DNA from: Nemertoderma westbladi
Lineage: Eukaryota > Animalia > Xenacoelomorpha
NCBI GenBank assembly: GCA_032718475.1
Contig: JAUCBJ010006452.1
Span: forward strand, 1 to 64,000
Reading direction: 5' to 3'
Length of the DNA: 64,000 nt
Numbering within the stretch: position 1 is the stretch's first letter; the number at the start of each line of letters is the position of its first letter. Below the pieces are notes generated by a model. That model did not search any database, had not been told where the DNA came from, and was given only the letters and a program-made list of their open reading frames with translations. A program made the position numbers and the translations under genes. This document shows, in pieces, positions 1 to 64,000 of this stretch.

Positions 1-879
1 TATTCCATAGGCGGCATACACACCAACTCCCACCCTACAGCCCTATTTATCCCAATCCATCAATTTTTGCCACAGGTGTGGTCTGAGGATACTACATTAT
101 ACAAAATGAGTTTTCCATCCTGATAACTCTGTTTAATTTGACAATGTTTATAATAATAACTTCACCTCGATCCATATACCATAAGCATCAAACAGTCTTG
201 CAATGTAATAAATCTGCCCAATAACTCATTGAACCGGAAGGACGCCCCGGGCTGACAACATAAATCAAAGCTAAAGTAAACATTATCTCTCCTTCATAGA
301 CTTATGTCTTCAATATACTACCCAGAGACAGTCAGTCCCAGGCTATACAAAATTAGTTACCTCGGAGCCACCAGCTGCTACAGAGTATTACATAACACAA
401 ATCCATTTACTATAACATTGCTTTCTTTCCATTTCTTTGTCACATTTTCTTAGTTACCCCACCCCCCCCCCCCCCACACCCCACCCCACCCCTAAGCAGT
501 CTCATCAAACCACCTGAATTATTGCAGGAGTTAAAAGTATCACATTGTCCTAATCCAAATCAACTTGAGATACAAAGAGCAACGTTTATTTATTTATTTT
601 TCAGATACATCGCCAACACTTTCTTCTTTATGCTCATATTAAGTATACCGTAAAAACTCTTAACCCAGTGGCTCCCTACTGTAAGAAATGTACATACGCC
701 AAATGTCAATATGTGCGCCGCCTCGTCGGATTCCGAGTGGCCCACACCCGCCCAGGTGTGCCCACTGCGGATCTTCCGTAGTAAACCAATTTGGTCAGGT
801 CAAATCCAAACATTCACTGGAGATCACCAAATGGGGCGCTATGTGAAGTACCGTGCAGACACGATGATAAGCGTATCGT

Positions 880-1452
880 CATCCTGACATTTTCGCTTTG
901 GGGGTTTTAAAGATCGGTGATTCCATTTCTGATGTCAGTTTTTCCGTTTATCGAAATCTACACTGTCTGTTTGTCTGTTTGTCCGTCTTTCTGTCAGTTT
1001 CTGTCAAAAATTAAGAAAGCATACGATCAACCGGAAATTTTGGCTATGGGGGTTTTCTTGGACGGTTGTTTCATTTCTGATGTCAGTTTTTATGTTTAAC
1101 GAAATCTACACTGTCTGTTTGTCTGTTTGTCCGTCTTTCTGTCAGTCTGTCTGTCAAAAATTAAGAAAGCATACGATCAACCGGAAATTTTGGCTATGGG
1201 GTTTTCTTGGACGGTGATTTCATTTCTGATGTCAATTTTTACGTTTAACGAAATCTACACTGTCTGTTTGTCCGTCTGTCTGTCAGTTTGTCTGTCAAAA
1301 ACTAAGAAAGCTTACGATCAACCTCAAATTTGGGCTATGGGGGTTTTCTTGGACGGTGATTTCATTTCTGATGTCAGTTTTTACGTTTGACGAAATCTAC
1401 AATATATCTTTGTCCGCCTTTCTGTCAGTTTGTCTGCCAAAAATTGAGAAGG
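880..1452. repeat. ~142-150 bp tandem repeat, about 4 copies, inside the piggyBac end
   Basis: GATCAACCGGAAATTTTGGCTATGG at ~1025 and ~1175, with a variant at ~1316; flanking TTTCTGATGTCAGTTTT also recurs. Confidence 0.9.
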
Positions 1453-1560
1453 TATGCCAACCAACCAAAAAAACTACAAAAAACATAATGGTAGATTCAC
1501 TTACAATTTCCATTTATTCTTATTGAAATTATATAGAAATTATAATTATATTATTATTGT

Positions 1561-2945
1561 TCATTTGTGGTCCCACTTGGCGATACACCCATGGCATACG
1601 TTTGGCTTTGAAGGGCACATTGGGCAATGGAAGCGGGTCAGCCGAATACGCCTGCCATTCGCGTAGCAAACTCGGCATCGACGACGTGGTTTCGCGGCTT
1701 TATCCGTTGGGGGGATGAACGTGACGGCGTGCACGGGCTTTGATGATGTTGATGCTGAATCGATAAGCTTCAACCGTTTCCGACTATGCTTCGGACCATC
1801 TGACTTCATATTTGTCAGAATTGTTATAACTTTCTTCAGAAAGGGAAGTAACTGTAGCTTTCCTTTAGGGTTTCCGTTATTCTTCCTTTTATAGATCAAG
1901 AATGAGTTTACCACCAACCTAGCAATCAGGTTTATTCCAACTTTCTTAAACCACGCATGCGATTTTCGAACAGGATTGAATGACTTTATAATTGAGTCTT
2001 GTTTATCGACACCTCCCATAAACTTGTTATAGTTATTTATTACAGTTGGTTTCTCGAATTCTGTTGGATCTCCAGTCTTCTTTGCATACCTGGTCTTTGT
2101 TACCATTGACGAATCATCAGCCGTTGAAACCATTTACACATCCATCTTGTGTGTAAATTTCACAGCCAATAACTTATTGCCACAATAACTAAACTTTGAA
2201 GATATCGGAGTTTGTTTAAACTCTTTCAGTTCTTGTGGTATACCACGATCTACTCGAATAGTTCCTCTCGAACCAGTGTCCTTATTAAGGAGAAAGCGGG
2301 CTAATCGTACACTATAGTACCAGTTATCAACATTAACTGTATACCCCTTCCCGAACATATCAGATTCCTCTAATAGTAACGCTACAACGTTCTCGCTCTT
2401 TGAAAGTTTTTGATCAGCTTCTACCTGTGGTAAAGCGGACTCACTACCGTAGTAACATCGGGCACGAATTAAGAAGCCATTTGCATCGCATAAAATGAAT
2501 GACTTAATTCCAAACCGAGCGCGCTTGGTTTTGATATACTGCTTGAAACTCAAGCGACCTTTGTGAAGAAGAAGTGCCTCGTCGACGGACAGGTTCTCAT
2601 CTGGGGTGTAGCAGGAGCAAATAGAATTTACAATCGCGAAGAAATCATTAACTCGAGTATCGCGCTTCATTGGTTCATAATTCCCTGGATCGGAAAACCG
2701 AATATACTTTAGCAAGATGAGATAACGATCACGTGAAATGGAATCCGCTCTTGTAAAAAATGGCGTTGCCATCATTGCAGTTGTATCACATTCCCAATAC
2801 GATCTAATACTTGGTTTACGAATTATCCCCATCAATAATGTGAGCCCAACAAACTTCCGTATTTCATCTGCATTAGTTGCTTTCCACTTTTTCGGCGTCT
2901 TTCCTGCAGCTAAGTCTGATTCTCCAAATTTTTTGAAATTTATTT
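1561..2945 (-). pseudogene. piggyBac transposase with one in-frame stop, 5'-truncated
   Basis: ORFs 2134-2835 and 1561-2133 are in the same frame, separated by TAA. Catalytic motifs SVDEA, VDNWYYS, MGGVDKQD; C-terminal Cys-rich domain RRCRVC...CPMC...C..C...H. Confidence 0.92.
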
Positions 2946-3023
2946 CCGCTTTTTGAAATTTATTTCCGCTCGTTTATTAGTCCATACATCCCCAGGTTGG
3001 AATTTATGTAGAGTGCTCAACAT

Positions 3024-3312
3024 GTGTGGCGCGGATTAAGGATCCTGGCGCGTAGTGACAGGGGCGTGTGGCGCGGATTAAGGATCCTGGCGCATAGTGA
3101 CAGGGGCATGTGGCGCGGATTAAGGATCCTGACGCATAGTGACAGGGGCGTGTGGCGCGGATTAAGGATCCTGGCGCGTAGTGACAGGGGCGTGTGGCGC
3201 GGATTAAGGATCCTGGCGCATAGTGACAGGGGCGTGTGGCGCGGATTAAGGATCCTGGCGCATAGTGACAGGGGCGTGTGGCGCGCATTGAGGATCCTGA
3301 CGGTCCTGGCGC
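3024..3312. repeat. 42-bp minisatellite, ~6.5 copies
   Basis: Unit GTGTGGCGCGGATTAAGGATCCTGGCGCATAGTGACAGGGGC; overlapping ORFs show 14-aa periodicity. Confidence 0.95.
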
Positions 3313-4864
3313 GAATATGGGTGTAGCGATGTAGGGTTAGGTTAGGACTTACAGTAGGAGGTAGCGTAGCAGTGCACTAGCAACACATCCCACTATACAG
3401 CTCTATTTGAAATTATTCCATAGGTTTAAAAAGATTTTTCAATTGTCAGATTCTTCAAACCAATAAAACCATGACAGCCTGCATGATTCAGCAGAATTCC
3501 GTGCTCGCTATGCTGCCAGCTCACAGTTTAATGACATCTGCATTTCTGTATTTGAAAACAGTCGGTTTGCCAACTTTAAATGTTAAATTTAAATGTTAAA
3601 ATTTTCGTGCTCGCTACGCTCGCATCTTGATCACATCTGCATTTAAAAACAGTCAGTTGACGTTGACCTACTACTACTACTACTACTACTACAACTACAG
3701 CACTATCTGACTATTACTGTCAGACAGTCCAGACTGCCAGACTGTATTTATGTTAACATAATTGGAAAATTTCCGTGCTCGCTACGCTCGCATTTTAATG
3801 TAACATACTGTAGCGTAGGGCTACAAAATTATAAACTGATAAATTATTACAATTAAGCAATTACTGCAAAATTTCATAGTCAATTGTTGGCTTGGCGCGC
3901 ATTAGATATCATGGCTGGCGCGATTTTCGTTTAACCAGAAACGCGTGTGGCGCGCTTTTTGTCAGTATTCCATATAGGATACAGCTAAACTCTCGAATAA
4001 TGAAATTGGCAAAAACATATTACATAGGCCTATAATTATTATTAATATTAATATTACATATAAAACATATATCCACATTTTCCACAATCCAGTTTGGCCT
4101 ATCAATTATTTAAAATTTATTAGCACAACCGGTCAGCCGGTACGCCTACCAATACCGTATTCTAATGGTAAGGCTACACAGTAGGCCTACAGCAGTACCG
4201 GTGCCGGTACTAAAATACCTAAAATACCTGCTTAATACCTACATCTGTACAAACAATACAGCAATAATACTGCAAAATAGTGCTCTATATACTAATACCG
4301 GTACTGATAGCAGCCTGGGAGAACAGCAGTAGAGAAACCGGTAGCATGGAACCTAACGGTAAATGTCTGGAGGACATAAAAAGTAAAAAAAAAGGACATC
4401 ATGAGTGATTTAAACGGATAATAAAAATTATTGCTAGGCCTATAGAAAATGTTGAAAAATCCACCACATATTACAATATTACAAGAAAACTGATATGAGT
4501 TGGGGTACAATTGGTGTGGGGACAACGGAACAACAATGTGGACATGGGAATAAGACGTGGCCAGGGAAACAGACGTGGACAGACGGATATCCATCGCGAC
4601 ATGGGGAGACCAAATGGTGGTGACGGGGATAATCTATACGGACAACTAGACAACTAAAAAGGACAAACAACCAATATGGATATCCGGACACATCAGACTG
4701 GGGGAGGCCATAATAATAGCAAACCAGTCTGCAATACTCGGACAAAAACAAAAATAAATGTGAACTGAATAACTATCAGACAGTTTGTGAGACAGTCAAA
4801 CAGCTGTTGGCTACAGTCATGTATGCGTTGTCACTCTCTCTAGGATGCTAACCGTTTAAATACA

Positions 4865-5236
4865 ATTTCTGCATGTTCTAATGAGCTGAGGAGCCGTTGG
4901 GCTCCCTCTAATGATTCTGAGAGTACTCCTAAGTCATCAGCAAAGTCTAGATCAGTTAGGTACTTGGCAGGATTTCCTCGACTTCTGGAGCCAGTAGGTG
5001 GAGTTATCATCACCCCATCATCATTATGATGATCTAAGGACATGCGTAGAACATAGTCAACCACAATAATGAACAAGAATGGTGCAACTGTGTCTTGGAG
5101 GACGCCCCATAACACTTCAAATGGTTCTGTGTCACCGTCAACAGTAGACACAAATGTTGTCGAACCATCGTATACTGATCTGATTGCTGCAATAATTTCA
5201 TCAGGAATCCTATATAATGAAAGTATGCTGAACATA
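4865..5236 (-). mobile_element. LINE RT fragment (piece 3 of the split LINE, RTE-like)
   Basis: GVLQ-DTVAPFLF and LTDLDFADD motifs. Joins piece 2 in frame across the TA TSD (KAFDSVSRSR|MFSILSLY). Confidence 0.88.
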
Positions 5237-5276
5237 CAGTGTTGTTCACAGTTAAAATCCATTCTTCAATCTTGGT

Positions 5277-5812
5277 TGTTAGCGAATCAATCCCGCCAAT
5301 ACTCCACAAAGTTGAGCCAATAAGCAATATTGGGGGACACGAGATTGGGTACCAACCAACTCGTGCCTCCCCAACAGAATGGGAGAGAGAAGCACACAAT
5401 AAGGGTCAGGGGTTAGTATCCTGACAGAAGAGGGAATAGCTGGGGTGAATGGGAACACCCCAAAGGGCGCCAACAAGGGTAGCAACCAATCAGAGGGGGG
5501 CTGGCACCGATTGAGTATCGATAAGGCCACCATGCAATATAACCAGTAAGCAGTAATCACATTACCTCAGTTATCTCAGTGTTACTGGTGGTACAGTAAG
5601 TTACAATTAGGGAAGTACCGGGATTTTAGTTACCGTCGTCCCGACAGCCATTAATGTTAGTGTATAACATCAATCTATATCTATATCTATATCACATCTC
5701 AACGTCAGAATATAACGAACAACAATAACTCCAACTTTATACTCTTTCATACGGCGGGGACGCGTGAACTAAACCGGATAAATCGGGTTCATCTCCGGAT
5801 GATCCCGTCACA
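5277..5812 (+). repeat. 5' LTR of A1
   Basis: Matches 15354-15889; TGTTAG...GTCACA termini. Confidence 0.97.
5484..5572 (+). promoter_or_regulatory. LTR pol II promoter: CCAAT, TATAA (5538), Inr TCAGTT (A at 5569)
   Basis: TATA lies 31 nt upstream of the Inr A; the same arrangement is kept in the diverged A2 LTR. Confidence 0.65.
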
Positions 5813-5880
5813 GTTACTAAATAACAACTGCTGCCCTAGCCTAATAGACTCAGATACCACCAGCCACCAACAGACAAAAG

Positions 5881-8800
5881 ATGAGCGAGTCGGGTGAAGT
5901 GACACCCACGCGGACCCCGGACGACGAAGATCTAACGATCCGCGAGGCCGCGACCAGGCGATATAGGCCCACGACACCGGAGCCACTAGTAACGGGCGAA
6001 CCGGAGAGTCGAGAGGAGGGGGACCGCCTGGAACCAGAGATCGAGCCGGAGAACCAAGAGATCGGGCTCGAGGGAGAGAGAGACGAGTCGACACGCAGCG
6101 GGGATGTCGATACCAACGTCGCGGGCCAGCCACAGGCCGAGGGCGACGACCGGCACACCGAGACGGCGACGGTGGGGCCGACGGTACGACGCCGGACCCG
6201 GAGAGACAACGGGGATGTCGACACCGATGTCGCCGGCCAACCGCAGGCCGAGGGCGACGCACGGCCCACCGGAACGGCGACGGTGGGGCCGCCGGCACGA
6301 CGTCGAACCCGGAAAGACGGACGAGGAGTCGGCGACGAGGACGTCGGGGTTTCCGAGCGACTTCGACGGGCCTACAACGCGACCCGGAGACTGATAAAGG
6401 AGGCCAGAGAAGGGAGAAGGATAGACGAGGTAAAACTGAACCTAGGACTAGGTGAGTCAAATAGACATCTATACTATCTAATGCGTTTCGGGCAGAGAGG
6501 GTTGGCCGAGGAGAGAGCGACATGGGTTGCCGAGGAACTGTATGACTCATGGCGGCATGGGAGTATACAACCTAGGGTAGTGTACTTAGGGCCATACTTA
6601 ATCGATGCCCGGGGTATAGAAACAGTGGGGTGGAACAGACCAGAGGAGGGCGAACCCGAGGTTGACCCCGCGGGTTCGGTCTCGTCGGTCGGAGGGAGTT
6701 CCGGAAAGGGGGGGAAAGCCAGCGGGTCGGGAAGGCGGAGGGAATCCGTCGCAACCGATAAGTCTGTTACATCCTCCGAGAAAGAAAGACGGGTGAGAGA
6801 GATAGAGGCTAGACACCGTCTCAATCTAGCGGTAGAGGCGAATAGAGAACTAGGTAGACGGCTAGAGGAGGGGAGAGTGATGATAGAGAGGGAAACAGTG
6901 TCGATTAATGAGTTGAGGGAAAGGGGCGAAAGGGCCGCGAGGAACCTTAGGGAGTATGAGGAGATAGAGTTAAGAGAAGAGAGGGAACGCGAGAGAGAAC
7001 GCGAGAAACGTGAGGTAGAACGCGAGGAACGCGAGGCGAGAGAACGCGAGGAACGCGAGGCGAGAGAGAGAAGGGAACGAAGGGAACGCGAGGAGAAACG
7101 CGAGGCGGAACGTGAGAAACGTGAGGCGAGAGAGGAAAGTGAACGCAAAGAGCGTAAGGCGAGAAGAAGAGAGGAGACTATGAGAGAGCTGGAATTGATC
7201 GAGCAGGAAAAACGAGAGTCAAAGGAGAAAGTAACAAGAGTGGAGAGTGGCCGAATAGAGTTAGAGAAACAGCGAGACGAAGTCGCAAGGTATACAGCTG
7301 TGCACGCGTGCGAGGTGGAACGGGCGCGGGCAGGAGTGTCTGAGAGAGGGGCAGGCTCGAACACTTTCGAGGAACCGGGGGCCGTGGATACGTTTATTAA
7401 TACTCCACTAACAGGGACCACACTACGGACACGAAACTGGTGTGATCGTACGAGCGGGGGGGGGGGGTAATAACACTAATACAGTAGATAACGCTAATAT
7501 TAATAATACTGTATTGGACGACTCTAACCAAATCTTTATTGCAGGAAATACGTTACCTAATAGTAATAATAATATTTTAGATCAGAACGATTCTAATATT
7601 AACGTACAGAGTAATTCTAATGACGTAGTTATACAAAATAATTCAAATAATTTAAATAATAATGATTCAAATAATTTAAATAATAACCCGAATTCGATTT
7701 TACAAAATAATCCGAATACTGTTGTAACGCAAGATATTATTTCTAATTTTGGTGCGCAGGATAATCACAGTGGTATTATTAATGTAGACGTGTCCAACGT
7801 ACATAGCCCGGCGGGTGGGGGCCTGGTAGGCCACGTAGTCGGTAGGCCGGAGACGGCGGGGTTAAGCCAACCCGAGGTGGGCCTGGTAGGCCACGTAGTG
7901 AGTAGGCCGAAGACAATGGGGTTGAGCCAACCCGAGGTGGGCCTGGTAGGCCGCGTAGTCAGTAGGACGGAAGTAACGGGGTTGAGTCAACCCGAGGTAG
8001 GCCTGGTAGGCCTCGTAGTTAGTAGGCCGGAGACGGCGGGGTTGAGACAACCCGAAATAGGCCTGGTAGGCCAGGTAGTAGTGGAGAGAGGGGCGGGGGT
8101 AAGCGGACCCAGCCCCAATGTAAATGTTGTGTCGACGGGAGAAAAGTGCAGAGGTGAGGTGAGAGATAGTGAAGTAAGATGTGGCGAGTGGGGGGGGACT
8201 ACGAGCGCCCCACCCCGTGAGATTAGCGGCGAGAGGGGGGGGGGGGGGGCAGAGAGCGCCCCACAAGAAGGGTACGGAAGTGTAGTAAGAGGTACCGAAG
8301 TTAGAAGTGGCGGGTGGGGGGGGGCTACGAGCACCCCACCGCAAGAAGTTAGTGACGAGAGGGGGGGGCAGAGAGTGTCCCGCAGGCGTCGGCGGATAAT
8401 GCGCGGGCCGAAGTAGGTAAACCGCAACACCCGGCGACGGAAAGTAGTAGGGGGACCGCGAGTATCCCCAGCGGCGTGCGATCGAGCAGAGAGATGCAGG
8501 TTGACGTCGCGAGAGGGCGGACGGAGCGTCGAGCCCAATCAGAAGAGAGAAGAAGAACAGTGGAGTTTAACCGGGAGGTCGACGAGAGATCTCACGAGCG
8601 GGAATACTGCACTGAGGGAAGAAGAGGAGAAGTTGATAGGAGAAGCATCGCCGCGAACGATAGAAGAGTGAGGACGGATAGTGAGCCGTCGGTGATTGAG
8701 ATGGAAGAAGAGAGTCGGTGGGGTCTGACGACGGGAGATTGCCGTCGTCCCGGAGAGACGCGACCCGACGAGGCGCACTACGCGCCGAGAGAGAGGTACG

Positions 8801-11800
8801 TGACGTACCGACGCGAAGAAGAGAGCAGCAGAGGGGGTCGAAGGGAAACTTTCCGTCGGGATGTACCTACCGATCGAGAATACGGCATCCGCGGGGAGGA
8901 CTATTCGAGAAGAATAAACTTCGATCCCGAGCGGTACATACAGACTGTAGGACATACTGTAGGCCTTACTGCACATACAGTAGGCCATGCTGACAGGAGC
9001 ACCGTAGGTGGTAGGATAGCGCGGACAACGGAACTAGACCCGGAAGTCGCGGAATACATTCCGGTAGGTAGGCCAGAAGCTGATAGGCCTATACCGGTAC
9101 CAGTGCAGCAGTATGACTACAGCACCAGAGGTTATAACATATACCCAGGGGAGGGGGGAATTATTGCGGATAAATGCATGGGCCCCAATATATTAACATC
9201 AACCCCAGTACCAAACATACCGGTGGGGGGGGGACAGGGTGACATTCCCCCATCGCAATATCAACAATATACCCCGGTAGGAGCGAGAACAAATCCGTCG
9301 GACGAAAACAAATCGTGTGACACAGAAATATGGAGGGGGCCGCTACCCCCAATGATATACCCAAGTCAGAGGAGAGCAGAGAATAGAACGGGTGGACCGC
9401 ACCAAACGAGGGAAGCCATGCAACATCCATCGAACCCATTAGAGGCGCAAGCAGTGGGGATGGCCACGTTAATCGATGCGTTAAAAACAAGGATCGAGTT
9501 ACCACCCGTGGAACCATTCAAATTCGATGGGAGTAGGCCGGAAGAATATCTTCAGTTTCGGCGCATGTATAGCAATGAGATACTAACGAAAAACTTGACG
9601 CAGGCAGAGTGCCTAAAGTATCTACAAGTATACACAGGAGGCCCAGCATACGACATCGTGAGGCAATACCAGGGTATAGAAGGGGGCTTCACGACAGCAT
9701 GGCGGGCACTGGATAGGGAATACGGGCACCCAGCTAAGATCATCAGGCAAACCCTGAGAGGCATAACAACGGGTGGCCTACAGGATAATCCCGTTAGCAT
9801 TAAGACGTTTGCTAACAAAGTTGAAAAGGCGCTGATCGTGCTAAAGACGTTGGACGCACCATATGAGCTCAACGCCTCCAACAACATCACCACGATAGCG
9901 CAGGCACTGCCGATATGGCTGCGCAACAAGTGGAGAAGAGTCGCTTTCTCCACTAGAGACAGGAAGGGTGCGGAACCGGGTCTAGAAGAAATGTCCAGCT
10001 TCCTAAGCTACGAAGCTGAACTGATAACCGACCCAGTCTATAGTGAAGATAGTCTGGGAAAGGGACCAAAGACGGACTACCATCGACCGAAACCGGAACA
10101 TAATACGTCAAATTCATTACCAAAGCTCAGACAGTCACTGCCATATGCAGCGACGCAGGGGACTGCGAGTCCACAAGTAGCAGAGAGTAAGGCCGGACAG
10201 GGGAAAAACAACAACACGAATAAACATAACCCCAATACATCAAGTAGGCCGAACACAAACAATAAAAACAGTAGGGACTTTAGTACAAATGCAGTTGCGA
10301 TACGCGATGCATTGTACAAAGACGGCTACGACTCAAAAGCAAAATGTCAGCTACATGCAAATGGAAAACATCTAACCATGAACTGCAGCTACTGGCAGGC
10401 ATTACCAAGAGAAGACCAAGTAGTGTACGCGGATAAACATGAGATCTGCTCACGATGTGTGATGGGTGGACATCGAGCAAGGCAATGTAAGGAGACGCCG
10501 GTCAAGTACCGTCGAAATAAAGGCCAAACAATGGCGACGAGCACAGCAGGGGCGAAGAAGAGAGGAACGGTGCTACTTGGAGTAGTACCGGTGCGAGTGA
10601 TTGGGGAAGGCAACCGATCAGTAACCACTCTGATGCTGGTCGATAGCGGAGCTGCCTTCACTTTAATTGAGGATTGGGTGGCCGAAGAAATAGGACTGAG
10701 GACGAGGCCAAGTAGAATGGCAGTAACAACCATCTCGAGCAAAGACGAGGTCCTAGAGATGAGAACCGGACGGTGCGCGATTGCAGCAGTCGCACCGGGA
10801 TGTAACTACGGGGCAACCATCGACCCCATCCAAGTGATAGAGTCAATCAATATCAACGCCAGGCGACCAACCAACATCGAGGTCGAGCAATATAAGTTCC
10901 TGGATAATATTGACTTCTCGATCCCGGAGGTGGACGTCAGGAAAGTATCCATCATAGTAGGCATGGACTGCCCGACGGCCCACGAGAGAATACAAACGGT
11001 CTTCGGCGAAGACAGGGAGTGTGACCCAGTGGCGATATTGACACCATTCGGGTGGACACTGACAGGCCCAATCAAGAGTAATATTCCATTCCATGCATCT
11101 GAGAGTTCAGGATGCATGGTGCCAGGAAGTGTTAACGAGACAGAGGAGAGACCAGAGATGGGCAATAGTGGCAGAGAGCTAGAAGTGGAAGCGACACCAA
11201 GAGAGTGGGCGGAGGAGAATGGCATGGATGCAGAGGATCTAGAGAGGATGGGTTGGAACAAAGGTCCCAGCAAGTATCGGTGTGGAGATGGAGAGGAGCG
11301 GACGGCGATATGTCTGGGGGACAGGCCGGAGGAGCGTCCGGTGGAGTGTCCGGAAGAGACGCCGGTCCGGTTGGGAGGCATGCCGACAAGGGGGAGACCG
11401 AGCGGGACGACAAGGTGGAAAGGGAGAAGATTTGAGACGACCAGACCAGGGGCGGGGAAGCCCGTGGGTGGGCGTGTGATAGACAAAGGAGCTGGGAAAG
11501 TAGCTCTAGGCGTGCCGCATACGCACGCGGGACTGACAGATTGTGAGGGGGCATTACATGGGCAAAGAGCGTGTACACCGAAGGACGAACGGGGGTCGTC
11601 GAAGCCTTTAATGCCAGCACACATCTTAAGGGGGAGGCCAGTAGAGATGGCATCTAAGATTAAGGAGAAGAACAGGGGCGGCATTATACCGCCGAACGAC
11701 ACGTTGAAGGGTGGCACTCTGCCGCCAAAACACGACCACGAATTAAGAAACATAAATAAAAGACAACACTTACCTATTAGGCATGAGAAAAAGACACCTA

Positions 11801-11898
11801 TCGAATTGACAAGGAGAGTGGAGCGAAGAATTAGAGGACCTATAGGGGGGAAGTGGGAGAGTTGCCTGCTGGAGGAATCACCCCTTGGGTCGCAATAA
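5881..11898 (+). CDS. gag-pro: Gag-protease polyprotein of A1 with in-frame pol remnants; two G-run frameshifts
   Basis: ORFs 5881-7470, 7442-8416 and 8476-11898 join if the G runs at ~7456 and ~8361 are corrected. BEL gag core PFKFDGS..EYLQF, Cys/His knuckles (CSRCVMGGHRARQC), protease LVDSGA; no YxDD. Confidence 0.85.
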
Positions 11899-12099
11899 GT
11901 TGGACCGAGAGGAAAGAGACAGATACGTAGAAGTGCGGGTAGAGGTGTTACCTGTCTTTTAGAGGGAGCGCCTTGATTCTAGAAGTGGAGGGAGTAAGTT
12001 TGTGTGTATATTATTAGTCGTCCATTTTGGACTGAGGGGGGTGGGATTGAGGGCTAGACGCCCTTCCCACACAAAATAATAAAATATAATAAAAAGAGT

Positions 12100-12722
12100 C
12101 AGTTAGTTAATTAGTTAAAGGTCTGTCCGCTAGTTAGCTAGAGTAGTTAGAGGGTACGTAGTACCGCTAGTTTATAGGAGTTAGTTAATTAGTTAAAGGT
12201 CTGTCCGCTAGTTAGCTGAAGTAGTTAGTTGGTTAAGGGTACGTAGTACCGCTGGCTAGCTAGAGAGTAAGAGTTAGGGTAGTTAGTTAATTAGTTAAAG
12301 GTCTGTCCGCTAGTTAGCTGAAGTAGTTAGTTGGTTAAGGGTACGTAGTACCGCTGGCTAGCTAGAGAGTAAGAGTTAGGGTAGTTGGTTAATTAGTTAA
12401 GGGTACGTCCGCTAGTTAGCCGGAGTAGTTAGTTAGTTGAGGGTACGTAGTACCGCTAACTTGCTAGAGAGTAGGGTAGTTAGTTAATTAGTTAAGGGTC
12501 CGCCCGCTAGTTAGCTGGAATAGTTAGTTGGTTAAGGGTACGTAGTACCGCTGATTAACTAGAAAGTAAGAGTTAGGATAGTTAGTTAATTAGTTAAAAG
12601 GGTCCGCCCGCTAGTTAGCTGGAGTAGTTAGTTGGTTAAGGGTACGTAGTACCGCTGACTAACTAGAGAGTAAGAATTAGTTAGTTAATTAGTTAGGGTC
12701 CGCCCGCTAGTTAGCTTAAGAG
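12100..12722. repeat. ~100-bp bipartite tandem repeat, ~6.5 copies, between pol remnant and accessory ORF
   Basis: Recurring TTAGTTAATTAGTTAAAGGTCTGTCCGCTAGTTAGC and GGGTACGTAGTACCGCT. Confidence 0.92.
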
Positions 12723-13173
12723 TTAGAAGTAGGGATATAGATATAGATACTAGTTAGTAGTTAGAGGGGGGCATATGAGTACAGTCGGATAGATCGTGTA
12801 GGCCACGCGACACATACTACTGTACTGCATAGACCCACAGAGTAGGCCAGAATGTGGATTAGAAAGTAGGATAATTCACAGGCAATAGTAAGTAATAGCA
12901 CGGCAGGGCAAGAAATAAATAGTATAGGGCTGAAAGTTACGAATTATGGTAACAGTAGAGAAATTATTCTGGAACATAATAAAAGTAACGGACAGAAATC
13001 GTAATTAGGGTACATTTGTTAGCTAGGGAATTAGATAAGAAACAATATAAGAAAAAGGCGCAAATTAAGTAGAATATAGGCCATTATCGAACCGAAACAT
13101 CGTAATACATCACTCATCTGTACTGCGCCTTGGTAAGGCACCACCTTGCAGGTGAGCGAGTGTAGAGTTCGGG

Positions 13174-14667
13174 ATGGCGAGCAAGTTGATCAGGAAGAGA
13201 AAGGCAGAGTCAGGAGGAAAGGAGACATTGGTGGACTTCACCAAGAGACATCCGGAAGAGAAGACGAGAGGGTACTACGAACGGTTGGAGAGGGGTCACG
13301 CAGCACGAGCGCTACAAGACCATTTCAGGGAAGTGCAGGAACAGCGGCTGGTCGGGACCTACGGGACACCGTCGCTGGACAACGCGATATCCCAACACTT
13401 CCACTATGTAGTAAAGGGAGACGAAGAGAAGTTCGGGATTCCGAGGTACGCCAGGGATTCGCCGAAGAAGGATTGGAAGAGGTTCGTAGAATCCGTCAGT
13501 AGAGGAGGATATATGATCCTGGATGACGAGGGAACCGTGGAAGACGGGAAGGGACATAGTGGGTCAACCGGGATACCGGGATTGGAACCACTGCGAGAGG
13601 AGGAAGAAGACGACGACGAGTTCGGGGAGATGCCACCCATTGCGAGGATAGGCCGCTCGGATACGGACTGGGTTGGCGGAAGAGTGGTGACGGCCAGTGC
13701 GGCGCGAGCCTTCTGGGACACGCCCGGCAAGCGGGCCTGGGTGCACGAAGAACCGGCGATGGATTTCGCGGGGGACACCATCAGGCTGGGCGAACAACCG
13801 GGAACGGCACCACGGGTAGTATTCGGGGAGACGATGCCCGATAGGGGCGGAGAAATCGACGTAGAAAGAGACAGCAATGTGGAAAAGTTCGCCTACCAGC
13901 GACTCCATAGACCGCGGAGGTCGCTCGGGACGAGAGACGACGTGGGGCGGGAGACATTGGTACTAGGCTGCGACTACTGTGGGAGACAGACCCACCAGGA
14001 AAGGAGCTGTTTGTATCGGTTCCAGAGGGGAACCTTTTGTCTCTACTGCCGAGAAACAAGCCACAGGATGGGAGCGTGTCCACGGTTACACAACCGATGT
14101 CCAAAGTGCCACTTCCGGGGACACTACGGACGCCAGTGCGACTGGATGGACGACGAGGAGAAGTTCGCAAGGTTCGAGGAGTGGGCCGACGTAGGGGCTA
14201 TGACGCGCCAGCGCATGAAGGCCCAGGAGTTCAAGTGGGGTTTCTTTCTCATAAACCAGGAGACCCACATGGAGATCATAAAGAGAAGGTTACCGTTTAC
14301 CTATCAAGAGGTAGCGACGGCGGCGTCGTACGCCGGAGTTATGAACACGCAACGGTACCTGGACAGATGGACACCGGAGAACCGAAAAGAGTTTAGGGAT
14401 TTCTTGACGGAACACGTACCGCAAGCAATGAAAACGATCCTATGGGACGCCACCAGAGGGAGGCAACCGGGCCACTCTGAGGGACCACCTGCGAAGCGGT
14501 ATCGGGCACTAATAACACCAGCGCCCAAGGAGCCAACAACCGGAATCAGCAGGGAGGTGGCGGCAAAGGTCCGAAAACACAAAGCGGATCCCAGAGGAGC
14601 GGTGATAAGCAAGAAACGACCCAGGGAGGAGGACGCCAGGGGGAACCACCCCCGAGGGAACAGATAG
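13174..14667 (+). CDS. Accessory ORF of A1: ExoI-motif remnant plus three zinc knuckles
   Basis: 497 aa. GYMILDDEG; CDYCGRQTHQERSC, CLYCRETSHRMGAC, CPKCHFRGHYGRQC. Collinear similarity to the B1 accessory ORF. Confidence 0.8.
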   Translation: MASKLIRKRKAESGGKETLVDFTKRHPEEKTRGYYERLERGHAARALQDHFREVQEQRLVGTYGTPSLDNAISQHFHYVVKGDEEKFGIPRYARDSPKKDWKRFVESVSRGGYMILDDEGTVEDGKGHSGSTGIPGLEPLREEEEDDDEFGEMPPIARIGRSDTDWVGGRVVTASAARAFWDTPGKRAWVHEEPAMDFAGDTIRLGEQPGTAPRVVFGETMPDRGGEIDVERDSNVEKFAYQRLHRPRRSLGTRDDVGRETLVLGCDYCGRQTHQERSCLYRFQRGTFCLYCRETSHRMGACPRLHNRCPKCHFRGHYGRQCDWMDDEEKFARFEEWADVGAMTRQRMKAQEFKWGFFLINQETHMEIIKRRLPFTYQEVATAASYAGVMNTQRYLDRWTPENRKEFRDFLTEHVPQAMKTILWDATRGRQPGHSEGPPAKRYRALITPAPKEPTTGISREVAAKVRKHKADPRGAVISKKRPREEDARGNHPRGNR

Positions 14668-15353
14668 GTTCCAAGGAGGCGAGGGAGTAGAACTGAAACT
14701 AGCACGTGGTATGCCTGGAGGGCACCGCACGGAACGTACGAACTATTAAGTAATTTAATTAATGCAAATATTCATATAAGTGCAATCTGTACGTACGTAC
14801 GTAGTAATCAGTAATAAAATACATACGTTCGGAGTAAGTACTATAGTCATACAACCTTTCTCAACTAGCTACTGGGAATGGGGGGCTAACATGACTATGG
14901 GACTATGGACGAGACATGAGACGACTTCACACCACTTGAGTGCGACGGCACGGGGGGGGGGGAGGTGACATTCGTCAGAGTGGATGAGGTAGTCAGTGAG
15001 GGGTCGAGGAGAGAGTCAGATAGAGCGGAGTGCGGAAGGAGTGCGGGCGCAATCCTATAGTGGGAAAGTGGTAAGAGAGTGAGTAAGGGACAGAGAAGTC
15101 CAAGAGTAGAGTGAGAGTTAAGGGCGAAAGTGTTGGGGAAACAAAAATCGTGTGAGAGGTGAGCGCGATCGGCCCGACGCGGACGCCAGGCATAAAGGGT
15201 AGCGTTATCATACCCAGAGGGAGCGGCCTGGAAAGTCGACTCCAAAAGAAAAGATTTCCACCCCACACCCGATGCTAGATCGGGATCCAGCGGGATTGTA
15301 ACGCACTTTAAGGTTTGATGCTATCTTCACCGGGAAGATAGCATGGGGGGGAG

Positions 15354-15889
15354 TGTTAGCGAATCAATCCCGCCAATACTCCACAAAGTTGAGCCAATAA
15401 GCAATATTGGGGGACACGAGATTGGGTACCAACCAACTCGTGCCTCCCCAACAGAATGGGAGAGAGAAGCACACAATAAGGGTCAGGGGTTAGTATCCTG
15501 ACAGAAGAGGGAATAGCTGGGGTGAACGGGAACACCCCAAAGGGCGCCAACAAGGGTAGCAACCAATCAGAGGGGGGCTGGCACCGATTGAGTATCGATA
15601 AGGCCACCATGCAATATAACCAGTAAGCAGTAATCACATTACCTCAGTTATCTCAGTGTTACTGGTGGTACAGTAAGTTACAATTAGGGAAGTACCGGGA
15701 TTTTAGTTACCGTCGTCCCGACAGCCATTAATGTTAGTGTATAACATCAATCTATATCTATATCTATATCACATCTCAACGTCAGAATATAACGAACAAC
15801 AATAACTCCAACTTTATACTCTTTCATACGGCGGGGACGCGTGAACTAAACCGGATAAATCGGGTTCATCTCCGGATGATCCCGTCACA
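15354..15889 (+). repeat. 3' LTR of A1
   Basis: Matches 5277-5812; followed by TSD TTGGT. Confidence 0.97.
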
Positions 15890-17445
15890 TTGGTCAATCT
15901 AGTCCCATAGAAAAATAATAGTTAGATTGATGAAATTGAACCTACTTTCAACTTCTTCAATCCAGACTTTCTGTCTAGATTGATCAGATTTAACAGATTG
16001 AAAATGTAGAGCCGAAGTATCCCTCTGTGCAGAGATGCCATGGGTTAGTAGGGCAGGCTTATCCATACCTAAAGGAATAAAGAGCAGGGCGGCTAGGCGG
16101 GTAGACTAAGCTCAAAGAGCAGGGCGGCTACTTCAAACATCTATAGGCCAGGCTACTATTGAAATCCCGCAGAGCTTGAGAGTGATTGACAGGCACAGTA
16201 ACAATACAGATGGTGTATGGTGACTTTCTGAATTGCAGTTTCAGTACACCTGCCGTCTGCAGAAGTTATTGCCAAATTTCTCCTCTCCACTCCAACTCCA
16301 TAAGTCAACATGGCATGGCCTTGTGTAACAAAGCCACTAATGAAATGGGCCGCACTTTTGCCGCCTAGTTGAATTAATAACATGTTGCCCTGTCAAGCCA
16401 GGAGTGCCTTAATAAATTTAATCAGCTACAGTCATACTGATAAATATTTTCCACTTTATATAAATAAACAAATTTAAAAGCAGAATCAATATTCTTAATT
16501 TTCTGAAGCTAAAGAAACCAAATGTCCTTACATTCGTTTCTCAGTTAGTTTAACAGTTATGTCCTTGACGTTCAAACCTTTATTACTTTGTTTAACCACT
16601 ATATTCCACCATATTCGTTATATAGACTTGAGGCACCTGCTCCAATGAACCTCCGGCCGCACGGCCGATCGCCCGCTGGCCGTAGCGATCAGGGCTAATT
16701 GGATTGCAGGGAGTAGGAAATGCCCCCCCCCCCCCCCCCCACGTTTGGCCGCCACGCTCAGTAGGCCCCTTGCTTAGACAATAGTCTATGCAGCAAGAGG
16801 AAATTGATAAGTACAGTAGGAAAGACTTGTCTTTTCTGTGGGCCGCACACCCGCATGTATAGATAGAGAGATGTGCAGATGTGAGTGTAGGAAGTAAAGT
16901 TAGGCATGGGCGGGGGTGGTTACATTAGGTAGGTTTAATATGATTTTCACTCAGCGCAGTTCGCACTAATCCCTATCGATTATGTTGCCATTTTTTGTTA
17001 CTTATTGTTTCCCGCCCTCCCTTGCAATCAATATTAAAACAGACCCCTGCGCCCCTGCGAATGTTTGATAGATTAATTGTTACATATAAATAATATTCAA
17101 ACAAAAAATAAATGTTCTTGTTTATTATATTTATGGAATGATCTCTTTATTAGCTAGTCCAAATGTAATCAGTGAGTAAAACATTTAATTTGTAAAAGTT
17201 ATAAATAATTATGCTTACAGTACTACATGTACTTTATTTGCTTGCAAGTGCCCCATAATTATCTGATCCCTGCAATAATCTCTTTTAAACCAATGCAACG
17301 GCTCTATTTTGGGGAGCCAACCATGTCCGCCTGTCAATCACTCAGTTGGCTAGAAACCTGCGGCGTCCTGAAAGATATTTCCAGATTGATGAAATTGAGC
17401 AGATTGAACAGATTGAAAAATGGACTTTAATTGAGAACATAACTG

Positions 17446-18568
17446 TACGTGACCGAGAGACTGAATCAAAGGCCTTGAAGAAGTCAACAAAGATAACAGC
17501 CAGATGCCTGTCTTTCTTTTTTGATAATTCTTCAATTATCCTTCTAAGTGCCAAAATGGGCTCCATGGTCCCACGACCTTTACGGAACCCATTCTGATTT
17601 CCACGGAGCAGTCTCTCAATGGGATCCCTGATGCGATTTAATAGAATCCTATTGTATAGCTTTGCAGCAATCGAGATCAATGAGATTCCCCGAAAAGAAC
17701 CATAGAGTGTTAGGTTGCCCTTCTTGGGAACTGGCACCAACTTATTTGTTTTCATTTCTTGTGGGACTCTTGTTGTTCGGTACATGTCTACTATGATGGG
17801 ATAGATGAGCTTTAAACACTCAGGTATTTTAAAGACCTCAGGGGGAAAACTATCTACTACACTGGCACGATTGGTCTAAATGCTCTTTGCAGCAGCCTTC
17901 ACTTCTGCAAAGGAGATATCACCAATGGGAATATCTGGGAGTACAGACTCAGACACTTTTACTTCTATAAAGTTATCAGGCAATACCCTGTCATTATTGA
18001 GGAGCTTTTCAAAGTGGGCCTTCCAACCATTGAGGCGATCGGCTGGTGATTCAGCCTTAACCTTCCTTCGTGGTTGGTTGGCTTTTTCGACCAGCAAGCA
18101 AGTTGATAGATCTCCATGCCTGGGATGATTGCCTGCTGTCGTCAGCATCATTGATGGCATCAACCTGTTGGTTTATTAGCTCCTGTAAATTAACAGAATA
18201 CTGCCTGTTCAGGGACCTAGATGCAGCCTTAACTGCATTCTTGGCCGCTGTAGTCTGTTTGAGTCGGGACTCTTTCTGCGCCTTGTAGAGGTCATTTCGG
18301 CACTTCTGAATTTTGTTGACAGTCCAGGGGGCCCGTTTCCTGTTTCGAGGGTATACAGGAACTGTTTCTGCCGATGTGATCTGTGATCTGCGAACTGTGA
18401 TCTGCCGCCTCAGAGGCAAGAACCTTATACCTGTTGCTCATGCTCAGTTGTAGTGTGAAGCTGGATCTCACACTTGGCTGTTGCAACAGAGGGGACCAGT
18501 CATGCTGCGGCAAGGCAGATTTCGTTGTTCTGCTAGCAAGCAGACTAAGTCTTACCCTGGCCACAATA
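17446..18568 (-). mobile_element. LINE piece 2 (linker and RT N-half), degenerate
   Basis: VPVPKKG..FRGISL..KLY..QNGFRKGR..FVDFFKAFDSV motifs, with frameshifts. Confidence 0.9.
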
Positions 18569-19341
18569 CGGCCCTTACATGCCAAAACCGTCTAATTCAA
18601 ATTTTTTGAAAAATGACATATGCATATATTTGGAATCAGAAAAACGAGGCGCATCTTTGTAGTCAAGTCTTAAGACGTAATTATGAAGTCCTAAGGAGTT
18701 ATATTTTTGCCAAAACCGGCTATCTCAACATCTGTCAATAATAGTAAATCCCAAAACCATCTATCTTTACTTAGATTGATTTGGAATTAAACATTAAGTT
18801 TGGTTTTATTGTTTCCTTTATGCCGAAACCGTCTATCTGTGAATTCTAGTCTATCTGTGTATTCTGTCTACTTGTATTCCGTTGGATTCAATATCTAATA
18901 ATTTTTCATTTTTAATTTACCAAAACAGTCGAGTCTATCTCTATGATCTACAATACAATAATGACACTAAACTTGCCTTATAGCCTACAATTATGTTTTT
19001 ACTAGTATCTAGTTTTACTAGTTTCCTAAAATGTAATGGGCTATCCAACATCGCAAACGCCATTTATATAGCTACAGTATGATTGTTTTCGTGCCATGGT
19101 AACGCTCTGACACCCATCTCCAGTATTTTTCGTGCTAAAATTTTCAAAAGTTTTTATGACTAACTAAAATAAATTTTATGACCTTTATTAAAAATTTTGA
19201 TTTTTTTTGGAGTGCTGATCACGAATGTGACACTGAAATATATCGCACATTGTTGATTATGGCATTTTTAGAAATGTGTCAATGTGCGGCACGAAAAATA
19301 TAAATGTAGAAAAATTTGTTAATCAAAAATCATTACTAAAT

Positions 19342-20548
19342 TGTTCGCGCTTTCAGACCTTTGGCAGTTTAACCCGCCAAATTATGATGTCTTCTAGATA
19401 TTAAATCGCTTTTTAGCCTATGACAAGTATTTGATTCACTACACTAGTCGAAACCAATCTGTGCGCGATCATTCACCCGCTGGATATACCCGGGGGATTG
19501 GGTTCGACGGTTTAATCTTATTGCTATGTAAGCCTAACGTATTATTCGACTGACAGTATTATATAATCTCTGACAATATTATTCACCTTCGGGGAATATT
19601 AACAGTTCCTTTAGGACGTGGCGCTCTATCCATATAAACAGAGTTATGACTTAAACTACTCACAACGATATGGCTTAATTATAATTCACATATATGGCGC
19701 ATTCTTTAGGAAATGCTTCTTTAACAGACTCACTCATACACAATGCTGCACAATACTGCACATTAATCCGCCGATCTTCACTGATTTTAGTCACATATAA
19801 AAGGAACACCGACTGACTCATGTAGGGTCTATCAAATAACATTAGATTCACTTCAAACCACTTTAACATAAGTCACAATCGATATATGTAACCCTTCTCT
19901 CTTACCTTCGGTATATCAAGAATATTGGGTTTCGGGGTTGTTTCTCGTTATTCCAAATATAATAATTCATCCACAAATATAATGAATAACCGACAGCAAA
20001 GCAGTAATGTTAAGTTAAGTTGCACAGTATGGGCCAATTAACCAGTTTGTTTTGAGTTAAGACAATCAGCAATTAGTTTGCGAGTGATTCGTTAGTTAAA
20101 GGATATATGTCCTTATAATTAAACCTACTAGTGTGAAGCTAAAAAGCATAAAAGCACAAAACACTACAAAGCCGTTCTTTCGTGGCTTTGAAAAACTCGT
20201 GACTACTACTCTATACGAGGATACCAACTACCCTTATTCCACGAAGCTCCCGTTCAACACAGAGAAAGAGCAGTGAGATAGGAAAATTTCAGTTCAGTAG
20301 CTCTGTGATAGGTCAAAATCAAAGCTAACTCAAATTCTATTGGGAGATACAAAAACAGGGCTATGACGCAACCTCCCTAGGCTGGTTGTCCGATTAAACA
20401 GAGCCCAGTTACCTGCTTACAGCAAATCAGCCAATAAGCTGGTAGCTTGCACTATTTTAGTTATAGATCCCCTTTAGAGTATTCTAGCGACCGGGGGGGA
20501 ACTGGCCAGCAAAGCAAACGAACCAGTTATCCCACAAAAGCTTTTACA
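19342..20548 (-). repeat. 3' LTR of B1
   Basis: Near-identical to 36694-37900; TG..CA termini. Confidence 0.97.
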
Positions 20549-20626
20549 CCGCTCCCAGAAAATGGGATTTAAGTCTATAAAATATACAAAATTACAGTTT
20601 CTAAAATATAAAAATACTCTAAACAG

Positions 20627-23600
20627 TTAGTCTTTCTTGCGCGGACGGCGTTTACGCAGTTTCTTGAGGCTAGCAAGAGTCCTTTTCTCTTTGGGGCGAG
20701 CCACTTTATGAGGAGGGCTGTAGCTCCTAGGTGAAGGGTGCAATACAATTGCATCAGAAGGTGTAGGGTTACGATCGGTATACCCGCCGGTCGAAGTACC
20801 TGGTTGATTAATATCAACCTCAGTGGAGCGAGGTCTAACGGTCTCTAGAGCGCGTCTCAGGACAGCAGCTCCTACGGGTCCCTGACGGGTCGTCTGGACA
20901 CTAGCGGTGGGTGGACCGTGAGTGGTAAGGAACTTTCGCGGTTTAATGGTTCTCTCCAGCTTGCGTTCTCGGGTTTGATATTCATATGGGCGCCGAGATA
21001 CTTCCTGGAGTTCAGGATGCGAGTTCACAAAAATGTCGCCATACTCAGGGTCCTGACGGATAAAATTGATCAGGTGATATGTAGTTATATCATTAGGGTT
21101 GACGTTTCTAAGGTATTTTCTGACAAACTTGGTGGAAATACACTCACCAACACGCTTCATTAACTCGTAACTGGGTACGCATGTTTTCTGTTCAATCGAC
21201 GCAAATAGGTAAGGATGGAACTCGTAAACTCCCTCGTAAGCTCGTCCAGGGTAATAGCGATGTCTGGATTCGCAATGTAAATCTGCGTTTGCTTCCCAAG
21301 CTCGAATGTATCGCAGGGTGATCATTTCGTCTACGCTCTCTAAATCGCGATTAAAGGGACAATTGTAACTTTCATGTCCTTTAAGTTGACAGTAGTGACA
21401 TTGAGTCATAAATTGTGGGCAGAAGGCAAAAATATGAGAGTTATTAAGTCTGCAATAAGCACAATATATTTCCATCATCGGTTGTTCGAGGAAATAGGAG
21501 CAAGGTGCGTTGGAGTCGAGAGGAGTGAAGTGGTCTCTCGATGCGCATAATCGACAACGTTTTCGAGAAACGTAGTTGGCGTGTCGATAATCGTACGCTG
21601 TGAGACGTTGTGGACCTTGATACCACTCTATGACATAATCATTGTCACTGCTCCGGGAAGCTGTAGGCTGAATCGCTTCTGATTCCAAGCATACTGGCTC
21701 ATCCTCCAGCTGCATAGACGAAGTGGGTGCGTCTGTTTCCGTAAGTGGACCCACTGTCTGTATTTCCACGACAGAATAACCTATAGGTATTCGAGGTCTT
21801 TGTATAACCGATGAATGTAAGTTCTGTATACAAATTTCTTGAAAAACGGCAAATCCAGCGCTACTCAGTTTCTCAGCAGCTGAGTCTCTCAGACTGAGTT
21901 TGGTCAGCGCGCGGTCCTTGAACTGACTATCAACGTTACGGAACGGAGTCAGGAAGCGCCGGAAACATTCAAAACGTATAAACTTATTGTGTTCGTCTAA
22001 CTTGGCGAGTTTAGTTCCAAGTATCAATGGGTGAGCGCGTATGGTACGACTGCACACATCGGCTAGCCAACCGGCAAGTGCTGCGTTTTCAAAGATCGTG
22101 CATATAGCTAAGGAAGGACGAAGTGGAACACTCATAAAGCTATACACGGCACCAGGCGCAGTTAATGGTCCATCGAAATATAAACGAGAGTAATGATCTC
22201 CATATACTTGCTGGTAATTGATAGGATTTCCAACCTTGAAATTCCAACCATATTCTTGAAAGGCAAGATGTCCGATGGATGTCCGTTGTACTTTAGTAAT
22301 GCCGCAGGGGGTATTGGCATACATAGTGCGAAAGAAACCTCGGCCTTCGGCCCAAGGAGCAATCAGCTGAGTATCAACGAAAGGGTATGGAATGTTCTCC
22401 ATATTCCGGAAGTCGTTTTGGAGGTCTCCATAAACAGCTGAGCCGATTTTTAGAATTCTTTCGTTAAACAACATTTCGAGTACAGGTTGGGGTAACATTG
22501 ATCCATCGATACCCATGGCCGGTTTGCGCTCGGTGTCGGTGACGTAACGCTGCGCGAGCTCGAATTGTCCATGTCAAAGTTTCTTTTGTATCTCCATAAG
22601 AGTTTCAAAAGAATAATCAATCACGTCGGAACACGCTCGAGTGAATACGTGGGTAGAACCAGCAAGTCCTCGTATATGTATCATTCGCGTGGTTCCTAAT
22701 TCTCCCACCGGAACGCTACCTTTGTTGTCATAAGTAACAACGCCATACATCTCGATAACGTTAAGAGTCTCGTTCCATTCTTTAGTGGCGTTTTCGAGAG
22801 TCATTCCCACTGGATGCCATAAAGTAGCGCACTCATTAGCATTGGGTAAATCTCTATACTTTAAGCATTGTGTAGTATAGGTTTCCACATCTCCATATCT
22901 TTTTACTCTTTCTTCCTCGAATAACACGTCAAGATTCCAGTGCACTAATCGAGTTTTAATGAATCCATCAAGATTGTACGGAGGTGATGTTTCTTTCTCT
23001 ATTCTAGAAATATTATACGGTTTTCGAAATGAGTTTAATTTAACTAGCTGATCTAGATGTTTTTGTAGTTGTTCGAGTTCGACAAGATCGAGAGGATTGA
23101 TTAATGGTAGGAACCTCAGACTATGCGTAGGATCTTCCGGTTTCACCATGTAATATTGCTTCAAATTGACGTAATAAGGGTGATCCTTAATTCCATAAAA
23201 TGAGTCCGGCAAAGGTCTAGCGCGTATGTTAACATCGTGCACCATGCGACGGACAAGATCCGCTCTATTGTCCGGAGGCTCAACAAGTACGCCATCGACA
23301 CGAGCAGCCTCGACGGGTGGACGTTGTAGCATGGGAGCGTCAGCAACGAGCTCGTGAGATCTGAGATCAGTATTAACCGGTTGAGGCTGTACCGTAGCAA
23401 AGAGCTTGTCTTTAAACTGAGGAACCATCAAGGGGTGGAGGATCGTTTTGGAATAGAGATCCGTCACTAGAATTTGAACTTCTGGTTGGGCTAAAGCTGC
23501 TTCTTCCCTCTCAGTCAGCTCCATATGTCTCTCCTCGAGCTGATTTTCCTCCGCTTGTTGTTGCAAGCGCTCGTCCAGGAATTCCTGTAAAGAGTAGGTT

Positions 23601-24719
23601 CGTCCACGTTCTATGTCCTCCTCTAGATTTTGTATTTCTCTATCGAACTGGGGTAAAGCTAGTTCTTTCACCGCTTGGACTTGTTGTTGCAATTTACGTT
23701 TCTCCAAGCAATCGTAAGTTCCTTTTCCAATTTTCTGCCGAATAGCGTCTAATGCATTTCGTATCACGCTCTCTTCGACTTCTGTAACAGGTTGGATCGG
23801 AGGAAGGCCAGGACGGTTGTAGGGGTTAAACGGTGATATTAGATGACCGCGTCCTAGTCCAGCGAGGTAAGGTTGGCGAATAGCAAACAAACCCACTACC
23901 GGAGTGCCACCAATCAACTGTTCAGGTAACACTAGATCTTTGAACAGTGAGTACAGTTCGGGAGGATCCGTAATACTATTAGGATCTAGAGTTTGAGGTA
24001 TCACTTGGGAATGGGGAGGTCTGACCGAGTATTCCGGAACTCTGATCATGGGTTTATTCAATGATCGCTTAAGGCGCGCGACCGTAGGTGATACGTCGAA
24101 AAGGTTACGCTCGAAACTCCCATAAGTATATCGTGTAAAACTGTGTTTAGCACAACGTCTCCGAGGATGTTTATGCCTTTCGATTTGCTGGTTAGGTCTA
24201 GGGCATTCATCACAGTAATACCAAAGACGCACATCTTGAAGGGGAAAAGCGGGTGATCGCTCTCCAGTTTTACAATATTCCTCCATCTGTTCGAAGCTAT
24301 CTGGAACGACAGGTAGCACGTTTATCAGGTTCTTCAACGTCTTCTCTTTCGAGTTTGTTTCGAATAGAGTTCTCGTGTTCTATTCTCGATTTATCGTTTC
24401 GACTCCGCTGGGTATGATATTTAAATAAAACCATTTCCCTTTTGGTGTCTACATCGTCCGTATCGTGTAAATCGATAGGGTGACCAGTAGTCAAGAAGTC
24501 CATATACATACCATTACGATGCGTATAGCGAGCCGTGAACTTTCTATAATCCAATTCACGCGTAAGTTGCTCCTGGGACATTGGCGGTTCGATATAACAA
24601 CCATTGTCCTCCGTAGTAGTTGGATCAGCGTCGCCGCGTATCAAGCTATCAACAAACGCTTGAAAAGGTAGAGTATATCTCTCCCTGATACCAAGATCAT
24701 CTTCTATTAATTCAGTCAT
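20627..24719 (-). CDS. Accessory ORF of B1: DEDDy (WRN/EXD-like) 3'-5' exonuclease-like domain plus three zinc knuckles; one in-frame TGA and one frame offset
   Basis: ORFs 22574-24337 and 20627-22516 share a frame with a single TGA between them; 24297-24719 is offset by +1. Motifs GVVTYDNKG, LPQPVLEMLFNERILKIGSAVYGD, FVDTQLIA, SIGHLA, PLT...Y; knuckles CRLCASRDH, CAYC..H..C, CHYCQLKGHESYNC. Confidence 0.8.
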
Positions 24720-26351
24720 ATCTGCTATACGAGTTCACCAATATTATAATGAGTTTATATATTGTTAGGCGAGCGGGCGTCGCTGCCTATTTCTCCCGTG
24801 CCCCCAGACAGTAAGAGATTCTCAGCGCCGATGTACCGCTGTAGCTGTACTTTCGCCAACGACGTAGCTGTACAACGACAACGATAACCGGCACAAGTCA
24901 CTCCACTGTCCGTCCCAAAGGCTTAGATGTACTTCAGGTTTTCCTTGGAGAGTTAGGTTACTTTCACGATTGCGACTAGCTACTGTAAACACACTTTAGC
25001 AGTAACATTCACCTATAAACTCACAAATACCACACAACTTGTCACAACTACACACATTCGGGCCATTTGTCCGTTAGTCAATGCCTTCCAGAATGTCACT
25101 GTATTGTTATGTTTCCTTGGATACTAGCAGTGCACTATTTATTCCCTATGCTATTCAATGGGACAAGCTTTCTATTGTTCTTTTAACTCAATTCTAATTC
25201 TAGCGTGGTTTTTGCTATGTGACATTATGTAAAGCTAGCGGTAGAATTAGGGTAATTCCAATGCATACAGATCTGGGATGTTATTTAATAGTAATTCTTT
25301 AATAGTCAATGTCCTGTTTTATACATGACTTTATGAATTTTATCGGCTATTGACTATGTTTGGGAGACTTTCATACACGCATACGCATAATAATATAAAT
25401 CTCCGCTCCCTTGATCTATTAATTAATGGAATTTTGGGAATGTTATAAATTGCGTAAAATGGCAATTTATTAAATTCATTAAAAGACATGAATTTAAATT
25501 TATTCCCTGAAATTTTATTATTTGATAATTAAATTGACATATTTTGATTCCAGAACATCCTTAATTCTATGGAAATTGTCCTTTTAAGAATATCGGTAAA
25601 TGCGACGATATCTTAATTGACTAGAATTGTTGAAGGATCTGAATTTTACAGATTTTGACTTATTAGATTTGCAAATATTAAATAATTAATATTTGAGATG
25701 GGCACCGATTTATTCCAGAACTTGTCTGGGGACGTTAACCACTGATTCTATAATTTGTCTTTCAAGTATATCGGTGGGTGCCACGATATCTTAATCGACT
25801 AGAATTACAGATGGTCAAAGGGTTTAACAGATTTATTTTGCGTTATACGCTACTGTTAAAGGGACATCACGCTACTATATGTATTATTTAATATACGGTA
25901 TGAGAGCAATATCGCACGAAGCAATGTCAGTGTGAAGAGGCAAGTCGTTTCCAAGGTCTACCCAGAGCTTGGTTTAGCCGAGACACGAGGATCTGAACTT
26001 TGCATTCCTAATACTCTGCCTACCAATAATACTTAAATATAGTAGTGGCTTTATTGTACTTTAATAAGTACGGACATTTCATCTTACTGTAGTTACGTAT
26101 TTATAATATAATACGGACAGTAAGGAAGAGAAAAAATAATTATTTCTTCGCCGTCTCACTAAATATAATATAAGTAATTACGTACGTAATAAACACGAAT
26201 ATATTGCACTATTCTACTAAATAATCGCTAAATAATATTCTACTAAATTAAATAAAACGATTATAATAAAATTACATAGTAATACATACATAAAATATAA
26301 AATAATAAAATAATATAAAATAATAGAGTCACACGCCCACTCCGAACGATA

Positions 26352-29300
26352 TTAAGTTGGGGAGCCCCTAGATGTCGGTTGAATTAGGGAAGTGGTCGTG
26401 GGAAGAGTTTCTTGCCTTCCATAGTTTCCGGAGAGCTCTCTGTCTCTTTCCAGTAAACATAAACGACCCACTGGGCGGTTGAGCTGTTGAGTCTCAAAGA
26501 CTATCCCTGGTTTCTTAAAGTTACGACGCATGACGACGAGTTCTACTGATCGCACTAAGCCATCGCTCGAGATATAAGTCTCGATGATTCGTCCTGTTTG
26601 CCATCGCTTACGTGGGAGATCGGGGTCCACAATAAGCACCATGTCTCCAGTGCTGACGTTTTCTTGCTGCGCAAACCACTTAGTTCGAAGTTGTAGAGTG
26701 GGCAGGTAATGTTTCTCGAAATGGTCAGCGAAATGACGGGATAGCAACTGCATAAGTTGCCAGGTTCGACGGCAGTACTCGTCTCCGTCGGTGATCTCCG
26801 ATTGTGGGAGCATGGCTACGGGCTTCTTCAGCAGAAAGTGCGCGGGTGTTAGCGCTTCCAGGGAATCAGGATTTGAAGAGACTGGCATAAGCGGTCTTTC
26901 GTTGAGATAGGCGGCGATTTCCTCCATTAACGTCCGCAATAATTCGTCGGTGAGATAAGCGCGACAAGGCACAACAAAGTGGAACGCAGTCTTCACGCTC
27001 CTAATCAATCTCTCCCAACTTCCTCCCCACCAAGGGGCGTCGGCGGCATTGAAGGTCCAGCTAGACGCTGTTATCTTTAGCTGATTGTCCACCTGTCTTC
27101 CGTTCCAGTCCTTTATGTAAGCTTGAATTTCGTTGTTGGCGCCAATGAAGTTCGTTCCCTTATCCGATCTCATCGTGTTACTGGTTCCGAAGCGAGCGAT
27201 CTGTCGTCGTAAACTCAACACGAAGCTGTTGGTGGATAGATCGTTTACCATATCGAGATGGATAGCTCTACAAGTCATACAAACGAAGATGACACACCAT
27301 CTTTTGACTATAGTCCAGGCACGATATACTTCAATAGGGCCAAATAAATCCACACCGGTATTAGTAAAGGGTGGTTCATAGAAGCTTACTCTTTCCCTAG
27401 GTAATTCTGCCTCTCGCTGTGTTAAAGGCCTACTGAATGCTTTCCTACAGGGTATGCAGTTCCTAAGAACTTGGTTCAGAGCCCTACGGGGTTTATAAAA
27501 ATAGTAGCGAGTTCGAATTTCGCTCAGAACTCTTTCTCTACCAGCATGGTACAGTTTGCTATGAACATCTACAATTATCTTGATTTGTATGTCAAGATTT
27601 CTAATGAGGATGGGAAACTTAGTGTCAAAGGATAATGGGGCGTTAGTTAGCCTACCTCCAACACGTATTAATCCATCTATCATGGTACTAGAGAAGCGAT
27701 CCCTTAAGCGCATCTGCGGATTTCTTAACAACAGGAAATACTTATCGGAATCCTTATAGCATTGTAGGAGTCTTAGCATCTGTTTGTTGGTTTCATCATG
27801 CTCCTGGTAACTGATCTTCTCCGTTAGAAACCTGTCGGTTATCTTGTACTTTGGAAGATCTTTAACAGCATGTACTCGTGCAGATGTTGATGGAGCATCA
27901 TCACTATTGGTCTTTGTCCCGGAGTAACGATGATGAAAACATCGTTTCAAATAAGTAACAGCTTTACAAAGCCGATTCCAGGAACTGTAGTGACGTATCG
28001 CTCTCTGCAAGAGAGGTGAGAGTCCTTGCGAGATATCTGGTATTCCAGATTTCCAATCCTTGTCACGGATTTCCAAGATTTCTTTGGTCGTAGCAGTGGG
28101 TTTCTGATCCAAAGCATCCTCTCCGGAAGTAAATAATACAGATAGATCAACCGCAGGTTTAAACAACTTCGATTTACTCGCTCGAGTTTTGGGTTTAACT
28201 TTCTCCGCTCCCTTGGCCTGTCTGATCTCTGCTGTTGTGAGATGGGGAGGCCATTCCTCTTCTTCTCGGTAGAGAAAGTCAGGTCCTCCTAACCATTCGG
28301 GAGTATTTACCAATTCCTTTGGAGTTGCTCCTCGGGAAGCGATATCCGCTGGATTAATCGTTCCGGGGCAATGTCTCCATTGATCCATCGTCGTGCGACT
28401 AAGTATGATGGCTACTCTGTTGGTAACGAAGACGCTGAACTGACAGACTTCATTGGTTATATACTCTAACACGAGTAAAGCGTCGGTCCAATAGACAGTT
28501 TTCTCTAAGGGATAGTCAATCTGTTCTGTTACATTCCGGCCGATGGCTGTAGCGTATAGAGCCGCCTTTAACTCCGCTCGAGGAACTTTCAACTTGTTGT
28601 TGATTAATGCCTTAGAAGTAACCAAGGCGACTTTGATTCCATCCGGAGTTTCCACTCTTAGATAGGCTACTATACCTATTCCCATATCGCTGGCGTCTCC
28701 AAACACATGGAGTTGATAGGAATACGTAGGGAGAACATGACCAAAATATGAACGGGAAATTATAAAATCCTCGATAGCAGGTAGGGAATCTTCCCATTTC
28801 ATCCACTTCTTCAATAATTCTCCCTTAAGTGGATCGTCCCATGAGTGGTTTTCAAGCCACATTTGTTGTACCAAACTACGAGCAATCAATATAACTGGGC
28901 TAATAAATCCCAATGGATCGAAATAAGTGCTCAGTATACTTAAGCAAATCCGTTTGGTTCGAACGGGATTATCTCGCTGTTTTAGTTGGAAAAACAGGAT
29001 ATCTCTCTCTGTGTCCCATTTCAAGCCGAGTGTCTTGGTTTCTGGCAGATCATCTTTGATCAAATCGAGATCTTTCGCTCCTCGATCTTCCGCAGGGATC
29101 GACTCCAGAAACTCACGGGAGTTGCTGGTGAATTTCGTTAATCTAAACCCACCTCTTTTTAAGCACTCTACCGTTCCTTTTGCGACCTCAATGGCTTCTT
29201 CAACTGATGGAAGGGACTTCAGATTGTCGTCCATGTATATGTCTCGCTTGATGTTGTCGATCACTTCCTTAGAGAAGGCCTCTCGGTTGTCTTCTGCAGT

Positions 29301-32300
29301 GGCACGCACTACTGAACAGGCGTTGGAAGGGCTTGAGATTATCCCAAAGGCCTGGATGGTCATCCAGTACTCCACCGGTTGCTGGTTGAGGTCTCCTTCG
29401 GGCCACCATAGAAATCGTAGGCTATCTCGATCCTTATCCAACACTTTGACTTGCAAGAACATGCCTTCTATATCGGAGGCGAAAGCAATCGAATATTGTC
29501 TCAATCTTAAAAGAATTCCCAACAAAGATTGAAGTAAGTTGGGTCCGGGTAACAATTCAGAGTTAAGGGATTGACCCATGTAAAGAGCGGAGCCATCAAA
29601 CACTACTCTCACTTCGTTTGGTTTACCGGGTTTAGGAACGTAATGGTGAGTTAAGTAATACGTTCTTTCAGTCACAGGTGTTTCTTCCGGTACCCTCTCC
29701 GCGTATCCCTTATTAATAAATTTTTCCAGCTGTGTTTGATACATTGCTTTAGCTGAAGAATTAGCCGTAAGGCGTCGATGGAGTTGCGCGATTCTTTTTT
29801 CCGCCAAAGGTCTATTATTGATGAACTTCGGTTCTCTCTTGCGGAAAGGTAAACCAACTTCATACCTACCTTGATCTTTGAGGAAACGTGTAGTTGTCTC
29901 TTGGATCTGCTTGGCCCTTTCCTCTTCCACCGATAATGCTTTATCGTAGGAATTGGGCTCTACCGCCTCTTGCGTAAAGAATCGGACAGCATGTTCATCT
30001 CGAGTCTTGGCATTATGACGCTCAATGACGTCATTTAACTCGTCGTTATAAGCTTCTTGTTCAGATGGATAAAGAAGTTGACATAAGTTCACTTGGTTTT
30101 GCCAAGCCTCGTTTTCCTTAAGGAGATCGATGATATTCTCCTCATCAAAAAGCTGGTGAATGTCGTCGTTATCTGAGGAGTATGGAGTTCCCTCAGTTAA
30201 ATCGTCTCCTTCACTAGTATCATCTTCCCATTCACTCACCTGGCAGACTCGCTCTTGCGGTAATCTTTCTCTGAGTGTTCTACGGGAAGGGCCAGTAAAG
30301 TACCAACCTACTCTAGTTCTTACCGCATAGGTCTGTAGTGGCTGCGGTTGAGCAGGCCGTTTCTCTAATGTCTCCAGCGCCTCATGCGCGTTTTGGCCGA
30401 TGAGTATTTGCACTCCAGGATAATCAGTCGGGAATCGAGGTATGTTAAGATGTTGGATGCTCTCATCCTCATCCCAATTATAAAGGTCTGCTTGAGTAGT
30501 AGCGAAGTTCTTTATAGCCACCATTTTCACTGACCTTATGCTATGTTCTCCTAGTTCGTCCTGGGGGGTGGACAACGCTCCTAAATAATAATCTGCTGTT
30601 ATTGTAGATTTCCAAACTTGCATGATTCCGGACATGTTTAGCTTGGTTCGGAACTTGGGTTGTCCATTGAATATGTCTTCGGCTAGTTCTTTATCAATGA
30701 ATGTTCCTGTGCTGCCGGAATCCAGGAGGGCGTTCACCACACAACTCCGTTCAGGCCCGTGTACCCTTACCTGCACCACAGGAAACTCTCGGATCCCTAC
30801 ATTGGAAGATGGCTCTTTCCAAGATGGTTGTCTTTCAGAAGTAGTTAGGGTTAGGTCGCTGTCTGTGTCTTTTTCATATGTGAGTGCTCGATACACTGCG
30901 GTATTTATCATGTAACAGGATTCGTTTTCGTCGGAGAACTCATCCGTGTAGAATCCTTCCATCTCAGATTGATCAGTGTCGTTCACATCACTGAATTGGA
31001 CATGTAGTTCGGAATCACTTACCTGATTCGGACTATTTCGCTCGAATTCAGCGTGCAACAAGATATGATGTTTCGCACCACACTTTGCACACCTTAGGTC
31101 AGAAAAACAGGTTCGCCGTTGGTGTCCTTGTCTGAGGCAATTATAACATAACCGCTTATCCCACATAACTTCACGTCTCTCAGTTAATGATTTCTTTAGA
31201 AATTCATCACACATATTCAAACGGTGGGTCCCGTCGCATAGCGCACATTTCGGTTTGATGTTACTTACCTTATTCTGAGTCACATTGTGTACACTCGCCT
31301 TTTCTTCGGGCTTTCTCACCTGAATTCTCTTGGGAGACGTAGGAGGAGTTTTTCTTACCTGTTCTCTCCTGTCATTTGTTCGAGACTTAAATTTACTCAC
31401 CTGATCTTTAGGCATTTTATTCACGTAATAAGATCTCTCAGTGTCCTTCCCGCTATCTTCTCCCTGAGAAGTCGGGCTTTCGCCGTCGTCTGTATAACAC
31501 ACTGGTGTTATCTTTCTCCTAGAGACGGGTTTTTCACTTACCTTGTTTTCCGGTGTCTTCTCTCTGGATTGCTTGAGGAGTTGCAATTTCACTTCTCCAT
31601 CCAGGAATGACATGAGATCAGCCATGGTAGGGTCTCGTCGCTGTTGTTCCATCATATATAGTACTTTCTTATCCCAGCGTGTGCCTACCCCACCTTTCGG
31701 TAAAGTAGAAGCCACAGCTCCAATGACCATAGAACTTTGGTATTCATGAGACTTACCTAACCAATCTAATTGTCTACAGATCTCTTGAATCTCATCGGAA
31801 AACTCTATTATCCCACTGCTGATGAACTTTCTGGGCGCTACTAATTTTGCATATAAATACTTGGCGATATTATTCCTATTACCATACCTGATGTTTAGTG
31901 TATCCCAAACTTGTCTTAATCCGTCTGGATGTCCAATAAACTTTAACGCCATTAATTTGGGAGATCCTTCCAAGCACTCGATGAGGAATCTAAGTTTCTC
32001 TCCATTATATAGGACAGAGTTCTGTATGTTATCTTTGTAATATTCATTAAAAGGTAACCATTTCATCTCATCTCCATTGAACTTGACGATCTCTCCCACC
32101 TTCACCGCTTGCCGGGCTTCGGTTCTAGCCATTTGACGCGTAAAACTTTCTTGGGCCATCGTGTTATTTAATATCGAGCTATCGGTATATAAATTTCTCG
32201 GATTATGATCAGTTCTATATGGGATATCATTATCAACAGGTCTATAATTACCCTTAATAGGGTTCACTATAGGAGTTTCTACTTCGCTAGCAGTATAAAT

Positions 32301-34427
32301 GCGTGTAGGCTCCACACCTTGCGCATGTGATACTTCAGACCTAACAGGTTGACATATTGTTACAAGGGGTGGTGGTATACCCCTTTGAATGTTCACTAAT
32401 TTATCGCGCTCTAGCGCGATACTTTGCTGCACTTCTTGCAACTCTAGTCTACTTTCCCTTACTGTGCCCTTAAATTGTTGAACAGTCTCCTGCATCTGCC
32501 CGAGCAGGAGATCCACCCCCCGCCGTCTCTCGTCCACCCATTCGACCGCCGAAGCGGGAGTCGCCAACGTTGTAGCGGGCGGACGAGGGACAACGGGCCA
32601 CAAATTATGAATGTTTCGCTCGGGGTCCAGGACCTGAACTGTCTCCTGGGCAGTTCTACGGGGCACAGGTAGCTTAGTGCTATGCAGAGGGAATTTAGAG
32701 GTAACTTCAGGGAGTACAGGTGTGTCTATCACCGAAGGGGTGATTTCGAGAACAGGCCTAATTATTTCAGGCTCATCTACTATAGTAGGGAGTCTTTCTA
32801 TTTTAATTATTTGGTCTGTGGGCTCTGTACTACCTAAATTGTTGTTATTTAGTTGCCTTCTAACAGCTGGAGGCAAATCAGGCAATTTCTGACGGTGGAA
32901 TGTTCTTTTACGTCTACTTAGACGAGATCTATTTCCCTTGCCTTTAGTATCAGTGGTATCGCCTTCCTCAGATGATGTATAACCCTGTCTTTTGGGAGTA
33001 GATCGACTCATCATCTGCATATTACTAGCTGTTAACTGTTTATTTATGCAGTCTTGATTCTCTTGAAGATTTTCCAACTCCAGTTGGGTGATCTCTTCCG
33101 CTGCTCTCCGTTCTGCTTCCGCCACCGCTGCCGCTTTTGCCTCTGCCGCTGCCGCCTTTGCCTTTACCTCGGCTTCTGCTGCTGCCGCTTTTGCCTCTGC
33201 CACGGCTTCTGCCAAGGTCGCTTTTCTTTCTGCCTCTGCCACGGCTGCTATCTTTCTGTCTTCTATACGTTTTTTCCTTACTTGTTCTTCCTTTTCTCTA
33301 GCGATGCGGAGTTGTTCATCGAATTTAGCTTGATTCGCCGCTAACCTATCTACATCTATTGCATCCAACACACGCTGGGCTCCTTCACTATTAGGGCTAA
33401 GTCCATCTAGCCTTCTCCTCAACTCTTCATCTCCCAAAAAACGCTGATAGTCGTCAATATAGATGTCAATGGCATCCCTCTTATGCGGTTTCTCTGCCGT
33501 CGCTTCACTTTCCGCTTGGAAAAAAGTAGCGTCCGTTGATTCTCCATGGGTTGAGCGCTCCTCCAACTGAGCTTTCCACTGAGCTGCTCCTTGAACCTGG
33601 CGATTCACTCGTTGAAACCAAGTCTTTACGGCAACTTGCAACGACGTGTCTTGTCTTCTTTTAGAAGCCTCTTCAAAGGCTGATAAGATTAGCCTAATTT
33701 GCAGAACTCTTTCTCTAACTTGATAAAGCAGCTGTCCCTGCTCTTGAGGTCCTTGAGGTTGTTGTAACAGTTGTTTTTCTACTCGCTCCATAGAGCTGAA
33801 GAATCCTTGTGCGTATCCGGCTGCAGACCTCTTCCATACAGCTGGATCGATGGTTTCCTTGGCTACTCCCATCCGGTGTATGTCTTCCCAGGCAGCTTCT
33901 GATAAATTAAACGGGAGTCCGGGTCCGGGGAAGTTCCATTGCAACTCGACAATAGACTTCAGTTCTTCCCTCGTGTATCCCGCATAACTATCTCTAGTTG
34001 ATCGTTGACTTCTCGCCCAATCGATCTGGTGTTCTTCCACCGCGATCAATAACCTAGTGAGCACGGCTGCAGGAAGGATGAGAAGGGGATCCGAATAAAC
34101 CGCATCCGTTATCTCTGCTCCGCACTCGGGTTTCAGCTCTACAGTATCCTCACTACTGGAGCTGTTGGGCCGCTGAGAAATAAGTTCCCGGCTCGCGGGT
34201 TTTCGCTGTTCCGCTGCTTCTTGGTCCCGCTTGACCTGAGCTCGAGTGCCTATGATAGACCTACGATGTTGGACTAGCCTAGGTTCGGTTATTACTACTG
34301 GAGGGATGACCTTCCTCACAGTGGGAGGTGAACTGGACTTACGACCAGACGGTTCTACATCTCTATCTGAGTCGCAGATCGTTACATCTAATAAACTGTC
34401 TGACAGGTTCTGCTTAGTATCAGACAT
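26352..34427 (-). CDS. gag-pol: BEL/Pao Gag-Pol polyprotein, intact (2691 aa)
   Basis: KFNGDEMKW gag core, triple BEL knuckle (CALC..H..C, CYNC..GH..C, CAKC..HH..LH), PR LLDSGS, RT YMDD, RNase H HVFGDAS/WTDA/NPAD, integrase GVDLFGP/SDKG/WERLI, in PR-RT-RH-IN order. Confidence 0.98.
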   Translation of the reverse strand: MSDTKQNLSDSLLDVTICDSDRDVEPSGRKSSSPPTVRKVIPPVVITEPRLVQHRRSIIGTRAQVKRDQEAAEQRKPASRELISQRPNSSSSEDTVELKPECGAEITDAVYSDPLLILPAAVLTRLLIAVEEHQIDWARSQRSTRDSYAGYTREELKSIVELQWNFPGPGLPFNLSEAAWEDIHRMGVAKETIDPAVWKRSAAGYAQGFFSSMERVEKQLLQQPQGPQEQGQLLYQVRERVLQIRLILSAFEEASKRRQDTSLQVAVKTWFQRVNRQVQGAAQWKAQLEERSTHGESTDATFFQAESEATAEKPHKRDAIDIYIDDYQRFLGDEELRRRLDGLSPNSEGAQRVLDAIDVDRLAANQAKFDEQLRIAREKEEQVRKKRIEDRKIAAVAEAERKATLAEAVAEAKAAAAEAEVKAKAAAAEAKAAAVAEAERRAAEEITQLELENLQENQDCINKQLTASNMQMMSRSTPKRQGYTSSEEGDTTDTKGKGNRSRLSRRKRTFHRQKLPDLPPAVRRQLNNNNLGSTEPTDQIIKIERLPTIVDEPEIIRPVLEITPSVIDTPVLPEVTSKFPLHSTKLPVPRRTAQETVQVLDPERNIHNLWPVVPRPPATTLATPASAVEWVDERRRGVDLLLGQMQETVQQFKGTVRESRLELQEVQQSIALERDKLVNIQRGIPPPLVTICQPVRSEVSHAQGVEPTRIYTASEVETPIVNPIKGNYRPVDNDIPYRTDHNPRNLYTDSSILNNTMAQESFTRQMARTEARQAVKVGEIVKFNGDEMKWLPFNEYYKDNIQNSVLYNGEKLRFLIECLEGSPKLMALKFIGHPDGLRQVWDTLNIRYGNRNNIAKYLYAKLVAPRKFISSGIIEFSDEIQEICRQLDWLGKSHEYQSSMVIGAVASTLPKGGVGTRWDKKVLYMMEQQRRDPTMADLMSFLDGEVKLQLLKQSREKTPENKVSEKPVSRRKITPVCYTDDGESPTSQGEDSGKDTERSYYVNKMPKDQVSKFKSRTNDRREQVRKTPPTSPKRIQVRKPEEKASVHNVTQNKVSNIKPKCALCDGTHRLNMCDEFLKKSLTERREVMWDKRLCYNCLRQGHQRRTCFSDLRCAKCGAKHHILLHAEFERNSPNQVSDSELHVQFSDVNDTDQSEMEGFYTDEFSDENESCYMINTAVYRALTYEKDTDSDLTLTTSERQPSWKEPSSNVGIREFPVVQVRVHGPERSCVVNALLDSGSTGTFIDKELAEDIFNGQPKFRTKLNMSGIMQVWKSTITADYYLGALSTPQDELGEHSIRSVKMVAIKNFATTQADLYNWDEDESIQHLNIPRFPTDYPGVQILIGQNAHEALETLEKRPAQPQPLQTYAVRTRVGWYFTGPSRRTLRERLPQERVCQVSEWEDDTSEGDDLTEGTPYSSDNDDIHQLFDEENIIDLLKENEAWQNQVNLCQLLYPSEQEAYNDELNDVIERHNAKTRDEHAVRFFTQEAVEPNSYDKALSVEEERAKQIQETTTRFLKDQGRYEVGLPFRKREPKFINNRPLAEKRIAQLHRRLTANSSAKAMYQTQLEKFINKGYAERVPEETPVTERTYYLTHHYVPKPGKPNEVRVVFDGSALYMGQSLNSELLPGPNLLQSLLGILLRLRQYSIAFASDIEGMFLQVKVLDKDRDSLRFLWWPEGDLNQQPVEYWMTIQAFGIISSPSNACSVVRATAEDNREAFSKEVIDNIKRDIYMDDNLKSLPSVEEAIEVAKGTVECLKRGGFRLTKFTSNSREFLESIPAEDRGAKDLDLIKDDLPETKTLGLKWDTERDILFFQLKQRDNPVRTKRICLSILSTYFDPLGFISPVILIARSLVQQMWLENHSWDDPLKGELLKKWMKWEDSLPAIEDFIISRSYFGHVLPTYSYQLHVFGDASDMGIGIVAYLRVETPDGIKVALVTSKALINNKLKVPRAELKAALYATAIGRNVTEQIDYPLEKTVYWTDALLVLEYITNEVCQFSVFVTNRVAIILSRTTMDQWRHCPGTINPADIASRGATPKELVNTPEWLGGPDFLYREEEEWPPHLTTAEIRQAKGAEKVKPKTRASKSKLFKPAVDLSVLFTSGEDALDQKPTATTKEILEIRDKDWKSGIPDISQGLSPLLQRAIRHYSSWNRLCKAVTYLKRCFHHRYSGTKTNSDDAPSTSARVHAVKDLPKYKITDRFLTEKISYQEHDETNKQMLRLLQCYKDSDKYFLLLRNPQMRLRDRFSSTMIDGLIRVGGRLTNAPLSFDTKFPILIRNLDIQIKIIVDVHSKLYHAGRERVLSEIRTRYYFYKPRRALNQVLRNCIPCRKAFSRPLTQREAELPRERVSFYEPPFTNTGVDLFGPIEVYRAWTIVKRWCVIFVCMTCRAIHLDMVNDLSTNSFVLSLRRQIARFGTSNTMRSDKGTNFIGANNEIQAYIKDWNGRQVDNQLKITASSWTFNAADAPWWGGSWERLIRSVKTAFHFVVPCRAYLTDELLRTLMEEIAAYLNERPLMPVSSNPDSLEALTPAHFLLKKPVAMLPQSEITDGDEYCRRTWQLMQLLSRHFADHFEKHYLPTLQLRTKWFAQQENVSTGDMVLIVDPDLPRKRWQTGRIIETYISSDGLVRSVELVVMRRNFKKPGIVFETQQLNRPVGRLCLLERDRELSGNYGRQETLPTTTSLIQPTSRGSPT

Positions 34428-35789
34428 GTTCGTGTGTACAGTTGAATGCCTACTGCTATATTACAGTCTGAGCAAGTCTAGTAATTCAGTATTAACTGCT
34501 AGCCTAGTAATTAATTACCGATACTGCTACTCAGTGCAGCGTGATATATATATAATATATTAGAATACCGGTATACTTATAGTATATATAACTATATAAG
34601 TATTATTACAGATACAGACTAGGTTTATCTCAGAATACCGGTATAATTTTAGCACAAATATATGAATATATAATAGGCCTATCGGTAATACCGGTATACA
34701 GCTTACAGTTTGTAGTATATATAATTCTGGACTAGAATTAAGTACAAGTACCGGTATAATTTCAGCCTAAATTTATAGAAATAAAGATAATAGGCCTATC
34801 GTAAATACCGGTATATCAATTATTTTAAATAATTGAATTTCTGTACTTTAGGGTTACTTGGTTACTCTACTTACTTTATTACCGTTATTTGAGCAGTAGT
34901 CCAACTGATATTGAGACCTAATGGTTGTATGGTAGGCCTACTATTTATAAATCGTTAGATTTGATTTACAATATATATATATACCCGTTTTAATGGGTTT
35001 TGTCAATGTTTGAAATAAATGTTATTATTTCTGGGGAGTAATCACTACACAAAGCGGTGCGCTTTCAGTGAAGTGTTACTTATAGGACACTAAAACAAAT
35101 AATACTAATTTACCTAAGTTACTTAATACTACAAATTACGTACGATTCGGTGGTGATTACAATCTCTAAATAAACACAAAATTTTACAAAAAACACGAAA
35201 CACGAATTTTCAGGGTAATTTTATAAGAAGTCTACAAACCAGCCTAACAAAGGGTTAGAATCTGGTTACTACAACGGACAGGGTACTACGGTATTTGAAA
35301 ATAATAAGTAGTAGTAAATACACTGCGTTGTCCAGATAGGAAAATACCACCGCCTGACGACCTATGGCCGTATCGCTATAGGTACTACGTTATGTATCAC
35401 GGAGTGTTCCTACCGAGAAGTTAATAGAGCTAATCGAATGTGCCTATCAACCACTTTACAACTCAAATATAATGCCTACAACAATTACTTTCGGAAAGCA
35501 CTGTACACTAAACCCTAAATTAGGTACGAGTACTTGTACAACAGATAATCAGTAGTTAAATATACTTGAACAGCTAAAAGAACCACGGCATCTGCTGGAG
35601 TAACCGATGCACAAAATCACCAGTCTTTACCTACGCCAAGCAGCCCGTGTAGTACCGGGGTTAATTTAACTATAACGGTATGTATAACAAACACAATTAC
35701 TGTAGGAACAAACTTTGGGAATATGAATGTTGCGAATAATCGCATAAACTCTGAATAATAAATATTACGCTACGCGTACAAACTACTCA

Positions 35790-36330
35790 AACAAAATGCA
35801 GACCAAATACCGACAGACTACTATCAAGCCTAAACAAACTATGGTATATGCAGACTCCGAAATGATTAGGTAGTATGCGTTCTAACCCAGTAGTACGACT
35901 TATTCTTTAATTGGGGGTTTACCTTACAGCATTGGCTGCCCCTACTTCCTAACCGTACTTAATCGGACAGGTGCTCTACACACACTACAATCCATTCAGA
36001 CCTAACAACAGCCAGACAACTATCCAGCCTACAAATTATCTAATAAATATTATACGCTACCTGTACAGACTTACACAAACAAAGTACAGACTAAACGATG
36101 GCAGACGACTCTCAAGCCTAAATAAACTACAGGACATGCAGACTCCGAAATGATTAGGTAGTATGCGTTCTAACCCAGTAGTACGACTTATTCTTTAGCT
36201 GGGGGTTTACCTTACAGCATTTGCTGCCCCTACTTCCTAACCGTACTTAATCGAACAGGTGCTCTACACGCACTGTAATCCATTCAGACCTAACAGCAAT
36301 CAGACAACAGCTCAGCCTACAAATTGTCTG
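35790..36330. repeat. ~290-bp tandem duplication in the 2.3-kb 5' leader of B1
   Basis: GCAGACTCCGAAATGATTAGGTAGTATGCGTTCTAACCC... at ~35850 and ~36138. Confidence 0.88.
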
Positions 36331-36693
36331 TACAATCTGATCAGGTTTACACGCCTTCTGTTCAATACTGGCCTACTAACAAATAAAACTGACAGAAATA
36401 AGTAAGCTCCAAAAGAAACAAGGGGTGTACAGTCCCTAATCTCTTAAACAGCCTACCGGTATACAACAATCAAGTCGAATAATACTAATGTACTTATACG
36501 GAAGTACCGGTTAGGACAGTTGGGCCTACGGACCTACAGAAGTACCGGTTCTGGAAGTTGGACCTACGGGCCTACGGCAGTACCGGTTCTGGCAGTTGGG
36601 CCTACTGACCTACTGAAGTACCGTTCAGGTTTACCGGTTGACCGGTACTTTCAACTTTATTGCTTACTGCAATAAAGAAGCTATATCCTTTAA

Positions 36694-37900
36694 TGTTCGC
36701 GCTTTCAGACCTTTGGCAGTTTAACCCGCCAAATTATGATGTCTTCTAGATATTAAATCGCTTTTTAGCCTATGACAAGTATTTGATTCACTACACTAGT
36801 CGAAACCAATCTGTGCGCGATCATTCACCCGCTGGATATACCCGGGGGATTGGGTTTGACGGTTTAATCTTATTGCTATGTAAGCCTAACGTATTATTCG
36901 ACTGACAGTATTATATAATCTCTGACAATATTATTCACCTTCGGGGAATATTAACAGTTCCTTTAGGACGTGGCGCTCTATCCATATAAACAGAGTTATG
37001 ACTTAAACTACTCACAACGATATGGCTTAATTATAATTCACATATATGGCGCATTCTTTAGGAAATGCTTCTTTAACAGACTCACTCATACACAATGCTG
37101 CACAATACTGCACACTAATCTGCCGATCTTCACTGATTTTAGTCACATATAAAAGGAACACCGACTGACTCATGTAGGGTCTATCAAATAACATTAGATT
37201 CACTTCAAACCACTTTAACATAAGTCACAATCGATATATGTAACCCTTCTCTCTTACCTTCGGTATATCAAGAATATTGGGTTTCGGGGTTGTTTCTCGT
37301 TATTCCAAATATAATAATTCATCCACAAATATAATGAATAACCGACAGCAAAGCAGTAATGTTAAGTTAAGTTGCACAGTATTGGCCAATTAACCAGTTT
37401 GTTTTGAGTTAAGACAATCAGCAATTAGTTTGCGAGTGATTCGTTAGTTAAAGGATATATGTCCTTATAATTAAACCTACTAGTGTGAAGCTAAAAAGCA
37501 TAAAAGCACAAAACACTACAAAGCCGTTCTTTCGTGGCTTTGAAAAACTCGTGACTACTACTCTATACGAGGATACCAACTACCCTTATTCCACGAAGCT
37601 CCCGTTCAACACAGAGAAAGAGCAGTGAGATAGGAAAATTTCAGTTCAGTAGCTCTGTGATAGGTCAAAATCAAAGCTAACTCAAATTCTATTGGGAGAT
37701 ACAAAAACAGGGCTATGACGCAACCTCCCTAGGCTGGTTGTCCGATTAAACAGAGCCCAGATACCTGCTTACAGCAAATCAGCCAATAAGCTGGTAGCTT
37801 GCACTATTTTAGTTATAGATCCCCTTTAGAGTATTCTAGCGACCGGGGGGGAACTGGCCAGCAAAGCAAACGAACCAGTTATCCCACAAAAGCTTTTACA
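36694..37900 (-). repeat. 5' LTR of B1
   Basis: Near-identical to 19342-20548. Confidence 0.97.
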
Positions 37901-38722
37901 TAAATCAACCTTATTTCCTGACATTAGGGGTTTTCTGAGAAGCTGATCACAAATATGAGACTAAAAAATATCATATTATCCAACTAAATTAATTTTTTTG
38001 GCATTTGTAAGTTTTATGCTACAGTTGTATTTTTCGTCCCACCAGAGAAGCACTAAAAACAAAAGTTTCATTACCACTAAACATTTTTAACGAGTAGTTG
38101 TATCATGCATGATCAGCGGCCTTGAAAACCAATATTACCCAAACAATGGGAAAATTTAACCGTATGAAATTTTTGCTACTTCTACTTTTAATCCTGGGGT
38201 ATCAGAAATACACCAAAAATTATGTTTGACGTACGAGAAACATTATTACAGTAATAAGTTTCATCGTGATCAGAGACCTCAAAAACCCATATATCTTCGG
38301 AATTATCAAACCAAATACAACATATTTTTGTTTTCTAACCAATAACGTATTAAAAAAGCCGGGCCAGATAAGAGTTTATATCTGAGATAGTCTGTTTTGG
38401 CACGTAAGAATGCCTAGAACTTCAGGTTAAACAACAAATTTATACATGCCAAAACAGACTAACTTTGAGATAGACTGTTTTGGCATATAAATGTCTAAGA
38501 AAACATAAAAGCAATTACGCTCTATCTCACATTACACTATGTAGATAGGAGTTTCAGTTAAAAATATGCTGTTCAAATAATTATATGACTATAACTTACC
38601 TAATGACATCATTTCACAGGATTTCCACCAATCAGGATTCAAATGACAAGCCTGGAATGTATTTTGCGTTTTTCTCAAAACTATGTAAAAATGAGATAGA
38701 CGGTTTTGGCATTTAAGGGCCG

Positions 38723-39500
38723 AATAAGGCGGTGATCACTGAAGAAGGGTTGTAGTGTAAATGCATTACAGTCTTGTATAGAGCTCCTGTATTTCACACG
38801 AAACAGGATATGGTCTATCTGGGACTTGTGACCACTGGATCCACTTTCTAGTTCGCTTCTTGAACTGGGTTCCAGCCGAAAACAATCCATTTCCAGAGAT
38901 AAAATCCTGAAGATGGATGGAATTTCGGTTAACACTATTGCTATAGACCCAGGGCGATGTAGGTGATTGATGCAGACTTGCATTAAAGTCTCCCAGGAAT
39001 GTTAAGGATGCATGCTGATCCACTCCATCAGTAGCTGCTTGTAGATTCTGGTAGAAATTTTCCACCTCCTCTACAGGGGCAACACTAGTTGGAGAGTAGC
39101 ACACAATCAGAACCACCTTAGGAAACTTCTTAGCCAGTCTTCCAGAACATAAGAAGTGGCAACGGATTATGCGGTTAGAGATTTGGTCTGTTTTGTCCAA
39201 TGCTGCTTGTGCAGTTGGATTCATCAATAGACCAATTCCACCATTGCCACTATCATCTGCTGAAGCGAGGGCAAGTCGCCAACCGCCCCCCATGTCCTTA
39301 ATCAGAACCTCATCAGTCTGTCCAGTCTGCATTCGGTGCTCTTGAACACCCACTGCACTAAGAGAAAGCTTATCTGCCAAGGCAGTCAGCTCACCTTGTC
39401 GCATTGGGGACCCGAGTGTTAGGGTGTTTACTGAGGCTAGTCTAGTGGGTGACCCAGGGTTTGGGCCAGAAAGGTCATTAGGAAAGGGACTCAAAGAATT
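38723..39500 (-). mobile_element. LINE piece 1: apurinic endonuclease domain
   Basis: ASVNTLTL, GVQEHR, GIG, CYSPT, LGDFNA, IDHIL and SDH motifs. Confidence 0.92.
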
Positions 39501-39739
39501 GTTTGCCGCTCTCTCTCCAGTAGGGGGTAAGACAGCCGGTCAGGAGATAACTGACGCCTGTGAGGCCGATTGTGTCCAGTCATTCCACTGGCCTAGGTAG
39601 GCCACTGGTAGTGGAGCGTCAGACTGATGATAACAGCTAATAGGTCATAATTAACTGAGTACCGGTTTAACTCTGGAACTGTAATAGGTATATTGCAATT
39701 GGCCTACTGGACTGGCCTAGCTCTACCTATCTAACAATG

Positions 39740-40680
39740 AAGGCCTACCTAATGTTATCGCGGAGCTGGATAAATTATATCTAAAAGACGAGCAGACACA
39801 TCCACGACACAAGGATATGAGGTATGGTTAAAATTATAACAGTATACAAAAACATCTAGTATAAATTATCAAGAATACTGTAGTCAATTTTCAAGATTAA
39901 GGAAAGAAGCAAAATTGTTTCATGTAGAAGTTAGTGAAACCGTTGACATTAGCAATGAGTGCAGCTGGGGGTGAGAAGGTGAGCCCAGTCCATGTTGAGT
40001 CTGCACTCAGGAGGTACCTTAGTACTACTGTAAAATTATGTAAAGATGAGGAGGATTTATTACAAAAATCATGTGTAAAAGGTCTGGATGTTAGTGGTGA
40101 TGGTATATGCGAATTTGACAATGTAGAGTATGACAAATGGTTACAGGAATTGTTAGATGAAGATAAAATGCAGGCTTTAGAATGTGCTTTTATAGCTACC
40201 CAACGGGGTGTGAAACGTTTTTAAAGGAACCCTATCCGTCAAAGTTCTAATGTGTTTGGTAGGCCCGGTTTCAACAAATATGCTGGACCGTCAAATTTTT
40301 CCAGGGAACCTAACCCAATTTTCAGACGTATGAATACACCCATGAATTGTTTGGGATGTGGCAGTATATACCATTTATTAATAATTGCAATGCCAAGGGA
40401 GAGAGAAGTGAGTTTGTCAATTTGAGCAGTATTTATAGTCCAGGAATGCATGATATTAATGAAAATACAGAGGATATTTTTCATATTGAAAATGCATATG
40501 TTACCTTCACAAATGACAAAATAATTTCTGAAAGGTCGGCAATTATTGATTCAGCAGCTACAAGATCTGTATGTGAAACGGCGTGGGACAATAATTTCAA
40601 AAAAATCATTTTCATATCTCTCCTGAAGAATTGCCTTCAAATACATTTTATAAATTTGGCCATGGTGGATTACGACGTGC
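39740..40680 (+). pseudogene. Degenerate Ty1/copia (GalEa-like) gag-protease fragment
   Basis: GLPNVIAELDKLYLKDE, frameshifted knuckle CLGCGSIYH/FINNC, protease AIIDSAATRSVC..W and YKFGHG. Clade call is from motif recall only. Confidence 0.6.
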
Positions 40681-40709
40681 TGTTTTTTCATCAAAAGTTA
40701 TTTCATCAA

Positions 40710-42545
40710 GAAGCTCAGAGAGGAGTTGGTACACAGAGAGGGTATGGAAGCTCAGAGAGGAGTTGGTACACAGAGAGGGTATGGAAGCTCAGAGAGGAGA
40801 TGGTACACAGAGAGGGTATGGAAGCTCAGAGAGGAGTTGGTCAACAGAGAGGGTACGAAGGCCAGATAGGAATTCGTACAAAGAGAGGGTATGGAAGCTC
40901 AGAGAGGAGTTGGTACACAGAGATGGTACGAAAGCCAGATAGGAATTCGTACACAGAGAGGGTATGGAAGCTCAAAGAGGAGTTGGTACACAGAGAGGGT
41001 ATGGAAGCTCAGAGATGAGTTGGTACACAGAGATGGTACGGAAGCCGATAGGAATTCGTACACAGAGAGGGTATGGAAGCTCAGAGAGGAGTTGGTACAG
41101 AGAGACGGTACGGAGGCCAGAGAGGAGTTGGTCAACAGAGAGGGTACGGAGGCCAGATAGGAATTCGTACACAGAGATGGTATGGAAACTCAGAGAGGAG
41201 TTGGTACAGAGAAAGGGTATGGAAGCTCAGAGAGGAGTTGGTACACAGAGATGGTATGGAAGCTCAGAGAGGAGTTGGTACACAAACAGGGTATGGAAGC
41301 TCAGAGAGGAGTTGGTACACAGAGAGGGTATGGAAGCTTAGAGAGGAGTTGGTACACAGAGATGGTACGGAGGCCAGATAGGAATTCGTACACAGAGAGG
41401 GTATGGAAGATCAAAGAGGTGTTGGTACACAGATAGGGTATGGAAGCTCAGAGAGGAGTTGGTACACAGAGATGGTGCGGAGGCCAGATAGGAATTTGAA
41501 CAAAGGGAGGGTATGGAAGCTCAGAGAGGAGTTGTGGTACACAGAGAGGGCATGGAAGCTCAAAGAGGAGTTGGTACACAGAGATGGTACGGAGGACAGA
41601 TAGGAATTCGTACACAGAGAGGGTATGGAAGCTCAGAGAGGAGTTGGTACACAGAGATGGTATGGAGGCCAGATAGGAATTCGTACACAGAGAGGGTATG
41701 GAAGCACAGAGAGGAGTTGGTACACAGAGAGGGTACAGAAGCCAGAGACGAGTTGGTACACAGAGATGGTATGGAGGCCAGATAGGAATTAGTACTCAGA
41801 GAGGGTACGGAATCTCAGAGAGGAGTTGGTAAACAAAGAGGGTACGGAGGCCAGATAGGAATTCGTACAAAGAGAGGGTATGGAAGCTCAGAGAGGAGTT
41901 GGTACACAGAGATGGTACGGAGGCCAGAGAGGAATTCGTACACAGAGAGGGTATGGAAGCTCAGAGAGGAGTTGGTACACAGAGAGGGTACAGAAGCCAG
42001 AGACGAGTTGGTACACATAGATGGTACGGAGGCCAGATAGGAATTAGTACTCAGAGAGGGTATGGAATCTCAGAGAGGAGTTGGTAAACAAAGAGGGTAC
42101 GGAGGCCAGATAGGAATTTGTACAAAGAGAGGGTATGGAAGCTCAGAGTGGAGTTGGTACACAGAGATGGTACAGAGGCCAGATAGGAATTCGTACAAAG
42201 AGAGGTTATAGAACCTCAGAGAGGAGTTGGTACACAGAGATGGTACGGAGGCCAGATAGGAATTCGAACACAGAGAGGGTATGGAAGCTCAGAGAGGAGT
42301 TGGTACACAGAGATGGTATGGAGGCCAGATAGGAATTCGTACAAAGAGAGGGTATGGAAGCTCAGAGAGGAGTTGGTACACAGAGATGGTACGGAGGCCA
42401 GAAAGGAATTCGCACAAAGATAGGGTATAGAACCTCAGAGAGGAATTCGTACACAGAGAGGGTATGGACGCTCAGAGAGGAGTTGGTACACAGAGAGGGT
42501 ATGAAAGCTTAAAGAGGAGTTGGTACACAGAGATGGTACGGAGGC
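40710..42545. repeat. 36/37-bp minisatellite, left part
   Basis: Interspersed units GAAGCTCAGAGAGGAGTTGGTACACAGAGAGGGTATG and GAGGCCAGATAGGAATTCGTACACAGAGAGGGTATG. Confidence 0.97.
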
Positions 42546-45500
42546 TGTTAGCTTATTCAATCCCGCTAACACCCCATAAAGTTAAGCCAATAAGCAATAT
42601 TGGGGGACATGAGATTGGGTAACAACCAACTCGTGTCACCCCAACAAAGTGGGAAGGAGAAGCACACAGTAAGGGTCAGGGGCCAAACCCCTAACAGAGA
42701 GAGAACAGGTGGAGTGAAGGGGAACACTCCAGAAGGCGCCAACAAGGGTATCAACCAATCAGAGGGGGGAAAGGCACCGATTGAGTACAGCAATAAGGCC
42801 ACCGTGCAATATAACTAGTGGGCAGTAATCATCTCACTCAGTTATCTCAGTATCATGTTGGTGCTAGTTAGGTTAGTTAGTTTAGCTAGGGAAGGACTGG
42901 GACTTTAATTACCGTTTCCCGCCTTCCGTGTACGACATCATATCACCTATATCTATATCTATATCTTATACCTGAACATTATACACAAGGAACGACACAA
43001 ACTCTTTCACTCTTCACACACGGCGGGGACACGTGAATTAACACCGGATAAACCGGGATCCTTCCCTGGATCCCGTCACAGTAATTAAATCAGAGCTGCC
43101 GCCCTAGTTGAATCCACTAGCTACCAGTGACTACCAGCCACCAATCCAAAGTTAAAGGAGATGAGTAGAGAAGGAGAGACGACACCGACGCGGACCCCGG
43201 ACGACAATCTAACGATCCGCGAGGCCGCGACCAGACAGTATACACCCACGACGCCGGACCCATCGATGACGGGCGATCCGGAAGTTCAGGATGAGGGGGG
43301 CCGTCTGGAGTCAGAGGTCGAGTCGAGAGGAGGGGAAGTCGAGTTAGAGGGAGAAAGAGACGAGTCGACACGCGACGACGATCACCGTGCCGATGCCGCC
43401 GGCCCGCCACAGGCTGAGGGCGACAGACGGCCCACCGGAATGGCGACGGCGGGGCCGCCGGTACGACGTTGGACCCGGAGAGACAGAGGAGAGGTCGGCG
43501 ACGAGGACGTCGGGGTTTCTGAGCAACTTCAACGGGCCTACATCGCGACCCGGAGACTACTAGAGGAGGCCAGAGGAGGGGCGACGATAGACGAGGTAAA
43601 ACTAAAAAAAGAACTAGGTGAGTCAAATAGGCATTTTAACTATTTAATGCGATTAGGACAGAGAGAAACGGCCAAAGAGAGAGCGAGAGGGGTCGCCAAG
43701 AAACTGTGTGACCTATGGGGGTGTAGGGATATGGGGCCTGGTGCAGTGTACATAGGGCCATACTTAGTCGGTGCCCAGGGTGTAAAATTAGTGGGTTGGA
43801 AGAGACCTGAGGAGGGCGAATCCGAGGCTGACCCCGAGGATTTGGTCTCGTCGGTCGGAGGGAGTTCTGGGAGGAGGGGGAAAGTTAGTGGGACGGGAAG
43901 GCGGATGGAATCCGTCACAACCGGTAAGTCTGCTACATCCTCCGCGAAAGGAAGACGGGTGAGAGAGATAAACGCCACGTACCATCTCGACCTAATAACG
44001 CAAGGTAATAGAGAAGTAAGTAGACGGTTAGAGGAGGGGAGAGTGCTGATAGAGAAGGAGATGGCACTGATTAGGGAGACAAGAGAGAGGGCCGAAAGGG
44101 CCGCGAGAAGCTTTAGGGAGTGTGAGGAAATAGAGAGGAAGGAACAAGAGGAGCGTGTGGCGGAACGTAAGGAGCGTGAGGCGAGAGAATAAAAGGAACG
44201 GAAAGAGCGTGAGGCGGAACGCAAAGAGCGTGAGGCGGAACGTAAGGAGTGTGAGGTGAGAGAGGAAAAGGAACGCAAGGAGCGTGAGGAGAGGCGAAGG
44301 GAGGGAGCTAGGAGAGTGGCAGAGTTGGCCGACCAGGACGCGCGGAAGTGTGAGGAGAGAATGGCAAAAGCGGAGCGAAAGCAGAAGGAATTGGAGAAAC
44401 AACAAAGTGGGATTATAGAGTACAAAGCTAGACACATGCGCAAATTGGAACTGGCGCAGATAGGGGCGCGTCTGAGAGCGGGGATGGCTCGAATATTTTC
44501 GAGGAGCCAAGGGCCATGGACACGTTTATTAATACCCCACTTACAGGGACCGCACGACAGACCCAAAACTGGTGTGACCGTACGGGCGGGGGGGGGGGGG
44601 GGGGGGGGGGGGTAATAATAATATTACCGTAGATGACGTTAATATTAATAATACTGTATTGAATTACTCTAACCAAATCTTTATTGCAGGAAGTACTTTA
44701 CCTAATAGTAATAATTTTATTTTAAATCCGAACAATTTAAATATTAACGTGCAAAATAATTCTAATAATGTAGTTATGCAGAATAACCCAAATAATTCAA
44801 ATAATAGCCCGAATTTGAATTTACAAAGTAACACAAATAATTTAAATAATAATCCGAATTTGAATTTACAAAATAATTTAAATAATGTTGTAACGCAAGA
44901 TAACGTTTTTAACTTTGGTGCACAAAATAATTTGGGTGAACTAGAGGATAATCACAGTGGTGTTATTGGTGTGGATGCGTCGGACGTACATAGCCCGGCG
45001 GGTGAGGGCCTGGTAGGCCACGTAGTCGGTAGGCCGGAAGCAGCGGGGTTGAGCCAACCCGAGGTAGGCCTGGTAGGCCTCGTAGATAGTAGGCCGGAAG
45101 CGGCGGGGTTGAGCCAACCCGAAGTCCAACCTGATCGTGCTAAAGACGCTAAACGCACCATACGAGCTCAACGCGTCCAACAACATCACCACGATAGCGC
45201 AGGCACTGCCGATCTGGCTGCGCAATAAGTGGAGGAGAGTCGGTTTCTCCACTCGAGATAGAAAGGGTGCGGAACCGGGTTTAGAAGAAATGTCGAGCTT
45301 CTTAAGCTACGAAGCTGAATTAATAACCAATCCAGTCTATAGCGAAGATAGCCTGGGAAAGGGATCAAAGACAGATTACCATAGACTGAAACCAGAGCAC
45401 AACGCTTCGAATGCATTACCAAAGCTCAGGCAATCACAGCCATATGCAGCAACCCAGGGGACTGCAAGTCCACAAGTAGCAGAAGGTAAGACCGGACAGG

Positions 45501-47220
45501 GGAAAAATAACAACACGAATAAACATAGCCCCAATACATCCAGAAGGCAGAACTCAAACTATAAAAACAGTAGGGACTTCAGTACAAATGCAACTGCGAT
45601 ACACGATGCACTGTACAAGGACGGCTACGACCCAAAGAGTAAATGCCAACTACATACAAATGCAAAGCATCGAACCATGAATTGCAGCTACTGGCAACCG
45701 TTACCTAGGGAAGATCAGCTAGAATATGCGGCGAGAAATGAGATCTGCTCACGATGTGTGAAGAGTGGACATCGAGCAAGGCAATGCACGGAGACCCCGG
45801 TTAAGTTCGGTCAATACAAAGGCCAAAAGATGGCAACGAGCACAGTAGGGGCGAAGAAAAGAGGAACGGTGCTACTTGGGGTAGTACCGGTGCGAGTGAT
45901 TGGGGAAGGCAACCGATCAGTAACCACTCTGATGCTGGTTGATAGCGGAGCTGCCTTCACATTAGTTGAGGATTGGGTGGCCAAAGAAATAGGATTGAGG
46001 ACGAGGCCAAGTAGAATGGCGGTAACAACTATCTCTAGTAAAGACGAGGTCCTAGAGATGAGGACCGGACGGTGCGCGATTGCAGCAGTAGCACTGGGAT
46101 GTGACTACGGGGCAACCATCGACCCCATCCAAGCGATAGAGTCAATTAATATCAATGCCAGGCAGCCAACCAACATCAAGGTTGAGCAATATAAATTCCT
46201 GGACAGTATTGACTTCTCAATCCCGGAGGTGGACGTCAGGAAGGTATCCATCCTAGTAGGAATGGACTGCCCGACGGCCCACGAAAGAATGCAAACGGTC
46301 TTCGGCGAAGACAGGGAGTGTGACCCAGTGGCGATATTGACACCATTTGGGTGGACACTGAGTGGCCCAATCAAGAGCAAGATACCATTTAGGATGTCGG
46401 AGACATCAGGATGCATGTTCACGGGAACTATGCAGGAAATGGGTGATGAGAGAGCAGAGGAGCAGCTTAAAAGACTGCTCAAACAAGATTTTGAGGGATT
46501 AAAGGAGACCGGGGTAGGGACCTCGGTGGAGGACAAACAGGCTCAACAGAGCGTAGAGGAGTCCATGACATGCAATGAGGGGCGGTATACCATAGGGATG
46601 GTATGGAAGCTACCGAAGCTACCGTTACACGATAATAAAGGGATGGTACTTACGAGGCTTCGTAAGTTGAAACAGACACTAAAACGGAGCCCCGAGAAGA
46701 ATGAGTACATCCACCGGACGATTAAGAAGTACGTCGAGAAAGGATGGGCTGTGGAGTTACCGGTCGACGAACCGAACACAGACAGGACATATTACCTGCC
46801 ACTCCACGTGGCTTTAGATCCGAAGAAAGGCAAACTGAGGATGGTAGTAGATGCGTCGGCAAAAACCAACGGAAAATGCCTAAACGACTATCTACTAGAG
46901 GGCCCCAATATATACAACTCGGGGATCGAGGTCCTACTAAGGTTCAGGAATGGGATACACGCCTTCACCTGTGATATTGAGGGCATGTTCAACCAAGTCC
47001 GTGTAACGGAAGAAGATAGCAATAGTCAACACTTCTTATGGTATAACGGCGACGAAGAACCGCCGATTATACTGATGTACAAGATGATAGTACAGAACAT
47101 GGGGGCCAAGTCGTCTTCCTTCACGACGACTATGGCGGTAAGAGACACAGTGAAAGGGAAGAAGGATAGATATAGTACTAGGGCCGTCGACATGATTCGA
47201 CGCGGCTTCTACGTAGACGA
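42546..47220 (+). mobile_element. Truncated BEL/Pao A2 (5' LTR 42546-43080, gag with internal deletion, PR, RT up to YVDD)
   Basis: LTR and gag homologous to A1. ORF 45137+ continues into RT (LRMVVDAS, LNDYLLEGP, DIEGMFNQV, FYVDD). Deletion junction at ~45125. Confidence 0.93.
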
Positions 47221-47961
47221 CACAGAGATGGTACGAAAGCCAGATAGGAATTCGTACACAGAGAGGGTATGGAAGCTCAAAGAGGAGTTGGTACACAGAG
47301 AGGGTATGGAAGCTCAGAGATGAGTTGGTACACAGAGATGGTACGGAAGCCGATAGGAATTCGTACACAGAGAGGGTATGGAAGCTCAGAGAGGAGTTGG
47401 TACAGAGAGACGGTACGGAGGCCAGAGAGGAGTTGGTCAACAGAGAGGGTACGGAGGCCAGATAGGAATTCGTACAAAGAGAGGGTATGGAAGCTCAGAG
47501 AAGAGTTGGTACACAGAGATGGTATGGAGGCCGGAGAGGAATTCGTACAAAGAGAGGGTATAGAACCTCAGAGAGGAATTCGTACACAGACAGGGTATGG
47601 AAGCTCAGAGAGGAGTTGTGGTACACAGAGATGGTACGGAGGCCAGATAGGAATTCGTACACAGAGAGGGTATAGAAGCTCAGAGATGAGTTGGTACACA
47701 GAGATGGTACGGAGGTCAGATAGGAATTCGTACAAAGAGAGGGTATGGAAGCTCAGAGAGGAGTGGGTATACAGATATGGTACGGAGGCCAGAGAGGAAT
47801 TCGTACAAAGAGAGGGTATAGAACCTCAGAGAGGAGTTGATACACAGAGAGGGTATGGAAGCTCAGAGAAGAGTTGGTACACAGAGATGGTTCGAAGCTC
47901 AGAGAGGAGTTGGTAAACAAAGAAGGTATGGAAGCTCACAGAGGAGTTGGTACACAGAGAT
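47221..47961. repeat. 36/37-bp minisatellite, right part
   Basis: Same units as 40710-42545. Confidence 0.97.
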
Positions 47962-48059
47962 TGTTCAGAGGACAGTACTTTAATAATAATACTGTAGTTA
48001 GTTCTAAGTGTAGTTAGACCTTCTGGGGTTTTACAAATCTGCTTTGAGAACAAACTTAC

Positions 48060-48164
48060 AGTTTCTCTTTCAACTAATTTGTTGGTGTCCTCGTTGTTGT
48101 CTCCATTGCACTCCACAGCTAAATATGCTGCCAGAGCTAAGAGTAGGAGATTTGCCTTTGACAT
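48060..48164 (-). CDS. Probable first coding exon of a host secreted protein
   Basis: ACAATG start, signal-peptide-like MSKANLLLLALAAYLAVECNG, 35 codons followed by a GTAAGT donor (phase 0). Confidence 0.6.
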
Positions 48165-49787
48165 TGTAGAGTTGTGATAAATAAATGTTTACACAAATGA
48201 AAATAAAATCTTCTTGAATGACTTTAATGACACAAACATACCCTATATAACTCAAGGAGTGCAGACCTACAAGTACATTAGATACTGTCTGCTGTATGCT
48301 TAGTAGAATCAAAGTAGCTCAATGTTAATAAATGGATCAGTTTATATGAATAAATAATTGGTGTATTTTATGAAATAAAGTAACGGACTGATAAACCAAC
48401 ACAAACTCTCCTACTAAAACGGTGCCTTGGATGCCAGATGTTGCATTGTCTATATTGGTTTAGGTACTGTAAACTAACAAAGAGGAAAGGATTTATATTA
48501 ATAAATATTTGAAATTCCAATTTGTTGTCGTCATGTGATGTCTGCATATAGGGTAATGACTAATATACATTGCGGTGTGGAGTGGAGTTGATATGAATCT
48601 ATCGAGGGGAGTTTACAGAACCCAAGTTATATAAAAAAATGAAGTTTATTATATATTTTAAGAGATATTGAAATTTAGAGGCATCATGCTTATAAATAAA
48701 ATTTAGTTATATAGGCAAAATGTACAAAGCAAACAGAACAGGCCCTGACATACATGAGTCTGGGTTCGGCTAAGCTGTCTAGCATTCAAAGCACTGTGAC
48801 CAAACAGTGCTGCCTCATCTAGAGATCGAACAATTTGGACCTGATACTTAGGAAACCCAGGAATGTCACCTCTAGACCAATCTGCTCTATCCAAAATAAA
48901 CATAAAGACACTTTTTAGGCGATTCATATCTTCGGCCTTTGGGAGATATATTTCTTTACGTTTCTTTCATCATCATCTTATCATTACCATCAACATTTAG
49001 CTCATTTATCACACATCCTACCATACAGTAGGGCCTTCCTACTGTACTGTATGTACAGTATACTGTACAGCATTGGGGGGTCTCATTTGTTTCCTAAGCT
49101 TCTTTTGCGTGCAAATTGTGAACAGTCTGTGACTCTGAGAAATAAATGGCTGCGACATGACGCCGGCAATATAATACACACAATATTTATATTACCTCGT
49201 TGCAACCACATTTCGAGCGCTACTGTATGGAATACTTCTTGCAACTGCTGCTCTGGTTGCAGCTCAGTATCCCTCGTGTAATGTGTCTGACTGCCCAACA
49301 GCTACTGTAGGACTGTAGATGTAGAACTAAACATGATCTGACTTTATCTGATTATTAGACTGTGCAATACAGCCATTATAGAGTTACTGTATTTGTTATG
49401 CAGGTTACTGTAGATATAGTAGTAAACAATTTTGGTCCTTATTATTCTTACTTTTGGTTCTTTCTTATTTTGGTTGCATGTACTTAGGCGGTTGGTTTGG
49501 GCTTTAGTGGTAGTGGTATCAGTTTTGGGTTTCATCTATCTACTATCTGTCTGATTTATTTTATTTCTGTATTTCAGTAGGCCTACCTATTCTTTTACGT
49601 TTCCTGTAAGGTCAGGTCAGGTATTCTAGGTCATTGATCAAGAAAACTTGCCACCTACATGCAGCATAAAGGAGGTGCCACCGGTAGCTGCATAGACCCT
49701 CTTACTAGGAAAAATCTGGTCCTGTAACTAGGACCCCCTTCGTTCTGGGATAAGGACGCCCTTGGTCCTTGATTAAGGACCCTTATA

Positions 49788-50180
49788 CAGTCTTGTTCAC
49801 AATTAAAATCCATTCTTCAATCTGCATCAATCCGAATCAATCTACTCTCATAGAAAAATAATAGTTAGATTGATGAAATTGAACCTACGTTCAACTTCTT
49901 CAATCCAGACTTTCTGTCTAGATTGATCAGATTTAACAGATTGAAAATGTAGAGCCGAAGTATCCCTCTGTGCAGAGATGCCATGGGTTAGTATAGGGCT
50001 GTGTAGGGCAGGGGAATAAAGAGCAGGGCGGCTAGGCGGGTAGACTAAGCTCAAAGAGCATGGCGGCTGCATCAAACAACTATAGGCCAGGCTACTAATG
50101 GGATCCCGCAAAGCCTTAGATTGATTGACAGGCACTGTCACAATACAGTTGGTGTGTGTGTGGTGTTCTACTGAATTGCG
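49788..50180 (+). mobile_element. Partial second copy of the Tc1/mariner-type element
   Basis: TA|CAGTCTTGTTCACAATTAAAATCC; matches 5237-5271 plus 15895-16240. Confidence 0.88.
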
Positions 50181-50499
50181 GTAGTGTACTGTAGAATACT
50201 GTAGTTAAATTCCTCCTTTCCAGTTATCCAGTTGCAGTCTATACAATGTACTGTAGATTATTTGACTTGGCTAACCGCACTATTCCCTTCATTAAATATT
50301 ACAATAAACGAATAAACCCCTGGAAAAATGCTTGGTAGAATGTAAAAAAACCCTCATAAATTGTCTACTTACTGTTATATGGTGTGGTATGTATGGGGGA
50401 GGGAGGAGGTTAAATAGTTTTTAGGCTTATAATAGGTACAGTACGTTTTATGTAGTTGAACGGCTACCTTAATGACATCATGTCTTTATATAAGTATGT

Positions 50500-50730
50500 G
50501 TTTTGTTTGACCACAAAAGTACTGTTTACGATTGGCCGTTTTTGGGACGTTTTGTTCCCACATCTTTTCAGACTGAAAAACTGGCCCGAAAAGCGTCACA
50601 AGTCAGTAAAAACGGCTGAATGTTATCATTATCAATATAAAAGAAAAGGATTCTAGAACAAAATAATGTAAAATGTGGTAACAAAACGTCCGAAAAACGT
50701 CCCATAAAGTTCAATCGAAGTTTACTTTTA
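50500..50730. repeat. Small palindromic MITE-like element
   Basis: Inverted arms CGTTTTTGGGACGTTTTGTTCCCACAT / ATGTGGTAACAAAACGTCCGAAAAACG. Confidence 0.6.
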
Positions 50731-50829
50731 TGTCGGCCGTCTGTATAGATAACCAAGGTCACCTTTTTAAAACTCTTATAAAAAGAATTTAAAGGCAAGG
50801 TCGAAAATTCCGGCTTCATGATGAACATC

Positions 50830-51870
50830 GACTGTGAGTGAGTTGAACTCTGTTGTGTATTCGTAGAAGCACATTTTACAAACAGTTATAGTAGGTAATG
50901 CTATTTCTGTTGTTACTAAAGTCACTTCTGGAACAGTACAGGGAAGGGTCTTAGGTCCGCTATTGTTTTTGTTGTACGTAAACGACTTACCTGATGCACT
51001 CGTTAGTCCTACAAATGACGTTAGTTGTGAATTATTTGCTGATGACCTCAAACTGTACAGTAAAGCTTCAGCCAGCAAATCGTTGGCAGATGCCCTCACA
51101 GCACTCGAAACCTGGGCTAGTGAATGGCAAGTTAAAATTGCCACTCATAAATGTTAACAGTGTTGAACATTTCCACATCAGTTAATAATTTATCCCAGGA
51201 TAAATTCGTCCTGTATGGTAAAGCCTTGTCGCTAGATAAATCTTGTAGGGACCTTGGTGTCTCTATAAGTAGCAATCTAAAATTTGACCTCCACTACCGT
51301 GAGCAGGTCCAAAAGGCTTTTCGTATTGTTAATATGATATTTAAGTGCTTTTACACTAGCAATCTCAATGCGTTACTAACAGCGTACACATCTTATGTTC
51401 GACCCATATTGGAGTACTGTACACCAGTTTGTTCGCCTTTTAATTTGGGGTCAATAGATCTTATTGAACGAGTCCAAAGATATTTTACCCGTCGTTTGTA
51501 TGTTCGTTGTAAATTTGATCGTGCTGACTACTTAGATCGACTCCTACGTTTAAAACTACAGCCGCTAGAAGTCCGAAGACATATTTTTGATCTAAAGCTG
51601 GTGTATATGATATTATAACAAACTTGTTGATTTAAACTTTGATGACTTCTTTCTATATCAGTTAGAAATAATAATAGGGGTCATTCCATGAAACTTTACA
51701 AGTCCTTTTCCAGACTTCAGATAACTAAAGAATCGTTCTCAAATCGTGCAGTAGATATTTGGAATGGCCTGCCGCAAGATGTCGTTAGTGCATCCAATAT
51801 TAATATTTTTAAAGATAAAATAAAATAAGTTGACCTGTTACCTTATTGTAATTTTAATAGATTTATAGAT
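50830..51870 (+). mobile_element. CR1-type LINE 3' fragment
   Basis: QG.VLGPLLFLLYVNDL, LFADDLKLY, RDLGV, YVRPILEY, IERVQRYFTR motifs. Confidence 0.9.
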
Positions 51871-52409
51871 TGAAATTTCTATGCTTATTTTATTTTTTCT
51901 GATAACTGAACCTTCACTTTTGATCCACTAAGAAACATATCATATGTTGTATTTTATTCTTTTTATTTTTTTCCTTTTAAGAACGTTTTTTATTTAATAC
52001 TTTCACCCCATGACTACAGTACGTGTTTATAATCTATGTTCCCCGTTTTGTAATTTCTGTCGTAACTTAATAACAACATTATTGCATTATTGATATATTT
52101 GACGTTTTATGTATGTAACCACCTATAAGCGTAACAGTAGCATTTACGCGAATTGTACCTTGGTGGTGTTTCCCCCTTTAATTTTAATTTTAATTAATGT
52201 TAATATTAAATGAGTGTTGTAATAATAATAATAAAAAAGTATTTGGGGGGCGGGGGGGGGGGGGGGGGGGGGGTAATCCGTGTTATCAGAAAATTGCACA
52301 TTTCTACAAGTAAAATACCTACATCATCATTCTAACATTCGATGTGGAATTTAAATAAAATTTATTTAATTAATATCATTGCAAATATTAATTTTGTTAA
52401 TTTTTGCAG

Positions 52410-52627
52410 CATAAAATAGACGGAGTTGGTCTTCTTACTATAACAGAGGACGATCTGAGACAACCCCCTCTTTCCATACCAGTTCTAGGCGACATCAAGC
52501 GGATTGTCATTGCATTGCGAGATCTCAAAAACCATAACGTCGCTGCCGTTAGGCGGTTGTCTACTGTGGATTTCTTGCAATCAGAACCGCAGCCAACTCA
52601 AAGTAATAGAAGGCAGACAAATCATGT
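52410..52627 (+). CDS. SAMD8: SAM-domain exon of sphingomyelin synthase-related protein (SMSr)
   Basis: TTTTTGCAG acceptor and GTAAGT donor. HKIDGVGLLTITEDDLRQPPLSIPVLGDIKRI resembles the SAMD8 SAM signature (DG..LL...E.DLR.PPL.I.VLGDIKR). Confidence 0.85.
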
Positions 52628-52899
52628 GTAAGTTTACATTATTAGATAACGATATGTTTTTACTTTCGATTGGCATATTTCCGTAATTACAGACTAGTCT
52701 AAAGTCATAAACAATGTTCATGTCATGTCATACATCGAACATACATTTAATAAATTTATTGGGGGGCGAGGACTGTAAAACAGTATTTTGTTTCTGTATG
52801 TATCTATTTTTGTTTCTGGATGTAAAGTCAACGACCATTTTGGTTTCATTTTAGGCTCTAGGCTGAAAAGTACTGTAGCAAATATTTCAGAATGTTAAA

Positions 52900-53745
52900 T
52901 TTTTCCCTTTGTTGGGTAATTCTGAATCTACACTGTGGGGACGGTTTTTAAGGTCGCTGATCACGATTCAACTCGTTAAAATTATTTCACGATATCGCAA
53001 AGATCGTTTTATGTGATTACCTGGGGCGACGAAAAATACAAGTAGCATAAAATTTCGAACTCCCAAAAATTTAATTTGTTTGGATAAATGTGAAGGTTTT
53101 TCGAGGTCGCTGATCACGATATAACTTGTTATAAATCTTTTATGGTAGTGTAACTATACAATTTATTAGCGATATGTGCTACTTGTATTTTTCGTGCCAC
53201 ATTGGCAAATTTTAAAAATATCATAAACATTCAGACTCTGAATTTTTGAGAGTCATATTCTAATTTAGCTATACAGAAAACTCATAAAGCCATAAAAACT
53301 GGTTGATTTGGTAATTAATTACTTATGATTATCTAATATTTGGTACTTGTAATTTTCGTTCCACTTTACATTGGCACAAAAATATACCACAATAAATCGG
53401 ATACTATATCAGCTTCCCATAAAACCCATAATGTCATAAAATTAGATTGATTTGGTGGTTTTTTTTTACATGATCGTATTCGCATAACTTTTTTTAGTGC
53501 TCCAGAGGGAGATTCCAAATTACCAGAAATCTTTTCGAATCCTTAATTTAAGTTCTAGATTCTAGAATCTAGAATCGTAATCAGCATCCAAAAACCCCTT
53601 TATATCGCAAATATATTTAGTTTAGCGAGCCATAAAAACCTTTTAAAATTTCAGCACGAAAAATATTGGAGATGGGTGCCAGAAAGGGACCACAGCACGA
53701 AAACTAACATAGCCATATATAATGGGCGTTTACGCTGTTGGTTTA
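52900..53745 (-). repeat. Diverged inverted copy of the internal sequence of the 18569-38722 DNA element
   Basis: 53654-53742 is the reverse complement of ~19046-19140; shared GCTGATCACGA motifs. Confidence 0.65.
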
Positions 53746-53756
53746 CGCAATATGAT

Positions 53757-53991
53757 GGTGCTCTCCATAGCGAGGAATGTCAGCCGGCCCTGTTGGGACT
53801 CGGACCCGGTACCTAGGTTTCAAACTTCCGGTTATCATCAGCCGGTTGAGTGTACTGAGCTACCAGACCGGATGAATATTTCGCTGTGGAGTGGGATATC
53901 ATATTTAGGCCAACTAATCAGTCAAAGGAAGCCTGGGTGCCGGGTTCGAGCCCCGGTGGGGCCGGTTGATATTTTTCGCTGTGGAGAGCAT
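53757..53991. repeat. Two inverted tRNA-derived SINE-like heads
   Basis: Minus strand has A box GGTAGCTCAGT and B-box variant GGGTCCGAGTCCC; plus strand has GGGTTCGAGCCCC. Both share the tail TCGCT(A/G)TGGAGAGCA. Confidence 0.6.
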
Positions 53992-54104
53992 TATCATATT
54001 GTCTTATTTACATTGTATATTTAATACACCGCGTCACTCACCCCACAACAATTCACTTATTATTATTGAATAAATAATTATGCATCGTGTATAATAATAC
54101 TGTT

Positions 54105-54758
54105 CTACCATTCGGAAATTAGAATCCCTCCTAAGACAATAGTAATGATTACAGCAACTACGTGCGTGGTTGTTGGTGCGGCATTGGTCTCAGTAACCAA
54201 TGATGTTGATGTAGACCCACCTTCGGTAGTGGATTCAGTAACTCTCCATTGGATCCATTGCTCTGCTGGAGGGCAGGGGCCCGTGGGACAGCACTGATAT
54301 TGGCAAGCTTCGTGTGTTACTGTGAGATCAACCTTTGCCCAGTTGATAATCGCCATAACTCTAACTAGATAGTCATCTCTGTACTCCGGGGCGGCATCAG
54401 GTAGAGAAACTGTCACGAAATGGGTGCAAAACGCTTCGTTTAAAGGGACGCAATTGTACTCGGCCACGTGGCATACCCCGTCTTGATAATCGAACACGAT
54501 CTCCTCATTGTACTCCTCCGAATAGCCAGTAAGTGTGTATGATACAACGGCACAACTGAAACACTCGCTGTGTGTGAAATTACCTTGAACGAAGTCGTTG
54601 CTTTTCGCAAAGTGAGATGCTCTATCTTGATACTTTTTTAATAAGGCGTCGTTCTTGCTGGTAAGCGACCAGTCCATTCCACCTGGACACGTGAAGTTGG
54701 AGACTGCCTTAGTAGCAGGGAGTATAGTTATAACAAATAGAGTATAGATGATTTGCAT
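54105..54758 (-). CDS. Intronless secreted Cys-rich protein with Thr-rich stalk and hydrophobic C-terminus (GPI/TM; Ly6-like?)
   Basis: 217 aa, signal peptide MQIIYTLFVITILPATKA, CFSC...YQCC..GPC cysteine pattern, C-terminal VVAVIITIVLGGILI. Confidence 0.8.
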   Translation of the reverse strand: MQIIYTLFVITILPATKAVSNFTCPGGMDWSLTSKNDALLKKYQDRASHFAKSNDFVQGNFTHSECFSCAVVSYTLTGYSEEYNEEIVFDYQDGVCHVAEYNCVPLNEAFCTHFVTVSLPDAAPEYRDDYLVRVMAIINWAKVDLTVTHEACQYQCCPTGPCPPAEQWIQWRVTESTTEGGSTSTSLVTETNAAPTTTHVVAVIITIVLGGILISEW

Positions 54759-55247
54759 TTTATAACTGCTAGCTACCCTTACATATACAATACAGAGCAG
54801 TATTATACACCGACCGAAAATGTAATTCCACGCTAATTGTAAATAATCCCACGCCTAATATTCTAAAAGAGGTGAATTATTTAACTATATTACACAGCGA
54901 AATTTTAACACAATATAACTAATTCACAGGGAGATTTTATTCTCTATAGCACATTTAGACAGGGGGGGAAACTCGACGCAATAGTGAAGGTTTAGAATCC
55001 GGGATGTTTCGTATTTTTGCTAGATCGGTAGCCGAAATAACAGAATAAATTATGCCAAAATAATTAATTAACTATATTCAGTACATTCAGTTTGGGTTTA
55101 TCGCTACAAATATAGTGATGCTTTGTTTTTTCAAATCGAACTAACAATACAAATTTTATTGAATTAATTTCAATTGGGTTTTCTACAATATTTCTAACTC
55201 TCGTTAGTAGTCTTGGCCTTGGGTCTTGGCCTTGGCCTCGGGTCTTG

Positions 55248-55533
55248 GCCGGCTCTGTGACAGTTGGACCCCACTGACACCCATTGGGTGTCATATGACA
55301 CCCAATTATCACCCTATGGGTGTCATTGGCGCCAGACTGTCTGGGTGACACCTCCCAATTAGGCTAATTAGACCCCAATTGACAGGTGTCATCAATTAAT
55401 TAGTACAATTAAACCCCAACAGGTGTCATATGACTCCTAATTAGGGTTTGATTGATTATCCTAATTAATCAGACTGATTAGCGCCGTGACATACAATGGG
55501 TCATCAGTGAGGTCCAACTGTCGCAGAGCCGGC
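55248..55533. mobile_element. MITE
   Basis: TIRs GCCGGCTCTGTGACAGTTGGACC / GGTCCAACTGTCGCAGAGCCGGC, with internal TGACAC/GTGTCA repeats. Confidence 0.75.
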
Positions 55534-56504
55534 TCAAGAGGGTGTCATAAGTGACACTGCAGCTCTTTTATTCATTAATACCTATTTATTTATATTTAAT
55601 TTTAATTAATTGTTTGTATTCTATTTTACTTTATTTATTCATTTGTACTTTATTTTAAATTAATTAATTGTTTATATTACTTTTACTTTATACATTGATT
55701 TCTATTTTTAGATTAATTAGTTTTTATATTACCAATGAGATCACTATGACATAATGTCTATATTTATCTTTATAATGGCTATGGTATACGGCTCCCTACT
55801 GGCAACTATCAACTGCGTTCATCGGCGGGGGACCCCTCCTCTGCCCTCATTATTCGCATACGGGGCCCCTCCTCTGCCCTCATTATTCATTAAGTAGATA
55901 CAACAGGCAATAAATCTACACGTATACCCCAAAGGCAAATATAAACAGCCCCTTCGATGACTCACTAATAATCCCATCGCAGCCTTGACTACACCAAATC
56001 CGTATATCGCTCAAGGCTAATGCTCTAGCGGCCCTCCTTTGTTCTCACTATAGCCGACATCACTTGGGTCCTTTCCTATATCCAAGCAGCCCATATCATA
56101 ACAATGAAGCGCCTCTAAACACGCATTCCTCTCTACTAATCCCTTTCCTTTGCACCAGACCTGCTTCTGTTATACAGCCAACTCAACATAATTAGTCAAG
56201 ATGCCTACAGGAGTTTTCTAATATAGATTCATCAACACGAGAAGTTGCCCTGGTTACCGCTTATGCACGAACATCCAATTAGCGGGCTTCATTTCTACTG
56301 CTGCGTTCTGATTGGCTCATTTAAGAGACAAGGGCCTCCCTTAATAACCGAATTGCTATTTAATACATCCCCACCAATTTATTACGTCATTATTTTAAAC
56401 GATTAACATCATTTACCATTATTTTGTTTTCGAATTTAATATTATTTATTAAGAATATTTATTTGTTATCATCAGTCAACAACCCACTTGTAGAGTTGTA
56501 TTAT

Positions 56505-57125
56505 TGTCATTTTGCCGCGTTATCGCTCATCGTCGACATCGAACTTTCCGCTTAGCCGTCGCGTAATATTCTTCCGATACCATTCCGTTCTATCGATTAA
56601 TAAACTCTTTTGTCGTCCACGGCAACCAACTTCTTCGCGAACATCCAAACTTCATCTTTCCGTTGAATATTTACTAACACTGTAAGTAAAATCTGCCTTC
56701 CACCATCTCCATCGACGCCGCTAGCAAACAATTTACATTTAATGTCTACCGATACAACAGTATTGCAGTAGGCTCATTATTAATTACTATCAGACTGCGG
56801 TGCTACCGATAGCCTAAACCGTGATTGAGGCATTCGATCAATAGGCCTACAACTGTTTATCTGCTTATAGTATTTTTTATCTTTTTACAAATAATCAACT
56901 TATTTTTCTAGTGTCATTTTGCCGCGTTATCGCTCATCGTCGACAACAAACTTTCCGCGTTTCCATTGTGTAATATTTTTTCGATACCATTCCGTTCTAT
57001 CGGTTAATAAATTATCTCGTCGTCCACGTCAACCAACTTCCTCACAAACTTCCAAACTTCTTCTTTCCGTGAATATTAACTAATACCGTAAGTAAAATCT
57101 GCCGGTGTCTGTCATTTCGCCGCAT
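56505..57125. repeat. ~195-bp direct repeat (two copies; a third start is cut by the B2 insertion)
   Basis: TGTCATTTTGCCGCGTTATCGCTCATCGTCGAC at ~56505 and ~56912; TGTCATTTCGCCGCAT at 57110. Confidence 0.8.
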
Positions 57126-60100
57126 TGTACGCGCTTTTGTAGACCTTTAGCAGTTTAACCTGCCAAAATTTATATGTCTTTAATTGTTAAATTGACTTTA
57201 GAAGATGACAAAGATTTAACACAAAACAAACAAAAACATTAGTCGAAGCCAGTCGATGCGCGTTCATTCACCCGATGGTTACACCCGGGAGACTGGATTC
57301 GTATGCTTAGATTTATTGCGGTGAAGCCTACTGTATTATTCGATTGATCACTAATATATAATCTCTGACAAGTATTATTCACTTTCGGGAAATATTAGCA
57401 GTTCCTTTAGGACGTGGCGTTCTACCTATGTAAACAGAGCTATGACTTATACTAAACACAACGATATGGCTTAGAATTCAAGTATGAGACGCATTCTTTA
57501 GGAGATGCTTAGTTATCAGCCACAATCATACACACTACCGGTAACGCACAATACTGCTCACTGGTATGCCGACAGTTACTGACTTTGATCAGGTATAAAG
57601 AGGAACACACTGGACTCATGTAGTATCTATTAAACAGCATTAGATTCACTACAAACACAATAATATAAGTCGCAATTGTTGTATGTATCCTGTCTCTCTA
57701 ACCTGTAGTGTATCAAGAATATTGGAAAATTTGGGTTGTTTATCGATATTCTTCAACTAATAACATCCAACTAGACTGATACAAATAATCACAAACAGTA
57801 AAAGCAGTAAGACGGTAGGTTACGATATGATAAGTATGAATGAGTTGTTGTGATAAGATTGGACCGTGATTAGACCGTGGTTTGATAACAGTTATACTTT
57901 CTATAATCTAAGCCTACTAAGGTTCCTTCTAAAGTCTGAAACATAGAGTCATTCCAAAAGCCGATGTTCAGGCAATAGGAACGACATAACACACATACTG
58001 ACTCGCCCAGCCTCGATCTGGAGAGTATCTCTTCAGAGAAAACGAAAATCGCCCTGATTGGCCGTTAGGCAGAAACAAAGAAACCAGGTGTCCAATGAGG
58101 GCTCCTTCCACGTCATCAGCCAGCTGGGAGATGTCGTAATCGGAATTCTTCCCACGACATGGTGACAGAGAGAATGCCGCATTGCGGGTTTTGTACCTTG
58201 TTATGTCCGCTAAAGCACACATCCAGAAGAATCAACATTTATTTCCGTTAAAAACACCTATACATTACTTTGAGGGCCAGGGAATTAATTATATCCGTAA
58301 ACGCGTTTACAGTAGGTTTTAGAGTATTTGAGCGCACGGGGGGAAAACTGGATTGCGGAGCAAAGGAGCAGTTATATCCCATAGAAGCTTTTACACCGCT
58401 CCCAGAAAATGGGATTTAAGTCTATAAAATATACTAAATCACAGTTTCTAATATACGTAAATACTCTAAACAGTTAGTCTTTCTTGTGCGGACGGCGTTT
58501 ACGCAGTTTTTTAAAGCTAGCCAGAGTCTTTTTCTCTTTGGGGCGAGCCACTGTACAAGGAGGGCTATAACTCCTGGGTGAAGGGTGCAATATGATTGCA
58601 TCAGAAGGTGTAGGATTATAGTCGGGGTATCCGCCGTTTCGATATGTTTCTCCTCAAGCTGATTTTCCTCCGCTCATCGTTGGATACGTTCGTCTAAAAC
58701 TCTCGCCGAGAATAGGGTCGTCCAAGTTCAATATCGTCTTAGGGACTATGGATTTCCCAATCGAACTGGGATAAAGCCAATCCGTTTACCGCTTGGACTT
58801 GCTGTTATAATTTAGGTTTATCTGAACAAACGTAGGTTTCTTTTCTGATCTTTGTAGAATAGCGTCTATCTCGTTTCGTACAACGCTCTCCTCCGCCTTG
58901 ATGATGGGTGGTAACGGGTTAAACAGGGACGATTCCGATTATACGGTTGAATGGCGATATTGGGTGTCCGTCCCCCAATCCGGTCAGGTAAGATAGGCGG
59001 ATATTTAGGGAGCCATCAACCTGAGTGCCACCGACTAACGGTTCGGGTAACACTGGATCTCTGAACGGTAAGTACAGTTCGTGAGGATCCGTGATACTAT
59101 TAGGATCAAGAGTCCGAGGTCTAACTGAGGAATGAGGAGGTCTGACCGAGCATTCCGGAACTCAGATCATAGGTCTACTCAAGGATCGCCTGAGCCGAGA
59201 GAGCGTGGGTGACACATCGGACAAGTTTCTCCCGAAACTCCCGCAAACACAGCGAACAAACCGTGTTTAAAGCAACGTCTCCACTGGCGTTTATGTCTTT
59301 CCGTTTGTTGGTTGGTCTTGGGCATTCATCGTAATAATACCAAGACACACGTCTTGTAGGGGAAACGCGGGTGATATTTATTTGGTGTTACAATGCTTCT
59401 CTCAAGAATTCTAAATATACGTTGGAGTTACCGCGTTTATCCGCTTCTTGAACGTCTTTTCTTTCGAGTCGATTTCGAATAGAATTTTCGCATTCGAATT
59501 TCAGTTTATTGTTGCGACTCCGCTGGGTAGGATATTTAAATAATACCATTTCCCTTTTTGCGTTGACATAGTCCGTATCGTGTAAGTCGATAGAATGGCC
59601 GGTAGTTAAGAAGTCCATATACGTACCATTACGATGCGTATAGCGAGCGGTGAATCTTGCTATAGTCCAATTCACGCGTAAGTTGCTCCTGGGACATAGG
59701 CGGTTCGATATAACTACCATCGTCCTCCGTAGTAGTTGGATCAGCTTCACCGCGTATCAAGCTTATCCACAAACGCTTGTAAAGGTAGAGTATATCTCTC
59801 TCTAATACCAAGATCATCTTCTATCAACTCCGTCATATCTGCTTATATGAGTTTATTAATATTATAATGAGTTTAGCTTTAGGCGAGCGGGCGTCGCTGC
59901 CTACTCCTCTCTGCCCCCGGACAGTGGGATCCTCAGCGCCGATGCACCGTTGTCGCGGTGTTTACGCCAACGTAGTAGCAACAGCACGACAACGATAACC
60001 GGCACAAGTCACTCCACTGTCCGTCCCAAAGTCTTGAAATCACTTAAGGTTTTACGGCAGAGTTAAGGTTACTTTCACAATTGCGACTCGCTACTGTAAA

Positions 60101-63100
60101 CACACTTTAGTAGTAACATTCACCTATAAACGCACAAATTCCACACAACTGTCTCCAATTGTACACATACAAGGCCATTTGTCCGTTAGTCAGTGCCTTC
60201 CAGAATGTCACGTTGTTATTGCGTATCCTTGGATACTAACAGTGTGCTATATTCTCTATGCTATGCAATGGGTCAAGCCTTTTATTGTTCCTTTTAACTC
60301 GTTTCTAATTCTAGCGTGGGTGTTGCCATGGTGACATTATGGAAAGCTAGCGGTAGAATTAGGGTAATTCTCATGCATACAGATCTGGGATGCTGTTTAA
60401 TAGTAATTCTTTGATTGTCAATATCCTCTTTATGCATGATTTTATAAATTTTATCGGCTATTGACTATATGTTGGAGATTCTCGCACTCTAGTACACTCA
60501 ATAGGATGAATCTCCGCTCCCGTGATCTATTAATTAATGGAATTTTGGGAATGTTATAAATTGCATAAAATGACAATTTATTAAATTCATTTAAGGATAT
60601 GAATTTAAATTTATTCCCGTGAATTTTATTATTTGATGGTAAAATTGACACAATTTTATTCCAGAGCATGTCTGGGGACCTAGGATCCTTAATTCTATAA
60701 AATTGTCTTTTAAGAGTATCGGTAAGTGCTGCGATATCTTAATTGACTAGAAATTTTAAAGGATCTGACATTTTACAGATTTTAATAAATATTAAATTAA
60801 TATTTAAGATGGGCACCGATTTATTCCAGAACTTGTCTGGGGACGTTAACCACTGATTCTAGAATTTGTCTTTCAAGTATATCGGTGGGTGCCGCGATAT
60901 CTTAATCGACTAGAATTACAGATGGTCAAAAAGGTTTAACAGATTTATTTGCGTTTTACGCTACTGTTAGAGGGACATCACGCTACTATATGTATTATTT
61001 AATATAAGGTAGAAGAGCAATATCGCACGAAGCAATGTCAGTGTGAAGAGGCAAGTCGTTTCCAAGGTCTACCCAGAGCTTGGTTTAGCCGAGACACGAG
61101 GATCTGAACTTTGCATTCCTAATACTCTGCCTACCAATAATACTTAAATATAGTAGGAGCTTTATTGTACTTTAATAAGTACGGACATGTCATCTTACTA
61201 TAGTCTCGCATTTATAATATAATACGGACAGTAAGGAAAGAGAAAAGAATTATTTCTCGCCGTCGCACTAGATATATTATATGTAATTACGTAATAAACA
61301 CTAATATATTGCACTAATCTACTAAATAATCTAAAATAACATTCTACTAAATAAAATTAAATAAAACGATTATAATAAAATACATAACAATCCATACATA
61401 AATATAAAATAATAAAAAAATATAAAATAATATAGTCACACACCCACTCCATATATAATTACGTTATGGAGTCCCTAGATCTTTGTCGAATTAGGGAAGT
61501 GGTCGTAGGAAGAGTATCTTGCCTTCCATGGTTTCCGGACAGTTTTCGGTCTCTTTCCAGTAAACCTAAGCGACCAGCTGGGCGATTAGGCTGTCGTGTT
61601 ACTTCCTCCGCTCCCTTGGCCTGTCTAATCTTCGCCGTGGTAAGATGAGGAGGCCATTCATCTTCTTCTTTACTTAGGGAGTCGGGTCCACCTAACCAGC
61701 CGGGAGTATCTATCCGTTCTTGAGGAGTTGCTCCTCTGGAAGCGATGTCGGCTAGATTAATCATCTCGGGGCGATGTCTCCATTGATCTACATTGGAGTT
61801 AATATCGTCATTATCTGAGGAGTATGGTGTTCCCTCAGTGGGTTCGTCCACCTCACTGCTCTCCTCTTCCCAATCCTTTACTTGAAGTAGCCGGTCTTGT
61901 GGCAATCTTTCTTCAAGAGTTCTGCGGGAAGGGCCAGTAAAGTACCAACCTACTCTAGTTCTTACCGCATAAGTTTGTAATGGCTGCGGTTGAGCAGGCC
62001 GTTTCTCCAATGTCTCGAGCGCCTCATGCGCGTTTTGGCCGATGAGGATTTGCACTCCAGGATAATCGGTTTGGAATCGAGGTATCTCAAGATGTTGGAT
62101 GCTCTCGTCCTCGTCCCAGTTATAAGGTTCTACTTGGGTAGTAGCGAAGTTCTTTATTGCCACCATTTTTACTGACCTTATACTTTGTTCTCCTAATTTA
62201 TCCTGTGGGGTGGACAACGCACCTATATAGTAATCTGCCGTTATGGTAGATTTCCAAACTTGCATAATTCCGGACATATTTAACTTAGTTCGGAATTTGG
62301 GTTGTCCAGCAAAGATGTCCTCGGCTAGTTCTTTGTCGATGAATGTTCCTGTACTGCCGGAGTCAAGGAGGGCATTCACTATGTAACTCTTATTAGGACC
62401 GTGAACTCTTACCTGTACCACAGGAAATTCTCGTATTCCTACGTGGGAGGTTGGAGCTTTCCAAGATGGTTGTCTGTCAAAGGTGGTTGGGGGGAACTCC
62501 GTGTCGGTGTCTTTTTCGTACGTAAGTGCTCGATACACTGCGGTATTTATTAGATAACAGGATTCGTTGGCATCGGAGAATTCGTCCGTATAGAATCCTT
62601 CCCACTCAGAACTTTGGTCAGTGTCGTTCACATCACTGAATTGGACATGTGATTTGGGCTCACTTACCTGACTCGGGCTGTTTCGTTCGAATTCCGTGTG
62701 CAACAAGCTATGATGTTTCGCGCCGCACTTAGCACACCTTGCGTCAGAGTAACAGGTTCGCCGCTGGTGTCCGCGTCTGAGACAGTTATAACACAACCGC
62801 TTATCCCACAGGACTCCACGTCTATCTGCCAGGGATTTCTTTAGGAATTCTGCACACGCACTCAAACGGTGGGGCCCGTCGCACAGCGCACATTTTGGTT
62901 TGATGTTACTCACTTTACCTTGGGTAATGTTATGCACTTTCGCTCGTTCTTCGGGCTTTCTTACCTGAATTCTGTTGGGAGACTGAGGAGGGGTCTTGGC
63001 AACCTGTTCTCTCCTATCATTGGTTCGAGACTTGTATTTACTTACGTCTTTTGGGGTTTTGTGGTCATAGTAAGATCTTGCTGTGTCTTTCCCGCTGTCC

Positions 63101-64000
63101 TCCTCATGGGAGGTCTGGCTTTCGCCCTCGTCTGTATAACACACGGGTATTATTCTTTTCCTAGAAACGGGTTTCTCACTTACCTGATTTTCCGATGTTT
63201 TCTCTCTGGACTGCTTTATGAGTTGTAGTTTGACCTCACCGTCTAGGAATGACATGAGATCAGCCATGGTAGGGCTCCGTCGTTGTTGCTCCATCATATA
63301 CAACACTTTCTTGTCCCAGCGAGTACATACTCCACCCTTTGGTAAAGTAGAGACTATGGCTCCAATAACCATGGAACTCTGATATTCATGAGACTTACCT
63401 AACCAATCCAATTGTCTACAGATCTCTTGAATCTCATCGGAAAACTCTATAATCTCGTTACTAAGGAACTTTCGGGGGGCTACTAGTTTTGCATACAAAT
63501 ACTTAGCTATGTTATCCTTATTACCATACCTGGTGTTTAATGTATCCCAAACTTGTCTTAATCCATTTGGATGTCCAATAAACTTCAACGCCATTAACTT
63601 GGGAGGTCCTTCCAAACATTTGATGAGGAATCTCAGTTTCTCTCCGCTAGATAGTACAGAGTTCTGTATGCTATCTTCGTAATATTCATTAAACGGTAAC
63701 CATTTCATCTCATCTCCATTGAATTTGACGATTTCTCCCACTTTGACCGCTTGGCGGGCTTCTGTTCTAGCCATCTGACGCGTAAAGCTTTCTTGGGCCA
63801 TCGTGTTATTTAATATCGAATTATCGGTATATAAATTTCTCGGATTATTATCAGGTCTATAGGGAATATCATTACCAACAGGTTTATAATCACCCTTAAT
63901 AGGGTTTGCTATAGGAGTTTCTACTTCGCTAGCAGTATAGATGCGTGTAGGCTCCACACCTTGCGCATGAAATACTTCAGGCCTAACAGGTTGACACATG
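57126..64000 (-). mobile_element. BEL/Pao B2, deletion derivative of family B (3' LTR 57126-58395; runs off the window)
   Basis: LTR related to B1, decayed and deleted accessory ORF (58455-59836), conserved spacer, gag-PR ORF. Confidence 0.93.
61459..63999 (-). CDS. gag-pro: B2 Gag-PR with in-frame deletions of RT/RH and IN (5' end outside window)
   Basis: Collinear with B1 up to SSDNDDI, jumps to DQWRH..ADIASRG..WLGGPD, then to the C-terminal RP.GRL.LLERDR. Confidence 0.9.
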   Translation of the reverse strand: MCQPVRPEVFHAQGVEPTRIYTASEVETPIANPIKGDYKPVGNDIPYRPDNNPRNLYTDNSILNNTMAQESFTRQMARTEARQAVKVGEIVKFNGDEMKWLPFNEYYEDSIQNSVLSSGEKLRFLIKCLEGPPKLMALKFIGHPNGLRQVWDTLNTRYGNKDNIAKYLYAKLVAPRKFLSNEIIEFSDEIQEICRQLDWLGKSHEYQSSMVIGAIVSTLPKGGVCTRWDKKVLYMMEQQRRSPTMADLMSFLDGEVKLQLIKQSREKTSENQVSEKPVSRKRIIPVCYTDEGESQTSHEEDSGKDTARSYYDHKTPKDVSKYKSRTNDRREQVAKTPPQSPNRIQVRKPEERAKVHNITQGKVSNIKPKCALCDGPHRLSACAEFLKKSLADRRGVLWDKRLCYNCLRRGHQRRTCYSDARCAKCGAKHHSLLHTEFERNSPSQVSEPKSHVQFSDVNDTDQSSEWEGFYTDEFSDANESCYLINTAVYRALTYEKDTDTEFPPTTFDRQPSWKAPTSHVGIREFPVVQVRVHGPNKSYIVNALLDSGSTGTFIDKELAEDIFAGQPKFRTKLNMSGIMQVWKSTITADYYIGALSTPQDKLGEQSIRSVKMVAIKNFATTQVEPYNWDEDESIQHLEIPRFQTDYPGVQILIGQNAHEALETLEKRPAQPQPLQTYAVRTRVGWYFTGPSRRTLEERLPQDRLLQVKDWEEESSEVDEPTEGTPYSSDNDDINSNVDQWRHRPEMINLADIASRGATPQERIDTPGWLGGPDSLSKEEDEWPPHLTTAKIRQAKGAEEVTRQPNRPAGRLGLLERDRKLSGNHGRQDTLPTTTSLIRQRSRDSIT

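What the first reader, a model, noticed from the sequence alone, without database searches (positions are those of the whole stretch)
13174..14667. The second, very divergent BEL family has a homologous accessory ORF, pointing to an old shared gene
Collinear blocks, A1 vs B1: FTKR..YYERLERGH / FTAR..YMDFLTTGH; YG-x13-YVVK / YG-x13-YMVK; WKRFVESVSRGGYMILDDEGTV / WNETLNVIEMYGVVTYDNKGSV (identical spacing, A1 keeps DxE); three knuckles; FEEWADVGAMTRQR..WGFF / WEANADLHCESRHR..EGVY. The two families share no visible LTR or DNA similarity, so the ORF probably predates their split and may define an undescribed BEL subclade. A1 has lost most of the exonuclease body yet remains one open 497-aa frame, suggesting the knuckle plus 'ExxAD..RxR' module is retained under selection.
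Basis: partly seen in the sequence, partly recalled or inferred. Interest (0 to 1): 0.85.

Follow-up and report, generated by a model that had tools for sequence, protein, structure and literature searches.

The report
Nuclease-knuckle third gene of BEL retrotransposons
Two very different BEL/Pao jumping genes in an animal genome carry versions of the same extra gene, an RNA-trimming-type nuclease domain joined to three zinc knuckles, which also sits behind the polymerase gene of dozens of other BEL elements; the nuclease is often predicted dead or is missing, so the protein likely works mainly by binding RNA.

Summary
The homology holds, but through a wider family rather than the listed blocks. 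Pairwise, A1 (13174-14667) and B1 align significantly only at the knuckles. A1 alone retrieves 79 proteins. Their N-terminal domain is a DEDDy 3'-5' exonuclease (EXD2 E 9e-13; Nibbler Z 15.7). That profile hits B1 (E 2e-14), and B1's knuckles outscore 120 gag-pol controls. A DNA motif scan gave 120 loci; 30 of 33 with at least 5 kb upstream have a BEL pol there. ORF3 distance tracks pol distance (rho 0.83). So the gene is old and far wider than an A+B subclade. Only 25 of 63 members keep DEDD; B1 is predicted inactive. A1 has at most a weak ExoI stub, and other exonuclease-less forms exist. The FTKR/FTAR and YG blocks are unsupported. A-family differences are mostly synonymous (18 of 32). Closest in print: DEDDy ORF3s of rotifer LTR elements. 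The scan noted Rrp6-type ORF3s on other DNA but no look-alike of this sequence. New variant; function untested.

The parts
5277..15889 (+). Element A1: non-autonomous BEL/Pao LTR retrotransposon (gag and protease, no RT/RNase H/integrase). LTRs 5277-5812 and 15354-15889; 5-bp target duplication TTGGT
   Evidence: contigs joining across the whole element (empty site) in 3 of 3 runs
8356..11898 (+). A1 gag (DUF1759) and aspartic protease frame; similarity to A2 ends at 11118
12101..12726 (+). Roughly 102-bp tandem repeats between the pol remnant and the accessory ORF
13174..14667 (+). A1 accessory ORF3, 497 aa (P0001); no Pfam hit
13474..13542 (+). Candidate ExoI stub (WKRF..ILDDEG); weak support only
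   Evidence: best site in A1 1-260, 17 of 2000 shuffles; 10 to 255 of 1000 with other profiles; hhalign E 0.056
13969..14139 (+). A1 triple Cys/His zinc knuckle
   Evidence: 53.2 bits against the family profile, 0 of 300 shuffles
14173..14247 (+). A1 post-knuckle motif FEEWADVG..T..R..WGFF
   Evidence: 39.9 bits, E 2e-14; 0 of 1000 conditional shuffles
19342..37900 (-). Element B1: BEL/Pao LTR retrotransposon. LTRs 19342-20548 and 36694-37900 (99.6% identical); target duplication TAAAT
26352..34460 (-). B1 gag-pol, 2702-aa open frame (DUF1759, protease, Peptidase_A17, integrase Zn finger, DUF5641)
20627..24719 (-). B1 accessory ORF3 in three pieces (24300-24719; 22574-24379; 20627-22573), broken by a frame change and an in-frame stop
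   Evidence: third-position excess against B2 in pieces 1 and 2
22130..22777 (-). B1 DEDDy-fold exonuclease domain, predicted inactive: ExoI D present but no E, ExoII D present, no ExoIII D
   Evidence: E 2e-14; hhalign 96.9%; coordinates
21224..21556 (-). B1 triple knuckle and decayed post-knuckle motif
42543..47200 (+). A2: truncated family-A copy with LTR, gag, protease and RT up to YVDD; cut off by a satellite before ORF3 (end approximate)
57124..64000 (-). B2: second family-B copy lacking about 2.7 kb of ORF3 (exonuclease and knuckles); runs off the window
   Evidence: the same joint (20771 to 23523) in 3 of 3 runs

Best explanation
A1 and B1 each carry a copy of one old third gene of BEL/Pao retrotransposons, a DEDDy-type exonuclease domain followed by a triple zinc knuckle and a short helical motif, which likely acts as an RNA-binding adaptor on the element's own RNA rather than mainly as a nuclease. 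Shown: the homology, the domain order, the position between pol and the 3' LTR, the agreement of ORF3 and pol distances, and the frequent loss of catalytic residues or of the whole nuclease. Inferred: expression as a separate, probably spliced message (a candidate acceptor TTGCAG|G lies about 20 bases before the A1 ATG); nuclear import (basic clusters at both ends); binding of element RNA by the knuckle module to protect, export or localise it, with the nuclease fold as an optional trimming or RNA-binding add-on, as in the inactive DEDD derivative EXD1. Family A keeps only the knuckle module, and B1 keeps a predicted dead nuclease. I put the homology at about 0.93 and this mechanism at about 0.45.
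For: A1 retrieves 79 proteins at E up to 0.001, nearly all through residues 255-400. Of 31 with at least 330 aa before the last knuckle, 27 hit the exonuclease profile (partly circular, since 25 profile rows are such hits). The profile of 28 long hits matches EXD2 (E 9e-13), WRN and Egalitarian. The AF2 model of P0133 matches Nibbler EXO at Z 15.7, rmsd 3.0, 199 aligned, and has a second confident domain at about residues 490-620. The family profile hits B1's exonuclease and knuckles (32.7 bits against at most 15.1 for 120 gag-pol controls). BEL pol lies upstream on the same strand in 30 of 33 loci with at least 5 kb upstream, and 38 of 42 pol-bearing loci hit the exonuclease profile. Mantel rho is 0.83 over 23 elements, 0 of 2000 permutations. 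DEDD is intact in 25 of 63 ungapped rows. Exonuclease-less forms occur in L047 and L059 and in the P0123 and P0129 clusters. A-family differences: 18 of 32 synonymous against 27% expected, p 6e-4, and 4 of 4 in residues 256-400.
Against: No RNA, binding or activity data. The knuckle looks invariant partly because both searches were anchored on it. B2-type copies that lack both exonuclease and knuckles are multi-copy, so the gene is dispensable in cis. About 40% of members keep all catalytic residues, which argues for real nuclease use in some lineages. B1's post-knuckle motif adds no score, and a profile from the 42 loci alone hits B1 only weakly (E 0.0016). The 32 differences are the best-supported rows of about 308, not a random sample.
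Confidence: 0.45

Rival explanations
1. ORF3 is a counter-silencing factor. It mimics host small-RNA 3' trimmers (Nibbler/mut-7, EXD1): active forms over-trim piRNAs or siRNAs, and dead or knuckle-only forms act as decoys.
For: The top fold matches are the Nibbler EXO domains, with EXD1 also listed. Nibbler trims piRNA 3' ends (PMC13269885 passage). Rodriguez et al. raise a mut-7-like role (PMC5408684). Fast divergence and repeated catalytic loss fit an arms race.
Against: The Nibbler Z score (15.7) is only about 1-2 above NrnC, RNase D, WRN and Rrp6 (14.3-13.4), so the fold does not single out the piRNA pathway. By sequence the best match is EXD2. No small-RNA data.
Confidence: 0.25
2. The ancestral job is catalytic: trimming 3' ends of element RNA, tRNA primer or cDNA during reverse transcription, with the knuckles as a tether. 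Dead and truncated forms such as B1 and A1 are decaying or rely on active copies in trans.
For: 25 of 63 rows keep DEDD, mostly with Y. Dada DNA transposons carry an intact DEDDy domain proposed to process 3' ends (PMC3706591). B1 is broken in two places.
Against: Whole groups of inactive members keep long open frames with BEL pol upstream (for example L031, L037, L062, L069). The exonuclease-less A ORF shows a synonymous excess.
Confidence: 0.2
3. Families A and B obtained the gene separately, by exchange from a pool shared among retroelements, rather than by descent from their common ancestor. This concerns history, not function, and can hold together with any mechanism above.
For: A2 and B1 pol are closer to marine BEL pols (means 34% and 43%) than to other carriers (25% and 28%). 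A1 and B1 ORF3 do not group. ORF sharing between retroelement types is reported in rotifers (PMC5408684).
Against: In the careful tree all 17 carriers fall on one side of a starred branch (98/94) against 20 marine pols, and ORF3 tracks pol among the other carriers. The tree is unrooted, and whether those 20 elements have an ORF3 is unknown.
Confidence: 0.25
4. A1 and B1 share only generic CCHC knuckles and are not homologous genes.
For: Pairwise alignment is significant only at the knuckles. The B1 post-knuckle block is not significant.
Against: B1 independently matches the exonuclease of the family found with A1. Its knuckles score twice the best gag control. Domain order and genomic position are the same.
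Confidence: 0.05

Closest known systems
DEDDy exonuclease ORF3 of bdelloid rotifer LTR retrotransposons Juno and Vesta, shared with Athena/Terminon elements (PMC5408684; part 2 of 5 of the text and keyword passages read)
   Same: Separate third ORF after pol; DEDDy/RNase D-like fold; function untested.
   Different: [quoted passage not shown] Catalytic residues are intact there (DEED). 'CCHC' has 0 occurrences in its text. Here the nuclease is fused to a triple knuckle plus FExxAxxG..WGF module and is often dead or absent. Sequence relationship to the rotifer ORFs was not tested.
Belpaoviridae (Bel/Pao LTR retrotransposons; ICTV profile PMC8742986, whole text read)
   Same: LTRs, gag and PR-RT-RH-IN order, polypurine-rich tract before the 3' LTR.
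   Different: The profile names only gag, pol and env. B1 is 18.6 kb against the stated 4.2-10 kb. The bases after the 5' LTR do not begin with TGG.
Cellular DEDDy nucleases EXD2, WRN, Nibbler/mut-7, and the inactive relatives EXD1 and Egalitarian
   Same: Fold and ExoI/II/III layout; EXD2 catalytic set D108, E110, D171, Y242, D246 (PMC6648332 passage).
   Different: Low identity (14-19% in the top fold rows) and different partner domains. The donor gene is not identified. Egalitarian being inactive is recalled; EXD1 is stated inactive in PMC5408684.
CERV of C. elegans Cer1 (PMC10309623, passages read)
   Same: Functional analogue only: a retrotransposon accessory protein with a Cys-rich finger, needed for export of genomic RNA.
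   Different: Gypsy-type element, C4-type loop, no nuclease; homology not tested.

Membership tests
BEL/Pao (Belpaoviridae) | LTRs with TG..CA ends and short target duplication | tested here: met
   A1 TTGGT and B1 TAAAT
BEL/Pao (Belpaoviridae) | Gag-pol with Pao-type domains in PR-RT-RH-IN order | tested here: met
   B1: PF03564, PF05380, PF17921, PF18701. A1 has gag and protease only; A2 has RT to YVDD matching the BEL profile
BEL/Pao (Belpaoviridae) | 18-nt tRNA-Arg/Gly primer-binding site | tested here: inconclusive
   No TGG start after either 5' LTR; host tRNAs not available
Named BEL clade (Sinbad, Suzu, Tas, Pao, BEL, Dan, Flow, Sparrow, Surcouf) | RT grouping with reference elements | not testable with these tools
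DEDDy 3'-5' exonuclease | DnaQ/RNase D-like fold (family member P0133) | tested here: met
DEDDy 3'-5' exonuclease | B1: homology to the domain | tested here: met
   E 2e-14; hhalign 96.9%
DEDDy 3'-5' exonuclease | B1: four acidic catalytic residues | tested here: not met
   ExoI D-N-K and no ExoIII D in the alignments
DEDDy 3'-5' exonuclease | A1: ExoII and ExoIII present | tested here: not met
   No hit with whole-domain or post-ExoI profiles
DEDDy 3'-5' exonuclease | A1: ExoI stub homologous | tested here: inconclusive
   p about 0.01 at best over several profiles
Rotifer Juno/Vesta DEDDy ORF3 | Sequence grouping with those ORFs | not tested
   Sequences not in hand
Env-like ORF3 | Fusion glycoprotein domains | tested here: not met
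   No Pfam family in A1 or B1 ORF3; the family matches nucleases and knuckles instead

The most novel reading that the evidence does not exclude
A deep, undescribed branch of BEL/Pao elements has carried a captured Nibbler/EXD2-type nuclease fused to a triple knuckle since its origin and uses it against the host's small-RNA defence. Repeated conversion to pseudo-nuclease or knuckle-only decoys would make it an animal retrotransposon-encoded suppressor of piRNA silencing.
Probability: 0.2. Interest if true: 0.85.

Novelty: new variant of a known kind. Interest (0 to 1): 0.55.

Why it matters
Third genes of BEL/Pao elements are described as env-like. This one is an unannotated, vertically tracking nuclease-plus-knuckle gene with no Pfam model, present in dozens of elements. 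It comes as a natural series of active, dead and nuclease-less forms, which makes an open question directly testable: what a DEDDy nuclease does for a retrotransposon (RNA handling, end trimming or counter-silencing). It also gives a marker for an under-sampled part of BEL diversity.

Tried and rejected
No whole genome is held for this window. Pfam gave nothing for A1 or B1 ORF3. The word-indexed search with B1 piece 3 found no homologue, and with the 28-row alignment only its own first row. The PDB sequence search with B1 piece 3 gave only E above 1.6. The single-sequence fold of B1 piece 3 was unusable (pLDDT 32.6). The ESM Atlas gave only generic CCHC clusters below 0.9 for A1 and 3'-5' exonuclease clusters at 0.94 for P0133 25-280. 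The search for related loci could not use the 75-row alignment. The motif found 0 matches in viral contigs. No RNA holder listed. The N-terminal parts of A1 and B1 have no significant match among the loci ORFs and hits. An alternative reading of A1 36-66 as the exonuclease's GLGH block was no better than chance (16-24 of 300 shuffles; 71 of 1000). The pol control and one gag control were out of frame; the in-frame versions are the ones used. L071 is a chance motif match in bacterial-looking DNA. Literature: searches listed no paper describing a BEL/Pao exonuclease-knuckle ORF; 'exonuclease' has 0 occurrences in PMC3118150, PMC6238403, PMC13524379 and PMC9094657. The library lacks most subscription papers and Repbase. 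I recall, unverified, that some C. elegans Cer (BEL) elements were said to carry an RNase D-like accessory domain; if so, novelty drops.

Full report
Setting. The window is eukaryotic repeat-rich DNA; no genome is held. A1 is a + strand LTR element at 5277-15889 with 536-bp LTRs 99.8% identical and a TTGGT target duplication. It encodes gag and protease but no RT. B1 is a - strand element at 19342-37900 with 1207-bp LTRs 99.6% identical, a TAAAT duplication and a 2702-aa BEL/Pao gag-pol. A2 and B2 are truncated relatives. Both families are multi-copy in three public runs from two studies, and contigs join across the empty A1 site.

Checking the observation. The motifs exist, but only the knuckles align above chance pairwise: BLASTP E 5e-7 and 0 of 300 shuffles. 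The WKRF/WNET block gives E 0.085. The FTAR block of B1 is in a different frame and scores at the shuffle mean. B1's ORF3 is in three pieces. Pieces 1 and 2 show third-position excess against B2 (28 of 50 and 105 of 212 differences; intergenic control 49 of 145; pol control 215 of 328), so they were coding.

Finding the family. phmmer of A1 against 1.84 billion representatives gave 79 hits, nearly all over residues 255-400. An alignment of 28 long hits shows an N-terminal conserved domain, a low-complexity linker, three knuckles and an FExxAxxGxxTxxR..WGF motif. Its profile matches the EXD2 exonuclease at E 9e-13, then WRN and Egalitarian. An AF2 model of P0133 is confident at about residues 30-280 and 490-620. 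It matches DEDDy nucleases by Foldseek and by VIA-align (Nibbler EXO Z 15.7, rmsd 3.0, 199 aligned; RNase D, WRN and Rrp6 at 13.4-13.7). The C-terminal module was barely tested by that search.

Linking A1 and B1. The exonuclease profile, built without either window protein, hits B1 at 39 bits, E 2e-14, 0 of 300 shuffles. hhalign gives 96.9% and includes the WNET block as ExoI. In all six frames of the window, the profile from the 25 phmmer-hit rows finds only B1 (E 1.9e-12); the profile from the 42 loci alone finds the same place weakly (E 0.0016). B1's knuckles score 32.7 bits against at most 15.1 for 120 BEL gag-pol controls. Against this, B1's post-knuckle block adds nothing (312 of 1000 shuffles). 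A1's ExoI stub is the best site in its first 260 residues but only at p about 0.01, and several other profiles did worse. A1 has no ExoII or ExoIII.

Context elsewhere. A degenerate DNA pattern for the last two knuckles, matching 57 of 80 proteins in hand, gave 120 loci in metagenome contigs (scan stopped at its limit; about 300 estimated) and none in viral contigs. Of the 80 loci with long flanks, 67 hit the exonuclease or post-knuckle profile and 42 have BEL pol upstream on the same strand; 38 of those 42 hit the exonuclease profile. Of 33 loci with at least 5 kb upstream, 30 have BEL pol. The others are L022 (weak gag and integrase-tail remnants, so probably a deletion derivative like A1), L012 (no pol) and L071 (chance match). 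L013 and L023 show flanking direct repeats. None of the 30 representatives looked up carries an informative name, so hosts are unknown.

Catalytic state. In a 67-row exonuclease alignment (near-copies kept), 63 rows are ungapped at the catalytic columns and 25 keep D, E, D, D. B1 has D-N-K in ExoI and no ExoIII D. L047 and L059 have pol, a closed ORF with about 580 residues before the motif and no exonuclease hit. The P0123 and P0129 clusters are 305-371 aa with the knuckles near the start. So loss of activity or of the domain has happened more than once. The caveat is that every search was anchored on the knuckles.

Selection on the A ORF. In three runs all 30 bins over 12900-14800 are covered. 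The 12 best-supported indels (of 36) all lie outside the ORF, and no listed joint adds a block at the ExoI stub; loose ends near 13546-13569 come from single contigs and 490 loose-end rows were not shown. Of the 32 listed substitutions inside the ORF, 19 are third-position and 18 synonymous against 27% expected (p 6e-4); residues 256-400 have 4 synonymous and 0 non-synonymous, the tail 1 and 6. These rows are the best supported of about 308, and the runs do not show which copies are autonomous.

Phylogeny. A2 and B1 RT regions are 33% identical. Quick trees put both next to 20 marine BEL pols and apart from the other carriers (97 and 99 SH-aLRT). In the careful tree (LG+G4, 37 rows; five near-duplicate loci dropped, P rows thinned to 20 of 120) all 17 carriers are one side of a 98/94 branch against those 20 pols. 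A2 and B1 were sisters in 0 of 200 bootstraps, but the pairing is not rejected (p-AU 0.22). Among 23 carriers, pol and ORF3 distances correlate (rho 0.83, 0 of 2000 permutations; near-copies inflate this). The short ORF3 tree does not join A1 and B1 and is poorly resolved. All trees are unrooted, and the ORF3 status of the 20 pols is unknown. So the gene is old and mostly vertical; a single clade is allowed, not shown.

Mechanism. The piece kept in every form seen is the knuckle module, and CCHC knuckles bind RNA (established for Gag NC and Lin28, which the profile also hits). I therefore favour an RNA-binding adaptor for element RNA, analogous in role to CERV (PMC10309623, passages), with the nuclease optional (0.45). 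Counter-silencing through mimicry of small-RNA trimmers (0.25) and essential end-trimming (0.2) remain. None is tested.

Comparison with print. DEDDy ORF3s are described for rotifer LTR and Terminon elements (PMC5408684, part 2 of 5 and passages; passages of PMC5718144, PMC6338049 and PMC6431247) and a DEDDy insert for Dada transposons (PMC3706591, passages). The ICTV profile lists only gag, pol and env for Bel/Pao (PMC8742986, whole text). Ten searches listed nothing on this architecture. Supplements of PMC3118150 were not read and may hold such elements unannotated. An unverified recollection of an RNase D-like domain in C. elegans Cer elements could reduce novelty. Earlier scan notes describe Rrp6-type ORF3s in LTR elements of other genomes (not checked by me), and no look-alike of A1 ORF3.

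Verdict. Observation partly confirmed; homology supported; the subclade is much wider than A+B. New variant of a known kind, interest 0.55.

Noticed in passing
window 13735-13905 (A1 ORF3 residues 188-244): The linker matches repeats of an immunoglobulin I-set protein (P0185, E 3e-4 summed over 9 stretches; best single stretch weak). It lacks the Ig Cys and Trp, so it is probably chance, but a captured host fragment in place of the nuclease is not excluded.
   Followed up: partly
window 13145-13152: Candidate splice acceptor (TTGCAG|G) about 20 bases before the A1 ORF3 ATG.
   Followed up: no
window 5813-5845 and 36660-36693: Neither element has a TGG-starting primer-binding site after the 5' LTR (GTTACTAAA.. 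and TTAAAGG..).
   Followed up: no
window 20771-23523 against 58636-58639: The 2.75-kb ORF3 deletion of B2 appears as a joint in all three runs, so a subfamily without exonuclease and knuckles has spread.
   Followed up: partly
window 1561-2973 (-): piggyBac-type transposase (PF13843) split by an in-frame stop.
   Followed up: no
window 40655-42578 and 47220-47975: 36-37/73-bp satellite arrays bracket A2 and cut it just after the RT YVDD motif.
   Followed up: no
window 5848-8416 and 43131-45228: Family A has long low-complexity frames before gag (Glu/Arg-rich coiled-coil-like and Asn-rich stretches, 60-bp and 111-bp repeats) in both copies; no Pfam hit for 5848-7467.
   Followed up: no
window 54105-54854 (-): 249-aa Cys-containing frame with hydrophobic ends, possibly a host membrane or secreted protein; only a sub-threshold Pfam match, E 0.064.
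   Followed up: no
window 17342-17875 (-), 38766-39539 (-), 51151-51618 (-): Fragments that look like LINE reverse transcriptase and endonuclease, judged by eye from the translations.
   Followed up: no
L022:6428-10375: Apparent BEL deletion derivative with gag and integrase-tail remnants that keeps ORF3, parallel to A1.
   Followed up: partly
P0122: Family member with the knuckle plus post-knuckle module duplicated in tandem.
   Followed up: no
L005, L043, L051: Members with 900+ residues before the exonuclease, like B1's long N-terminal extension, but with no detectable similarity to it.
   Followed up: partly

Follow-up and report, generated by a model that had tools for sequence, protein, structure and literature searches.

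We found that the third gene of a large BEL/Pao retrotransposon of Nemertoderma westbladi is a decayed copy of a gene that is under strong purifying selection across its element family. We propose, tentatively and at a little under an even chance, that this accessory gene encodes an RNA-binding DEDDy-type 3′-5′ exonuclease, which would process the 3′ ends of RNA in trans. The element lies in contig JAUCBJ010006452.1, of which positions 1 to 64,000 (64,000 nucleotides, here called the window) were analyzed. Its LTRs, gag-pol, and spacer are as follows.

36694 to 37900, minus strand: 5′ LTR, 1,207 bp
26352 to 34460, minus strand: gag-pol, a single open frame of 2,702 codons
24720 to 26351, minus strand: noncoding spacer separating pol from the third gene, 1.6 kb, AT-rich (34% GC)
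19342 to 20548, minus strand: 3′ LTR, 1,207 bp, with a short purine tract just before it

The 18,559-bp element is a large and recent insertion. We found that the LTRs are 99.6% alike (5 differences over 1,207 bp), with TG..CA ends and a 5-bp target duplication, and that gag-pol is intact. The frame contains two gag knuckles, the protease motif LLDSGS, the RT motif YMDD, RNase H, integrase, and DUF5641, in the BEL/Pao order PR-RT-RH-IN (motif positions 1245, 1742, 1922, and 2432 of gag-pol). Peptidase_A17 (E 1e-35), DUF5641, DUF1759, and Integrase_H2C2 passed the Pfam cutoffs. The LTR-flanked gag-pol, the Pao-type RNase H (Peptidase_A17), DUF1759, and DUF5641 are BEL/Pao hallmarks, and the LTRs and the Pfam domains bear out the BEL/Pao class that an earlier reading of the letters alone (the sequence-only reading) had assigned. 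These features, the single gag-pol frame, the domain order, the purine tract, and the 5-bp target duplication are all shared with Belpaoviridae (PMC8742986). It differs from the described Belpaoviridae in its third gene, which is not env-like; the 60 bases that follow its 5′ LTR showed no TGG-type primer-binding site. It is also 18.6 kb long, versus 4.2 to 10 kb for BEL-Pao in the ICTV profile (PMC8742986); the 2011 BEL/Pao survey set a ceiling of 15 kb on full-length elements (PMC3118150). Elements this big exceed the length bounds of earlier surveys and may have been missed. Rfam over positions 19000 to 38200 and ARAGORN over the whole window gave no match.

We found that the env position is occupied by about 1,360 codons that encode no membrane segment.

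24297 to 24719, minus strand: ORF-a, 140 codons from ATG
22763 to 24296, minus strand: long frame, N-terminal part of about 510 codons
22055 to 22762, minus strand: predicted DEDDy-type 3′-5′ exonuclease domain, read-through residues about 540 to 775
21359 to 21556, minus strand: three Cys/His knuckles, CX2CX4HX9C, CX2CX5HX4C, and CX2CX4HX4C
21050 to 21358, minus strand: conserved segment after the knuckles
20627 to 21049, minus strand: C-terminal tail, low complexity and basic, ending in KKLRKRRPRKKD

The coding sequence (24719 to 20627, minus strand) comes as three pieces, 24719 to 24297, 24379 to 22577, and 22573 to 20627. The last two, together ORF-b, run one frame over from ORF-a and are parted by a single in-frame stop (22576 to 22574). 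The sequence-only reading had described a non-env open reading frame of about 1,350 codons; the coding capacity and the lack of a hydrophobic segment held, but three pieces replace the one frame. The best 19-residue Kyte-Doolittle means were 0.41 (ORF-a) and 1.54 (the rest), and the product thus does not show the signal peptide plus transmembrane anchor of an env-like ORF3. The ORF-a/ORF-b offset, near 24320 to 24275, is common to this element and a second family copy in the window and is therefore not a private lesion. When we sought a short intron there, 40 GT/GC-AG candidates kept the frame open and none stood out; none of the 40 falls entirely within the 45 bases that have diverged while having both of its ends in common between the two copies. 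Both ORF-a and the N-terminal part are constrained: against window copy 2, pN/pS was 0.24 for ORF-a in its own frame and 0.34 for the N-terminal part over 233 comparable codons. The N-terminal part matched no known family. The three knuckles (21556 to 21359, minus strand) and every motif quoted in the earlier reading were found where it had placed them. Only the third knuckle is canonical (CX2CX4HX4C), and Pfam zf-CCHC_3 fell below the cutoff (E 0.0099). The tail end KKLRKRRPRKKD is a possible nuclear localization signal. Word-index protein searches found no match for the C-terminal piece (among proteins of lengths 356 to 1134) or for read-through residues 500 to 1080 (lengths 688 to 2190).

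Evidence on the nature of the domain came from one homologue, P0002, which was the sole match among 1.84 billion representatives (E 1.8e-4; pairwise E 3e-12). P0002 has the same layout, an exonuclease and then three knuckles, and its knuckles were found independently, since they lay outside the query. At about 30% identity to the BEL/Pao family, it has each of the four acidic positions as well as the aromatic residue of ExoIII; its motifs read DEDDy (D-x-E, D, Y-x3-E). In the Atlas, its domain matched 3′-5′ exonuclease clusters (PF01612 on 24 of 30 matches, score 0.94), with PF01612 annotated on 34% of the members of the listed cluster. All three motifs of P0002 aligned to a DEDDy profile (hhalign 76%, E 2e-5), and Pfam on its domain stayed below the cutoff (E 0.039 to 0.2). 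Its knuckles matched HIV-1 NC (E 1e-4). A word-index search with P0002 returned nothing beyond itself, scans of viral contigs and of metagenomes found no relative, and a plasmid tblastn gave one match at chance level. Three metagenome loci considered as relatives were rejected; they proved to be unrelated knuckle proteins.

We then located the motifs in the window domain. In read-through numbering, ExoI is near residues 551 to 553, ExoII is Asp652, aligned both to P0002 and to the DEDDy profile, and ExoIII is at residues 760 to 764 (22102 to 22088), ending in Glu. The sequence-only reading had placed ExoIII at PLT..Y and called its Asp missing. The P0002 alignment rules out that placement: the motif is about 20 residues farther on, and the acidic residue is present as Glu, in the BEL/Pao family as in P0002. 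Since it is not the canonical Y-x3-D, we filed the domain as a DEDDy-derived variant rather than a canonical member. MAFFT and hhalign shift ExoI by about 40 residues toward the C terminus, to a site lacking the first Asp; the segment scores of the two registers were reached by 819 and 749 of 2,000 shuffles and do not separate them. In the register we favor (551 to 553), D-x-E fits in other copies and is broken in the window copy.

Against a 32-sequence bacterial DEDDy profile, the window domain gave a weak match (10.2 bits; single-target E 2.5e-5) whose score was reached by none of 500 shuffles, and it ranked best when all six frames of the window were scanned (E 0.034 over 426 pieces). Its hhalign probability was 25%, with a shuffle maximum of 3.8% (n = 60). 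We also considered that the gene is selected and the fold is something else, with coincidental motif matches. The window domain matched nothing in Pfam at E 10 and only at chance level in PDB sequence searches (domain alone or two-sequence profile), a single homologue was found, and two single-sequence AlphaFold2 models made with no alignment reached a pLDDT of about 31 to 32. In contrast, the independent profile test, the Atlas matches of P0002, and the agreement of other copies with motifs at two positions picked from sequence alone make this very improbable. Homology support for the domain and its acidic set D-E-D-E is weak and concordant, and by sequence the domain is very probably DEDDy derived. 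The DEDDy-type domain with three knuckles claimed earlier is supported by homology and selection; the earlier reading of ExoIII is not.

We compared the window copy with family copies sampled as contigs from four runs. The window copy is broken in the domain at residues 553, 602 (the stop), and 760, and at each of these at least 99.6% of contig depth carries another letter in 4 of 4 runs. At 553 and 760, the other copies agree with the motif positions of P0002, and the ExoIII aromatic is broken only in the window copy. Because the stop and the two odd motif positions are private, we conclude that this copy is decayed; of the earlier alternatives, decayed copy or pseudonuclease, the first is upheld, and a family-wide pseudonuclease is not favored on present evidence. 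Among 35 segregating domain variants (residues 535 to 776; share of at least 30% in one of two runs), 32 were synonymous and 3 nonsynonymous (pN/pS 0.027); the binomial p (6e-18) overstates independence because variants are linked and depth weighted. In the rest of the frame, 15 of 17 were synonymous. Asp551 and Asp652 vary only synonymously, Glu764 had no variant among the 40 of 41 rows listed, and no domain indel reached a 30% share. Neutral evolution or absence from other copies would have told against the sequence-only reading; we found purifying selection and the domain in family contigs. Strong selection, together with purely synonymous variation at the predicted catalytic Asp residues, argues that the gene is needed, and it is almost certainly a selected gene. 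A captured host gene riding neutrally would suit the three breaks in the window copy and the rotifer third genes, for which cited passages report no significant departure from neutrality (PMC5408684). The pN/pS value largely refutes this, and with the lack of indels and the same layout in a distant homologue, it is extremely improbable.

Two further elements in the window bear on function.

57124 to 64000, minus strand: second family copy, decayed, 76 to 86% alike by segment, most of pol gone
5277 to 15889: second BEL/Pao family, with an intact 503-codon 3′ ORF at 13156 to 14667, plus strand

Copy 2 lacks the exonuclease and knuckles (a deletion equivalent to about 20771 to 23523), and domain-deleting joins also occur in contigs of runs X1, X3, and X5. 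The second family, which is nonautonomous and has no TGG-type site adjoining its 5′ LTR, encodes in its 3′ ORF the same triple-knuckle module and following conserved segment, the latter also shared with P0002, and no exonuclease domain. Atlas searches with this module gave only leads scoring below 0.9. Because the module is kept without the nuclease, RNA binding may be the core function.

We propose that the third gene would have a subgenomic or spliced mRNA to itself, given the 1.6 kb of noncoding DNA that lies between it and pol; that spacer likely houses expression signals. The knuckles and the following segment would capture single-stranded RNA and pass it on to the nuclease, much as multiknuckle Air2-type adaptors supply Rrp6. 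The product would work in trans to the benefit of the element, since there are copies in which gag-pol is intact and the third gene is broken, and others in which the domain is deleted. Its role is likely that of a trans-acting RNA 3′-end trimmer or binder, which would probably aid the element in shielding or processing its RNA, and the family's product is on balance probably catalytically active. The likeliest substrate would be host silencing RNA, or its precursors or cleavage products from the element transcript, whose trimming would blunt small-RNA control; the product may have an anti-piRNA role. Counter-silencing as the main target takes up about half of the likelihood that we give to activity.

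Alternatively, the fold could have little or no catalysis and serve as an RNA-binding adaptor that exports, localizes, or shields the element's genomic RNA, like Egalitarian, EXD1, and Maelstrom in hosts. The ExoIII Glu in both the family and P0002, the aligners' ExoI register without the first Asp, the nuclease-free module of the second family, and the basic tail are consistent with this. Dead DEDD folds usually lose their catalytic acidic residues, however, and here P0002 keeps all four and Asp551 and Asp652 are conserved, so we consider an adaptor unlikely. An element parallel is CERV of Caenorhabditis elegans Cer1, a Cys-rich LTR-element accessory protein that acts on element RNA, as proposed here, and is required for genomic RNA export in the cited part of that work (PMC10309623). 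Unlike our element, Cer1 is Gypsy, and CERV has a potential C4 finger and a G-protein-like domain; "exonuclease" is absent from that main text (PMC10309623). Another possibility is an active exonuclease that serves replication by trimming, within the particle, cDNA ends, the tRNA primer, or the 3′ end of the genomic RNA. RNase D-type enzymes shorten structured RNAs at their 3′ ends, as noted in part of the rotifer report (PMC5408684), the knuckles resemble nucleocapsid knuckles, and without a TGG-type site, as in both window families, a shortened primer could be required. In most BEL/Pao elements, though, gag and pol suffice for replication (PMC8742986), and the second family, also without the site, has a nuclease-free 3′ ORF. 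This makes a replication role quite improbable.

Returning to the proposed trans-acting exonuclease, we compared it with known systems. The domain resembles cellular DEDDy enzymes (PF01612: RNase D, WRN exo, Rrp6, Mut-7/Nibbler, EXD1, and Egalitarian) in that its ExoII region scores on a bacterial PF01612-type profile and in that motif order and spacing match in P0002. It differs in the ExoIII Glu and in two insertions: one follows the third strand and spans about 14 residues in P0002 and about 45 here in the favored register, and the other, of about 22 residues, lies ahead of ExoIII. Pfam found no HRDC domain. Cited portions of earlier work describe DEDDy ORFs in the bdelloid rotifer LTR retrotransposons Juno and Vesta (PMC5408684) and in Athena/Terminon elements (PMC6431247). 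As here, the rotifer ORF3 is a non-env third gene past pol, with an RNase D-like domain, conserved acidic residues, and no membrane segment. In contrast, our gene is carried by BEL/Pao and shows the motifs D-E-D-E rather than DEED, and its domain is embedded in about 1,360 codons that also encode three knuckles and the conserved segment behind them. It is under purifying selection, whereas ORF3 did not depart significantly from neutrality (PMC5408684). We found no DEDDy third gene in BEL/Pao in the literature searched, and the main text of the 2011 survey never uses the word "exonuclease" (PMC3118150).

From the rotifer work, it was not clear whether DEDDy genes borne by retrotransposons serve the element. 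Our results extend DEDDy cargo to another LTR superfamily, BEL/Pao, define a D-E-D-E motif variant, and indicate that the knuckle module moves between BEL/Pao families with or without the nuclease. It is conceivable, if rather doubtful, that a giant BEL/Pao clade carries an active D-E-D-E exonuclease with a portable triple knuckle that degrades host piRNA/siRNA intermediates and is supplied in trans to copies lacking it. If true, a mobile element in an animal would encode its own enzyme for suppressing small-RNA silencing, and the natural intact homologue P0002 makes it directly testable whether animal retrotransposons encode such enzymes.

The third gene, a coding sequence that follows pol, lies in a large LTR retrotransposon; an element of a second family shares part of it.

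19342-37900, minus strand: LTR element of 18,559 bp, containing the third gene
26352-34460, minus strand: gag-pol, a single open frame of 2702 codons with Pfam domains
21556-21359, minus strand: three Cys/His clusters, the knuckle module of the third gene
5277-15889, plus strand: young element from a second BEL/Pao family, non-autonomous, with 536-bp LTRs 99.8% alike and a 5-bp target duplication
13156-14667, plus strand: intact 3′ ORF of 503 codons in the second family, with a triple-knuckle module

We found that Peptidase_A17, DUF5641, DUF1759, and Integrase_H2C2 pass the Pfam cut-offs in the 2702-codon frame and that its motifs run in the order protease, RT, RNase H, integrase. The carrier is thus BEL/Pao, as a sequence-only reading had proposed. 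At 18,559 bp, it differs from BEL/Pao as published, for which the ICTV profile gives 4.2 to 10 kb (PMC8742986); the available text of a 2011 survey puts the upper bound for full-length elements at 15 kb (PMC3118150). Because its LTRs (1207 bp each, TG..CA ends, flanked by a 5-bp target duplication) differ at just 5 positions, the insertion is young. In the 2.2-kb leader from 5′ LTR to gag (34461-36693), 288 bp are duplicated in tandem (35756-36329) and 38-bp repeats occur at 36497-36623; a perfect 9-bp hairpin lies within 45 bases beyond the 5′ LTR. Non-LTR RT and endonuclease fragments flank the element on both sides (17342-18591, 38766-39539, minus strand), and it seems to be nested in another repeat, found again inverted at 52860-53741. 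Elsewhere, a Cys-rich 249-codon frame (54105-54854, minus strand) with a hydrophobic start and end and a Thr-rich stretch is built like a small surface protein; Pfam gave no match above cut-off.

A spacer of 1,632 bases (34% GC) separates pol from the third gene, whose coding sequence (24719-20627, minus strand) falls into three pieces: ORF-a (140 codons) and, shifted by one frame, a long frame split into 601 and 648 codons by a single in-frame stop (22576-22574). We found every motif quoted in the sequence-only reading at its position. The highest 19-residue Kyte-Doolittle mean is 1.54, and therefore the gene is not an env, again as proposed. The shift from ORF-a to the long frame is not damage peculiar to this copy. 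Window copy 2, a second, decayed copy of the family (57124-64000, minus strand), has no frame-changing indel there, and third-position bias fits the ORF-a frame before the switch and the long frame after it. At the switch (24320-24275), about 45 bases are sharply diverged between the two copies. No clear intron stood out among 40 candidates at the offset; the two frames may be joined by a short intron or a programmed shift, or may belong to separate genes. The two copies are 88.8% alike in the spacer (24780-26340 vs 59900-61450), 85.0% in gag, and 77.6% in the 5′ portion of the third gene; the spacer may differ least because it holds a conserved cis element or because the copies have recombined.

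The putative exonuclease domain (residues ~540 to 775 of the read-through translation) was not recognized in Pfam, PDB, or word-index protein searches. When the residues beyond the stop were used in an exhaustive phmmer search, 1 protein in 1.84 billion matched, P0002 (E = 1.8e-4), a single ENA sequence located on a contig of 9,449 bases. Pairwise, P0002 and the window domain are 31% identical over 112 residues (E = 3e-12). Because the three Cys/His knuckles of P0002 lie further down, in a region absent from the query, the layout of a domain followed by three knuckles is common to P0002 and the third gene. The N-terminal domain of P0002 matched PF01612 below the Pfam cut-off; in the Atlas, 24 of its 30 matches were 3′-5′ exonuclease clusters (score, 0.94); 34% of members in the listed cluster carry PF01612, and the three best rows (0.94 to 0.95) are unnamed clusters. 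Against a DEDDy profile that we built from 32 bacterial PF01612 domains, P0002 aligned across the full motif series (D-V-E, D, and Y-x3-E; hhalign 76%, E = 2e-5). The window domain, with X at the stop, scored 10.2 bits (E = 2.5e-5 for one target), which none of 500 shuffles reached (241 scored; best, 3.5); among four further segments of this frame, two had negative scores and two had no reported score. A six-frame scan of the window, in 426 pieces, also ranked the domain first (E = 0.034), and the domain's hhalign probability was 25% (best of 60 shuffles, 3.8%). Its significant profile match is confined to the ExoII region, and AlphaFold2 models without an alignment (n = 2) gave no confident fold. 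We thus infer the DEDDy exonuclease fold, which is very probable; a different fold is distinctly improbable.

The three knuckles that the sequence-only reading placed after the domain are present at 21556-21359, as they are in P0002. With the segment that follows, they align with P0002 and with the 503-codon 3′ ORF of the second BEL family (P0002 vs this ORF, E = 6e-15). The second-family element has gag and protease but lacks RT, integrase, and an exonuclease domain. Because it carries the knuckles and no exonuclease domain, the module travels both with and without the nuclease. The P0002 knuckles are similar to retroviral nucleocapsid (E = 1e-4) and show weak similarity to Air2 (E = 0.064). 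A decayed relative of the second family (42546-47323) extends into RT and is flanked by 36/37-bp satellite arrays (40710-42546, 50 copies; 47220-47975, 20 copies).

We collected family variants from the contigs of four public runs, each from a different study; these contigs covered all 30 bins of the region. At residues 553, 602 (the stop), and 760, at least 99.6% of depth carries another letter in all four runs (depth-weighted data, not copy counts; the window itself may derive from one of the runs). The three changes are therefore breaks of this copy. A second mapping of 22050-22780 in two runs gave 41 variants at a share of at least 30%, and classing rests on 40 of them. We found 32 synonymous and 3 nonsynonymous variants segregating in the family (35 in all), giving a pN/pS of 0.027 in the domain (163 synonymous and 560 nonsynonymous sites), where linked variants are not independent and private synonymous changes may hide in the segregating class. 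This outcome argues against neutral evolution, which the sequence-only reading had named as a refutation, and neutral cargo is scarcely credible. The other five variants are private to this copy, and all are nonsynonymous. Outside the domain, 15 of 17 segregating variants were synonymous among 26 classed, from 40 of 1,187 listed (excluding 7 within the domain, 5 weakly supported in the two deep runs, and 2 off-frame). Against window copy 2, uncorrected pN/pS was 0.24 over 129 codons of ORF-a, 0.34 over 233 codons in the 5′ portion of the long frame, and 0.17 over 714 codons of gag. Taken together, the low pN/pS and the private breaks mean that the third gene is functional in the family and decayed in this copy. 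Of the proposed alternatives, decay or a pseudonuclease, the first thus holds here and the second is not favored for the family. Given the LTR divergence (5 in 1207), the five private nonsynonymous changes within these 731 bases are more than would be expected, and three of them alter motif positions or create the stop; the lineage may have continued to transpose while its third gene decayed.

ExoII is Asp652. For ExoIII, the Y-x3-E of P0002 aligns to residues 760 to 764, and Glu764 is present; the acidic residue reported missing had been sought elsewhere. ExoI has two candidate registers, 551 to 553, as first proposed, and near 588 to 592. MAFFT and hhalign pick the latter, where the first Asp is absent, and segment scores do not separate the two. 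Among the 40 of 41 variants listed, Asp551 varies only synonymously, residues 546 to 565 hold 8 synonymous and 0 nonsynonymous segregating variants, and residues 594 to 617 hold 2 of the domain's 3 nonsynonymous ones; for these reasons, the family data favor 551 to 553. At residues 553 and 760, the reading of other copies matches the corresponding P0002 motif positions. The family motif set is likely D-E-D-E with the ExoIII aromatic kept, in contrast to canonical DEDD and to the DEED given for rotifer elements in the available text of PMC5408684.

Because the third gene is separated from pol, it is probably expressed from its own mRNA. In this copy, gag-pol is intact and the LTRs are young while the third gene is broken, and window copy 2 and contigs of three runs are joined across the nuclease and knuckles. 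The gene is thus dispensable in cis, from which we infer that its product would be a trans-acting accessory factor. Knuckles combined with a 3′-5′ exonuclease point to RNA 3′ ends as its putative target. We tentatively favor an active nuclease that would serve the element, with intermediates of small-RNA silencing as the most likely substrate. By analogy with Egalitarian, EXD1, or CERV (PMC10309623, in the part available), it could instead be a binding-only adaptor, a possible but less likely role. Neither BEL family shows a TGG-type primer-binding site adjoining the 5′ LTR (36693-36630, minus strand; 5813-5870, plus strand), which would suit primer or cDNA trimming; we consider that function unlikely.

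DEDDy is cited among the established accessory domains of LTR elements in the available text of PMC6338049. We found no DEDDy third gene in BEL/Pao in the accessible portions of the open-access literature, and nothing relevant in the accessible portion of a 2026 review of host-element coexistence (PMC13269885). A cluster of uncharacterized Caenorhabditis PF01612 exonucleases, mentioned in the portion seen of PMC3985635, could be element-borne. DEDDy third genes were already known from the rotifer Juno, Vesta, and Athena elements, according to the available parts of PMC5408684 and PMC6431247; here there is evidence of selection, which the published case lacked.

Follow-up and report, generated by a model that had tools for sequence, protein, structure and literature searches.

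The window, by which we mean the whole 64-kb stretch of DNA that was analysed, contains a full-length LTR retrotransposon, B1, with the following main features:

19342..37900, minus strand: B1, full-length LTR retrotransposon of 18.6 kb, defined by its LTR pair and TSD
36694..37900, minus strand: B1 5′ LTR, 1207 bp, TG...CA
19342..20548, minus strand: B1 3′ LTR, 1207 bp, with a short purine-rich tract before it
26352..34460, minus strand: B1 gag-pol frame, open, 2702 aa stop to stop, with DUF1759, Peptidase_A17, Integrase_H2C2 and DUF5641

Anatomy of B1 and its place in BEL/Pao

Comparison of the two LTRs revealed 5 mismatches over 1207 bp, and a 5 bp TSD, TAAAT, was found at 19337-19341 and 37901-37905. 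The purine-rich tract preceding the 3′ LTR is also present in a second element of the window, B2. Because DUF1759, Peptidase_A17, Integrase_H2C2 and DUF5641 lie in one open frame, and in the order expected for BEL/Pao PR-RT-RH-IN, B1 is placed by its Gag and Pol in BEL/Pao (Belpaoviridae). The Pao family was present in the best 120 of 868 homologues of B1, with 34-44% identity to B1 over RT-RH; those named among the best 120 belong to sea urchins, corals, a mussel, amphioxus and a ribbon worm. The homologues searched included no close relative of B1. Judged by the LTR mismatches, the TSD and the open gag-pol, B1 is young and transposed recently, so that it would have had a working primer.

According to ICTV, the Belpaoviridae have genomes of 4.2-10 kb, carry a site of 18 nt that binds host tRNA-Arg or tRNA-Gly, and are primed by host tRNA, and BEL/Pao replication is called 'poorly understood' (PMC8742986). 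The remark in an earlier, sequence-only reading of this DNA that BEL/Pao elements are generally described as tRNA-primed agrees with that account. B1 is similar to the ICTV description in domain content and order, in its 1.2 kb LTRs and in the purine tract before the 3′ LTR, but differs in having no tRNA site, a span of 18.6 kb and extra 3′ frames without a Pfam match.

The leader between the B1 LTR and gag is 2.2 kb long (36693-34428, minus strand); ACCGGT motifs are numerous in it and, besides short tandem repeats, a 288-bp stretch is duplicated (35784-36329). Translation of gag may require splicing from an LTR donor. Repeated CCHC-like Cys/His motifs were seen in the extra 3′ frames of B1 (24379-20627, minus strand) and of another element, A1 (13156-14667, plus strand). 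The similarity between these frames is weak (27%, E 5e-5); they have no env-like appearance and gave neither a Pfam family match nor a homologue; for ORF3, no homologues were found and the only lead was a weak one to CCHC (0.81). The extra frames of 601 aa and 648 aa in B1 share one reading frame, with one TGA between them. A short frame at 17342-17875 (minus strand) was judged by eye from its translation to be similar to a piece of a LINE (non-LTR) reverse transcriptase.

The primer-binding position and its complement in the LTR

The sequences surrounding the end of the B1 5′ LTR, and their counterparts within the LTRs, are as follows:

36682..36693, minus strand: B1 primer-binding position, 12 nt adjoining the 5′ LTR, without TGG
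37448..37459, minus strand: candidate self-primer, LTR 442-453, exact complement of 36693-36682, duplex predicted at -11.6 kcal/mol
20096..20107, minus strand: copy of the candidate self-primer 12-mer in the B1 3′ LTR
36712..36733, minus strand: predicted U5 hairpin of 8 bp adjoining the B1 LTR end, kept in B2
36655..36677, minus strand: perfect 9-bp hairpin directly 3′ of the primer-binding position, containing AATAAA

The sequence-only reading had stated that B1 lacks a tRNA primer-binding site at its 5′ LTR, and that the 12 nt abutting this LTR are exactly complementary to 37459-37448 and 20107-20096, with pairing from base +1. Both statements were borne out. The 18-nt site for a host tRNA 3′ end that ICTV lists is absent in B1, and the nearest TGG downstream of the 5′ LTR is at +283, with none within 282 nt. 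ARAGORN found no tRNA-like genes within the 64-kb window and Rfam gave no match in 19000-38200, which covers B1; neither search thus found an element-encoded tRNA-like primer. The pairing is 12/12 at offset 0, the site and its partner being 754 nt apart, and the 12-nt post-LTR complement of the element's own LTR is confirmed as real.

The 12-mer is 83% A + T and has only three matches with at most 1 mismatch in the window, namely its own position and one copy in each LTR. The expectation by composition for a 12-nt complement is 2.9e-4; a complement of 12 nt or longer was found at 4 of 16,115 internal control anchor positions, and none of 400 controls reached 12 nt when offsets of 0-5 and spliced forms were allowed. 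A spliced junction as a better B1 primer was rejected, as 8 variants brought no improvement on the contiguous 12 nt, and a helix prolonging the duplex was not supported, 154/200 flank shuffles being equally good. A partial second copy of the site (7 nt, at LTR 1061) lies within a local hairpin and was left uncounted. The 3′ base of the B1 primer would be A, while it is C in most relatives. Between B1 and B2 the U5 hairpin shows two one-sided changes and a two-sided change in 0/28 pairs, a comparison of two sequences only.

Corresponding sites were located in B2 and in a second family of the window, family A:

57885..57896, minus strand: aligned site in the B2 3′ LTR (57126-58395), 8/12 bases identical to B1, with its partner beyond the window
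5277-15889, plus strand: element A1, TSD TTGGT, 5′ LTR at 5277-5812, LTRs near-identical
5813..5821, plus strand: A1 post-LTR bases, 8/9 pairing with 5625-5633 in the A1 5′ LTR, duplex predicted at -4.1 kcal/mol
43081..43089, plus strand: A2 post-LTR bases, 9/9 pairing with 42904-42912 (LTR 359-367), the A2 5′ LTR being at 42546-43080

Most of pol is missing from B2 (57126-64000). The B2 site, found where the earlier reading had put it (57896-57885), contains an 11-nt near-palindrome with 5-bp arms around one base; by its sequence it could pair with its own bases or with those of another genome copy, which the B1 site cannot. A1 and A2 both have BEL-type Gag and protease. A2 retains part of RT, 34% identical to that of B1, and no match to RT, RH or IN was found in A1; from their gene content, A1 and B2 look non-autonomous. 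A 36/37-bp-unit tandem array lies directly before the A2 5′ LTR (40710-42546) and again where the A2 RT breaks off (47220-47975).

Neither A1 nor A2 has a TGG within 200 nt of the LTR. For the 9-nt complement of A2 the expectation is 0.002 and 0/400 controls were as good, whereas A1 alone is not significant (168/400 controls as good). At the aligned site, A1 and A2 differ by one compensatory T-A to C-G change and by one pair broken in A1 at position 3; a single compensatory change between two sequences is weak evidence of covariation. Both elements also have LTR sequence upstream of the site that is able to pair with the leader, giving a long imperfect duplex (6/200 and 15/200 flank shuffles as good), and a spliced junction was rejected for either element as it brought no gain over contiguous pairing. 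TATAAC and TCAGTT are found 30-31 nt apart in family A, about 60 nt upstream of the site.

Candidate signals for transcription and splicing in the B1 LTR are listed below:

37764..37817, minus strand: TATAACTA, candidate upstream promoter, with an A at +30 and, after it, a sequence like a splice donor; not conserved in B2
37491..37507, minus strand: acceptor-like pyrimidine tract and AG, ending 32 nt upstream of the 12-mer; the B2 counterpart is 33 nt upstream of its site
37435..37469, minus strand: TATAAG (37469) and TCACT (A at 37437), candidate start at LTR 464, which would exclude the 12-mer from the RNA 5′ end
37252..37260, minus strand: splice-donor-like site within the LTR (LTR 643/644), also in B2
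36863..36917, minus strand: TATATAAT (LTR 984) and polyA-like hexamers (LTR 1027-1038; AATAAA in B2), likely the R 3′ end and a fourth start candidate

Four start candidates were thus recognised in B1, at about LTR 114, at 441-443 (the site itself), at 464 and at about 1015. The first follows TATAACTA at LTR 84, the same octamer as in A2, with a donor at LTR 136 and an acceptor at LTR 410. The last follows TATATAAT, which is canonical, kept in B2 and located 43 nt ahead of the polyA hexamers; by these polyA-like hexamers, R of B1 is likely to extend to about LTR 1050. If transcription started at 464 or about 1015, the 12-mer would therefore be confined to U3.

The sequence-only reading had itself raised the caveat that a TATAA/TCACT pair could place the 12-mer just upstream of the start. 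The pair is indeed present, with 32 nt between TATAAG and the A of TCACT, but the start that it would mark is doubtful: TATAAG is a non-canonical TATA, B2 has TATAG without a matching TCACT at this position, and there are three other candidates. In Tf2, a downstream start yields a primer-less RNA beside the full-length RNA (PMC5341516). Because Tf2 makes both RNAs, a downstream start need not be the sole start, and by analogy a start at LTR 464 could coexist with one further upstream. The predicted probability of the B1 duplex depends on the RNA 5′ end, being 0.88-0.98 for LTR 430-445, 0.32 for 426 and 0 for 115-420. Folding thus leans toward a start close to the site, long-range folding being unreliable.

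Complements in relatives of B1

In a first set of relatives, B1 was aligned with 50 of the 120 listed homologues, and 79 loci were retrieved from metagenome contigs. LTR ends could be fixed in 13 of the 79, in which both LTR copies cover the LTR end; 9 loci had the LTR start only and 57 no usable LTR pair. Complements were sought at offsets 0-5 after the LTR, in contiguous and GT-AG spliced forms. A 10-15-nt complement was found in 9/13 loci with fixed ends; for the first 10 loci the count was 8/10, located 0-4 nt after the LTR, with 0-1 of 400 controls each. The complement is contiguous in L061 and L068, and runs across a GT-AG intron with a donor-like site and pyrimidine tract in L002, L004, L019, L040, L050 and L051; L009 has 11 nt across a junction, its end being set where the LTR copies diverge. 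L060 and L011 start with TGG and have no complement, L044 gave 6 nt by script although the junction of L051 can be seen in it by eye, and L074 gave 7 nt (8-9 with looser filters), its LTRs being only about 90% alike.

For the start-only loci the best of 11-32 candidate ends was taken, with no formal null: 11 nt in L005, L020 and L033, 10 nt in L013, L014 and L015, and at most 8 nt in L003, L006 and L052. L019 and L020 are of the same family, as are L014 and L015. L013 (2523-2933) has a TGG at the start of its binding site, yet a 10-nt complement ending in CCA is found inside its LTR, and its sequence makes it a possible intermediate or double case between tRNA priming and self-priming.

A canonical TATA is located upstream of the primer start in 4/12 relative LTRs, at 31 nt in L002, which is the Tf1 geometry, and at 122-135 nt in L004, L050 and L061; it is found only elsewhere in 2/12 and not at all in 6/12, and a polyA hexamer lies downstream in 7/12. 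In relatives the primer site frequently falls some 90-190 nt into the predicted R or straddles a splice junction; a primer made up of the first 11 nt, exactly as in Tf1, would thus not be needed. No relatives were found in viral contigs; a 19-nt LTR-end motif in one viral contig showed no further likeness and was taken as chance.

A second set was held out and analysed with the same settings. It comprised 46 loci (L081-L126) of BEL/Pao sequence in assemblies labelled bacteria or archaea, most likely contamination by host-animal DNA, and 10 of them had an LTR-like pair around pol. L096, L112 and the second rows of L081, L088, L090, L092, L105, L115 and L118 were left out as not flanking pol or without LTR termini. 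Among the non-TGG elements, 3/5 carry an 11-nt complement (L081, L084 and L088; 0-2 of 300 controls), rising to 4/5 after end correction: L092 gave 7 nt, then 11 (2/300 controls) with its end moved 3 nt and looser filters. The fifth, L082, gave 8 nt (19/300 controls) and, when read by eye, 9/10 over a splice junction, position 3 being mismatched just as it is in A1. The TGG elements L105, L107, L115, L118 and L125 gave 0-8 nt, all in the control range, and in both sets together none of 7 TGG-type elements with fixed ends has a complement of at least 9 nt. Scans from the LTR start only gave at most 9 nt in 6/8 loci of this set, with no formal null. A run of ARAGORN over 26 loci detected no tRNA.

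Two sister families, L081 and L084, show two compensatory changes: two of the last three exon bases are different, and so are the two corresponding bases of the binding site. Both have TATA boxes more than 200 nt upstream. Across both sets, the complement is formed only across a GT-AG LTR intron, of 67-451 nt, in L002, L004, L009, L019, L040, L050, L051, L081, L084 and L092. Because most of the relatives' complements exist only after splicing of the LTR intron, the pairing would act at the RNA level. For this intron to be inherited, it must persist in the copy at the 3′ end of the RNA.

A tree built quickly from 27 RT rows, with L100 and L125 out (segment too short), split five distant TGG elements from the part that holds B1, A2 and the elements with a self-complement (SH-aLRT 95). 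The TGG-starting L060, L011 and L013 were placed among the self-complementary elements; B1 and A2 are long branches, of unsure placement. On the results of the two sets and the tree, the trait is common in the part of BEL/Pao to which B1 belongs and absent where a tRNA-type site is present, L013 being a possible double case. The family-level sequence evidence, which comes with controls, is strong, and together with the second family in the window it supports the self-priming reading of B1 that had been offered from the sequence alone.

Probable self-priming of B1 and its wider meaning

Within gypsy, the Tf1/sushi and Tcn1 groups are described as self-priming, and for TAR copia the same is predicted (PMC6317226, PMC4600332, PMC3601003, PMC6934838). 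In Tf1, RNase H is described as cutting between nt 11 and 12 (PMC7175516, PMC4600332). B1 shares with Tf1/Tf2 (S. pombe), Tj1 (S. japonicus) and the Tf1/sushi and Tcn1 groups, as described, the absence of a tRNA site and an 11-12-nt LTR-complementary primer-binding position abutting the LTR; the U5 stem-loop beside the binding site in Tf1-type systems may have a counterpart in the predicted 8-bp hairpin. The Tf1 primer is the first 11 nt of the RNA, whereas B1 has four candidate starts and its relatives often have internal or spliced sites. Tf1/sushi elements have a Ty3/gypsy chromovirus Pol and B1 a BEL/Pao Gag and Pol; B1 is thus no member of the Tf1/sushi group, though it likely works like Tf1. 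For the TAR lineage of plant Ty1/copia (Houba, Osr-1), self-priming was predicted by a rule of at least 10 bp, 0-5 bp after the LTR (PMC6317226). B1 falls within this rule (12 nt, offset 0) and A2 (9 nt) just short of it; TAR is of the plant copia superfamily, and the accessible text of the same paper describes no splice-junction primer, unlike what is seen in relatives of B1.

A literature search, mostly of open-access text, found no report of BEL/Pao self-priming; Repbase and most subscription journals were outside it and may hold an earlier remark. C. elegans Cer7 is said to use an element-encoded primer, which the literature search did not confirm. A search by term found no mention of primers in the available text of the Sinbad and BEL/Pao survey papers (PMC554778, PMC3118150), and PMC13524379, in the part available, treats tRNA sites in gypsy elements.

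We consider it likely that B1 primes reverse transcription with its own RNA, using a 5′ segment that ends at LTR 453, is cut 3′ of 453 and is extended. The site (LTR 442-453) would be transcribed from the 5′ LTR and lie in the 5′ part of the RNA, and this segment would pair with the primer-binding position. A cut 3′ of LTR 453, probably by the B1 RNase H by analogy with Tf1, would leave a 3′-OH, from which the B1 reverse transcriptase would copy U5 and R back to the cut. The resulting strong-stop DNA, LTR 454-1207, would then jump to the 3′ R. Directly observed are the anatomy of B1, the LTR complement, how seldom chance produces one, and the return of the pattern in relatives with other letters. 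Against this reading stand the TATAAG/TCACT pair and TATATAAT, either of which would put the site in U3, the duplex probability of 0 for starts at LTR 115-420, the finding of no extra flanking pairing in B1, the 754 nt between site and partner, the A at the primer 3′ end, the long branches of B1 and A2, the failure to find a close relative of B1 among the homologues searched, and the recent movement of A1 with its weak 8/9 duplex of -4.1 kcal/mol.

Self-priming might alternatively take place at the 3′ end, which we regard as unlikely. Transcription would then start downstream of the 12-mer (37437 or about LTR 1015), the only RNA copy of the 12-mer would be in the 3′ U3, and a second, uncut genome copy would be needed for strand transfer, as the cut would part the 3′ R from the template. 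The 32-nt spacing of TATAAG and TCACT in B1, near the 30-31 nt from TATA to TCAGTT in family A, speaks for such a start, as does the conservation in B2 of TATATAAT ahead of the polyA hexamers. B2 lacks a matching TCACT, and in relatives the TATA is upstream of the primer start (4/12) and the polyA hexamer downstream (7/12), which argues the other way. The kept donor-like site at LTR 643 suggests a start further upstream, and the downstream start of Tf2 is described as coexisting with full-length RNA (PMC5341516).

It is equally improbable that the pairing is structural or regulatory, serving in genome circularisation or as a packaging or translation switch, with priming by another, unseen route. 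The long imperfect LTR-leader duplex of family A and the position-3 mismatches in A1 and, by eye, in L082 would fit such a role. Yet the pairing is always 0-5 nt from the LTR end, the required place of a primer 3′ end, is lacking from all 7 TGG-type elements whose ends are fixed, and occurs where no other primer site is present.

A little less probable still is a separate small RNA primer, such as a fragment of a host tRNA, some other RNA of the host or a piRNA derived from the LTR, with the LTR site as its mimic or source. Half-tRNA priming is described in copia lineages (PMC6317226), and L013 combines a TGG start with its 10-nt complement. However, each of more than 12 unrelated primer-site sequences is matched by the LTR of its own element, in many cases only once an intron is spliced out, and host RNAs would not follow such a pattern. 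Neither a tRNA-like gene in the window nor an Rfam match in B1 was found. A chance complement, for which the A + T richness of the 12-mer and the examination of several elements might speak, is very improbable and largely refuted by the controls (2.5e-4 to 2.9e-4) and by the recurrence in family A and relatives.

Returning to self-priming, we incline slightly towards a wider reading, in which a broad animal clade of BEL/Pao self-primes, having evolved this independently of Tf1. The primer would be an internal leader segment, mostly spliced from an LTR intron, splicing would gate replication, and lineages would change from one primer type (tRNA, contiguous or spliced) to another. Taken furthest, for B1 this reading would put the site in U3, with one genome copy cut to prime its partner. 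If true, BEL/Pao would be the third LTR superfamily with self-priming, after gypsy (Tf1/sushi) and copia (TAR). The primer would not have to consist of the RNA's first bases, and the spliced primers of relatives would make the initiation of reverse transcription depend on splicing by the host. Annotation tools requiring a tRNA site would miss self-priming BEL/Pao elements. Such elements would, if the reading is true, be independent of the host tRNA supply and of silencing by 3′ tRNA fragments.

Follow-up and report, generated by a model that had tools for sequence, protein, structure and literature searches.

The window, the whole 64,000-nt stretch of Nemertoderma westbladi DNA analyzed here, raises the question of how a BEL/Pao-type retrotransposon primes reverse transcription when no tRNA-binding site follows its 5' LTR. 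The window is repeat-rich DNA with two BEL/Pao-type families, A and B, and in both copies of family A (A1 and A2) the first bases after the LTR are complementary to a segment of the same LTR. As judged from the sequence, the most likely use of this pairing is self-priming. We assign a probability of roughly 0.5 to the reading that family A primes in a Tf1-like manner with an internal primer ~56-65 nt from the predicted cap, and we hold self-priming by family A in one form or another to be rather probable.

Two BEL/Pao-type families in the window

By structure and predicted proteins, A1 and A2 are classified as BEL/Pao-type LTR elements. A1 has TG...CA LTR ends, a target-site duplication, and a polypurine tract (Table 1). 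BEL/Pao-type Gag, protease, and reverse transcriptase (RT) are indicated by DUF1759, the aspartic protease, the similarity of the A2 RT, and a tree, and all 38 of the 38 matches to the protease-RT piece of A2 carry Peptidase_A17 (Pao), DUF1759, or DUF5641. The series of protease, RT, RNase H, and integrase is incomplete in the family-A copies: no match to RT, RNase H, or integrase was found anywhere in A1, and A2 is truncated within RT. The two LTRs of A1 differ at 1 of 536 positions. Because the LTRs are near-identical and RT, RNase H, and integrase matches are missing, A1 appears to be a young (recently inserted), non-autonomous copy with intact ends. A2 has a 5' LTR only; it begins at 42546 inside a 37/73-nt satellite, and its RT is truncated at ~47220, where the satellite resumes. 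Over the LTR and leader, A1 and A2 match in 475 of 652 aligned columns.

The B1 polyprotein is uninterrupted over 2702 codons and contains Peptidase_A17, integrase H2C2, and DUF5641. Most of the named best matches to its RT region belong to cnidarians, echinoderms, molluscs, and fish (~40-43% identity), and the A2 RT piece is ~35% identical to B1.

Several other features of the window were observed. The satellite array is found on both sides of A2 (40710-42546 and 47220-47960). The insertion site of A1 is itself a repeat (5234-5272 / 15894-16239), and an element-free copy of this repeat is located at 49785-50182. A piggyBac-type transposase (DDE_Tnp_1_7), interrupted by a stop, lies at 1561-2973 on the minus strand. 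Both families have an extra ORF near the 3' LTR, at 13156-14667 (+) and 20627-22573 (-), with a cluster of Cys/His knuckle-like motifs. These two ORFs are related to each other (27% over 74 aa, E 5e-07) and match nothing in Pfam. Their product is a possible candidate for an RNA chaperone acting on a switch in the leader.

Table 1 Features of families A and B in the window.
Feature	Position	Strand	Remark
A1 whole element	5277-15889	+	LTR, target-site duplication, and polypurine tract structure
A1 5' LTR	5277-5812	+	536 nt; TTGGT target-site duplication upstream, at 5272-5276
A1 TATAA (5538) and TCAGT (5567, 5576)	5538-5580	+	predicted start ~5569
A1 outer R-leader stem, 5' arm	5585-5612	+	predicted
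A1 candidate self-primer segment	5625-5633	+	second copy in 3' LTR, 15702-15710
A1 competing U5 partner	5767-5777	+	pairs 5618-5621 and 5625-5631; then GATAAA at 5777-5782
A1 terminal U5 hairpin	5784-5807	+	predicted; one U-U mismatch
A1 primer-binding position	5813-5821	+	no TGG; 8/9 complementary to 5625-5633
A1 outer stem, 3' (leader) arm	5834-5863	+	predicted; first ATG then at 5881
A1 DUF1759 gag and aspartic protease ORF	8356-11898	+	
A1 polypurine tract	15345-15353	+	
A1 3' LTR	15354-15889	+	target-site duplication at 15890-15894
A2 5' LTR	42546-43080	+	TG...CA, 535 nt
A2 TATAA (42810) and two initiator-like TCAGT (42838, 42847)	42810-42851	+	predicted start ~42840
A2 outer R-leader stem, 5' arm	42857-42891	+	predicted
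A2 candidate self-primer segment	42904-42912	+	3' base pairs with first base after LTR
A2 inner G+C helix	42918-42923 with 43022-43027	+	predicted; closes variable loop
A2 competing U5 partner	43036-43047	+	pairs primer segment and 4-nt block 5' of segment
A2 terminal U5 hairpin	43054-43075	+	predicted
A2 primer-binding position	43081-43089	+	no TGG; 9/9 complementary to 42904-42912
A2 outer stem, 3' (leader) arm	43102-43138	+	predicted; first ATG then at 43161
A2 internal region	43131-47220	+	gag-side ORFs, aspartic protease, first part of RT
B1	37900-19342	-	second BEL/Pao family
B1 comparison match	36693-36682 (after 5' LTR) vs LTR positions 442-453 (37459-37448)	-	12/12

No TGG lies near the 5' LTR of A1, A2, or B1

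The first TGG downstream of the 5' LTR is at +217 in A1, +226 in A2, and +283 in B1, and therefore the 3' CCA end of a tRNA cannot pair near the LTR. Family A contains no 18-nt site matching the 3' end of a host tRNA of the kind given in the ICTV profile of Belpaoviridae, and an ARAGORN search of the window returned nothing. An earlier note on this DNA, made from the sequence, had claimed that family A lacks a tRNA primer-binding site. This claim holds for both copies as regards a CCA-type site, and comparison with control loci gives weight to the missing site.

The control set came from an RT alignment scan of genome contigs, which gave 30 BEL/Pao loci (L005-L034). These loci sit in prokaryotic genome bins of GTDB representatives, and their contigs are evidently eukaryotic contamination. 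The 5' LTR end could be located in 9 of the 30: seven two-LTR loci (L014, L016, L018, L019, L023, L025, and L027) and two circular contigs (L012 and L024), in which it was read by eye. The other 21, including L028 (a 132-nt partial repeat), L008, and L017, were dropped, as their 5' LTR end was not locatable. All nine readable loci have a TGG at most 8 nt after the LTR, and self-complementary runs in the seven two-LTR loci reach at most 6 nt.

In a quick IQ-TREE tree (57 rows, 245 columns), the nine control loci are all on one side of a branch with an SH-aLRT of 99, and A2, a long branch, and B1 are on the other side. Shuffling the labels on the tree gave 42-47 of 500, which is not significant. 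Three loci, L005, L006, and L017, share the side of the window's elements, and none of them has a readable 5' LTR end. The opening six letters of L005 match the tail of the tRNA-type site of L014, and L005 may be tRNA-primed. The control set shows that a missing TGG is unusual; it does not show that the whole lineage self-primes.

Scans with motifs for the LTR end gave four metagenome matches with no BLAST similarity to the window and none in viral contigs. The four matches were read as chance, and two of them lie within a CRISPR-like array. RT scans of viral contigs and a single-protein RT scan of genome contigs found nothing.

The first bases after the LTR are complementary to the LTR itself

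The earlier note had placed LTR-to-leader pairing in both family-A copies, and we found this pairing where it had been described. The complementarity is 9/9 in A2 and 8/9 in A1, where the mismatch is U-U at 5631/5815. The polarity of the match is that of a minus-strand primer, with the 3' base of the R segment opposite the first base after the LTR, and the match begins exactly at +1 in A1, A2, and B1. Among 250 leader offsets, a 9-nt run was found in A2 only at offset 0. When A1 was searched for the complement of its own site with up to one mismatch, it was found solely at 5625 and in the 3' LTR copy of this segment. Chance was assessed with 1000 dinucleotide shuffles of each LTR. The match was reached by 3/1000 shuffles for A2 (9 perfect), 47/1000 for A1 (8 with one mismatch), and 0/1000 for B1 (12 perfect). 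Taken alone, the A1 match of 8/9 would be marginal.

Start sites were predicted from the spacing of motifs. The transcription start had been put ~55 nt before the pairing segment, in agreement with the 56 nt that follow in A1 from TATAA at 5538 and TCAGT at 5567/5576; the corresponding distance in A2 is 64 nt. Only one TATA/initiator pair is common to both LTRs (5538/5567 and 42810/42838), and A1 5569-5580 is identical to A2 at 12/12 positions.

The 3' LTR of another family-B copy, B2 (57125-58395, minus strand), differs from B1 across the aligned primer segment, and the B2 5' LTR lies beyond the window. Just upstream, B2 has donor-like and acceptor-like motifs ~60 nt apart, as seen by eye.

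The leader is predicted to fold back onto R, with a second partner of the 9-mer in U5

The strongest structural element predicted is an outer stem, in which the part of R that precedes the 9-mer pairs with the part of the leader that follows the primer site. The parts of this stem reported before are present: A2 42881-42891 pairs 11/11 with 43102-43112 (two G-U), and in A1 as well as A2 the two halves of the TAGGG/CCCTA block are each separated by 12 nt from the paired 9-mers. The terminal U5 hairpin that the earlier note had described is likewise present in both copies (Table 1). The nested GTCCC/GGGAC helix of the same note exists literally in A1, whereas A2 has CCCGCC/GGCGGG instead. Compared with shuffled sequences, the predicted 5' regions have z values of -3.37 (reached by 0/100) and -3.17 (1/100), and the outer stem was beaten by 0/295 and 0/195 internal control windows of the same length.

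The arms of the outer stem pair between A1 and A2 (-35.2 and -30.5 kcal/mol) as well as within each copy (-29.3 and -36.9 kcal/mol), and in A1 the leader pairs more strongly with a G-rich U3 window than with the adjacent R arm. Because of these two results, co-evolution of the arms is not shown; the outer stem is conserved. For pairing with the leader in B1, the adjacent window comes 9th among 115. A duplex between U5 and the leader is also possible in family A (-14.9 and -12.2 kcal/mol); it is weaker than the upstream R-leader stem (-22.6 and -32.4 kcal/mol), in a comparison made with a folding program that cannot score pseudoknots. Conserved blocks flank the variable loop on both sides, and A1 and A2 are identical at 20/22 positions over 5801-5822 compared with 59/105 in the loop.

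The 9-mer has a second partner in U5, which the earlier note overlooked. The predicted probability of this R:U5 helix at 15-37 °C is 0.86-1.0 in A1 and 0.59-0.72 in A2, and that of the primer-site helix is 0.00 in A1 (at 15, 25, and 37 °C) and 0.27-0.34 in A2. The favored predicted fold in both copies is the R:U5 helix and not the claimed primer-site helix. Forcing the latter costs 7.1 kcal/mol in A1 and 1.6 kcal/mol in A2 at 37 °C. When a cut after the segment was modelled, pairing with the primer site rose from 0.30 to 0.91 in A2 and stayed at 0.00 in A1, where the pairing probability with U5 was 0.99. The R copy of the 3' LTR, folded alone, is also bound by its U5 partner. A GATAAA motif common to both LTRs (5777/43047) abuts the U5 partner, and AATAAA is absent from both LTRs.

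In B1, the 12-nt segment has a competing partner inside its own LTR (positions 825-830 and 854-858) in a long-range fold, a type of prediction that is unreliable. This competitor within the LTR echoes the U5 partner of family A.

Sequence changes between copies

The earlier note had called the pairing covarying. The compensatory change on which this was based is present, with G-C in A1 and A-U in A2 at 5629/5817. It is one two-sided change between R and the primer site in two copies, with a placement null of 0.21, and covariation is not statistically shown. Across six helices, 37/37 core pairs form in A2 and 35/37 in A1, with two two-sided changes, both via column 5629, and two one-sided changes. 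The column that changes in the primer site also changes in the U5 partner. The placement null for this three-way coincidence of R, U5, and site is 0.018, for a comparison chosen post hoc. We note that the helices were selected after inspection of the same two sequences.

To look at further copies, we aligned contigs from three samples (four public runs) on A1 5500-5960, with A1 as the reference. Family A is multi-copy in these contigs. The six runs listed as carrying the sequence included no RNA run, a result without bearing on expression. Among 40 of the 49 variant rows, none lies in 5608-5637, none in 5751-5787, and one in 5798-5824 (position 5815), in a variant table that is incomplete, because A2's own variants in 5608-5637 are missing from it. 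Insertions at 5770-5772, inside the U5 partner, are among the variant rows listed. Position 5815 carries the base of A2 in 171/203, 2489/2561, 451/451, and 113/113 depth units of the four runs. Diverged contigs of one run follow A1 as far as 5637 or 5822 and differ beyond, and loose contig ends at 5787 in all four runs point to a variable hairpin top. The R segment and the primer site are spanned together by none of the 32 contig pieces listed out of 467. Both copies and most contigs share the primer site.

A proposed model of self-priming and its alternatives

We propose the following model for an internal primer. Before any cut, the segment would lie mostly on its U5 partner, which would act as a latch and would be the only partner available to the segment in the 3' LTR copy. 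The short, A+U-rich duplex of 9 bp with the primer site would be held by ~25 further pairs of the R-leader clamp, 12 nt away. A capped primer of ~65-75 nt with a free 3' OH would result if the RNA were cut once, immediately 3' to the segment (after 5633 / 42912); the element's own RNase H is the presumed nuclease, by analogy with Tf1. For strand transfer, R would then run from 5634 onward. This requires polyadenylation at a more 3' position, for which the GATAAA motif (5777/43047) is a candidate signal. If, as reported for Tf1 cDNA, the primer were copied into the new primer site, a change in the R segment would be carried over to the site, and two independent mutations would not be required. 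The earlier note had stated that a primer so far from the start would need processing. A cut is indeed needed, but this does not distinguish family A from Tf1, in which the 3' end of the primer is also cut; the distinct feature would be the ~56 nt of RNA retained 5' of the segment. The model predicts an exact RNA-DNA junction at 5633/5812.

The main difficulty for this model is A1, a recent insertion with a mismatch three bases from the primer end and a segment strongly bound to U5. For priming in A1, a protein chaperone would have to assist, or a co-packaged helper RNA would have to supply the primer. The predicted duplex is also short, as its 9 bp are below the 10 bp used by Neumann et al. 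2019, according to the accessible text of that paper (PMC6317226). Within the window, the evidence on family A comes from two copies, both defective; it comprises a helix of 9 bp and a single two-sided change. A broader proposal, which we offer tentatively and with considerable doubt, is that a deep aquatic BEL/Pao lineage evolved self-priming independently of Tf1, in which a capped fragment of 65-75 nt, an internal R primer, a leader clamp, and a U5 decoy latch holding until the cut in the particle would amount to gating by an RNA switch.

Alternatively, the pairings may form a switch in the leader RNA that serves packaging, translation, dimerization, or poly(A) choice, with priming by another RNA, such as a host RNA without CCA or a tRNA fragment. 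Such a switch would fit the favored R:U5 helix in both copies, the change of U5 at the column of the primer site (three-way null 0.018, post hoc), the conserved GATAAA abutting this helix in LTRs without AATAAA, and the first ATG just past the outer stem. We nevertheless consider it unlikely, as a switch gives no reason for a match that has priming polarity and begins right at +1 in all three elements, A1, A2, and B1. In addition, subfamilies have different sites, whereas re-copying from one host RNA would be expected to keep the site the same, and Rfam finds no RNA gene in the window, which also speaks against a host-RNA primer. The anticodon arm of tRNAs has an invariant U33 and a purine at position 37, and in the registers checked by hand the 9-mers misfit a cut in this arm, which argues against a half-tRNA primer.

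Similarly unlikely, and placed next, is self-priming from another source: a second start at the segment (a 5'-terminal primer as in Tf1), the 3' R copy, or a co-packaged partner RNA. A free primer would escape the penalty of 7 kcal/mol in A1. Without RT, A1 must use the proteins of a helper and may be co-packaged with the helper RNA, and the A1 segment pairs with the A2 site as well as A2's own segment does (-5.0 kcal/mol). Alternative start sites are described as governing the primer supply of Tf2 in the accessible text of PMC5341516. Against these sources, both LTRs share a single TATA/initiator pair, the outer stem, which is the strongest structural signal, can form only with RNA that precedes the segment, and the U5 partner is predicted to hold the 3' R copy when this copy is folded alone.

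Last, we judge it very improbable that the 9-nt match arose by chance in A+U-rich sequence, or is what remains after decay, and that these defective copies have lost their real site: both family-A copies are defective, 47/1000 shuffles reach the A1 match, and the helices were picked after viewing these two sequences, but A1 inserted recently with intact ends, the site is common to both copies and most contigs within a stretch of 20/22 identity (59/105 in the loop), and B1, with its uninterrupted 2702-codon polyprotein, has the 12/12 signature.

A primer built by splicing, for which the primer site would pair across an exon-exon junction of the LTR, was rejected. Using candidate GT/GC-AG introns, offsets 0-2, and Watson-Crick pairs only, the best run spanning a junction was 7 nt among 627 introns in A1 and 680 in A2, and no run of at least 7 nt was found among 5396 candidate introns in B1. 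Both LTRs contain ~90-100 nt without AG that end in CAG exactly at the LTR/leader border (5709-5813 and 42990-43081), as well as a donor-like hexamer (5596 / 42872). A splice that removes R-U5 to give a non-primable mRNA is conceivable from these motifs.

Comparison with known systems

In the ICTV profile of Belpaoviridae (PMC8742986), the primer site is 18 nt long and matches tRNA-Arg or tRNA-Gly, and replication is described as tRNA-primed and poorly understood; a tRNA-Tyr site is given for Achilles in the accessible text of PMC4580426. No report of self-priming in BEL/Pao elements was found in the full-text literature as far as it was accessible, including PMC13524379, PMC2864245, and PMC8220671; an earlier mention elsewhere is possible. 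The words "primer", "PBS", and "tRNA" do not occur in the BEL/Pao survey PMC3118150, nor do "PBS" and "tRNA" in the Sinbad paper PMC554778. In the accessible literature, self-priming is demonstrated only in Ty3/gypsy elements of the Tf1 type and predicted in one copia lineage. If family A primes itself, a third superfamily would be added, and tRNA independence would have arisen repeatedly or be old. This would bear on the proposal, found in the accessible text of PMC3601003, that priming by hairpins is older than priming by tRNA. If the primer is indeed internal and a U5 latch competes for it, self-primers would not have to be 5'-terminal, and many annotations of the type "no PBS found" would be explained.

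Compared with Belpaoviridae such as Tas and with Achilles, family A is alike in its TG...CA LTRs, polypurine tract, DUF1759 Gag, protease, and RT similarity, and A1 shares the 5-bp target duplication of Belpaoviridae. It differs from both in having no tRNA site. Family A is BEL/Pao-type by proteins only and does not fit the ICTV description of priming.

The TAR lineage (Houba and Osr-1) of plant Ty1/copia elements is alike in that complementarity to the LTR led to a prediction of self-priming, within a superfamily whose other members use tRNA. According to the accessible text of Neumann et al. 2019, self-priming was predicted for Tcn1 and TAR from at least 10 bp within 0-5 nt (PMC6317226). TAR differs from family A in being copia and in plants, and the family-A matches (9/9 and 8/9) are shorter than this threshold, by one base in A2; the 12/12 match of B1 exceeds it.

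Family A is also comparable with Tf1, Tf2, and Tj1, with Tf1/sushi elements, and with Tcn1, which are Ty3/gypsy chromoviruses. As far as described in the accessible text of PMC7175516, PMC4600332, and PMC10085805, they also have no tRNA site, and their post-LTR sequence is complementary to their own R. Flanking helices, which are predicted in family A, and a single cut that releases the primer, which is proposed there, are further points of likeness. The Tf1 primer is reported to be the first 11 nt of the RNA, cut by RNase H at its 3' end (PMC7175516), and about half of the cDNAs in Tf1 particles are reported to carry a copy of the primer site at the 3' end (PMC11042837). By contrast, the family-A segment has 9 nt and lies ~56 nt from the predicted start. 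The extra helices of the three-duplex Tf1 pretzel use LTR sequence downstream of the primer, as far as the accessible text of PMC10085805 describes them, whereas the family-A leader is predicted, by a program that cannot score pseudoknots, to pair upstream of the segment in a nested arrangement without a pseudoknot, and the segment has a predicted competing U5 partner. Family A also belongs to another lineage, as its proteins are BEL/Pao-type and not the chromovirus Pol with a chromodomain integrase that defines Tf1/sushi elements. Taken together, the family-A feature probably works like the self-priming of Tf1 in an element that is not a Tf1/sushi member and departs from the priming described for BEL/Pao.
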